From: Diadema antillarum
Lineage: Eukaryota
NCBI RefSeq assembly: GCF_040938485.1
Contig: NW_027271656.1
Span: forward strand, 372,001 to 436,000
DNA: 64,000 nucleotides
Reading direction: 5' to 3'
Shown here one piece after another: positions 1 to 64,000 of the stretch (positions are counted from its first letter, which is position 1; the number at the start of each line of letters is the position of its first letter). Below the pieces are notes generated by a model. That model searched no databases and was not told the DNA's origin. It worked only from the letters and a program-made list of their open reading frames with translations. The translations under genes and the position numbers were made by a program.

Positions 1-11496: not shown

Positions 11497-12073
11497 AGGG
11501 GATGGCTAGCAACTGATCAGTGGGAATCATTGGGAATGCTGGGGGATGATTGTTCCAATTCTTGTGGGATTCATTTAAGAGTACATGTCATTATATATCT
11601 CTTATTGTCAGGGGTCGCACTTAACTTTTTTTTAAACTATCCAGGCGAACTACTTAAACTGTCTACTTAGAATCAATTTTGACACTGAAGCAATATTTTG
11701 GCTAGCCAGACGGACTAGTAACTTAAGAATTTTACGATTTTTAGCTAGTCCGACGTGATTTCGGGTGGCCAGTGGCCAGCGGACCATCGCAAATTTCGAA
11801 CCCTGATTGTGTGAAAATTACTTGCTTCAGAATGGTCTCATATTCAAGTAATGTGCACTTTAATGTTTCCAGGCTAGCATGCCTGTACAGACAGTGACGG
11901 GGCATTAAATTGCACATTATTTGAAGTTGAATATGAGACGGTTTTGAAGCAAATAATTTTCACACAACAATAGACATATTATAATGTACTCTTAAATGAA
12001 TCCCACAAGAATTGGAACAATCATCCCCAAGCATTCCCACTGATTCCCACCGATCAGTTACTAGCCATCCCCT
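11497..12073. mobile_element. Kolobok-like MITE with long TIRs in LETM1 intron 1, containing a nested insertion
   Basis: ttaa|AGGGGATGGCTAG ... CTAGCCATCCCCT|ttaa, with inverted arms of about 100 bp. Confidence 0.85.
11610..11804. mobile_element. Nested CAGGG...CCCTG MITE (hAT-like termini, apparent 5-bp ATTGT TSD)
   Basis: attgt|CAGGGGTCGCAC ... TTCGAACCCTG|attgt. Confidence 0.6.
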
Positions 12074-12088
12074 TTAAGAAACGCATTT

Positions 12089-12851
12089 GGGCAATTCCGC
12101 AGTTAGGTGGACATGACATGGATAAAAGAAATGTGCCTCTTTATCTTACTCTTTAATCTAGGTATCAACTAATGCCATGGATGTTCACCAATCATTAAGG
12201 TCTTTCAAATTCAGTAGATTTTATCTTTCGTATTGATTGATTTCGCGAGATCTAAAACCATCATTTAAAATGTACATGTGGGACTGGGGATGCTGAAATT
12301 CACTTAAATGCAAATTACAGTGGGTTCCTTTGAAATTTTTTCCTCAAAGTTTTGCTAAAGGGTAAAAGATAAATACATTTAAATACTCCAGAAGTCATGT
12401 GACATTTTGTCAATTACAAAAGGGTGAAATGACCTGCGGAATTTCTCCGGACAAATGTAACGTTACGGGGCCATGCTTTTGGGGGTTTAGCTAATAAATT
12501 AACAGTCGAACTGCTAAAAATATTTGTGTGAACATTTGTCATGATGCAATAATTGAAATTAATGCAACACTTTGTTTGAAGTAACTTGAATTTTTGCACA
12601 CTTTTTGTTACAAGACATTGATTTTTTTGTCATATGTCCTTTTTTCGTAACGTTACTAACCAGCCCTTTTAGTTGCCATAGCAATGCAAATATTTCTTGG
12701 ATTGTATTCATTCTTTTCTTTATCATAAACCTGGGAATGATGAACATGTTTTTGACATAATTTTGGCTTGAAATGAATAAATGGTAATTTAGTAGTAAAA
12801 ACAAATATCTAAATTTGTTCAAATGTAACGTTACTAACCGCGGAATTGCCC
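12089..12851. mobile_element. PIF/Harbinger-like non-autonomous element
   Basis: TIRs GGGCAATTCCGCAGTTAG and CTAACCGCGGAATTGCCC, with internal GTAACGTTAC palindromes. Confidence 0.7.
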
Positions 12852-13427
12852 ATTTGCATTTGATGTAATTTACAGGTGAATCACCATCGCATAAACATGC
12901 AATGCTGGTGATCATTTATCATGGTTCAGATGACAAAAGTTGGCACTTCAACCTTTTTTTTTTTCTAACAAGGAGTCAAATGTGCAGAAATATCAACAGA
13001 ACATATAATGATTTATAGATCTAGACCTCTAAATAGGCTAAAATGTGTAAAGGATGTAATGGGGAATACAGAAAATTTGCTCCTCTTCTCCCTGCTGGCG
13101 CGTAATCCGGCGCGTAAGACGAGGGGAATACAATTTCAAAGAACCACAGCTCAGATGCCTGATATGGGTAACAATAACAATTATAACACGGTGGAGCTCC
13201 TGGAAGTCGATGCCATAACCCATAGACAGTCTACATAACTCTTGGGTAATTCCTGGAATTGCGTTAAGATATTTCTGTATGGGGCTTTGTAGGCAATATT
13301 GTAGTTGGACACATCCTGTGCAGAGTTTGGCTTTTTCTTGTAACTTTTTTTTTCAGATAAGATACATTTTGATCACTTCCTTGATAATGTTCCGGTCTCT
13401 CTGTTCATTTCTTTGTAATTCCTGCAG

Positions 13428-13527
13428 GTCTGGTTTGGTCTTCTAGGCAGGGTGCCATGTACACTCCAGGTCATGACCATTGTCAAGCTCACAGCAGTAA
13501 TGGTCATCATTTACTATGCTGTCCAAG
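13428..13527 (+). CDS. LETM1: LETM1 coding exon 2 (GLVWSSRQGAMYTPGHDHCQAHSSNGHHLLCCP)
   Basis: Acceptor cctgcag, donor AAG|gtatgc. The 100-nt exon is open and bridges phase 1 to the phase 2 needed by exon 3. Confidence 0.72.
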
Positions 13528-13729
13528 GTATGCGTTTTTGTTGTTTGTGTATTGAATATGTTTGTAGTCTCATACTTTTTCAAGACAAATATTTAAAGAG
13601 TTATTTTTTATTTTTTAACACCGTTTAGTAATCATGAGTTCCTTGTTACAAATGAAAAGTGTACATTGTAGTTGGTTATTCACAATTTCAACTGAAATAC
13701 GATTTCGTCTGTCACTTTTATGCATCATA

Positions 13730-14390
13730 GTGTTATACAACACCTATTTAGAATGTAGCTATCCGATTGGTCGATTGCCCATCACGTGACATTTAGGGAA
13801 ATGTTTTATTGCACGCTCTGGCTGTCTCAGCCGTGCAATTTTGGTTCGACCAAAATGTTCTATTGCATGCGCTCTGATGTCACAATAAACAAACATGTGC
13901 CGCGTGCACTCAACAATTACAAGCGCGCTTTAATACAAGCGCGTACTTTTGTCGCTCATTTTTGTAAACAACTTCATTTCGCATGTACGTACGTACGTAC
14001 ACATGTAGTGTTATACAGTGACTGCGACCGTGAGGCTACTCATTCGTCTTTCACGGAAAATGGTTGCCATTTCTGTGCTAAATTCAAGAATCTGTGAGTA
14101 CCAAATCTGTTGACGTTCGAAGTGTTGTATAAAACAAATAGTGTATGGTCTTTACACGTGCAATGGAACCAGATTTCGCACTGGTGAAATATGAGGTGCA
14201 CTATTCAACTCCGCTTCGCCTCGTTGAATAGAGCGCCTCTATCTTTCACCTCTAACGAAATCTTGTACCACTGCACTTGTGACCATTCACTATTTGTATA
14301 CTATTATGTGAAAAGGGTAAGCTTAATTTCAGTGTACCAGTTTCTATGCACTGAACTTAGGTGTATAGTAAATAAAACTGGTTTTTGCTG
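13730..14390. mobile_element. Probable interspersed repeat in LETM1 intron 2
   Basis: CpG-rich block starting gattggtcgattgcccatcacgtgac, similar to 1925-1950. Family not assigned. Confidence 0.35.
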
Positions 14391-14596
14391 AACATACTCA
14401 TCATTTTTTTAAGTTGTAAAGATACATGTAAAATATGTGGACTTCTTTATCTCTGATATTGCTCTCTGTATTATTTTGATGCTTTAGACACAGTTACAAT
14501 GTATGTAATTTCTATAACTGTTGTGACAGGAATTCATACTGTGGTAACTGATGTTTTCTTTACTACTGTTTTTCCTTTCCACTTCATGACTTCCAG

Positions 14597-15131
14597 GTAC
14601 TACTCAACATGTTTACTACACAGACACCACTTCACACAAAATATTAGTGAAATCTCAAAGGCAACTTCATCATTCCATGGCTGGGAATCCCGGGGTCCAA
14701 AGGTCACTTCAGATATTTATTCATCTCATCATGCCAGTTTCTTGGAGCCGAGCCAGCGCCAGCTGTGCGCCCGTGTGTCGATCAGCGTACGAGACTTTCA
14801 CCAGTCAGCCCAGCTGTACGACTTAGCGGACCCCGAGTCCAAGGTCGAGAAGACGGTGAAGGCGATAAAAGATAAAAAGAAGAAGGAGAAGGAGAAACAG
14901 ATAGAGGGCGAGAAGCAGCAAATGGAGCAAGCGCCGAGGGTGGAGGAGATTCCAACAATGATACCTGAGGTGATCATGATTCCAAAGAAACCTCTGATGG
15001 TCAGGATCAAAGATGAGGTCATGCACTACGTCAACGGCTTCAGGCTCTTTTGGGTTGACATCACCATCGCTTCCAGGCATCTATGGGAGCTCCTGAATGG
15101 TGGCTCCTTGTCAAGGAGGGAATACAGACAG
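14597..15131 (+). CDS. LETM1: LETM1 coding exon 3
   Basis: Acceptor ttccag, donor CAG|gtaaag. Encodes RIKDEVMHYVNGFRLFWVDITIASRHLWELLNGGSLSRREYRQ. Confidence 0.93.
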
Positions 15132-15214
15132 GTAAAGTGGTGGAATGCAAAAGATTTGAAAATAAATATTGCATTCTTTGATTGATTTTTGTGTGATTTA
15201 GAAGCAGTCAAGTA

Positions 15215-15461
15215 CAGTCAAACCTGCCTTAGTGGCCACCTGTCTGTAGCTGCTACCTGCCGCATGCGGCCACTGATCAATTCCCCAGAGAGAAAAGCCA
15301 TGTTAAGGACCCTGTGTATAGTGGCCACCTGTGTTACACAGCCAGCGGCCATAAATTTTGTTTCCCGCATTAGATTTTTAAACCTGTCTATAGCAGCCAC
15401 CTGTCTATAACGGCCACTCTCTTCGTCTCCCTTGGGTGGCCGCTATAGACAGGTTTGACTG
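15215..15461. mobile_element. Tc1/pogo-type MITE (TA TSD)
   Basis: ta|CAGTCAAACCTG ... CAGGTTTGACTG|ta, with internal GCCACCTGTCT repeats. Confidence 0.85.
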
Positions 15462-15921
15462 TATTAGTTTCATTGACCAGATGGCTACATAAAGGAAATT
15501 GGTTGCTGTGGCTAGTGCATTACTTCTGACAATTCAAATGTACAATATGTATGCATTAGGTAGTTTACAACATGATGAATATGAAAAGTTTTTGTAGTGC
15601 TTATGAATTGTAATTACAATGTAAAAGCAAAGCTTGCCTCTGTTGGCTCAGAAGGCTATTGACATTTCATTGCAACAGAACTGTGGATGTTGTAATCAGT
15701 TGGTTTTAATCACTTCAGCTCCAGTACCACTAACCAGTTTCAACAAAGGAAACTAAAGAAAAAAGAAACAAAAGTGTTGTGAGTCATCTTTTGAGAAGCG
15801 TCACACAATATGCCTGTACAATACTTAAAAATGACCGTTGATATCATTCTAGTCTGTTATGACCTAGCCAGACAGTGGCCTGCCTTCTTCCGTCATTTGT
15901 TTTTAACCAGTTCTATATTAA

Positions 15922-16119
<198 letters not shown>

Positions 16120-16329
16120 TGAACATCAGAATCATTTTTTGTATAGCTGCTTTCTTTTGCAGTTAAAAGAACAAAAACAAAAACAAAAAAAACCCACATA
16201 CAATGTACATAAGCAAATTAGCTAAAGTACTCTTTGAGAAGCTGCGCAAGGTGTGAAATGGTACATAAATTTTATATTGAAGTCTCATTTTGGACTGCAA
16301 GCTAATGTGAAGAACCCACCAGCACACAT

Positions 16330-17270
16330 TTTTATGCCTCCGCCAACGAAGTGGCCGGAGGCATTATGTTTTCGGGTCGTCCGTACGTCCGTCCCGTTTT
16401 GTTTTTGTCGATATCTCAAGAACCGTGTGGTGGTTTTACATCAAACTTGGTATGAGGGTATATCCTGGGGGGGTAATACTTTGTTATTTTGTGAAAAAAA
16501 AGGTTGAAATTTCATGTTTTTCTCCATATCTCGCAAATGGTACAAGGTATATTCATGGAACTTAGTATATATGCATGTACGATGGGCAGTGATTATCTAG
16601 GGAAGTTGGGGGTCATGGGTCAAAGGTCAGGGGGTCAAAGGTCAAGGTCAACTCCTCAAAATATCACTACTTTCCTTATATTTATGCAATGCCTGAAGGA
16701 TTTTTTTTTTTACTTGATGTATGCATGTATTACCCAATATATATTCTGTGGGAAGTCTCTTGCCAAAAGGTCAAAGTCAAAAGGTCAAAGGTCAAGTGAA
16801 AGTGCTAAATTGCACTTTTTCCTCCATATCTCGAAAGTAACTCAAGGTATCATCATGAAACTTACATATTTATGCATGTTCTACCTAACAGTGATTCTCT
16901 TTGGAACTGTGAGGTCAAAGGTCAAAGGCCAGGTTTAGATAATACTATTTTACCATTTGATACTGAAATTATACTTTTTCTCAATACCTTGAAAATTACT
17001 CATGCATAAACTTATAAAAGGGTCAAAAGTCAAGTAAAAATCATCAGTTCCCCAAATACCTGCACTCTGACGTTTTAATCATTCATCCAATTGAACCTAG
17101 TTCTAGGAAAGTGAACATTCAGCACATTTGTGGCAAACCTGTCATTCTAATATTTTGCCAATTGTGGGAAACTGTCATCACACATTGTCAAGACATCGTA
17201 CTATAGACCTATTAGGAGAACCATGCATTATGGCGGAGGCATACCAGTCGCCGTAGCGACATTTCCAGTT
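16330..17270 (+). mobile_element. Helentron-associated (HINE/DINE-1-like) element in LETM1 intron 4
   Basis: 5' subTIR ATGCCTCCGCC, a (GTCC)n microsatellite, internal GGTCAAAGGTCA tandem units, 3' subTIR GGCGGAGGCAT, a GTCGCcgtaGCGAC hairpin and a T-rich end. Confidence 0.75.
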
Positions 17271-17641
17271 TATACATGACTTGATGTAGTCCCTGTGCAA
17301 TTATAAATGTACCACTCAAAGATCAATCGATGCCATTTATTATACGACCATCCCATGCTTATGTTGGGCAAGCGAATATTTATTAATCTGCAAACAAAAT
17401 ATTTAAAAAAATGTTGTACTATTGGATTGTGTGAGATAATTAAGCAGTGAAGGTGTTATGGAAATCTGTCATCCACTTTTACTGACAGTATACAGCACGT
17501 TCCTTTCGATGCAAGTATAGCATGTCAACTTCATTTCACATTGCTGTGATTTTTTTTTATTTTTTTGCGTAAGTGCAATTTTTTTCTGGCCAATGTTTCT
17601 ACCAGTGAGGAATGCATTTGAATTCTGCTGAATAATTGCAG

Positions 17642-17785
17642 GAGGAGCGTCTAAAAAAGGAGCTGAAAGTGAAGCTGGAGATGGCAAAGTTTTTGCAGGA
17701 CACCATCGAAGAGACAGCACTGCACAACAAGAAGGGTAAGAAGTTGTCAGAGAGTGCCCAGCAGTTTGTCCACTTCATGGAAAAG
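17642..17785 (+). CDS. LETM1: LETM1 coding exon 5
   Basis: ttgcag|GAG...AAG|gtgagc. Encodes [24 protein letters not shown]...FMEK. Confidence 0.95.
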
Positions 17786-18094
17786 GTGAGCTACACATAC
17801 TGGTATCTTTCTTTTTTTTTCCAGCTGCATGTTATAATGTGTCATGCAAGTGTACTGCTACCCCTGGAATTTACCCTTTCCCTTTGCTGGAAGATTGCCC
17901 AATCTGATTTGTCGGAATGATATGACAGGCTTCTATTCTCTTGTTGCAACAATTTTCTCTTTTTTTTTCCAGATTTTATGACATGTACAGTGGTATGAAT
18001 TTTTAAAGGTGAACTTGTCTGCAGGTTTTAATTGTGTATGGGAAGACCATACTATGCTGACTTTTCAATTAGATTTTTTCAGATCTGTAGATGT

Positions 18095-18225
18095 AGACAG
18101 ACAGCTAATATTGCATATTTTGTGACTGATCGTATATATCATTGATTCAGAACACAGATCAAGCCAGCACAAAGGAAATTTTGAAGTTCTTAAAGCTCTT
18201 TGAAGATGAGCTGACATTTGATATT
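18095..18225 (+). pseudogene. Degenerate partial tandem duplicate of the LETM1 intron 5/exon 6 boundary (pseudo-exon)
   Basis: 18145-18225 translates [27 protein letters not shown] versus exon 6 [28 protein letters not shown] (66/81 nt by hand). Upstream intron sequence is also duplicated and the original AG is lost. Confidence 0.85.
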
Positions 18226-18491
18226 GTAATACTGTAAACGTCTATATTTTCACGTGATTAATTATTTGCGCTGAGTGTCTAAAAAAGAACATGTTTACAG
18301 ATTCTTAAATTTGCATTGCGCAATTGTCAACCCATTCAAAATGTGCAGAGAAAATTGTAAAGCTATTTTTGTGTGTTTTAGAATTTGTGCTAGCCAAAAG
18401 TAACATGTAATATGTGAAAATTAATGCACCACAAAAATGTCAGCATTTACAGCATTGCATTGGTAGATAGCTAATTTTTCATATTTTATGA

Positions 18492-18764
<273 letters not shown>

Positions 18765-20860
18765 TAGATTGTGTCGAATACTTGATACATTCCTGTAGAT
18801 GCAGGGCAGTCAGTTATGCCGTTCTTCTTCTGTGATGATAAATCTGTGAGCTTGAATTTTTTGTTTTGATTTATAATGCCATGTGTAGGCAGTCACAGGC
18901 AAATTTTGAAGTCATTTTTAAAGCAATCTATTCAGACAAACATAAAAAGGAAGAAAACGGGTAGAAGAAGATTGTCCGTGTGAAAGTATTGTGTGCCTCC
19001 TCAGAAGTCATTATAGTGTATTTTCTCAAGGTTTTTTTCTTTTTTTGCGGCAGTTTTAAATGCACTCTTCTTTAATGGGTATGTATCACAGTAAAAAATC
19101 CATGATTGGAGGGCATTCAGAGGTATCATGTGGTAATTCACGTAGAATCAACGGAACACTAATTTGCCAACCATTTGCAAAGATGCGTAAAAAGGAAAGT
19201 CAGAATTATGTTGCAAGCTATGGATTTATGTCTACATGATACATTTTGCTGGCAGCAAAGTTTTTGTGATAGATATCAGGATAAAGTCAAAGCTCAGGAT
19301 TATAGCATGGGACTATTGAACCTCAGTCTAATAATTGTTGATAACATTTCCTGTTTTTTCTCAACTCATTATTGATCAGTTACCCTTTTCTCCATGATTG
19401 TGCTAGATATACTTTCATTTCACAAGTGCCACATATTTATGTTATACGCCCTATGAATTTCCTGAATGAGTTAAAAAGTTTTGGTTCCACCCGAGTGGGT
19501 GTCTGTGATTATTAAGTACTGTGCTGAACGTCCCGTAATCCTTTGCAGTCAAAAGAGGCAGGCACAGGAGTGTGTTTCGCCCCACTGTCTTTACACAAAG
19601 GAAATGTGATGGATTAATGGTTTCTTTGTAGTTTTGCTCCGCGACCTCACATGATGTTTTAGTCTGGCAGGTGTGGCTAGCTCATAAAAGGTCAGCCAGT
19701 GTTGACTGGCACTGCTGACAAAAATATACCGATAACAGTGGTCTGGGTGGTGCAGAGCTGGCTGTGCTGGCTGTGCTTGAATTTTGTAATTGTATTGTGA
19801 ATAATTCAGAATGTCCATTTTGGGCAAAAAGTGGCAGAGGCCTGTCAAGGTTACTGCTATGAGTGTTAAAAGTGACTTGTGCTTATGCAGTTTAAGTGTT
19901 GTTGGGAAATAGACAAAAGCAAAAATAAAAATCATTTCTTGACAGCTTAAAAGCAAACACCATACAGTCTTTATGATTTCACTTATAAATCGGAAAGCAT
20001 TGAAATAAATACAAATACATTGGATTTATTACATGGACATTCATGAGGTCCCCATTTGGTGTATACCCATTGGTAAGTGTGAATTTGCGGTTGAAGATTT
20101 ACTGGTGCCGCACCATGAAGATACTTTTACATCAGCACATTTATCTTGAAAATGATACAGGATCCAACTGGAAATCAAGTGAGATTATGCAAATTAGAAA
20201 TGTGTGTCAACACATTTCTTTTCAAACTTTGAGATTTGCAGCTGACTATTGGATTGTATGTGTTGGAATTTATAAAGCAGTGACTGCTTGTCCAAATAGC
20301 AAAGAATTTGTTGATAGCTTACTGGTACTAATGAAGTATAAACAAGTTTTTCAGTTCCTTTTTCTATAAAAAAAAAAGTTGTGAATTTGCCAATCACAGA
20401 TTTACCAAAAGCTGACAAAATTGGAAATGTGGCTGACATGAGAAGTCACGTCAACTCAACTGTCGACAGCTATACATACCGAAGAAAGGAAAGAAAAAAA
20501 ACAAACAATGTCTTGTTCAGTTCTATGAAAGGTTGTGGACTTTCTTTGTATGCTTTCTCAATGTTCACAATGATGACAATTAGGATCTGGGTTTGCATCT
20601 TTTGATCAAGTGACCTCTTGTGGGAACAAACTATCAGCTCTATGCTGTTATTTTGTAGGAGCTTACATGTATTCCTGCGACCAGTTTAAGTTCCTAAGAG
20701 AGTTACCTCATTAACACAATGTACTTATATGTGAAGTAAGACATTTTGATTTGTAAGGTAGAAAAGAAAGAAGAAAAAAAAAGATGATTCCTACGCTAAG
20801 TTGTTTTAGTACTGAAGATTTGGAATAAAATCAGCATCCCCTTGTCTTACCCTGCCACAG

Positions 20861-20980
20861 ATGATCAAGAAGGAAGGTGTTGACTCCCTGACAGAGGCTG
20901 AGCTTCAGGTTGCTTGCCAAGCCAGGGGGATGAGGGCTCTGGGGGTACCCAAGGAGAGACTGAAGTCTCAGCTGGAACAG
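20861..20980 (+). CDS. LETM1: LETM1 coding exon 7
   Basis: ccacag|ATG...CAG|gtaatt. Encodes [40 protein letters not shown]. Confidence 0.95.
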
Positions 20981-21835
20981 GTAATTTGATTTCATTCGAT
21001 GTAATTTGTAATGTGACAACTTGACTATCACTTGGCTTCTTCTGATCTTACATGCTATTGATTCATAATCAAATGAATGTTGATGGTTGCTTACATTTTT
21101 CGTGTTGTAAACCTGGTATTTTGTGCCAGTCATTAGACATGAGAGGAAGAACGAGATGACACTTTTGTAAATAATGTGGGACATGATCTGAAGTGTGAAG
21201 GAATGATAATTCCCCGGACAGTGTTACTCGAAGCTTGATGATATACAGTGTACACTGCAAACATGTCTCACTACCACTCTAGCTACATTGTATCACCGTC
21301 ACTGCCATTCAATCTTGTTCTTTGTTATTTGTCTATCAAGTTATGTAACTATATTATTTCATTCAATGTTTCGCCTTGATATGTTGCATATTCATAAAAT
21401 TCAATAAATTGCTCAGTTTATATTTGTGTAACAATGGACATGAAATGTCTGATTTATTTTCTGTTGTGTACATTTGAATTAGAAAAAAAAAAGATTCATT
21501 TGTATGATTATATTGTATTGTGTAAATGGGATGAAGTAAGACCAAAACTTAATGTGGTGGTGGGACTGCACAAGTCACTCTTGTTCGCATTTGAATATAA
21601 TTTTTCTCCTCTTTACTCATTAGCTTTTGATTCCCATTGTGATTGCACAATCATAAAAACATTTTGTTTGAATATTTGTGTGTTTTTTCTTTCTGAAAGA
21701 ATAGAGTGTAAACTACCGCCCTCCTGCTTTGTGATTACAGTCGTGGATTTTCTTTTTCTGCTTGTGTTCCTTATCAAGAGTGCCTTCATATCGATGGAAA
21801 TGTTTAATAAAAAACATACTTACTTGTCTTTCCAG

Positions 21836-21967
21836 TGGCTAGAGCTGCATATCGATGAGCAGATCCCCACGTCCCTGCTGCTGCTCTCAAGGGCCCTCTA
21901 CCTCCCAGAACACCTGTCCACTCAGGACCAACTCCAGGCCACTATTGCCTCCCTTCCACCAGAAACG
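21836..21967 (+). CDS. LETM1: LETM1 coding exon 8
   Basis: tttccag|TGG...ACG|gtagga. Encodes [24 protein letters not shown]...LPPET. Confidence 0.94.
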
Positions 21968-22415
21968 GTAGGAGCACCCTCATCTTGTTGCATAATCATG
22001 TTTGTTGACAATATGCAAACCGCGGTAACTATAAGATGGCACCAATTGTTCCATATATAACAGTACATTGACATACCATAGAGGAATACAAATTACAACT
22101 GTACATTCAAAATGATTCTCTTCACCCTGTTCTCAGGGCACGTCATTAGCGGTGGCCCGGTGCCAGAAAAAATTAATGTTGGACCACAAAAATTCCAAAG
22201 AGGCTATCTTTTGGTGGCCCGATCGGGCATCTTAAATTCCGAATGAATTTGTTTATATCCTTTTATTTTCGCCCACTACATTTCTTTTTTCAGACAACCA
22301 TAAGTTCAAATTCGAAGATTTTAGAGGCCAAAATGGGCCGCTAGAGCAAAAAAAGTTAGTGTTGAGCCCCGGTTTTGTTAACTTCACTCTTTCATCTTCT
22401 GTTTTCGGTATGTAG

Positions 22416-22577
22416 GCTGATGAGGCCAAGGTTAAGCTGGCCGAGATGGAGGGAAGCAAGATTGACAACACGGAGCGGCTGAAGATTGCCAAGAAGGAGG
22501 AAGAACAGATCAAGAAGGAGAAGGAGGAGAAGAAGCTGCGGGAGGAGATGGAGTTACAGGAGCAGGAGAGAAAGAAG
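22416..22577 (+). CDS. LETM1: LETM1 coding exon 9 (coiled coil)
   Basis: tgtag|GCT...AAG|gtcagt. Encodes ADEAKVKLAEMEGSKIDNTERLKIAKKEEEQI... Confidence 0.92.
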
Positions 22578-22669
22578 GTCAGTGTGGAGGAGGGAAAATA
22601 TGATAGTGGAACAATGCAGCCAGTTGACATACCAAGAATCATCTCCATCGAGAGTTTCTTGTTCATAGA

Positions 22670-23075
22670 ATTGGTGATCTATCGCTTGGCCTACTCCCAC
22701 TTTGTCTACTAGCCATTTAGTCTCAACCCACTTGGTCTAATCCTGTTTCATCTTACAACCAGTAGTCCAATTGCCACTTAGCCTCTTTACCAGTTGGTCT
22801 ACTTCCAGATGGGCTATGCCCATTTTGTCTAATACCCACAGTTTATTAGACAAAATGGGGACAAAAATCCATGGAGAAAAAATTGCAATTAGGCCATCTG
22901 GTCAATAAACGAAACAAAAATTAGCCAAACTGGGCATTAGACCAAGTGAGAAGTACACTGTAGAACAAACAGGCATTGGACAAAATTGTTAGTAGACCAA
23001 GTGAGTTTAGCTGTAGTGGTGTGAGACAAACTTGGAAGTAGACCATCTGATTGTAGACCAAGTGGCAATAAAACC
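22670..23075. mobile_element. Fold-back repeat built from CACTTGGTCTA/TAGACCAAGTG units
   Basis: The left half carries cacttggtcta-like units and the right half their reverse complements. Confidence 0.6.
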
Positions 23076-23626
23076 ACAAAATCAGAAAGGTGCAATCATT
23101 CAACATGGCATTCCTATGGATTCCTTTCAGTGCCTGTTGTTTTGTGTGACTTTAACACTGGTTGTGAAAGTATTTTGTTATACTTTCCTTTTACATGAAC
23201 AGTCAGTGATTCCACTTTTTTTCCTGAAGAAAAGACGATGGGAAATTATATCTCGACGTCGAGTTTACATTATTAGGAAACAACTGAGACAGAGAAAAGT
23301 TATTTCCTTAATGCAAATTTTAAAAAAAAAAGATATTTTGGTCGTCTCTGTGCTGTCCTCTCTACAAGATCTACCAAGTACAGTGTACTAGTATGTTGGT
23401 TAGGGCATATCTTTTGCAACAGAGCAGATCCATTGTCTTTTTAAAAAAATGCAAGATGAGTAAAACATGCAAATTGTGTCAGTTGCATTATATGACAGCA
23501 ATTTTCTTGTAGTGTCCATTTCTGATTTCTTAACATCTTCTACTGTCAACACAAAGGAAGAAAAGTTAGCATTACAAGAATTAAATGATTTCTGTGTGTT
23601 TGTTTGGTTGTTTGTTGGTATGTTAG

Positions 23627-23728
23627 GCTGAAGCAGAGAAGCTTGAAGCTGAGAAGGTAATTCTGGCAGAAACAATGGTGGACACAGCACCAATAATTCA
23701 GGATGCGGCTCCGACAGTTGATGAACAG
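23627..23728 (+). CDS. LETM1: LETM1 coding exon 10
   Basis: gttag|GCT...CAG|gttagt. Encodes AEAEKLEAEKVILAETMVDTAPIIQDAAPTVDEQ. An internal in-frame donor exists at 23656. Confidence 0.85.
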
Positions 23729-24359
23729 GTTAGTTCACTTTTTGTGCCCACCTCATCTTCTGCAGCACATCTACAATGATTCCATGAAGGATTTGATTTA
23801 AGAACATATTCATTCATTGATTTAGTTTTCACAAAACAAGCTGTGATATGTCCATTTTTGTAATTATTGTTGACTCAATGATTTAGTGAATAGACAGAGA
23901 TTGTGCTTATTTTTTCATCATGATTGACTTAGTTTCTGTCCCTTTCAATATAGTAGTCATTAATATGTAGATATTGCTGGAATATTGATTTGTTTTCCAC
24001 TTTTATGACTGAATACATGCATACGTGTACAAATATATTGTGTGATAATAGATGACACTGGATAGAATAAAAAATGCGCGTGATTTTCAAGTACAGAAGC
24101 AGGGTTTATAAGGACAAGCTAGTGTGTTATTCCCTTTGTTTAAGCATGTGGATGCAGTGCTTAACTGTATTATGTATCAAAAAGATTTTTTTTTTTTTTC
24201 TGTTAAAGTGTATGTCATTAAAAAGATCATATGAAAGACCACATTTTGTATTACTTTTATAATTTGTAGGTTCCATTGTTGGTTTAAATTTTGTTGCTAT
24301 CTTTTAAAGACTTTGGGTTACTTAATGGACTGTGTGGATGATTGCATCACTGTCTGCAG

Positions 24360-24485
24360 GTAACCAAAGAGGACCTGGCGGACTTGGGTGAAGTCTTGAC
24401 GGAGATCGCAAAGGAGAAGGACGCCCTCTTTGAGGAGAAGGAAGATCTGGAGGAACTGAAAGAGGATGTGGAAGAGTACAAGGAG
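24360..24485 (+). CDS. LETM1: LETM1 coding exon 11
   Basis: ctgcag|GTA...GAG|gtgaga. Encodes VTKEDLADLGEVL...EEKEDLEELKEDVEEYKE. Confidence 0.92.
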
Positions 24486-25049
24486 GTGAGAACCATCTGT
24501 GGTCTACTCTGAATGAATGGATGAAAGGGTAAAGGGTCTGCAGGGAGGTTCAGAAAGGAAACCAAACCAAATTGTCCATGGTATGTTTGTCCATGTAGGG
24601 CTACAAATGAAATATGTGATATTTTCACTTTTGGTGTTAGCATTTTTATGTGTGTTTGTTGGTAGGGTGGGGTGTCATTTCTTTTTGTAACTCTCAGGCA
24701 ATTTTGGGTGACAAAGTTTTTGTGTAAGCCTTTGCAGTGGAAAGCCATTCAGAGTAATGCTGTATTGAATGGTTATTGCATCTTTAAACTCTCAGGCAAC
24801 TTTGGGGACTACATGTAAGTCATTGTGTGGGCCTGTGTAGTGAGAGGCGTTATGAGAAATGCTATATTAGATTGAAGCTGAGCGGAAGGGTGTATGCAGC
24901 AGCAATTATTGTCTTGTTGCTTCGTTAATCAAGGACATCCTTTCAGTGATTGTTTTTATTGACCTTGAATTTTCTGTTGAACATCTGTATATATAGTTTC
25001 TGTGCATTCTCTCATTGTCTTTTTTGGGTCTTTATTAACACTTGACCAG

Positions 25050-25136
25050 GATTTGGAAGACTTGAAACGTGAGACGGAAGAACTGGACATGCCAGTCCTG
25101 ATGGAGTCCAAGTCTTCAGTGCGACTCGGCAAACAG
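25050..25136 (+). CDS. LETM1: LETM1 coding exon 12
   Basis: gaccag|GAT...CAG|gtaaat. Encodes DLEDLKRETEELDMPVLMESKSSVRLGKQ. Confidence 0.92.
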
Positions 25137-25995
25137 GTAAATGCTTGTCTTATTACAGAAATGGCATTAAAGAAAGGCTTCCAATATTACATCATGTATG
25201 ACAAAATGCACAAAAGCATTCATTATGAATTTGTTTTGTGGCTTTTTAAACACACACACAAAACTTACCAAAGTACTGAAGCATTTCATTGAAAAGGCAT
25301 ATTTGCATAAGACTGCTTATTGAGACATTCAAATTAAAGCAGTTTAAATCTAGTCAATATGATTATCATTCTTGGCAGCAAAGATATACCAATAAAGCTG
25401 TTTGTATCTACAGCATGAATCGAATAAATGTTTAGACTGTAACTGATATGTGATAAGAAGAATTTTAAATGCATGTACTGTACACATGCACCCTAACTGA
25501 CAGAATATGTGTATTACAAATAATTATTATCCCTTTCTGTGCCAGTGAGTCAAATGCTCCCAAATTTAAACACACGGCTATGGATGAGAGATTAAAGGCA
25601 TAATTGATCATTTGCAGATGAAACAAAAACCCAGCAGTAGTCCTTTAAAATAGTCATAAAATGTGAGTAAGGGATGCAAATAACCACTGTAAATATTTGA
25701 ATATGTGCAATTGTTGTTAAGTATTGTTAAATATATACAAATTGTGAACAATAGTTATTGTAAGAATGTGTCCAAACTAAACCATCTTCAGTTACGGTTT
25801 ATTGAGGAAAATACTGATATCTCCTTATATTTTAGGCTTTATTCCAAAAATTTCATATGGTAGGATGTTTTGTGATATACATATGCGTCATATGTGATAT
25901 TTTGAACATTTTTTAAATCACTGCTACCAAAGATAAGCAGTACCTTTAATGTAGCACACATAGAGTTGAAAAGTTACGCTTCTTGTGTGCTTTAG

Positions 25996-26189
25996 GTGGG
26001 TCGTATGATGAACCGTCTGGAGAGCATCGTGTCCCAGCTGGAGACCCAGAGAGAGACACTCCATGAGGAGCACTCCATGCTCCAGGAAGACCTGGAGGCC
26101 AGGAAGAAAGAGCTGGATGATGCCGACTCATCGGAGGAAGAGAGGGATGCCCTCGAGGCCAAGATGCAGCAGAGCATCTCCAAGAAAAA
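25996..26189 (+). CDS. LETM1: LETM1 coding exon 13
   Basis: tttag|GTG...AA|gtaatc (phase 2). Encodes VGRMMNRLESIVSQLE...QQSISKK. Confidence 0.9.
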
Positions 26190-26517
26190 GTAATCCTCTC
26201 ATTCCTTCATTCCCTTATTCGACAGCTGATATCAAGCCATGTATAAAGTGTTATCACACTTGAGAAATGTATTCTTCTGGAACAAGGAAATACTTCTAGT
26301 ACCCATTTGGGAAATTTAATTTTTGCTTGTGTCTCTTACAATGTTTGTTTTTCAAGAAAGTTTACAAATTTCTTTGTGAGCACATCTCAAAATTCTCTCA
26401 ACCTCTGCCCCCCCCCCCCAAAAAAAAAAGTGATATAGCAAAACTGAAATATGCTTTTGAGTGATACAGACAACAAAAACCAAAGATTTTGTTTGTTTGT
26501 TTTGTAGAATTTCATAA

Positions 26518-26728
26518 TACTGTAAAATGAGGAATGTTCATGTGCATTTTAATTTCGTGAATTTCGCGAGAGCCAAGATTCGTGAAATTGAAATGCACGC
26601 GAAAGTTCTTGTCTACACTATATGCATTGAATGTTTGAGGCAACTCGCGAAAATTTCATGCCGCAAAAAAGGCCGTCGGCTCCAATTTGCAAAAATACCA
26701 TGCTGCGAAAATATTGAGTTTTACAGTA
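26518..26728. mobile_element. TACTGTA-terminated MITE
   Basis: TACTGTAAAA ... TTTTACAGTA, with internal (T)CGCGAAA repeats. Confidence 0.75.
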
Positions 26729-27036
26729 TATGAATGATGCAAGCTGGTGTAACTTTGGTTGTCTTTGATATTGCCTAGAAAGGATGGAATCTGTAGTGCA
26801 GCATAGTGGAGTATGTATCCAGGAACAAAGTTTACTTCTTCAATGTCCAAATGTAAATCTTAATTGGGAATGTACATATTAACTATCTAGCACAGTTTCC
26901 TTTGCTATAACACTGCAACTCTACTCCCGCTTCTCCTGCCGCATAAAATCCATCTGGCAGTGATGCCTCGTAAATTAGGGAAACCACCCTCAAATTCTTG
27001 TTCTCTTCGTCTTCCATTGATAATGTACACATCCAG

Positions 27037-27178
27037 GAAAAATATGATCCGCGTTGAGGAGCTGCTGGATGCCATGCGAAAGTTTGGCAAGGTTTCCGAT
27101 GAGGAGAAGCTAGAGCGGATTGCCGATGTCCTGGACGAAGACCATGATGGTGCTATTCAACTGCAAGATGTCCTCAAG
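27037..27178 (+). CDS. LETM1: LETM1 coding exon 14 (EF-hand)
   Basis: atccag|G...AAG|gttggt. Encodes KNMIRVEELLDAM...LDEDHDGAIQLQDVLK. Confidence 0.93.
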
Positions 27179-27275
27179 GTTGGTGTAACCCCAGAGAGAA
27201 AAAAATTGTCTTCTGGAAATTCTATTCATTGCAAACTGAGGATCTATGTCTGTTGTGAAAATTGTGGAATTTTAA

Positions 27276-27360
27276 CCTGTTGAGGATGCACTGATTTTGC
27301 TGTAACACGCATTTCTCATAGACACTTGCCAGAGTGTTCTTAGGACTTGTCTTGAACGGG
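27276..27360. mobile_element. 85-bp piggyBac-type MITE, copy 1
   Basis: ttaa|CCTGTTGAGG ... TTGAACGGG|ttaa. Homologous to 37652-37736 and 57481-57565. Confidence 0.8.
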
Positions 27361-27803
27361 TTAAAAGTCATTTGTCATTGTCATGTCTATTTTCTATTCA
27401 AATATGTGTTCTCATAAAATTTGGACTTCTGTGTTGACTGGGTATGGTTGAGAATGCTTAAAGTGATTACATAAGAAGGTGAAGCTTTTGTAAACACAGA
27501 GTGTAATATTTAAGGGCTGTCATGATTGAGATAGTAGTTTATATGTCAGAGATAGATATGGCTTTAAGGGGACATACAAAACTTACTTGCTGTAAAGATT
27601 GTTATTAACATATTGATGAATATTAACAAAATCTATGTATAATTTCAAGTATATCCCAAAGTTTGGTGAATGTTTTTGTTTCAGTGTGTTTTCTTGTACC
27701 TGAAAGACTTTTTTTTTTTTCGTCTCTACACTGTACATGTTGTCAATTATAACTGAAATAAATGTTATGTGTTGAGTGTTGTGTCTCTTAATTTACCCAA
27801 TTG

Positions 27804-28028
27804 TACTGTTATATGTCATATATTTTGTGAGATATTTATTTTTACGAATTTAGTGAGTCAGGTGCTAGACTCAAATTCAAAACCATGCGAACATGAATAT
27901 GATGTGCATGCATACATTTCTCCATTCAGTGCTGTACTCCACGATCGTGAATTTAACCACTCACAGAAATTGTCAGGAAGTCCCAATTTGCAAAAAATAA
28001 GACTGCTGAATATAGGGCGTATACAGTA
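27804..28028. mobile_element. TACTGT...ACAGTA MITE
   Basis: Shares catacatttctccattcagt..gtactccac..atcg..aatttaacc with 34474-34715. Confidence 0.65.
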
Positions 28029-28098
28029 TTCTAAAGGATACTTAATACTACCACAGTGTACATGTAAAGAGATGTTGTCAACTGTGTTTTTCCTGTAG

Positions 28099-28278
28099 GT
28101 GATAGAGACTATCGCCAAGGAAGACATCGCTCTGAACACGAGGCAGATAGGAGAGGTCATGGACCTCCTCTGTCGGGAGGAGATCATGGAGGAACTCGAG
28201 AAGGACATGGAGCGGGAGGAGAAGCTCATCATGGCGGAGAAAACCGACGAGGCCGAGGCGGGGAAGAGTTCGTCGTAG
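28099..28278 (+). CDS. LETM1: LETM1 terminal coding exon 15
   Basis: cctgtag|GTG ATA GAG...TCG TAG. Encodes VIETIAKEDIALNTRQIGEVMDLLCREE...GKSSS then stop. Confidence 0.92.
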   Translation: MIETIAKEDIALNTRQIGEVMDLLCREEIMEELEKDMEREEKLIMAEKTDEAEAGKSSS

Positions 28279-28776
28279 TCCGTCCGTTGCCATGGCGATC
28301 TGAGGGATGCTGCAAGTGTTCAGAGGCCTGTGGCCTGCCTCGATGGCACCAGGCCTTTCACATGTCAGCTGCAGCTCACCATAGAGAGCATCTCTGCCCA
28401 TTGAGACAGTGACCCCAAATGGTTGCCATAGTAACAGCATCATTTTGTGACATAGATGCAGAGAGGTGAAATGAGTTGTGAGTCATTCAGTGTCACTAAT
28501 GGTATAGTCACTATTTTCCCATGACTGAGTGACAATCGGTTCTTGCAGACTGCACGGAATGCACTTTGCATGTTCAGGTGTGGGGCTATGGTGCAATTGA
28601 ATCTTGAAGAACTGTCACTAGTGCTGCATATTTTACTCAAACAAACCCTTGTCTTTGTGCAGAATCATGACGGAAGCATCTTTCCCAAACCGTTATGTTT
28701 TCTTTAGAAACAACCATATTAAACATTGAAATGGCAAATTCATAGAGAATTCTGTCTACTGTCTGTGTTAAATAGA

Positions 28777-28790
28777 ATAATAAAAATAAA
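28777..28790 (+). terminator. Candidate LETM1 polyadenylation signals (AATAAA twice)
   Basis: aataataaaaataaaaag lies about 500 nt after the stop. Usage is unproven. Confidence 0.35.
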
Positions 28791-30255
28791 AAGCATTTAT
28801 GAAGTATTTTAGTGTTTAAAAGCTACCCCAAAAGGCGTAGAGAAATGTTTTTTCCACATTTCTCTGTATTTCGCTTAAACAAAACTTACAGTGTGATATG
28901 TTATACATCAGAGTGAATTGACTGTTTTCACTAGAAATTTGAATATACCATGATATCAACAATTTCTGTATTCTACCACAGTTTCAACATTTTTCATTCG
29001 CAAGAAGGGATAAAGATGAGGGGGAAATTAGGGTGGGGGTTGTGCCTTCATTGCGATGATAAATGCTGAAGCTTGTGTAAATTATCAGGGAGAAAGTTAC
29101 ACCGTAGCCCTGCACCTGTATAACAAGATTTATTTTTCAGTGAGGGTGTACTGTATGTAGCACTCCGCTATATTGAGTGCAGGTCTACAGGGAAATTTGC
29201 TGTACCAAACACAATTCATCCATACCCATATATAGAGTATGGTAGTAGATGTTTCAGTACAATACAAAGTCTGTCAGGTGTACATGTACATCAGAGACTG
29301 TACTTTTGATGTGCTGTAAGATGTACAGTATTTATGACTTGTGGTCATTACAGCTTGCACGGCAAATAGCCAGATGTATCTGCAATAGTAGAAGCAAGCA
29401 CTGCAAATAAGAAGAAGTTTTATGATATGTGAATGGGGTCCTTGCTGCAGGGAGGGTAATGAGATATAGTAAGATTCTATGTTATCTATGTTTTGAATGA
29501 AACAGAAGCACAGAACTCACAGTAATATGCCATAGTTTATCTTATATTACCACGTTGCATGGCATCCTGAATTAATTTGCAGTCTTGATTGTTAGACGAG
29601 ATAAGTTGGTCCACAAAGTGGAGATCATTGCATAATCACACCTTTAACGTTTTGTTGCGAAGTCTACACACAACATCTGTGTACTGAGGGCAACAACCAC
29701 ATGAAAATTTAATTTGTGTTATGAGTGCCGGTAACCTTAGATGTAACCATGTATTCGAAGTCTGCTGCATTTTTCCTTTCTCACATGATTTTTAAGGATA
29801 CCATATTCTCAGAACTGGGGTATTGCCAACAGAATTTGTTCCTTTTTTTTTGGGGGGGGGGGGGGGTGGGGTCTGATGGTAGAAGACACACATTTTCATT
29901 AAGGCTTGGGTAAACTGTGTTTATGTCAGGGAAAATGATGATGCTTTTCTTTTCCATGTTTTATCAATATAGCAAGATCCAAATTTGTAGAGGTGTCGTA
30001 ATACTTTCTTCCTTGTTTACCAGTATTGACCTGGTCGCAGAATGTTGCAAAACTGTGTATTCCGTGGACGTATTTGATGACTTCATATTTTTATAATGTG
30101 TATATAATAGTAAATAGAGTTTTATGGGGAAATCAACAAACAGCCAGAATATAACAAAATCTCCTGAAGGGTAATAAAGGGAGGATAAGCTGTAAATTTT
30201 GGGTGTTTGTTTTATATTTGTCTTCACTTAAAGCTGTGTGTACTCTTTATACATA

Positions 30256-30405
30256 CAGATCTACAAAGTATCCCTGATTCTGCAGAAGCGTACATGAAAG
30301 ATCATTCAGATCTACAAAGTATCCCTGATTCTGCAGAAGCGTACATGAAAGATACATTCAGATCTACAAAGTAGCCCTGATTCTGCAGGAGCGTACATGA
30401 AAGAT
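30256..30405. repeat. Three tandem copies of a 51-52 bp unit
   Basis: cagatctacaaagtatccctgattctgcagaagcgtacatgaaagat starts at 30256, 30307 and 30359. Confidence 0.95.
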
Positions 30406-30903
30406 AAGATTTTTTTTTTTCTCCATGTCCTTACCAGAGAATATAACAGCCTCCCTTATTTAGAAATCATTTCATCCTTTTGGCCTGTTAGATGTATATA
30501 TCACACAAGTATCTACCTAATTGTTCTCCAGAATCTCCCTCGATTCAAAGGAAATGTGATTGTTGGCAGCCATTGACATAAAAATTGCATTAATGAGCCC
30601 AACATTGGATTGTGTAACAAAGATAACATTTTTCAATACAAGCAGATGGAGTGAGACATATATGTTTTTACAGTGTTGAGAGAATCAATAGGAAACATAC
30701 AAATGGCATTGTTTGATGACTGTTGGTGATTGCTGCTTGCAATCATGTAACACAAAAGATATGAGGACTGTACAATGTTTGAGTATATGGTAGAAAGCAA
30801 TGAAGTATGTAGTTAGAGCTGAATAGTAAGACTGTATTGACGATGCTTTAAGGGGAAAATAACAGGTTGTATTCCTGAAATATATTAGACACCATTCCCA
30901 AGA

Positions 30904-31128
30904 TACTGTATAAGCTGTTATTTTTCGCGTACAGACATTTTCACGAATGAGGAGGTCACAGACATTTTTGCGAGATGTTGTTTTCGCGATTTGACACCGA
31001 GGGTATCACAAGTGCATTATTTTCCTAGTGTATGGTGACATTTCGCGTGTTGTTATATTCGCAGTCCAACATCGATTGGCGAAATTTACGAAAATTAAAC
31101 CCTCGTGAAAAAAGCAGCTTATACAGTA
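30904..31128. mobile_element. TACTGTA-terminated MITE (perfect 14-bp TIR)
   Basis: TACTGTATAAGCTG ... CAGCTTATACAGTA. Confidence 0.8.
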
Positions 31129-34100
31129 AATTTGTCCACGAGAGACTCTATATTAAAGGGAAGCATCAAATAATGTTATTGTTTTTGTTGCAGCATCATA
31201 AATTCATATTACATTTTGGCTGTGTGCATTTTTAAAAAAAATGAAGACGTTTTGAGCAGTCTTCTCAAGAGTTTATGTGCATTTCTTGCACTTGCCATAT
31301 TTATTCTTTCGTTTCCGTTTCTACAATGTCCTCCAAGTTGTGTGTGTTGTAAGTATTGCGTTCTTTCTTTACAGCATCACCTACAGCAGCTGGCTATGTT
31401 GTGTGAAGTGAATACCAACGTCATCTCTGACAGTATATGACAGAAACTAGCAGGCAATCTGTTGTCAGTCTTGCTCAACTTGCAATCAAAGTATTCACGT
31501 ATCAAATGATCAGAAAAAAAAACACCAATGAACTGAAATATTGTGATAGGAGATATGATTGCATAAGCAGTAAACAGTGAAAGCCGACTCCAAAGAGTGT
31601 GTATAGATATATAATAGCAGAGCCATCTATTTGATGTTAAACTAACAAATTCATGTGCTGCATTTGTGACTTTTTTTGAGATGGAAGGCGTCGGTAAATG
31701 ATGATTGCCGTCTGTTGTTTTGTAATGTATACATGGCATGGGCTGATTTGGTTGCCAGTGCTAGTTTAGTTATACTTGTGTCAGATGTGTGTTGGATTCT
31801 ATGGTGTAATCGGTAGTGCTGCAGAACTTTATCATCTACTCAAAATCCGAAGGTTGGAGAGTGAGCAACTCACAAGAGCTTTTGGTGATGTCATCATCTA
31901 CAGAAATAGTACCAAGGCGTGATTTTGACCTTCATGTTATGGAGGTTGTGAGGAAAGCAGAATGAAGGAATTTTCATGGGATAAATTTGTTGTACATGTA
32001 TATTGATTAATTGCTTGTATCCTATTTCAAATTAGGTGTATATTCATGGAAATAGTCTAAAGAAAATCAGTAATATTTGAGAAGTGCTGTGAAAATTATT
32101 GTCTCCAAAAGGAGTGTTCATTATGGAATAAAGTGAGTTTATATTCAAATTTCTGTGGAAACCGCCTCTAGAAGCGAATTCATATTATTTATAGTTTAGT
32201 TTTCTGTTATTTTAACAAAAATAGTAGAAATGAGAGAATATGTTTATTATCTCTTGCCCCTAAATTATGATTTATGTTAAAAAAAAAATCATTTCTGTCT
32301 CTTGATAAAATGGCAATTAAATCTGAATGTGTGTTGATGGTTATACACTGTATCTACAAGATCTTCCCATCTGATTGTATAACATGGGTGCACAAAAAAT
32401 GACTATGCCAGCTCAAGCAGCTGTAACGTGGGTGCATATAGATTGACTATGCTAGCTCTAATGTAGGTGCAGAAAATTGACTCTGCTAGCTCCAGTAGGC
32501 TTACGGCATTACTTGAAATATGACGTTAGTCGGTCTGACCCGTTATGGAAGCATAATTCCCCCCGGTTCACCTGCTTATCCTCCATTACATGATCTCTTT
32601 GGGTGTATGTGTGAGAAGCTTTTCTGTGTAAAGCCGTAATTGCAGCAACCTAGATGCGTTGTTCCCTTTTCAACTCGTATAGTTTGTTAGACGCACTTCA
32701 CGTTTTAATCAGTTAATGACAGCATGCTATCCTAGACATGGCTCAGATTACTAGTCTCCAGTTTAATTATGGAAACTGTGGCAGCCGTTTGTGCAATCGC
32801 CTTCAGTCATGGCCATGGTCTGTATGTTGAGATGTTGTAATCATACCCGTCATTGCTGTAGCAGTTTTGTACAGCTACTTTATTTTGACACCATATCATA
32901 TTTGCGTTCTGGTACACCTACCTGTCTGAGTTTGACTGTATTCCTTGTTTTTTATATCAGCTTGCTTGTTTGCATTTTATGAATGCCAGTCTTCAAAACG
33001 GGTTTAACTATCATCTGAATTATGAAGGTAGAGAAGAGAAACTCCCATTTCAGTCTTGCGTATTTCTGCCTGATATGTTTTAACATATACAATGTGGTAT
33101 TGTTTCTTTATGCAAATTTACTGAAATAGCTGAAAAGTGACAGTTATTATGATTGATGTGTAATTGTACACAAATGTTTGAAATACTGTACTTATGATTT
33201 TACTCCATTTTTTTCTTTCTGTAGAATGCAAACAATGTGGCATTAATGGAACATGTAAGTTGACTTATGGATTGCCTTGAAGAGGTATCGAGGGTGATTT
33301 AGTTATGTCTTGCATCGGCTCGGGTGTCATTCCAGATTTGGATGCGGTGCTCATTAATTGTACAGGTATACTGTTGAGGGAAGAAGAACAAAATTTTACT
33401 AACAAAAACCAACTATCATATATACCTTTTAAATTTGCTTCATAGATGTGTGATTAATTATTTTGTATGTGAAGGATTTGTAGTCTTCTTTTGCAAACCC
33501 TGCATCCTTGAACCAATGTGCATGCATCCATGAACCCCCAAAAGCAATATATTTGTAATCCTGTTACTGATATCAGTGAGGTTATCTTGCCATGATGGTT
33601 GGCCAGCAGCAAAAGGAGATTTTCAGGTTTTTCCTAGGGCAATTGATTATTATCGTATGATACAAAACATGTGAAATGGAATCAACAGTCAAAGAATATT
33701 CTCTTGTCGTGTTTCTTTATTGCGCTGTCATGTGTTGCCTTGCTGCTGGTGAGGAATGGTTAGGGGTGTTTTGATGTTGATTTTGGATGAAACTTGTTCA
33801 TGATTTGTGAGTGTGTGTGCTTGTGTGCATATGATACTGTCACATCTGTCTGGAGTGCCCGGCTTTATATCCATCATTAACTTGCTCCATGCAGTCACTA
33901 CAAACTGCCTGGGAGAGAAATTATGTGTGAAAGACAAAGTTTACGTTTTCTCTTTGGGTAGACATACAGACATGGAACATAAATGTATAATCTTTGCAAA
34001 AGATTTTCCTGCGCTGCAATCTCGGTTTTCAGTCAATTTCAAATACTGCGAAATATATACTTGTAGTAATCTTGTGGTGGAGTCTACAGGTGTTGTTACA

Positions 34101-34473
34101 TTTTAATCAACTTTGATATAAATGCAGATAGAGGTTTCAGTGGTAAGGAGGGCAAAAACTTTTGTCAGAATGGATTTTGTATTTGCTGAGCATGATTCAA
34201 TGTGTGTATATGTGTGTGAAAATGAGCTTGATATTGAATATTCAATTAAAGAATACCCTTTTTTAAGTGTGTGTGTATGTGTATTGTGTGGATGTGTCAG
34301 TAATAACTGCCACACTTGTACTCATCTGCCATTCATTTACGCATTGCTGAAGATAAGACGGGTTGTTCTACCACAGACTAGAAGAATCTCACTTATACCA
34401 ACAGAGCTGCAAAGTGTCACCACGACGTCTGGAGGTAGCTCCCTGAAAATTTAGATCATATGTCCTGACAAAA

Positions 34474-34715
34474 TACTGTATATGCCTAATATCTTATTTT
34501 CACAAATTTTGCGAGTAGGGTGCTATTTGCGAATTTAAAAACACCAAAAACTATTAAATCTGACCCTGACATGAATGTGACGTGTACGCATACATTTCTC
34601 CATTCAGTACTGTACTCCACAATCGCAAATTTAACCAACAGTGCTTGCAAAATTGTTGAGAAGTTTATTTCACAAAAAAAAGAACAGAATTAGACTTGCT
34701 AAATGTATAGCAGGT
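34474..34715. mobile_element. TACTGTA-family MITE (3' end degenerate)
   Basis: Internal identity to 27804-28028. Confidence 0.55.
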
Positions 34716-34984
34716 ATACTATGAAAATGTTCATGCTACAGAAATTATGTTTTGCTTAATGCAATCCTTGTAACATCAAAGAATCTTCCAGAGTGTGATC
34801 TGTGAAGGTTGGCAGCCCTGTTACACCTCTCTGTGAGTTTTTAGATGCATAACACACTGTTCCAAGTCAACACATCATTCACATCAGCATACGGAGAAGA
34901 CGATGTCCAACGTGTATCATGTGGGTGTTGAAAGTGTTGCCATCTACAGTAATCTTTATTTGAAAGTATTTGTAATTGCACACA

Positions 34985-35023
<39 letters not shown>

Positions 35024-35965
35024 TGCGTCTGGCTTTTCCCATGCGGCCACTTCATAGTCTGTATCTGTAAATTTGCAACATTTTGAATTGAGCTTTCATT
35101 TTCACGTTCATTGTGGCTAGGACAATGTGTAGCAATGTCTCAACCACACTCTCCCATTTACATTCATTAAGTCTGCCAACACTGAGGAGGCGAGAGTGAG
35201 ATATTGTAATTAATGGCTATTTGTGGTCAGCAATGTGGATTTTTTATTAGGTGATTTAAAGAAATGTCCTGAAAAGTAATACTTTTTTATTAAGATATGT
35301 TCCTTTTGATTAGGTGTCACTATCTACTGTACCATATATATTTTTTTCTATTTATCTTTTGCATATTGTATCCTCTATGGCACTGGTTTAGTATCACTGC
35401 ATACACGTTAACCCGTTCCTTCCGCAATTCTCTGAGTGCCTTAAAATGCCCCCAAACGAGATTCTTTTTGCCCGTCAACAGAGAACAAACAGGTTGGTAA
35501 TCCACATGTGTGAAGGCAGTCAAGCGGTATATGCATCCCCTTACCACGGTCAACTACATGTGCTATCAAACAATGAAAATATCGATCGGGTGTGAGGTAT
35601 GAATAGAGCTTGCGCTGAAGAGATCACAGACTCTTTTGTTCTACACAAACCAGGCACTTGACTGGGATGACTGGGGTCAGCGAACACAGAAATCTACTCA
35701 AGCTCAGCTTTGATCGCTATGTACGTGTATGTATCTTTTTATCAAACCCATTTTTCTGGGCATTACAACACAAAGAAACATGAATTTAGGCCACGAAAGT
35801 GGGCACTCTTGCCTTCATCTTGGGAACCTGGTATATCAGGTTCCCGTAAGGAACGGGTTAAGAGCCATTCCTGTAGAAAATAAGGGACAGTATGATTTAC
35901 AGAAGTGCCCAGAAAGTGTACATGTAAATCTTTCTGATTAGGTGCTTCTTTTCATTGCTTCAGGT

Positions 35966-35966
<1 letters not shown>

Positions 35967-36000
<34 letters not shown>
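35967..36000. repeat. 34-nt poly-C tract
   Basis: Direct observation. It is one of many G/C homopolymer runs in the window. Confidence 0.95.
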
Positions 36001-37651
36001 ATCATGAGATTTTCAGCAAACGGTCTCAGAGTTCATGTATCAGGAAATATGCATGTGACTTATCAGCTCTTTTCCATTCTCTAATCAAAACTTGTTTGAA
36101 CTCTGCAATTGCATGGTTTCCTTACATTCTTTGTAGTTGTACTACGTAATGATGAACCCACAGATCACAAAACAACATCGGAATTGTAATGAAAATAGTT
36201 TTTATTAGAAACAACATGTGTATAACAATACAAGAGCTGAAAAACAGAATGATCATCCACATTCACCTCCCGCTAGAAATTGTCCTGTAAAACTGCAGTC
36301 CAGCGCCTTCAATTTCTGGATGCTCTAGATGCTACAGTAGGACTACATGATGACAGAAGAATAATTATGAGCAGTGATGTTTGGGTCTGGGCAGAGCACA
36401 TCTCCACCCATACCTGGATAAAACAAAAAGATATTGCAGGATTTTTTTTTTCCTGTCCGGGTAGGAAGAAGAATGGAAATCAACAATCGGACTATAGCAA
36501 GTATGTTGCACTCACAATTATCACTTTCGTGCAAACTTGCAAAAGCAAGACAAGGGAATGTACATGTACCATATGGACTACTTAATGTGTCAATGTTCTA
36601 TCGATTAAATTGATTAGCAGTATTGATATACAGAGTGCACATTAACTGATTTGCTTTTAAAAAAAAAAGCATTCACACAATCACATTGTCTTTTTTCCTG
36701 TCACCGTGCAGGAACTTGAAATATGATCACACGCACATGATCCACTGGTTACCACAAACTGCACATCAAAACTTGGGTTTCTGCCCCTATAATGATAATC
36801 CAAAGAGGATGTCTGAATGTGATGAAATGACTGTACAAGCTAACCAAGTACACTTTCACACCAGTCCTGCAGTTTTAAATGTTTCACAGGACAACAGGAA
36901 GACAAAAGATGCTTTTCAGTACATGTATAGGCAAAATCCACTGTATAACAATGTCTGATGAAAACTATTATGGCTGGATAAAACTTGTAAGTACAATATC
37001 TCGACAAAGAACCTCCCTTAAAATTCCATCTCGGTTTTAGGGTATGATGGAACATTTATGATGAAATATGTGTTAAAATATACTCTGAATGTACAAACTC
37101 AACTCTGCAACATGCTTGTTTGATGATTGAAATGAACATGTATAGCTATGTACGTGTACATGTACATACGAGAGCAATAATATCATGAGACATTGTGGCA
37201 TAATCTATTTTGCTCAAATTCATTTCACGCTGCTAATACAGGTATGGACATAATTATAATCCACACACCCCACTGGTGTAGCACCATCAGAAATCTGCCC
37301 TGACCGGAAAATCTTTAAACTTTGTACTGTCTCATTCCAATATCGTGACATGTCGATGAAATTTCACTGTATGATGTAATTGAAATATGGTACATTGTAA
37401 TTAGGCTCCATGGTTTGGTCAAACACCAGCATGGCATATTTGTTCTACATATTGTAAAGAACAGTAAGGAAATGCTTTGTAATACTCAACGGACAACACA
37501 GAAAGTTCCGAGCAGGGGGGGGGGGGGGGGGGGGGGGTGGGGGGAGAGAAAATACAAACTTCTCGTGCAGTAGATCATTGTAATCAATTCAAGTTTTCTA
37601 TGGAAGTTCTTGGAATATCTCGTTAGATCAAGGTTTAAATGGTTTGCTTAA

Positions 37652-37736
37652 CCCGTTGAGGACGAATCCCGCTTATACTTGGGCATGTGCCTATGGGATA
37701 TGCGTGTTGTATCAAAATCAGTCCGTCCTCAATGGG
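37652..37736. mobile_element. 85-bp piggyBac-type MITE, copy 2 (opposite orientation)
   Basis: ttaa|CCCGTTGAGGAC ... GTCCTCAATGGG|ttaa. Confidence 0.85.
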
Positions 37737-38242
37737 TTAAGTGCTTGGGTGTCACAAAAACTTGATCACCTCAAGTTTCCTTTTTGTCCTGATTCCATAT
37801 ATGCTCTTCTTCCATGCTGTCACTATTTGGTCTTCCTTGCTTATCACGATGTCTTGATGACTTGCCTATCACGATGAAAACGCTGTCACATCCAAAGTGC
37901 TTGACACATGAGATGAAGAGTTTTTTTTTTTTCTCAGCAGATATTCAATCTAGCCCTTTTCCACCCAACAATGAAATGATTCAAAGTACAATGTACCCCC
38001 TTTTTGCCACATCTCTTCTACACTGGTAACTCTTAAAGGTTTTCTGTATTTCGCATTTTACACACACACCTGACCTGCACTATATAAAGTAATCTCACAA
38101 CTTAAATGCTCATGCACTGATACATGGTTATACACACTGTGACCTTAATTCCGCCTTTAATGTTCACAATATACTGCACCTCAATTCTGTACGACGATGC
38201 AACACCCATACATGAAACAAAACTATAGCAAAATACATATTA

Positions 38243-38429
38243 CAGTGCATTCCCTTTATAACGAACACGGTTACATCGAAATTCTGGTTACAACGAAGTA
38301 AATATTCAGATTGCAACATTATCAGCTAGATGTTTCTTATTGTTTATTTGTTCAGTTGGAACAAAATTTCCATATGTAATGAAGGAAAACTGCTGGTCCC
38401 AAGAACTTCATTATAACGGGAGTCCACTG
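38243..38429. mobile_element. Tigger/pogo-like MITE, short copy
   Basis: ta|CAGTGCATTCCCTTTATAACGAA ... TTATAACGGGAGTCCACTG|ta. Same family as 63107-63641. Confidence 0.8.
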
Positions 38430-40844
38430 TAGTTGATAATGATCATATGTATGCAGTTGAGGAGATGAACATTTGACATTTGTGGTTGCAATATAAAGTC
38501 TCATGCAGTGGGGCACGAGAGCACGAATAGTGCAATGTACATACATTTCTTGTATGCTTTAACAAGACTCTCTGCGACTACTAGACGTCACCACCTTACA
38601 CTTTCCTCGTCACACTAACAAAACAGTGGAAAAGACAGCTACAAACTTGAGGTAGGTATGATAAGAGTCTATTCTGTAAAATGCATCGGACAAATTGATT
38701 TCTCCTCCACTTTATGATAGACTCTGTCCCTCGTCAGTTGTTCACCTTACAAGTTGAGATTCAGAAACTTCTCCATGAGTATCGATGCGAGAGTAGCCTG
38801 CCCTCCCCCACCTCATCCCCCCACTCAGGTGGTCATCTGTACAGCATGCATGTTCCTGATTTTTCGGGAAAGGGGTATATTTTTAGCGCTTATGTTGGGG
38901 GAAAAAAATCACAAAAATTCATTGAAATAGGGGTCTTTTAGTATTTTTTTCCCCAAAATATTTTCAATTAGGGGTAATTTTCAAATCTTTTCCAAATAAT
39001 CCTAAAATATGGTTCTGAAGGGTTTCAAACCCCTGAAAAATTATGAAATTGGGATAGTGGGGCTTCTGGGTGCTTGCCCTATCTCCAAATGTGCTTAAAC
39101 AGAACGTACTGATGTGTACGTTTTGCTGCACAGCATGCCGCGCCAGCCTTCTCTTCGCAGGACACTAATTTTCACCACACACACTGCACATGCGTCATGC
39201 TGCTTTGCTAGCTTCCCTTCCAAAAACCTTGATAGGGGGAAGCTTCCCTTCCAAAGCCTGTGATAGGGGGTCAAAATCCTACCCCCTTCCCATCCTTAAG
39301 GGAGTATCTCTAAAAATCTGGAACAAGCATAAATACATGTATGTGCATAGTAGCCCGCCTGAGTGGAAAGGGAGAGCAGATAGACACACATGTGTGCACA
39401 CGATACTGCCACTTTTACATGGCACATGAAAGAAAGCAGTGCATTGCCACACTAAGTCACTTCACTCAAGTGTGGAGGTCAAAGATGACATGGTGTTGGA
39501 GATTGTTTGCTGAGGAAAGCTCATAAATAAACCACTGTATCAAAACACTTTTGCACGTGTAAACTCTCTCTTAGGCTATCACTGTCAAGTGCAAGAAGAA
39601 ATACGTTTTCTTTCCCCCTATATCAAATCAGTATTTTAATTCATCCATTGAGAAACATTCTTGCAATAAACTCTCTCAGGTTACTGTTGCAGAGTGCATG
39701 AAGAAACACCAATTCTTTTCCTCGTATCAAATAAATATACAGATTCATCCATGGAAAAACATCCTCGTATTAATAAAAGATACGTTTAAAAAAATCATCC
39801 TCAGATACATTTCAAACAATGCAAATATTGTAGGCTAACAAGAATACATACAAATTTTGTTGGGGACATGTGTGCTTTACATGTACTATTCTTATCAAGT
39901 CCAACACGACCTTTTTCAGCTCCTATCATACTTAAAAGAGTTATGCAAATAAAAGATCTCTAAACTCTGTTCTTATCTCACATCAGGATGAGTAGAATCA
40001 GTTCCTGTACTGTGAACGTCATGGAGTGTAAAGCACCTATTACACGCACAATTAATGTGTTTTTTGTTTCGTTTTGATGTCAGTTTCAACAGACAGCAGC
40101 TTTAGCTGACAGGAACAATTAGTAACTGGTAATCTCTTAAAGTGCCTCATAGACCATCCCCATTGCCTACACATAAATGCTTCTCGTTCACAAACTGTGT
40201 TTGTAATGTACATCTATAGCAGTAATTTTATAGCCACTATAACTATTCTCTTCGATTAAAAATATCTACGTACTGAAATGAATATTATTGCCTTCCTGAC
40301 CCTACTAAGACAGTGCATCTTGGGCAGTGCATGATGACATATCCTTCAATTACTGAAGAGACTGTAGACCCATTCTATTTTGCGAATATCTTGAGATTTA
40401 AACTCGCAAGATATCACTCCTCTGTCAAAAGCCACTTAAGATATGTCTTCAAATGTCTTCAAAACCTGCGGAATGGTGGGTATGGTGGGTATGGCCGTGC
40501 TTGTGGATCCCTTGCATGCTGCGGAAATTTACAGCGTGTGGGAGCCCACAAGCAGGACAAAGGTAAGGCACGTTACACACACCTTTAAGGACAAGTTCAC
40601 CTTCATATACACCTGGATTGAGTGAAAGAAGCAATATAAGTGGAAGACATTAGTGAAAGTTTGAGGAAATTTTGACAATCTGTTCAAAAGTCATGTATTT
40701 TTGAAGTTTCAGTGACGCCATCACTGGATGAGAAGACTACTACAGTCTGTGATGTCACATGGGTAGTGTAGTAAAAAAAAAAAACTGCTGAAAACTGCTT
40801 ATCCAATAGTGGCGAGCCAATGGAGTAAAATGGAGTCAAAAGGG

Positions 40845-40883
40845 GCCTGAGGTTTCAATCCTAGCAGAATCTTCGTCAGAGGC
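40845..40883 (-). ncRNA. Hammerhead-like motif (stem III variant GAAACCUC)
   Basis: Reverse complement reads GCCU-CUGACGA-AGAUUCUGCUAGGAUU-GAAA-CCUC-AGGC. Confidence 0.45.
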
Positions 40884-41085
40884 AAAATGACAAACAGGTA
40901 GGGAAAGCAATCACTTCTAAGGACTTCACACAACAAGAACAATCAGGGACAGGCTAGGGACACAGAACAAAGGAAACAAAAGGAGAGGGTAGGAGGTCAT
41001 GGGCAAGGAGCCCAACAGGTAACTGACTGTTCTTGTTGTGTGAAGTCCTTATATGTGATTGCTTTCCCTGCCTGTTTGTCATTTT

Positions 41086-41124
41086 GCCTCTGACGAAGAT
41101 TCTGCTAAGATCGAAAGCTCAGGC
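41086..41124 (+). ncRNA. Minimal type I hammerhead-like motif (most intact copy)
   Basis: GCCU-CUGACGA-AGAUUCUGCUAAGAUC-GAAA-GCUC-AGGC. Stem I GCCU/AGGC pairs, and stem III is the palindromic AGCU. Confidence 0.6.
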
Positions 41125-44010
41125 CGCTTTTGACTCCATGTCACATGGTTAGAACAAAAAAGAAAAAGAAAATAAAGAATATTCAACGTATTTTTACTTT
41201 TCTCGCACAATAAAAGAGCACTTGACTTGCCCTTTCCAGTGGTGGATCCAGACAGGGGTGCACCCATAGTCTTCTCGTCTAACGAATCAAAAATTGAATT
41301 GTCTAATTTTCCTAAAACTTTCACTAATGTGTTTTATTGATATTGCAGCATTTACTCAATCCACATGTTTTTGAAGGTGAACTTGTCCTTTACAGGGAGC
41401 CTATGCCAGCTGCTGAATGTCATGTGAGTAAAAAATGTGAGTAAAAAATGTGAGATTTCACGCTACCAGACCCACACTCTGGAAACTCATGAGTGAGAAC
41501 TTCCACAGTTTCACAAAATCACTACAAAACTTCGAAGTTTGAGTCCACATTGGAAAAATGCCAATGAAACAGACCTGGCCTTTGAAAAACACATTATCTT
41601 AGGGTAAATATCAATGCCCCACAGCATTACTATATATGTGTAATGTTTTCTTAAAACATCTTGTCAAAAAGGAGCTATGATTATACATGCCAGATGTTTA
41701 CATGCTTTACAATTTAGCTAACATTGCTACAAATGTGTCACCCAGTTAAGATAAGTACCAGTGAGCGTGAGGTAATATCTTCTTAAAATGTGTATAAGGA
41801 ATGAATTATAGAAACATTACATTTACAGAAATTTGTGACAAAAATGACCCCCACATAGGTATTCACACTGAGTCTGAAAGTTTCTGGATCGGAAACTGTA
41901 GATTACTCTTACAGTGAGCATGGTACAATTTACTTGGAATGATTCGAATCTCAGAGACTACCAAGTCCATGCTACAAAGTTTGAAACTTCAAGAAATGAC
42001 TGATCTAATCCGAATGCCCACTCTTACATGCTATGACTATAATTCTTGCTCCTCCACAACATGAAAGAAGAAGAGGATGAATTCGTAAAAGAACACATCA
42101 ATTCTAACATTGCACAATTTCCATAAATTTTAATGCCAATATATTTTGCACATACGATTTGATCAACCCACATCTATAAATAATTACAGCAAAAATATAC
42201 ATCTATATGATTCGTTGGAAAACATCTATACACAAAAGTAAATTTAGAGCACTTCTATATAGTTATATACGTATATAAATCACATGCAAATAGTTACTGA
42301 GATCTGATAAAAACAAGGTACAAATACTCTTTTCTTTAAAAATTTAGCTGTTACAGGAATAGGTCACAGACACTACAATCAGCTTGAATCCTTTTAAATT
42401 GACCCTGATTAACAACTGAGCGGTGCTTCTATTACTAGATTTTTTTCTTGTAGTTCCGACCAGACCAGAAGAGAAGCCTTTTTTTTTCCACATGAGAGAT
42501 AGAGAAGTTAATGGAACCAAAAGAAATTTACAGGTAGAATGATGATAATGTTTATCCCTTTAAAGATCTTTACAGGCAGTGTTTATCACTTCACAAATGT
42601 ACCTTTGAAAAGGTGAGACTTGGTCTAGAAAGCATGTATTGTAATTTCCTTGATGAATATTTCATATTTTATATCTATTCATTTAATTTCCAGGGACAAG
42701 ACACTTCCCAACTCACAGAAGTTATTTTGTTTGCACATAGTTTGTCATGCAGGCACAGATATGCAACAAAAAAGATCTAAAAAGACCCAACTTTCAATAA
42801 AAAAGAAAGAAAGAAAGAAAATGATATGGAACCAATGACACTTCAAACCAGTTAGCACCTACAAAAAGAAGGAAAAAAAATGTCTTGGTTCATAATGCAT
42901 ACAAATTTTGGATTGCCTTGTGAAAAGTGAAATCCATTTTGATGGTGACCTCTGGCACACTTAACACTGTCTGTGATTTATTCAAATACAACAGTCTCTT
43001 AACTGATTGTTTTGCCTCTTTTCCTCTTTTTTTTTCACAGAGAGGGGGTTGGAGTTGGGGTTGGGGGATTAGAGAAACATATGCAAAAAGATAATGAATT
43101 TTTGGTTTGTTTATATTTTTCTTCAGGTTTAAACCACCTGCACCACATATAACCCTTTACAATGAGCCTGATTAAATGTTTTTGTGTTAGTGTTGTTGAT
43201 TTTTTTTTAAATAGTATTTGAGTACAAGATAAGATTGAATTGCCTCTAACCTCATACATGTATGTAAAATAGAAGAGATCACATGAAAGATGGCAAATAC
43301 ACATGGATAGCCTCAAGGGCCAAAGTCAGAGATGACCAAGGTTCTTATCAGCTCCAATGGAAACAGTGACGCTTGGTCCTTGGCCTAATTAGTCCTGTTT
43401 GAGTCCATCTGACAACTGCAGGACAAGGTCACAAATATAAGGTGGACATTAAACATGACACCACACAAGACTCTAGATGAATGTATGCAGATGCCAAACA
43501 CATTAAACAGTGGCTTCCGTCTGTGTGTAAATGACTTCTTTGTCTTCTTCTATCATATGACTCGTGCTCAGGTAAAAGTTATAAACGAGAAATGCATGAC
43601 TACACACATAGATGTAAAAATATATTGCTCACGGCATCGTTCTGTGGCGCAATCGCAGCTAGTCAGAGTCTGCGAAGATAAAGGATTACACCTTATCCTC
43701 GAAGACAGCCTATAAAAAGAAACAGGCAACAATTTTTTTAAAAAAGGTGGAATTTAAGAAAAAAAAAGGCTGCCAATTTGACATTAAATCTGGAAGACAA
43801 AATGGATGCATCCTTCTTGACAAAGCTGCACTTTCAATTTCTCTACAGCTGTGACCAACTTGGCGCAATTCCAGTACTTCATTCCTTTCTTCTGTCCAAC
43901 TTCCGGCACCAAAAATTTCATGGCATTCGATAGCAAAGACCCGCAGCGTCCACACATTATCCAAAGACAGTAAGCTGTGGCGTCTTGAGGGGCAAAATAA
44001 GAGAGAGAGT

Positions 44011-44202
44011 TTAGAATCCCTGATATACGGGCTCCTCGGTGGATCTTTGGTGGGAGGAGAGTAGCCTCTCCTCCTCCTCTGTCCGTGCCCTCAGGTAGTG
44101 CTTTCTGGACCGGTACCTCTCTAAGAGAATGAAGACTGCCACAAGGGTCACCACCCCGATGGCAGCGACAAGGCAGTAGAACCCAATGGTTGGCACACAT
44201 TT
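44011..44202 (-). CDS. Cys-rich membrane protein terminal exon (TM helix and cytoplasmic tail)
   Basis: ttctccag|AAA TGT. Encodes KCVPTIGFYCLVAAIGVVTLVAVFILLERYRSRKHYLRARTEEEERLLSSHQRSTEEPVYQGF then stop. Confidence 0.92.
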   Translation of the reverse strand, partial: KCVPTIGFYCLVAAIGVVTLVAVFILLERYRSRKHYLRARTEEEERLLSSHQRSTEEPVYQGF

Positions 44203-44962
44203 CTGGAGAAAACAAAATAAAACCCATGCACATAAGAGTCTTTTGCAGTACATCTTCCTTTTTTGGGACTCTCCAATACCATTTGACATATTCAGTTAAA
44301 AGACTATTAAACAGCCCTTACTTTCCTTTGTTCACTGATTGGCAAGCATGGTGGAGTGCATTCTTTGCCAAGTGGCTCTGAGGCTTGGGAACTAATTGTC
44401 GATGAATTATCATTACCTAATCCCCCTAATCTCTATTCATGTCACCATGGCCACCCTGTTGGACTGATGCACACTGCTTTACCCGAGTGGGCTTGCTTTT
44501 TTTAAAACTAGGTCAAGTTTGGATGGATTACTGAATGTCAGTGAAAACAATTTGGTGAGTTACAGTAAAGTGCTTGGCACATCAGGAGTTAATCACTTCA
44601 ATTTCTTATTGACATGTTCCTATGATTCGGCAACAAACTTCCTGAATCAAACTTCCTCAATCAGAACTAAATCAATTTCCGAACAGGATTCCACTTTCAT
44701 TTTGAAAATATGAACAAAAATAGTGCGTCTTTGTTTTTGAGGTTTCCTTTTATTCTTATTAATATAAAAAATGCCACACAGATGCTTCCCTTTGACTCAT
44801 TTTTCCTGTATCGTTATATCCCAATGAATATATCACACTGCTTGATTTGATGGTTAAAAATCTCTCTGTCAAAAAGTTGTCACAATTGTCACAATTCTTT
44901 ACAACAGCGATCTAGGATGTGCCATGATGCATATTGAACATCTCTGTCCGGACGAATCTCAC

Positions 44963-45070
44963 CTTGTTTTTCTCGCTGAAGAGCGGGCCGCAAGTTTGGT
45001 ACCTTGGCTCAAAGCTACCCGCAGGGCACGAGGCTTCCGGAGGGCAGGGCTTTGGGTCGCATGAGAAACA
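44963..45070 (-). CDS. Cys-rich membrane protein coding exon 7
   Basis: ctgacag|TGT...AAG|gtgaga. Encodes CFSCDPKPCPPEASCPAGSFEPRYQTCGPLFSEKNK. Confidence 0.9.
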
Positions 45071-45158
45071 CTGTCAGAGGAAGCACAATATAAAACAATG
45101 TGTGAAATTGATGACATTCATTTGTTTCACTTACTTAGCCCAATACTAATGGTATCCC

Positions 45159-45355
45159 AGGTCTGCCAACATTCCCACATCCAAATTAGGGAGATTCCAC
45201 ACAGCAATCAGGGAGATATCTGTGTGTTACATGCATTTCAATGGGTGAAAATAATTCCCAAATCAGGGAGATTTTAATATTCTCTTATTCAGACATGAAC
45301 AGATTTTGGCATATTCAGGAAGACTCCTGCAGAATCAGGGAGACTTGGCAGCTCT
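45159..45355. mobile_element. hAT-like MITE (8-bp TSD GGTATCCC)
   Basis: ggtatccc|AGGTCTGCCAAC ... CTTGGCAGCTCT|ggtatccc, with internal AATCAGGGAGA repeats. Confidence 0.8.
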
Positions 45356-45539
45356 GGTATCCCTGCCCCAACCCTGCGTGCCTAGGCCAAGACAAATTGC
45401 CAGTACTTACAAATCTTATCATTGGACTTTGATACAGATTGCTATGAATTGTAGAGTCATGTACAACACACAAGCATATTTGAACTAACGGCAGTCTATC
45501 TACAAGGGAAGAGCACAAAAGCAAATCATCACTCTAGTA

Positions 45540-45980
45540 ACTACCTCCGCAAAGGAAGGAGGTTATATTTTCATCACCGTTGGTTTGTTTGTTTGTTTGT
45601 TTGTTTGTTTGTTTGTTTGTGTGCAAAATAACTCAAAAAGCTGTAAATCGATTTGAATGAAAATTGCAGGAAAAGTTGATAATGACACAAGAAACAGATT
45701 ATGAAATTTTGCTAGTGATCCAGGAATCTTTAGGGATTTTTGAAGGATATCTTATATTTTGGCAGATAGGGTCAATGACCTTGGGAGTTCAAGCTGCACG
45801 CATTTGAGGTATGCATCCGTGCTCTAAAGCGTTTGCTCTACTTGGGAGAGATGCCGCATAGCTGGAAGCTGATGACGTAACAAAGGGCTTCTATACTGGG
45901 ATATTTTCAGCATACAAGTGTGTATGGGTGAAAATGAACTACTTAGCAGAGGTCTGCCCTCTCTGAATGCTTTTCTAGTT
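45540..45980 (+). mobile_element. HINE-like element (TACCTCCGC..GGAGGTTAT, (GTTT)n, ...CAGAGGTCTGCCCTCT..TTCTAGTT)
   Basis: Terminal motifs and a (TTTG)n tract. An inverted homologue lies at 47265-47720. Confidence 0.8.
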
Positions 45981-46424
45981 GTGTATATTGCTCATAAAAA
46001 AAAGGAAAGGTACATGGCATTGCACTGGTTTAGAGCACAACAACAATTTGGCTGTAGTTAACCACAAAGTACGGCAGTGGAAAAAGGCCTTCTTCAGGAA
46101 AGTCAAAGTACAGTCCTTGAAAGACAACAAAAGAATAAAAACAGTACTAACTAAAATAATGAAATAACTGTTTAAACAAGAGAGAATTGGATGCTACAAG
46201 AGATAAAATGTTAAAATGCTTCATTATAATTTTCTGGAAAACCCTCCATTGCTAAATGAAACTACAAGAAAGAAGTACACACTAAGTATGCCACCATGCT
46301 TCATACAATTTACTTGTAAAACTTCCTTTGCTAAAGTAGAGTACTCTTGACTTCTCTGAAGAGAATAAAAAATTAAAAACTGATGAGAATGAGAATGAGA
46401 ATGTTCATATTTTACTTGACTCAC

Positions 46425-46611
46425 CGCACAGTAGAAGCCTTCGGGACACAGAAGGCAGGTCAGCTGCCCCGCCTGGGTCTGGTAGTAGCCCTTGGCACAC
46501 TGGCTACAGAGACTGGTTGAGGCCAGGGGCTTGCTGAAGCCGGGCTCGCACTGGGTACAATTGTATGCTGCTCGGTGCCTGGACTCTCTCCCAGCGGGAC
46601 ACTCGTCACAC
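46425..46611 (-). CDS. Cys-rich membrane protein coding exon 6
   Basis: cacgtag|GTG...GCG|gtgagt. Encodes CDECPAGRESRHRAAYNCTQCEPG...CLLCPEGFYCA. Confidence 0.92.
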
Positions 46612-47264
46612 CTACGTGGCGAAAACACCTTCATTAATCATGTGTGTCAAAAGAGGAGATTTAAAACAAAAAAGAATGTGCATAAAAGAATAACCACTAG
46701 GCCCCGCCCCTTCTTCCTACCCCTGCAGGTGCCAATGCAAACCGTCACTGTCACTGCCTAAAAGAAACTGTATTCTTTTTCTACTGGAGTATGATGTTTT
46801 TGTTACGGGAGTAGCATGTGAGGTCATATTCAATTTGCCACATGCATGAAATTCCATAAAATCTGTTCTTTTTTTTTAATATGAACTTTAAATGACAGAA
46901 TACATTTCTTCTTTTCTTTTATTCAGGGGTCTATAGATAAACACATTTACAAAGATTTTAATTATGGTGCAGGTACGATTGAATAACTACTTACAGATGG
47001 GAAATTAAACTCTGACTTATATTACAGTAAATGGAGGAAGTTCCCATGTGACAACACAGAATTGCTACTTTGAGTTATTCACAACTTTACAAAAATCATA
47101 TCTTTTTCAGTGTCATCAGTGAATTTGCTCAAAATGTCACTGTCCAGTTCCTCTCATTTCCCCTTAAGATGAGAAATTAATCTTTCTTTGTCCCCCTAGA
47201 GACACATTGTCAAGATATCTTACAAGAAAGACAAGACAAATGGGAAAAATAAAACAATTGCAAA

Positions 47265-47720
47265 CTAGAAAAGCACTCTGAGAGCGCAGACCTCCGCCAA
47301 GCAGCTACTTTCCAATGATGATCTTACTCTTCCATAGAGATCAGTGATTTCCATCCATACGTATGCATGCTGAAAAATCATAAATCCTCAGCTGCGCGGC
47401 GCCTCGCCCTAGCAGAAACAAGAGCATGCACTTTAGTGCGCGTATGAAAACCTCAAAACTGCGCAGCTTGAACTCTCAAGTTCACTGACCCTTCCTGCCA
47501 AAATATCGAAAATCCATCATAAAATCCATAAAAATTTCCAGATCACTACCAAAATTTAATCATCTGTTCCTTGTGTCATTCTCAACCTTCCCTGTAAGTT
47601 TCAGCCAAATCCGTGCACGACTTTTTGAGTTATTTTGCACACGGACAAACAAACTAACAAACTAACTAACAAACAAACCAACGGTAACGAAAACATAACC
47701 TCCCTTGGCAGGGGTAATAA
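47265..47720 (-). mobile_element. HINE-like element, inverted relative to 45540-45980
   Basis: AACTAGAAAAGCACTCTGAGAGCGCAGACCTCCGCC ... AAACATAACCTCCCTTGGCAGGGGTAAT. Confidence 0.85.
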
Positions 47721-49428
47721 AAATTAAACATTGGTGATGTGTATGTCATACACATTCATGCACTGAGCCATTTTAGCTCTGAAAGATTTCTTCTACTTGT
47801 GCACCCATATAAAGTGAGAGAGCTACAACTTTGGTTTTCAAAAGAAATAATGACTGGTGTTTAATCTAGCTACACAATTATTTGTCAAATCCAAGGCCAG
47901 TCAAGGCTTTAACAAACAGCAGGAATTAGCCCGCTGTAGTCTCTGACCATTAACTAGCATGAAAGGTCAGTGGCAGTCACGTGAACAGACCCTATGACTG
48001 TGTGACAAAGGACACCACGTGTCATTTCATTGTCTTTTGAACACAATGGGAGAAAAGCATTTGCAGGAGCTTACAATAAAAGGAGAGAGAGAGAGATCAA
48101 TCTCGAGCAGACAGCAAAAACAAACAAAACAAACAAAAATTTAACCCATCCATTGCCAAAGACTCTGGACAGTGTGTACAATGCTATGGGATTTTCTGTG
48201 CCAATCAGCACTGAAAGCACAGGAAAGATTCACAGACGAGGAGGTACATGCACATTCAGGTGTAAGGAAGCTGACTGGTGGCTAGATTACTAAACTTCCT
48301 GACATGTGACATATGTGCATGGTTCTTCCAACTTCTCAGTACCATGTCACAAAGTATCATCAGAGAAACAATAACAAACTGCACTGAGAGTCATACATTT
48401 TCCAACTAACCCAGTACCTAACTGGTAGACAATGTATTATTTTGTACTTCAGCCAACAAGGTAAATCTACATCCTTCAAAACTTTATAAATTTTCCCATC
48501 AATAGCTGAAGTAAAACAGACACAGTACTCACTACAAAAGCCAGTTCAGAGTTGCAGTCTGAGCATGTCCCTACAAAGGCCACTGCAGACCGTCTCTTCT
48601 TTGAAGTCAAACTTAATTCATTCAATATTCTGTATGGCCAACAACATTTTGTTTGTTTGTTTTTTTAACACACACACACACATACAATGTCACATGCATA
48701 TACACTGTATATTGATTTGAAAGAAAAAAATAATAAAATGAATTACGGCCCTTTCAAAGAGGGAGTAAACCACTTGCTACAATTACAGGATATAAATTGC
48801 TATGATGTGAAACAGTGGAAACCATTTCAATCATGATATGGATAGAAGCTTCTTTACTCAGCATAGATACTGGTATGTGAATCATGCAATGGCATTATCA
48901 TATCTTCATTACTTACACACCCAAAGGCATTTATTGGGTGTGTACGTAACTCCTGCCCACAAAAAGAAAAATAAAATCAAAGGAAACGAACACAAATTAT
49001 CTCTCATACTTGCAATTTCTTTTGATATTGAATGCCAGGTTGATGTCAACATGAAACCCATGCCATACTTAGAAACCAAACCTTCAGCGCAGAATCTAGA
49101 AACAAGACAATGTCCACGGCACTGCTAACATACTGTAAAGCGAGGAGACACACTAATCCCCACTGCTCATTTGTTAATTTTCTTAATCTTTGCTCCTTTT
49201 CCATAAAAATCCACTTCAAGTTCTTCCAAAAATGTAACAGACTCACGGCATGAAGAAACCCAAACCAAAGTATTGCTTGACTGTTGATTTGAGAGGCCAG
49301 CTAGATAGATAGAGAAATATAAAATAGAGTGATAAATACATGTCGATCTAGATACACATGATAGATCTGTGTCATATACCCTATATAAAAATGATATATG
49401 ATCCCTCTTTAATAGGAAAGAGACTTAC

Positions 49429-49561
49429 GCTGAGCAGCCAGTGCGGTTGCAGTATGACCCAGCGTAGCACGGCTGACACTCTGTCTCACCAGAGAACCAC
49501 TGGAAGTAACCTATTGGGCAGCTAGTGCAGTTCACATCCCCTGGCATACTGCTGACTTTAC
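49429..49561 (-). CDS. Cys-rich membrane protein coding exon 5
   Basis: gagacag|GTA...GC|gtaagt. Encodes GKVSSMPGDVNCTSCPIGYFQWFSGETECQPCYAGSYCNRTGCS. Confidence 0.92.
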
Positions 49562-49639
49562 CTGTCTCAGACACACATACAATGAAAATACATGAGATCA
49601 GGAACACGCATGAATCGAATAATAATAATAATCATAATA

Positions 49640-49827
49640 CAGAGGGAACTCAGTATAACAAGATCCTGGGGACCAAGACAATTTATTCTTTCTATCAGAT
49701 ATTTTGTTATACCAGTTGTCAATAGTCAATACAATACAAAGGAAATACATTTATTGAAACAAGAAATTAGTTTATATCAGGTATTTTGTTATATCAGATA
49801 GAATCACTTTATACCAAGTTTCTACTG
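49640..49827. mobile_element. Tc1/pogo-type MITE (TA TSD)
   Basis: ta|CAGAGGGAACTCAGTATAA ... TTATACCAAGTTTCTACTG|ta. Confidence 0.6.
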
Positions 49828-50301
49828 TACTGCATTTATAAAGCACATAATCAACACATGCTTCTCTATGCACTGTACAATTCAGAATATATATTTTGCT
49901 TACATACTATGTACAGTAGGTAAATTGTAGACAAAAGGGTCCATATTCACGAAGGTGGTTTATATCAAGTCCATGGTTTATCAAATGCAAATTCTGTGTG
50001 CGTAAATGCGTTTGAGAGATTGCACATGCCAAAAGATATCTAATACCTAGTAATAAACATGTGAAAGGTACGCTTACTTCACACTTATTTTAGTCCATGG
50101 ATTGAATCTAAACCATCTGATCATTTTACTTTTAAACCATCTTTGTTGTGAATACAAGCCAAAGAGTTGTGAATGTCAAAAATTCATGATCATGAACATT
50201 TAATTGACTTACTTAAGAATTCTGATGCTTTCAAAATGTCATCCTTACATGCTGAAGGATAATCACAACAAAAAGCCTACATACCATGAAAAGATAATCT
50301 G

Positions 50302-50424
50302 GGCCCTGTTTTATGAAGATTATAATTGATTATATAGTTGATTTCTGTCATATTTCTATGGCAACCTGTATGGTAAGGGAATTTACAATTGATTATTCTA
50401 AATATCGCTTGATAAAACGGGGCC
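50302..50424. mobile_element. Short MITE with GGCCC TIRs and CTG TSD
   Basis: ctg|GGCCCTGTTTTATGAAG ... CTTGATAAAACGGGGCC|ctg (15/17 TIR match). Confidence 0.7.
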
Positions 50425-53400
50425 CTGGACTTATAACACTCAAGTTACTCAGCATTCCTTGATAACCAGTGACAGAAGAGTATTACTTATGTTAAACAAA
50501 TAATTTTTTTGTTACTTAAATCTGAGTAAAACAAAATCATGCAATACATGCACTGTGTATCTGTAATTCCTCACTATTCAAAAAAGTATATGCACCCACC
50601 ATAACAAGATATTTTCATATTGACCTAAAACCAAAGACAATTAGGTGTCCCCCCCCCCCCCCCCCAACACACACACACAAAAAGATCTGTTTAAAATAAA
50701 AATTAACATTTTCATACAGTCATATTCGGACTATGTACATTAAAAGAAAGAGACGAGTATGCAACTGTTGTATAGAAATACAAGTTACTATCATGGTAAC
50801 ACTATCAGCATTGACCAGTAGACCAATGCCCTCATGTTGATACTCTTAACCCTTGTGACATGAAAAATGTATCTACGAATGCATACTTAGTACAAGTACA
50901 AGGGCTTTAACCACAGCAATGTTTATACCCTGGTGTCATAGAAATCATATAGACTACAGCACAAAATTTTGTCAGCAATAAAGAGCAATGAAACTGTTTA
51001 CACAGTTTGATCAATACACAGCAATAATTCTGAATTGGCCAAGTTTGGTACCTTGGACTTTCCACAGTGGATAATGAACTTGAAATTTCACTGCAGTTTT
51101 TTTCTTATTTTGTTTGTGCTCATGAAGTGGTATCTTTTTTTCTCCTTCATGCTGTAACTACAGTACCATATCGACGTGACAGGTTTTCACAAAATAAGTT
51201 TTATCTATTAGTCATGTTTGTGAATAATAAATATCTTGATACTAGACCTTCCAAAAGAATGGTTTGCTTGTAAACAAACAGTAAGAAAAAAATGGGGGAT
51301 GTATTCCCAAGGAAATACTTCAAGGAATGAACATTTCTTCGAATTCTATGCTTAAGACACATTTTATAATGAAAAAAGAAACACTCTGTTTTGATCAACC
51401 AGAGATCGAAACTCACATATGTAATGACTGTTCGATACACTGTCTTCTTCATTTCCGTTCTCTCTACCTGCATTATATTTCTACATCAATTTCACCCATA
51501 AAGTTACTTGCTCATCAAATCTATATTTGGCTGAGGAAAAAAAATATCTTAAGGCTGTTTTGTAAGATCAATTTAATCATCCACATTTCAATAATGCCTA
51601 GTGATGTTCCAAACAAGGAATTAACTGTTTCACCACAATATTTCTTTGTCCTGTTTTGGGTCCTGTTTGTTTTTTCCACAATGGTGTTGATTTTCTGTAA
51701 TGCTGGTATTTGTGGATTTGATCTCAGCATATTTTTTATAAATGTTACATTAAAAATAAGTTTCAACAATTTTTAAAATGTTTTGGATATAATACAAACT
51801 TACAACCTTCCAGTAAATTCTTTGAAATGACTTGGTCAAAAGTCAAGACATAACAAGTGAGGATACCTACATCTTTCATAACCATCAGGAACTGAGTGTA
51901 CAAATATGTCAAATTGAAAAAAAAAAAATGTGTTAAGTTCACAGTTTAGAAAACTGAAATTAGAATTATGTGTATTTACCTTTTTTTCATGACAGAAATA
52001 TATGGTGCTGCAAATTTGCTTCATATACAACTATCATAAAATCCCAAGTCAACCATTCAGTCCTTCATCAATACACTTGTATGTAACCTGTTCAAGAAGA
52101 TGTGACCCCAACAGTTTGTGGGTTATCAATGCTTACAATTTTTATTTCATTCCACCATAATAGTGAGCACAGATATGCTTGAAGGTCACTGTGTTTAGAC
52201 CTGTCTTGTTACTTGCTTTGAGAAGAGTGGCCTGAGACTCATAAAAATGGTGTCAGTTCCAGGTATCCTTGATGACGATCGGGGATTCTCACAATATATG
52301 CTACAATTGTACAGTAGTCTCTCCATTTTGGAGAAAAAAAAAAATCTTCGTGGAAATTCTTTTCATGTGTGCTGTGGGGTCATGCTGGCAATACATTTGG
52401 GTTGAGATTATTTTGCCAGTCTTCATAGGGAATTTTACCTGAAATATCATCTGAATTCAGTGCATGCACATAAACTCGTTTTTAAGGCACAAGTTATGTT
52501 TGAGAAAATTTAGAAAAGGCATTCTGAAAGAGGTAAGTGAAGCGATCTTTCATTATGCTAGCAAGATAGAAACAACTGGAACCCTCTTAATATATAATTT
52601 TTATACATGTATAGTTCGACTGCTAAGAAATCACAAATTGCTGAAGTCTTCTAGTCTAGTGACGGCAGCACATGGGTTTATCAAAACAAACAACTATTCA
52701 TAAATTTTGTAACAACTGCTTATTTTCCTCTGACTTCCCTGATGTGTTTGACTATTATTTCTGCATGAACTGAATCCACATTTAAATGTTTGTGATAAAT
52801 TTCCAAAAAATCATACAGAAATCACAGAATATATGGCAAAATGCGACAGAAATCATAAATATAAGTATAGTCACCCATTAAATCTAGTATTGGTGAGGAC
52901 CTTGCAGAAACAAATACACACAGAGATGTCATTACACCAATACACACAATGTAAAATTGCATATCAATGATAACTAAAAGAGTAGCAGAGAAGAAGGAGA
53001 GATACAGATAACAAACAAACAAAAGTGGAATGAGTTCATTAAGTATTCTCATCTGCACAAGGCTCTCTAGACAAACAGCCTTTGTCTTGTGTTACGTCAC
53101 TTCACACAAATGTCATTTAAAGAGAACATATCGCAAAGTCAGGAAATTCATCAATTACTAATAAACATCGATGTATGATTATTAAGAGCAATTTTGTCAA
53201 AACCTTCCTGATACTGAATGATGGAGTAGTTTGGGAATTTCATGTTACAATTGCAAGTGAGACAGTAACAACTTATAAAAGGATATGAATTTGACATTTG
53301 TTTTGACAGAGATTTGTACACTAATCACACACATTTTGATTCCTTATTCCTTAGTTGGGATGTAATTTCATGGCATGGGATCAAGCAAACAATATAAAAA

Positions 53401-53689
53401 TGAAATGCAGAAACTACAGCACTGTGCATCGACTAATTCCCCTTTCAAGATCCAATGCACTGCACAGGAAAATTACACCAGTGACACACACAAAAAAAGT
53501 TAAAGCATACGACATAAGAAGTCAAACTTGGCTCAACTTGATCACATGAGTGTCATACGAGTTCACTTCAAGAAAGGACATATAAGTAAGCCTACACTCA
53601 TGCAAACATGTACACTCACACACACACACACAACGAACCTCAAGAGATAAACATCTCACAAGGCTAGTTCATTACATGTATAACCTCAC

Positions 53690-53796
53690 CTGGTGGACAC
53701 GGAGTGCAGTATTTGCTGCCAGACACATTGGCAAATGTTCCTGCCTCACATTCGGTACACTGGGGACTTCCTGGCACACTGCAGGAAGAGGAACCA
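53690..53796 (-). CDS. Cys-rich membrane protein coding exon 4
   Basis: atgccag|TGG...CAG|gtgagg, phase 2 to 1. Encodes SGSSSCSVPGSPQCTECEAGTFANVSGSKYCTPCPP. Confidence 0.9.
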
Positions 53797-55051
53797 CTGG
53801 CATTTATACAAAATATACAGAATATGACATGGAATACCACTAAATGGTATAATCAATGGGGCCATTACTCATTTATCATACAGAAAGACATAGTAGACTT
53901 TTTGTTTTGTTTTGTTTCATGGGTTGTGAATTCTTTGTTCTTGTGGGGGGGGGGTTCTTTACTGGTATTTGTTTGTTTGTTTGCTATTTTGGTTGTGTGT
54001 GCAACCAATTTTGTTTCATGCAAAAATATTCTGAAATTCCTCTTGAATGTGTACATGACAACCCAGGTTCAAATCAGCAATAGGTAAAAGAAATTGTACA
54101 TGACTCAAAACAGAGACTGATAAGTCACTAATTAATATCATAATTCATATCTTCACGTAGCTCTAACTCATCATAACCTTTTCTCTTTCTATAGAGCATT
54201 TGGCCTTTATAAAACCAAGAAGAAATATGCAGATGACCTTTGATTGAATCAGAGCCAAACATGATGACATTATGTGTTTTGCTTGTGCCTTTCCTACCCT
54301 GCAAGAGTCAACAAAGAAAGCCCTCGGTGCGTAGCACTCTTGTGAGCTTAAAAGGTAACTTCAAACTTTGACAGTTTCGCTGTGGTATCACTCGAGAGTA
54401 TGAAAGTAACTTAATTGTAACTACCTCTTAAAGGGCAGTACACACAGTAATTACTCTGTACCTACAATGTAAAGTGTCAAAAGGCATCCCAGCAGAACAA
54501 TACTTAGCTGCATTACTAGATAGAAAACTAACAGTTTTTATGTCGCATCAACTTGTTACGACCTTGAGTGAACAATCAGGCTATTATTGCCTCTGTCATA
54601 AGCAAACACTTGAATTTGTCTTTATTACCTCATATTGTATCTTAATATGAATTGGCTGTGTGAATTCTGGAGCTTGAGATCTCTAAAATTTAAACAGTTA
54701 GGAGCCTTGACAGTCACCTGTACCACTTAAGTCAGTTTTGCAGCTGTCACCCTTGAAAATGATTCCTGCCGCAGTCAGTCAAATGACCACTTTTCTGATA
54801 TTGATAGGCAATGCGTTCAAATTAAATGATTTTATATCGCTTGTGTTCAATAGTTTATTTCTACTTCAAAGGTGGAGATAACCTAATTCAGACAAAAACT
54901 GTCATTGTCCATAGTAATGAATATGGAATTATATAACCAGTAGACAGCAAAACAAAGCAGGGATGCTATTCCTTGTCAGACATTTCCTCCTTGCTTGCTG
55001 GGATATCAGTGTACAATTGTTGACAGCTCTTCTTGGCGTAAATCCACTTAC

Positions 55052-55445
55052 CTACTGGCCGACCCTGGCTGGCAAAGCTCACACCCGGTCGCTGCTAAGT
55101 CCGGCTGACTCTGACCAACTGGACACTTTGTGCAGTTGTGGCTACCCGTGTGGTTGGAGAAGCTTCCACGGGGGCAAGTGAAGCACTTTGAGAGGCCCGT
55201 CTTGTTAGAGAAAAAGCCCTCTTCGCAAATGTCGCAGGTGGCGTTACCCTCCCCGGGCTGGGCATACCCCTTGGGACATGGCGTGCAGCTCATGGCTGAT
55301 GTGGTATTTGAAAATGAACCTTTTGGACACAAGAGGCACTCCGTTTGGCCGGATTCAGGCTGGTACTCGCCTTCACCGCATTGTATACAGAGTTCTTCAT
55401 TTGTACAGGAACCACTCTTGTCACAGCACGCACAGTCTTTCTCAC
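55052..55445 (-). CDS. Cys-rich membrane protein coding exon 3
   Basis: tattcag|GTG...AG|gtaagt. Contains tandem 17-aa units such as CIQCGEGEYQPESGQTE, CLLCPKGSFSNTTSAMS and CTPCPKG. Confidence 0.93.
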
Positions 55446-56890
55446 CTGAATAGTACCATGAGCATGCAAAAAAATACAAACATATTTTTTTTCTTTTAAA
55501 TTGAGAAAAGACCTTGGACAATACCTACTCATAACAGCTGTATAAATTCACTTATATATCAATGACACATATATACAAGTGTATCATTTCATCATCAACT
55601 CCAAATTTTGAAATTCCACCAAGTATTTTCATATACCGTATAGAATTCACTCATGACAATATCTTATAGTAGTGCTGTAAACAAACAAACTGCCTCGCTA
55701 CTGTACATTGCCTTTTGATTTGATTTGTATTCAAATGTGAACTTTGCCAGGGCTGTTTGATGAACTCCGCCTCCAAAACTGATAATGCTTGGGTCCTCAC
55801 ATACCCAACACTGCATGAGTAATATTCCATGGGCCATACTAATCCTAAAAGCACCATGGTGTTTACACAGCACCCTGTGCACACCCTCTACCAACCAGAG
55901 TACTGTAACATTTGAGGCCAAAGGCCAAGAGTCCTCGAACTCAATCTCAGCTGTGATACAATTGTACAATGATTCACTGGCCACTTATGACATGATTTTG
56001 TACCCAATTCACGATTACACAATGGCAATATTAGCAAAGTCAAGAATAAAGTTGCATATTTTTTTTCTTGAACACAGGTGAAACCATTGGCTGAAGATGT
56101 TTTTTTTTCCTCTCCTTGAGCACATCGATGATTGCCACCTGTGGCATTCTAAAATGCACTTTCACCAGTATCTTTTAGCACATTAATTTACTGGTGCAAA
56201 GAAGACATAATTCATACAACCATGACATACAGCACTTGACTGCCTGTAGCACACAATGCACTGTTGAGAATCCATATTCCATATGACTTATCAGGTTAAC
56301 CTTGGTTGGGCATGGCCCAGGGCTATTAAAATTTGCTGTCGGGCCACCAAACTTTACTGATCATACCTTTTGGTGGCCTGATCAGGCAACTAAGATTCAA
56401 TGGAGTGAGTCCCAGTTTTCCAAAAATATACATTTCAATGGAATCGATGAATTCTTGGAATTCTTTTTTGCTGGCAAACTTTAAACAGTAATTTGGTCAT
56501 AGTAAGCTACATTTGTATATCCCCCTCCTCAAAAGAAAGTAAAATGATTTAACAGAAAAATATATCGTTGCTGGGGCGACAAGACCTCGTATCTACAAAA
56601 TGTCAAATGTTCAGGAGAGCCCAAAAACATGGCGGCCAGAGCACTGTGGCGAATGGGATAGCCTTTCGTTCGGACACGCCGTGGTAGCTTCATTTTTGGA
56701 GTAAGACAGTTCGGATTTGGACAGGACATCACTTAACCTATTATTTGACCATTAATCCAAAGAAGTCATTTTCACCAAAATTGCAGATACAATGTCTTGT
56801 CACCCCAGTGGCAATAATGTATGTGGCATGACACAAGTGCATGCCAATTTCTGATTTGACTGCTGCACCTGTACAACAATAAGTACTCAC

Positions 56891-57064
56891 CTAAATTGGC
56901 AACACTCCCAGGATCACAGGCAGAACACTCCTGGGTGAAAGAAGAACAGTTGAATTCCAATACCAGGGAGCCATCGGGTAGGAGGCTGCCAGAATTGTGG
57001 ATGCTTCTCCTCAGTCGAGCCTCTGTGAACCACGACGTCCAAGACAGTGACCAAGAAGATCCAA
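56891..57064 (-). CDS. Cys-rich membrane protein coding exon 2
   Basis: gtcaccag|TTG...TAG|gtgagt. Encodes VGSSWSLSWTSWFTEARLRRSIHNSG...CSACDPGSVANL. Confidence 0.85.
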
Positions 57065-57149
57065 CTGGTGACAAAAATTCAGGGACATATCAAGCAAAGA
57101 GAAACTTCTTGAACACATAACATTGGTGGAGATGAGGATTAAGCTTTTG

Positions 57150-57440
57150 ACTCTTTGCGAGATACCAAGAAACCAATGTGAAATGTTACAGAGCATACCA
57201 ATCTAAGAGGAATTCAAAATTTATTTGATGAAAACTGGTTTTGAAATGGCCGAGATATCCAAAAACAAAGTAAACCACATTGATACTATTACTAATAAAA
57301 GGTGGGTCCCACCTTTTACAATGTTTTAGTATCAGTTTGTTTTGGATATATCTCAACCATTCCAAAACCAATTGCCATCAAATAAATGTTGAATTCCTCT
57401 TGGAATTACACGCTTCTTCATATATAATGAGACATTTCAC
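57150..57440. mobile_element. Internal palindromic fragment of the Kolobok-like family seen at 5985-6366
   Basis: Shared sequence tttgatgaaaa..ggtttt..aaatg..gagatatccaaaaa..aataaaagg..cctttt. Confidence 0.6.
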
Positions 57441-57480
57441 ATTATCTCACACAAAAAAAAAGAGTATTTTCTTAGTTTAA

Positions 57481-57565
57481 CCCATTGAGGATGGAATGAT
57501 TTTGCTACAACACGCATTTCCCATAGACACCTGCCCGAGTATATTCGGGACTCGTTTTCAACGGG
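57481..57565. mobile_element. 85-bp piggyBac-type MITE, copy 3
   Basis: ttaa|CCCATTGAGG ... TTCAACGGG|ttaa. Confidence 0.85.
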
Positions 57566-58106
57566 TTAATGGATGTAGGCAAAGTTTGCATTTGAAAATG
57601 GATTCACAAGTACAATTGTAGGTCTCCATTGAAACAGAAATCTTCACAGTGGAAACTTGTTTGCACGCATAAAAACAAGAAGTATTCATGGGTGGTAAAC
57701 ATCCCTCATAGAAAGTGATACAGATCACTTGATCTTATTAAGGAAATACTTCATTACTAGTTTACATTACATTCAGGCTAGACCATACTGATTGTGACAA
57801 GTGTGTAGCAAAGTTTCTAAGAAGTGAAAGAGCCTACACGGAGACCACTGTAGGACAGAAACTTGCCTATAGAACCTCGACCTTATTGCTACACAATCAG
57901 AGTCAAACTTGAAATTGTAACAACACTTCATTATCTAATTTCCTTTCTTTTTGCTTCTAGACATAGTTTATTTAAACCTACATTATGTATGTATGTAACA
58001 TACGGTGTACTTTTGTACTTGATATGACTACAATGGAAACAATGGAACATATATCAATACTATGTAGAAAGGATGAAGCGAAGATAGACAGGATTAATTT
58101 CATTAC

Positions 58107-58197
58107 CTAGCATCAGCAGGAGGGCAGTCTTCAAGATCATCTTGTACCAAGCTCCACTGTACACATGATATCCACTATCCTTCCACTCCTCAGCCAT
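58107..58197 (-). CDS. Cys-rich membrane protein coding exon 1 (MAEEWKDSGYHVYSGAWYKMILKTALLLML)
   Basis: Exon acceptor at 58256-58258 (ttccacag). An in-frame upstream TGA fixes the start. Donor TAG|gtaatg, phase 1. A second ATG at 58140 begins a typical signal peptide. Confidence 0.75.
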
Positions 58198-59356
58198 ATT
58201 GCGGCATCCTACACACAGCTTTCCTCACAACTGACATGCGGAGTTAACACGATCACTGTGGAACGATGTGGTAAATAAAACAACAACAAAAAATCATATG
58301 TCAATATCAAATGCCAACATACATAAAATTTATTCAGGTGCAGTATGGCCCCCAATTAGGCATATCCTCACTGGTCCATGTATTTTGACTGTCCAGTAGA
58401 CATCTTCTATTGCAGTCTGAAAACTGGTAAATGACACTAAAAACGTCCTGACACAGCGCAATACACTGTAAGTCCCTTTTGCAGTGGGTTGTGAGCAGAA
58501 GCTTCTGCAGCTAACTCTAGAGGCATTCTAGGGATTCAATATAAACGTAAAATTTGAAGTTACTGCTTGGAAAACTTGCGTGTTTCTGACTCAACCAGGT
58601 CTGGGTGAAAAAAAAAAAATGTTTGTGTATTCAAATCAGTACAATCTACATCCTGTGAATTAATTCCGAGAAAGCATATTTTTTTTTGACATGGACATTC
58701 TTAGATTTATCTTATGAACTCACATCATGTATACATACAGAACATGGGTAGTTTGCTGAGATACAGTAAAACTACACACACAAGCTGTGAGCTCAAAATA
58801 AACAGAGGGTATTGTATGGTATGGACAGCTCAATTGAAATCTAAAGCTCTACAAAGGTGATGTCATAGATACATGTACATGACTAGACAGTACACAAGGC
58901 CTCACAATACCTGTACTGTAAGTAAGTCATACCAATGAGTGGCACAAAAAAATATATTGCATGGTGTGCGACAGCACTGAATATTTGCAACACTCGTTAC
59001 ATCACTGGTGACACATCTAGGGCATTGGGGTACTACATGTATTTTTTTTTTGTAACTTCACTGCACCACTGAATTTATGAGGCGATGCGTCAGGTGATGT
59101 TAAACAATTTCCTTATTACGTGGAAAACTCCTTTTGTAATGCCAGAACTTCCAGTTTCAGAGTACTTTCTCGCCTGGCTTTTTCTGTTTTATCATACTAT
59201 ATCATATTACATTATTATATTAATGATGACTGTCTTTAATGAGTTGGAGGTGACATAAAATGATGTCAAGAATCAAACTCAATGCTATTGTGAAATTCGC
59301 TTTGTGTTTGCTCTGTGTTGTACAGCGACTGGGCTGTGTATAGAGGTACAACGTAC

Positions 59357-59442
59357 CTCCTTGATTTTCCTAGTGAGAGAATGGAGGAGGGCGTGTGAGC
59401 ATGAGATGAGGTGCCGAGGCATGCTGCGGCGGAGCCATGAGA
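59357..59442 (-). promoter_or_regulatory. Probable 5'UTR exon of the Cys-rich gene, carrying uORFs
   Basis: GC-rich island with donor GAG|gtacgt at 59356. The acceptor (tttaaag) is weak, so it may instead be an alternative first exon. Confidence 0.45.
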
Positions 59443-60577
59443 CTTTAAATTGTTACTAGGTCCGAGTATATAAACTACTAGTACTAGATAAAAAAATCTG
59501 TCTGTCCGTCCGGAGGGGTCATTTTATATTATTGTTGACTTTACAGCTTCTCCGTATTAGGAAGGGATTTCGCGAAGCCAGATGCAGTCTCCACAGAACA
59601 TATCCCTGACGACCACATACAGACCGATTTTTCAGTCAAATAAACTAGATCTACCTGTGATTTCAGTGCAATTCTTTGGTGCAGTGAAATTTGACTTCTC
59701 TAGACAGTAGACCATTCTAATTAATGATATAAAATTAACTAACAAGTTAGAGGGGTCTAGTCTTGCTAAAAGTAAAACCAGATTCTGCATGGTATGTTGA
59801 TATGACAGACAGAAAGGAGGTTCTATAAAGTTACCACAACTACCCGTCTATGATACTCAATTACTACGTAAATTCACTGTTTCTATTTTTCTATTCTACA
59901 TGTTCTAACTTAAAACTGTTAAATACTAGTAGTAGGTAGGTCGTGTAGTACTAACCACGTTAGTAGAAATTTTCTATATCACCTGGCAACAGTACACATT
60001 TGTGATCACAAAGTTTTACATCAAGAGAGTTTGATCCGTGAAGAATGTGCTATTAAATTTATAGGCAACATATTGAATAGCGCTGTATGTTCACTCCTGG
60101 ATTAAAAACTACCTTTACCTTCGTATGTATGAAACTGTAGCCTAGCTACTTTATCAAATGTGTACTTTGGTATACAGTACAGATCGAGCATGCATATCAT
60201 GCACATACATTTATCTATATGCGTGGAAATGAGTGTTTATACAGAGATGACAGCGGCACATGACTAGATGAGAGGGTGTGCAGTGGGCAGTATCCCTCAG
60301 TCGACTGCGTACTGACTGTGGTACCGACCCGGCCCACCCAGTCGGCCTGCTGGTTATGGTCCGACCAACCCCGTAGAGCTTTGCAGAGGAAAAGTCGCAG
60401 CGCCGTTCGCGCTATGCTACCACCTAAAACGACTTACCACCATGTCCATGGCGCAGTTGTTCGGGTTTTTTTCCCCCGTTAGATTAATAAATCACAGTTA
60501 AGATTGTAGAAATGCGGTGACTTTCTGTTCCTTCCCGTATGAGGTGTACGGCTTGTTGAGCAGCAGAAAAGCGTTAC

Positions 60578-60850
60578 GTTTCCCGATCAGCACAAGTCAG
60601 ACAAAATTTCACATTGAATCCGAATACGGTAGAGTACTGTACTGCCGTTAGTACGGTACATTTGGAGCTAGCCGAGGGCTGCTGAAGCAAGGATTTGGCT
60701 GAACAATCTACAGTACACACACTGTACATAGTGCGTGCGTGACACACACTGGTACACGTACACTCCCACTCCAGTCCAAAGAGCGTACAGCTCTTTGCTC
60801 CAGTCGCTGTACCGACAGCGTCTGGTCGCGCTACACACCACCACCAGCTA
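60578..60850 (-). promoter_or_regulatory. Probable first non-coding exon and CpG-rich promoter of the Cys-rich gene
   Basis: CpG-rich zone at about 60280-60860 with donor AAC|gtaacg at 60577. AT-rich sequence resumes beyond 60900. Confidence 0.4.
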
Positions 60851-61583
60851 CGTTCGCAGTGATTGTCATAACATTTTTTTTTTTTTTTTTTCTGAAATCT
60901 TGACTGACGTCTGTCTCGGGGATGTGAATGTTCCGGACTTTCCATTCAACTTTGAAGCAATACTTTTTTTCTTTTTTTTTAAACAGTTCACACTGCACTT
61001 ATAAATGTAAAAATGACTGTAACCACTATTCTCTCTCAACATCATGTCATACGAGCGTCTGTCTTGTGACTGAAGTAACAATTACTAAGGAAGGTCATTT
61101 TGTTTACGGAAGGACATTGTTAAGACTGAAAACCTAAACATTTTTTTTTTACAATAAAAATTGGATATTGAAAAATGTGAGAAAGTTGACAGTTTGGACA
61201 TAACAGTGACATCATCTGCAATCACATGAAATAATGGAAATAAATGCAATGTCTTCACTCTAGAATACGTTATATCTCTCCCTATCGCTATCTATTACAC
61301 ATGCATACACACATATATAATTATATATGTACATATTAAAAAAAAAACAGAACTCAAGAAATGTACAATGTGGTTGATATTCCATACCAACAGTTTCTTT
61401 GAGGAACACACAAAACTGCAGGATCCCTGGCCTTTTTTTCAAGTGATTTTGATTCACTGGTTTCAAGGGTAGGAGTCTGAAAATTTGTGTTCTTCAAATA
61501 TACTGATTGGTATTGACAGAATGATACATTTCTTGAGTTTTTTTAAATGTTTATACAGTATAGGTATATACGTGTATACTCAT

Positions 61584-61609
61584 TGTATCAACACACGGAC
61601 TACAAATTA

Positions 61610-61647
<38 letters not shown>

Positions 61648-61797
61648 ACACACACAAACATATTTACAGTATGTACTGAAGCTGATTAATCATATATTGT
61701 ATCAACATGTGGACTATAATTAATTACTCTATACACACACAAACACACCCACAAGCACTCACACATATTTACAGTATGTACTGAAGCAGATTAATCA
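61584..61797. repeat. Tandem duplication of about 110 bp containing (CA)n
   Basis: tatcaac..ggacta..aattactct(ac)n..acatatttacagtatgtactgaagc.gattaatcat occurs twice. Confidence 0.85.
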
Positions 61798-61987
61798 TAA
61801 TATCAGAACTGTCAAAGACCCTGTATGTGCATGGCTATCAAAATGAGTATGTTTTAATTTCTTTGGAATTGTCAGGTGTGTGCTGTCTCTTCTTCAATCT
61901 ATAACTCTCCCTATCAAAACCTTCACAAGTGAAAGAAAGAGAAAGATATGGGAGAGTAGAGAGCAGCCAACTTTACTCACAATGTTC

Positions 61988-61990
<3 letters not shown>

Positions 61991-62052
<62 letters not shown>
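61991..62052. repeat. (TG)31 microsatellite
   Basis: Direct observation. Confidence 0.95.
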
Positions 62053-62054
<2 letters not shown>

Positions 62055-63106
62055 TGTTTGTGTTTGTATGTGTGGTAATCATTCCCTGCCCTCATGTCCA
62101 AGAACATTGAATACATGACTACAGTCAATGTGTACATACACAGCTCTCACAGAAATCTTTGCCTGAATAACAGAACAGTGTACATGAACCGAAATGAAAT
62201 ATGATTTTTCCTTTAAGTTTGCAAAGCAATTATAGTATTTTCCAGTATTTTCCATAAACGACTGTTTATGGCCATTAACTAATGATCATACACTGTACAT
62301 ACCAACAAAACAGATATCAGTAGGTGTACATGATGAATGGTTTATTCTTTTAAAGGATATCAGAACTCACAGTATGACACTCAAAAAAGCTTTCATTGCA
62401 TACAAAAACAGGCCTTTTAACTCAAATTAAGCTGGTCTATCAGCCACAAAAATTGCCATGATATCACCCAAACTCATAGCACCACATATACATACATTTG
62501 TAAGCTGTCAAACTCTGGCATCTATTTCAATTAATAAGATTAACATCTTCTTTTGCAGAAATGTACTGTATTCCAGCAAATTTCCATCTGGCATTAAAAC
62601 ATGGCAGTCGAGTACATACATCCCTACTTCAACTTCATGACATTCAAACCACAGCCTACCATGTTGATCATTTGATCTTTCGTGCATTATGTAATCTTGG
62701 TACATCACAGGAAAGTTCACAGAAATTTCAAATAGACAATTAATGCATGTACAGCATTATTTTGAATGAACTGGTCTCAAACACAGTCAATCTTTTTATA
62801 CAAAGTGTACATCAAGAAAATTACAGTTTACCATGTAAGGGCAAAGATGTTAATAGTAATAATGGATGCAAACATGAGTCATTGAAACTGAACATGAAGG
62901 GAAATTAGATGTTATTATATGATTCAATGATTAGCAGAGACTTTAAAAAAACACCTCCTTGCATTATATGTTGATCACTGATGTATGACTTTTAATGCTC
63001 AATATGTGAATTTTGTAACCACAAAGACAGTTATTATGTACTGCTGTAGCCAATTGTGTAGCATTTCAATAATGCCCAACTTGCACTGTTCTCTGGAAAT
63101 CCTATA

Positions 63107-63641
63107 CAGTGCACTCCCGTTACAACGAACACGGTTATAACGAAGTAAAACTTCTGGTCCCAAAATTATCGCCATTAAAGTCTATGGTACAAAATTTGGT
63201 TATAACGAACACGGTTATAGTGAAATTTTTGTTATAACGAAGTCTTTTCCGAGCACCACTGACAAAGAAAAACGAAAGAAATGTGCTTCGTTATAACGAA
63301 ATGCGGATGGCTTCCGAAAATATGTAGCGGAACAAGCATTTATATATAGCGTCTCTGCATGGGCGAACGCGTCACATCACTTTGTGTTCGCTCCGTGTGT
63401 AATGCAGTTTCCAAGGGGAACTTGCGTTATTGTATTACAATAATCTGAAATTGAATAACTGTTTTGTTTTATTGTTCAAAAAGCTTTCCAATGTATGATG
63501 AGTATTCAACAAACAGAATATAATATGTTAGTGGCTTCCTTGTTTTCGTTATATATTGTATTTGTTCGGTTATAACGAAATTTCGTCGTAACGAAAGAAA
63601 ACTTCCGGTCTCGAGCATTTCGTTATAACGGGAGTGCACTG
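63107..63641. mobile_element. Tigger/pogo-like MITE, long copy
   Basis: ta|CAGTGCACTCCCGTTACAACGAA ... TTCGTTATAACGGGAGTGCACTG|ta, with many GTTATAACGAA subterminal repeats. Confidence 0.9.
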
Positions 63642-64000
63642 TACCGCATTTCACAACTCCCTCTGCTTTTCTTTCTTTTCCCATCTCCCTCTTGGTTTCT
63701 CATCTCAGCCCTTCCTTCAAAAATATATCGTTTTCACTTAATATCTGCATATTGTATTCTGTATTGTTTATCAATTCATTTTATTATCATTATTTTTTTT
63801 TTTTTTTTTGGGGGGGGGCCTTGTTTAACATGCTGTGATGTTTGTTTGTTGTTGTTGTTGCTGTTTTGGTCCCACACAGCATTCCATATATATACATTAA
63901 CCTGTTTCAATTTTGTAATTGGCATGCATAATACTATGTATTCAGTAATACATTTGACAACTTCGGTAAAGTTCCATAACATTACTGAGTATGTTCCCTT

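What the first reader, a model, noticed from the sequence alone, without database searches (positions are those of the whole stretch)
44011..58197. Orphan Cys-rich type I receptor-like protein made almost entirely of CxxCxxG repeats
Seen: an intact 8-exon ORF (about 461 aa) with a signal peptide, about 16 mostly 17-residue CxxCxxG units (47 ectodomain Cys, 10 N-X-S/T sequons), one TM helix and a 36-aa tail. No CUB, EGF, kinase or protease domain is apparent. Established: this repeat type (GCC2/GCC3, Ephrin_rec_like) is normally an accessory module in SCUBE, SVEP1 and ELAPOR1/KIAA1324 proteins. Inference: a stand-alone, heavily glycosylated rod of these repeats with endosomal sorting signals may be an uncharacterised cargo or endocytic receptor family, likely mis-named by automated annotation. 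I do not recognise it as a named gene.
Basis: partly seen in the sequence, partly recalled or inferred. Interest (0 to 1): 0.72.

Follow-up and report, generated by a model that had tools for sequence, protein, structure and literature searches.

The report
Sea-urchin cysteine-repeat rod membrane protein
This is a real, intact, single-copy sea-urchin gene for a membrane protein whose outer part is a stiff rod of 16 small cysteine hairpins; other sea urchins have it under four different wrong automatic names, nobody has studied it, and its conserved tail suggests it shuttles between the cell surface and endosomes.

Summary
On the minus strand, 58197-44011, eight GT-AG exons encode a 455-aa type I membrane protein. 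It has a signal peptide and a conserved about 45-aa head. Sixteen CxxCxxG units follow, fifteen of them at exactly 17-residue spacing. There are 46 ectodomain Cys, 10 N-X-S/T sequons, one TM helix and a 36-aa tail.

It is not an orphan. Strongylocentrotus purpuratus XP_030841845.1 and two Lytechinus proteins align collinearly at about 61% identity. They share the intron positions and the convergent LETM1 neighbour.

Only Ephrin_rec_like (PF07699) is found. Membership of SCUBE, SVEP1, ELAPOR, Giardia VSP and TNFR fails. A confident fold of exon 3 is closest to the Chlamydomonas mastigoneme rod, then ELAPOR1.

The gene is under purifying selection. An acidic dileucine and a C-terminal YxxF in the tail are conserved in all three species. 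Endocytic or endosomal cycling is therefore my best, still inferred, mechanism.

No RNA runs were listed, so splicing is unconfirmed. No relatives outside sea urchins were found, but the tools reach poorly there. Interest is modest.

The parts
58107..58197 (-). Exon 1: start codon at 58197 (an alternative in-frame ATG lies at 58140) and the hydrophobic signal-peptide core. It ends in phase 1 at a GT donor.
   Evidence: an in-frame stop lies 10 codons upstream; there is an A at -3 for both ATGs. The sequence is not alignable to the orthologues' exon 1, but the layout is the same, with an N-extension followed by a hydrophobic core.
56891..57064 (-). Exon 2: the conserved Cys-free head (SW.SWF.E.RL.RSIHNS), followed by FNCSSF and the first CxxCxxG unit.
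   Evidence: 65% identical to S. purpuratus aa 44-90. Three-way conservation is shown. There is no Pfam family. The only other copy in the genome is the allelic contig.
55052..55445 (-). Exon 3: the conserved DCACC motif and seven and a half 17-residue CxxCxxG hairpin units, with five sequons.
   Evidence: PF07699 at 5.5e-19, 68 bits against a cutoff of 23. 65% identical to the orthologues. AlphaFold2 pLDDT 89. Best solved-structure match is the mastigoneme Mst1 rod, TM 0.77, rmsd 1.8 Å.
53690..53778 (-). Exon 4: two repeat units.
49429..49561 (-). Exon 5: two and a half repeat units.
   Evidence: PF07699 at 1.5e-05. 58% identical to S. purpuratus aa 253-295.
46425..46611 (-). Exon 6: the last four repeat units.
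   Evidence: PF07699 at 4.1e-10. 66% identical to S. purpuratus aa 297-357.
44963..45070 (-). Exon 7 (36 aa, phase 0/0): a membrane-proximal Cys/Pro-rich module with no CxxCxxG unit.
   Evidence: Found from the orthologue. 67% identical to S. purpuratus aa 359-394, which is also one 108-nt exon there. No Pfam family.
44011..44202 (-). Exon 8: juxtamembrane Cys, TM helix, 36-aa cytosolic tail and the stop codon (44013-44011).
   Evidence: The only other copy in the genome is the allelic contig.
44122..44190 (-). Transmembrane helix (aa about 397-419), followed by a basic RYRSRK stretch. This gives a type I topology by the positive-inside rule.
   Evidence: 23-residue hydrophobic run. The topology is inferred.
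44059..44076 (-). Acidic dileucine motif of the [DE]xxxLL type (aa 435-440) in the tail.
   Evidence: The E...LL pattern is kept in S. purpuratus and L. pictus. Its function as an adaptor-binding signal is inferred from established knowledge of such motifs.
44014..44025 (-). YQGF at the extreme C-terminus (a YxxF tyrosine motif), preceded by conserved EP[VI].
   Evidence: EP[VI]Y[QE]GF-COOH is present in all three species. The function is inferred.

Best explanation
Shown: this is a single-copy, intact, selectively maintained sea-urchin gene encoding a type I membrane glycoprotein. After the signal peptide comes a conserved, Cys-free head of about 45 residues. It sits on a disulfide-laddered, N-glycosylated rod of 16 seventeen-residue CxxCxxG beta-hairpin units (Ephrin_rec_like, TNFR-like fold). 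A short Cys/Pro-rich membrane-proximal module follows, then one TM helix and a 36-residue tail. It is the orthologue of S. purpuratus XP_030841845.1 and the Lytechinus proteins that databases mis-name as trophozoite antigen, SCUBE2 or SVEP1-like.

Inferred: the rigid rod holds the conserved head well away from the membrane as a binding site. The tail's conserved acidic dileucine and C-terminal YxxF recruit clathrin adaptors (AP complexes). The protein would then be internalised and cycle between the plasma membrane or TGN and endosomes or lysosome-related organelles. On this reading it acts as a cargo or endocytic receptor, or as a vesicle tether. That would make it a minimal, MRH-less functional analogue of ELAPOR1, not a member of that family.
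For: Gene model and counts.

Domains: only PF07699 is above its cutoff, in exons 3-6 and nine stretches in the orthologues.

Orthology: a 457-aa S. purpuratus protein was the only similar-sized, high-identity hit among 1.84 billion representatives. The exon-by-exon alignment is collinear at 50-67% identity, 61% overall. There are eight coding exons with the same intron positions. LETM1 lies convergent downstream in both genomes.

Selection: against S. purpuratus, pN is 0.25 and pS 0.82 (saturated). The two haplotypes differ at 15 synonymous and 6 non-synonymous codons, while their introns differ by 2.5-7%; the ORF and all splice sites are intact in both. Of 50 Cys columns, 46 are invariant in three species, and by my reading of the same three-way alignment 9 of the 10 sequons are conserved.

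Fold: the exon-3 model has pLDDT 89 and pTM 0.76. Its best solved match is the rod of Chlamydomonas mastigoneme Mst1 (TM 0.77, rmsd 1.8 Å), followed by ELAPOR1 cryo-EM chains and TNFR ectodomains. The sequence search of the PDB agrees.

Tail: RYR.R..Y, E...LL and EP[VI]Y[QE]GF-COOH are conserved in all three species, although the tail is the least conserved exon overall.

ELAPOR1 is a type I protein with the same repeat type, reported as a sorting receptor and vesicle tether (PMC12337314).
Against: No localisation, ligand or expression data exist for this gene or its orthologues. No RNA run was listed and no paper was found. Short linear motifs such as [DE]xxxLL and YxxF occur often by chance, and conservation across three sea urchins is suggestive only. 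The YxxF lies 32 residues from the membrane, unlike the very short tails of LAMP-type lysosomal proteins. There is no MRH or other known cargo-binding domain. The full-length model of the orthologue was poor (pLDDT 46), so the head and the membrane-proximal module have no reliable fold.
Confidence: 0.5

Rival explanations
1. It is a resident cell-surface receptor or adhesion/spacer molecule. The TNFR-like rod or the conserved head binds an extracellular ligand or a partner on another cell, and the tail tyrosine serves as a phosphorylation or docking site, not a sorting signal.
For: Fold matches to TNFR-family ectodomains (4-1BB, CD40, RANK, DR6) and to the EphB2 and CaSR Cys-rich domains. The head is conserved. 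The conserved C-terminal Tyr sits in an acidic context (EEP.Y). An S/T-x-E-E stretch resembling a TRAF-binding motif is present in the window protein and in L. pictus.
Against: TNFR_c6 is far below its Pfam cutoff (16.5 against 29.4 bits). TM-scores to TNFRs are only 0.26-0.32. There is no death domain or kinase. The TRAF-like stretch is not kept in S. purpuratus. A conserved acidic dileucine is more typical of sorting than of signalling.
Confidence: 0.25
2. It is mainly a structural glycocalyx or extracellular-coat component: a stiff glycosylated rod that is displayed or shed, by analogy with the mastigoneme rods built from the same repeat.
For: The best solved structural match is the Mst1 filament rod. 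Sequons are dense and conserved. The repeat register is extremely regular.
Against: Mst1 is about 2000 aa long, with other domains that mediate polymerisation. This protein is small and membrane-anchored, and it has a conserved cytosolic tail, which a purely structural ectodomain would not need.
Confidence: 0.12
3. It is not a functional stand-alone gene. It would be a prediction artefact, a pseudogene, or a fragment of a larger SCUBE/SVEP1/ELAPOR-type gene whose other exons lie outside the model.
For: No RNA evidence could be obtained. Exon 1 is not alignable between species.
Against: The ORF is intact in two haplotypes and three species, with the same eight exons. Non-synonymous divergence is well below synonymous. 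An in-frame stop lies just upstream of the ATG. The flanking genes in S. purpuratus are EXOSC1 and LETM1, with no further Cys-repeat, CUB, EGF or sushi exons between them. No further CxxCxxG-bearing open frame of this type is present anywhere else in the 64-kb window.
Confidence: 0.04

Closest known systems
Echinoid predicted proteins: S. purpuratus XP_030841845.1 ('major surface trophozoite antigen 11'), L. pictus XP_054765849 ('SCUBE2', later 'major surface-labeled trophozoite antigen 417-like') and XP_041477291.1 ('SVEP1-like')
   Same: Orthologues. The length is similar (457-464 against 455 aa). They share the head, the 17-residue repeat register, the membrane-proximal module, the TM helix and the tail motifs. 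The eight coding exons and the LETM1 neighbour are also the same.
   Different: About 61% identity. Exon 1 (N-extension and signal peptide) is not alignable. The window protein has a 5-residue insertion in the head. None of these proteins is characterised, and all their names are borrowed from unrelated families.
ELAPOR1/ELAPOR2 (KIAA1324; endosome/lysosome-associated apoptosis and autophagy regulator)
   Same: An animal type I membrane protein whose ectodomain contains Ephrin_rec_like/TNFR-like Cys repeats, with a short cytosolic tail. [quoted passage not shown] It is a Foldseek hit at E 5e-4, and PF23091 gives a sub-threshold hit.
   Different: ELAPOR1 is about 1000 aa and has an M6P-binding (MRH) domain. 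The window protein is 455 aa with repeats only. PF23091 scores 29.6 bits against a cutoff of 33.2. The TM-score is only 0.37 because the rods bend differently. This is not an orthologue.
Chlamydomonas mastigoneme protein Mst1 (PDB 8tx1, 8wa2, 9b4h)
   Same: The same repeat type. It is the best sequence hit in the PDB (4e-27) and the best structural hit (TM 0.77, rmsd 1.8 Å over 128 columns). This shows that such repeats build a stiff rod.
   Different: An algal, roughly 2000-aa extracellular filament protein with other domains and hydroxyproline-rich helices. It shares none of the head, TM or tail, so it is a fold analogue only.
SCUBE1-3 and SVEP1
   Same: They contain PF07699 repeats as accessory modules, which is the source of two of the automatic names.
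   Different: They are defined by EGF-Ca plus CUB domains (SCUBE) or by sushi, VWA and pentraxin domains (SVEP1). None of these is present here.
Giardia variant-specific surface proteins (VSP, PF03302)
   Same: CxxC-rich type I surface proteins, the source of the 'trophozoite antigen' names.
   Different: PF03302 scores 14-18 bits against a cutoff of 31.4. The protein ends in YQGF, not in the conserved VSP C-terminal pentapeptide (the latter from my own knowledge).

Membership tests
Ephrin_rec_like (PF07699, GCC2/GCC3-type) repeat superfamily | Match to the Pfam model above its gathering score | tested here: met
   68.1 bits against 23.1 in exon 3. Exons 4, 5 and 6 are also above the cutoff. 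The orthologues score 104-113 bits in nine stretches.
Ephrin_rec_like (PF07699, GCC2/GCC3-type) repeat superfamily | Beta-hairpin, disulfide-laddered rod fold | tested here: met
   The exon-3 model has pLDDT 89. It superposes on the Mst1 repeat rod at TM 0.77, rmsd 1.8 Å. ESM Atlas neighbours are all PF07699 clusters at TM 0.79-0.85.
Echinoid orthologue group of XP_030841845.1 | Collinear full-length similarity including the unique head and tail | tested here: met
   Exons 2-8 align in order to aa 44-457 at 50-67% identity.
Echinoid orthologue group of XP_030841845.1 | Shared intron positions and gene neighbourhood; single copy | tested here: met
   Eight coding exons with matching boundaries. 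LETM1 is convergent downstream. The head and tail exons occur only here and on the allelic contig C373.
ELAPOR1/2 | MRH (M6P-binding) domain and a roughly 1000-aa ectodomain | tested here: not met
   No MRH or other non-repeat Pfam family in any exon or in the orthologues. Length is 455 aa.
ELAPOR1/2 | PF23091 TNFR_ELAPOR1_6th above its cutoff | tested here: not met
   29.6 bits against a cutoff of 33.2; 21.7-28.1 bits in the orthologues.
SCUBE | EGF-Ca repeats and a C-terminal CUB domain | tested here: not met
   No EGF_CA or CUB hit at E up to 1.
SVEP1 | Sushi, VWA, pentraxin and EGF domains | tested here: not met
   None found.
Giardia VSP (PF03302) | Match to the VSP model above its cutoff | tested here: not met
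   17.7 and 14.2 bits against a cutoff of 31.4.
TNF receptor superfamily | TNFR_c6 (PF00020) modules above cutoff; a death domain or TRAF motif in the tail | tested here: not met
   16.5 bits against 29.4. TM-score to TNFR structures is 0.26-0.32. There is no death domain, and the TRAF-like stretch is not conserved in S. purpuratus.
Adaptor-sorted endosomal/lysosomal membrane proteins (functional class) | [DE]xxxL[LI] and/or YxxPhi motif in the cytosolic tail, conserved among orthologues | tested here: met
   Both motifs are present and conserved in three species.
Adaptor-sorted endosomal/lysosomal membrane proteins (functional class) | Demonstrated adaptor binding and endosomal localisation | not testable with these tools
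   This needs cell biology. No data were found.

The most novel reading that the evidence does not exclude
An uncharacterised, so far echinoid-only family of minimal ELAPOR-like receptors. A conserved N-terminal head on a rigid 16-hairpin stalk would capture a luminal or extracellular ligand, or pair head-to-head with itself. The adaptor motifs in the tail would route it to endosomes or lysosome-related organelles, for example pigment, cortical or coelomocyte granules. This would give sea urchins a lineage-specific sorting or tethering receptor.
Probability: 0.2. Interest if true: 0.5.

Novelty: new variant of a known kind. Interest (0 to 1): 0.3.

Why it matters
If the inference holds, this is a compact, experimentally tractable example of what a bare Ephrin_rec_like rod does in an animal membrane protein. 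That repeat is so far known in animals only as an accessory module. The gene would also give sea-urchin cell biology a candidate lineage-restricted sorting or tethering receptor. On the practical side, the result corrects four misleading database names for one orthologue group. It also fixes the gene model, including the 36-aa exon 7 and the choice of exon-4 acceptor. It does not bear on any long-standing open question.

Tried and rejected
1. RNA evidence. The look-up of sequencing runs on 53690-57064 listed no RNA run, so read laying could not be used and the junctions, the start codon and the exon-4 acceptor remain unconfirmed.

2. The big protein search with exon 3. Its list was dominated by giant multi-repeat proteins whose scores add up over repeats. 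Only one similar-sized, high-identity hit (P0132) was usable, and weaker orthologues in other classes would fall below the 150 rows shown.

3. Word searches with the orthologue's unique head (aa 40-112) and C-terminal part (aa 358-457). They found only S. purpuratus and L. pictus. This is weak evidence of absence elsewhere, because the tool needs shared 5-residue words.

4. The ESM Atlas look-up named similar-sized stand-alone clusters in molluscs and chordates. It gives no sequences, so homology of head and tail could not be tested.

5. Full-length AlphaFold2 of the S. purpuratus orthologue with a 2-row alignment gave pLDDT 46. It was not used for fold search.

6. MAFFT of the exon fragments with the orthologues (A1) misplaced the short exons among the repeats. 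I replaced it with exon-wise pairwise alignment.

7. Paper searches for the automatic names and accession numbers found nothing relevant, and a domain-name search found nothing on such animal proteins.

8. Pfam on two window exons of the LETM1 neighbour gave no LETM1 hit. Its identity rests on tblastx to the last exon of the S. purpuratus LETM1 gene and on my reading of the 14.5-kb exon.

9. EXOSC1, the upstream neighbour in S. purpuratus, was not found in the 5.8 kb of window upstream of the gene.

10. Rejected readings: SCUBE, SVEP1, ELAPOR, Giardia VSP and TNFR membership (see the membership tests); a recent paralogue for the second copy on contig C373, which is collinear at 93-97.5% identity through the introns and is therefore the other haplotype.

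11. The joined (spliced) protein was not sent to any search, family-scan or folding tool. All such calls used single exons by reference or the stored orthologue. The exons were concatenated only inside scripts: to count residues and motifs, and to compare the two haplotypes' coding sequences.

Full report
**What is there**

The finding lies on the minus strand. Stop-free segments carrying CxxCxxG motifs occur, apart from two isolated single-motif frames on the other strand (13.2 kb and 63.8 kb), only between 46.2 and 57.1 kb on that strand.

Choosing canonical AG/GT sites with compatible phases gave seven exons. The S. purpuratus orthologue then revealed an eighth, a 108-nt phase-0 exon at 45070-44963. 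The final model is:

| Exon | Window coordinates |
|---|---|
| 1 | 58197-58107 |
| 2 | 57064-56891 |
| 3 | 55445-55052 |
| 4 | 53778-53690 |
| 5 | 49561-49429 |
| 6 | 46611-46425 |
| 7 | 45070-44963 |
| 8 | 44202-44011 |

Every intron is GT-AG, and the 1368 nt encode 455 aa. I assembled the spliced product only inside scripts: to count features, and to compare the two haplotypes' coding sequences. Those calls used single exons by reference or the stored orthologue.

Counts:
- 16 CxxCxxG motifs, fifteen of them spaced exactly 17 residues apart (aa 108-346) and one at aa 77
- 47 Cys, of which 46 precede the membrane helix (an even number, so 23 disulfides are possible)
- 10 N-X-S/T sequons
- a 23-residue hydrophobic helix followed by a basic stretch
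- a 36-residue tail

An in-frame stop lies ten codons upstream of the first ATG. A second ATG at 58140 directly precedes the hydrophobic core, so the true start is open.

I prefer 53778. It keeps the 17-residue register and an even Cys count. Both orthologues lack any insertion there, and its pyrimidine tract is better.

**Domains**

Pfam finds only Ephrin_rec_like (PF07699) above its cutoff, in exons 3, 4, 5 and 6. The head (exon 2), the membrane-proximal module (exon 7) and the TM/tail exon match no family. NCD3G narrowly clears its cutoff in exon 3 (43.9 against 38.9 bits) on the same cysteine-rich stretch as PF07699, so I read it as overlap between related Cys-rich models; it is below cutoff in exons 4 and 6. 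TNFR_ELAPOR1_6th, TNFR_c6 and VSP all stay below their cutoffs.

**Relatives**

A full HMMER scan of 1.84 billion representatives with exon 3 gave 15,748 hits. The list is led by giant repeat proteins whose scores add up over many repeats. One hit stood out: P0132, 457 aa, 52% identical in five stretches.

P0132 is S. purpuratus XP_030841845.1, named "major surface trophozoite antigen 11". Its L. pictus counterpart was named "SCUBE2" and later "major surface-labeled trophozoite antigen 417-like". A third Lytechinus record is named "SVEP1-like".

Exons 2 to 8 of the window align in order, without gaps between them, to aa 44-457 of P0132 at 50-67% identity, 61% overall. The S. purpuratus gene has the same eight coding exons with matching boundaries, including the 108-nt exon 7.

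In S. purpuratus the gene lies between EXOSC1 and a convergent LETM1. In the window, the last LETM1 exon matches at 28.1-28.3 kb on the plus strand, again convergent. This is one-to-one orthology to an uncharacterised gene.

Notes from other agents of this scan call the genome Diadema antillarum. I did not verify this. A sea urchin outside the Strongylocentrotus/Lytechinus group does fit the 61% identity, against 72% between those two.

**Copy number**

In the window's own assembly, exon 3 has one further 100%-identical copy, on contig C373. That locus is collinear with the window over 17 kb at 93-97.5% identity, introns included. It is therefore the other haplotype of a heterozygous genome and not a paralogue. 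The head and tail exons occur nowhere else in the assembly.

**Selection**

The two haplotypes differ at 21 of 1368 coding bases: 15 synonymous and 6 non-synonymous codons. The ORF and every splice site are intact in both. Their introns differ by 2.5-7%.

Against S. purpuratus, the proportion of non-synonymous differences is 0.25, while synonymous sites are saturated at 0.82. Of 50 Cys columns, 46 are invariant in three species, and by my reading of that alignment nine of the ten sequons are conserved. The gene is clearly maintained by selection.

**Fold**

The full-length orthologue with a two-row alignment folded poorly (pLDDT 46). I then aligned exon 3 with 60 homologous repeat segments. 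That gave a confident model (pLDDT 89, pTM 0.76), a regular train of short beta-hairpins.

Foldseek against the PDB puts the Chlamydomonas mastigoneme protein Mst1 first (TM 0.77, rmsd 1.8 Å over 128 columns). ELAPOR1 cryo-EM chains come next, followed by TNF-receptor ectodomains and the CaSR and EphB2 Cys-rich domains. The sequence search of the PDB gives the same order. ESM Atlas neighbours are all Ephrin_rec_like clusters. I conclude that the ectodomain is a stiff, disulfide-laddered rod.

**How it probably works**

Architecture, orthology and selection are shown. The rest is inferred.

The tail is the least conserved exon, yet three blocks survive in all three species:
- a juxtamembrane RYR.R..Y
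- an acidic dileucine (E...LL)
- EP[VI]Y[QE]GF at the very C-terminus

From established knowledge of sorting signals, [DE]xxxL[LI] binds AP-complex hemicomplexes and YxxPhi binds their mu subunits. A C-terminal YxxPhi is typical of lysosomal membrane proteins such as the LAMPs.

My best reading, at about 0.5, is a cycling endocytic or endosomal receptor or tether that presents its conserved head on a rigid glycosylated stalk.

The rivals are:
- a resident surface receptor or adhesion molecule (0.25)
- a structural coat component (0.12)
- an artefact or gene fragment (0.04)

**What is known, and novelty**

The protein fails the defining tests for SCUBE, SVEP1, ELAPOR, Giardia VSP and TNFR. It is a member only of the broad Ephrin_rec_like repeat superfamily and of its own echinoid orthologue group.

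Searches with the unique head and tail found nothing outside sea urchins. A language-model look-up suggests similar-sized stand-alone repeat proteins in molluscs and chordates, which I could not retrieve. "Orphan" is therefore too strong; "uncharacterised, so far echinoid-only" is fair.

I found no paper on it. I class it as a new variant of a known kind, of modest interest (0.3).

**Limits**

No RNA run was listed, so the splice junctions, the start codon and the exon-4 acceptor rest on homology and consensus signals. No tool here searches other animal genomes.

Noticed in passing
window 45540-45980 and 47263-47703: Two copies of an interspersed repeat of about 430 nt, each carrying an (ACAAACAA)n-like tract, lie in inverted orientation on either side of exon 6 (78-84% complementary arms). 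The copy at 45539-45973 is missing from the other haplotype on contig C373, so it is an insertion polymorphism.
   Followed up: partly
window about 14500-28280, plus strand: A LETM1-like gene runs convergent to the finding. Its last coding exon (about 28099-28275) matches the last exon of the S. purpuratus LETM1 gene at 68% over 59 aa. The exon in 14499-15185 reads like the LETM1 N-terminal region, but Pfam gave no hit on either exon alone.
   Followed up: partly
G000 contigs C768 (window) and C373:636001-655000 (L012, L013): The assembly holds both haplotypes of this locus as separate contigs, 93-97.5% identical through the introns. Many other hits also come in near-identical pairs on different contigs (C218/C425, C319/C435, C19/C343/C396). 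Copy counts in this assembly are therefore roughly doubled.
   Followed up: partly
L004 (G000:C218:1860695-1864033) and L005 (C425:1121415-1124753): Uninterrupted open frames of 784 and 718 aa full of Ephrin_rec_like repeats, 30-38% identical to exon 3. They belong to a different, much larger repeat gene and its allelic twin.
   Followed up: no
window 55400-55443 (start of exon 3): An unusual DCACC cysteine cluster just before the regular repeats is invariant in all three sea urchins. It lies in the only poorly modelled part of the exon-3 structure (pLDDT below 50).
   Followed up: no
window 46380-46424: A short hexanucleotide-type microsatellite, which reads as His-Ser repeats in frame, starts a few bases after the exon-6 donor, inside the intron.
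   Followed up: no
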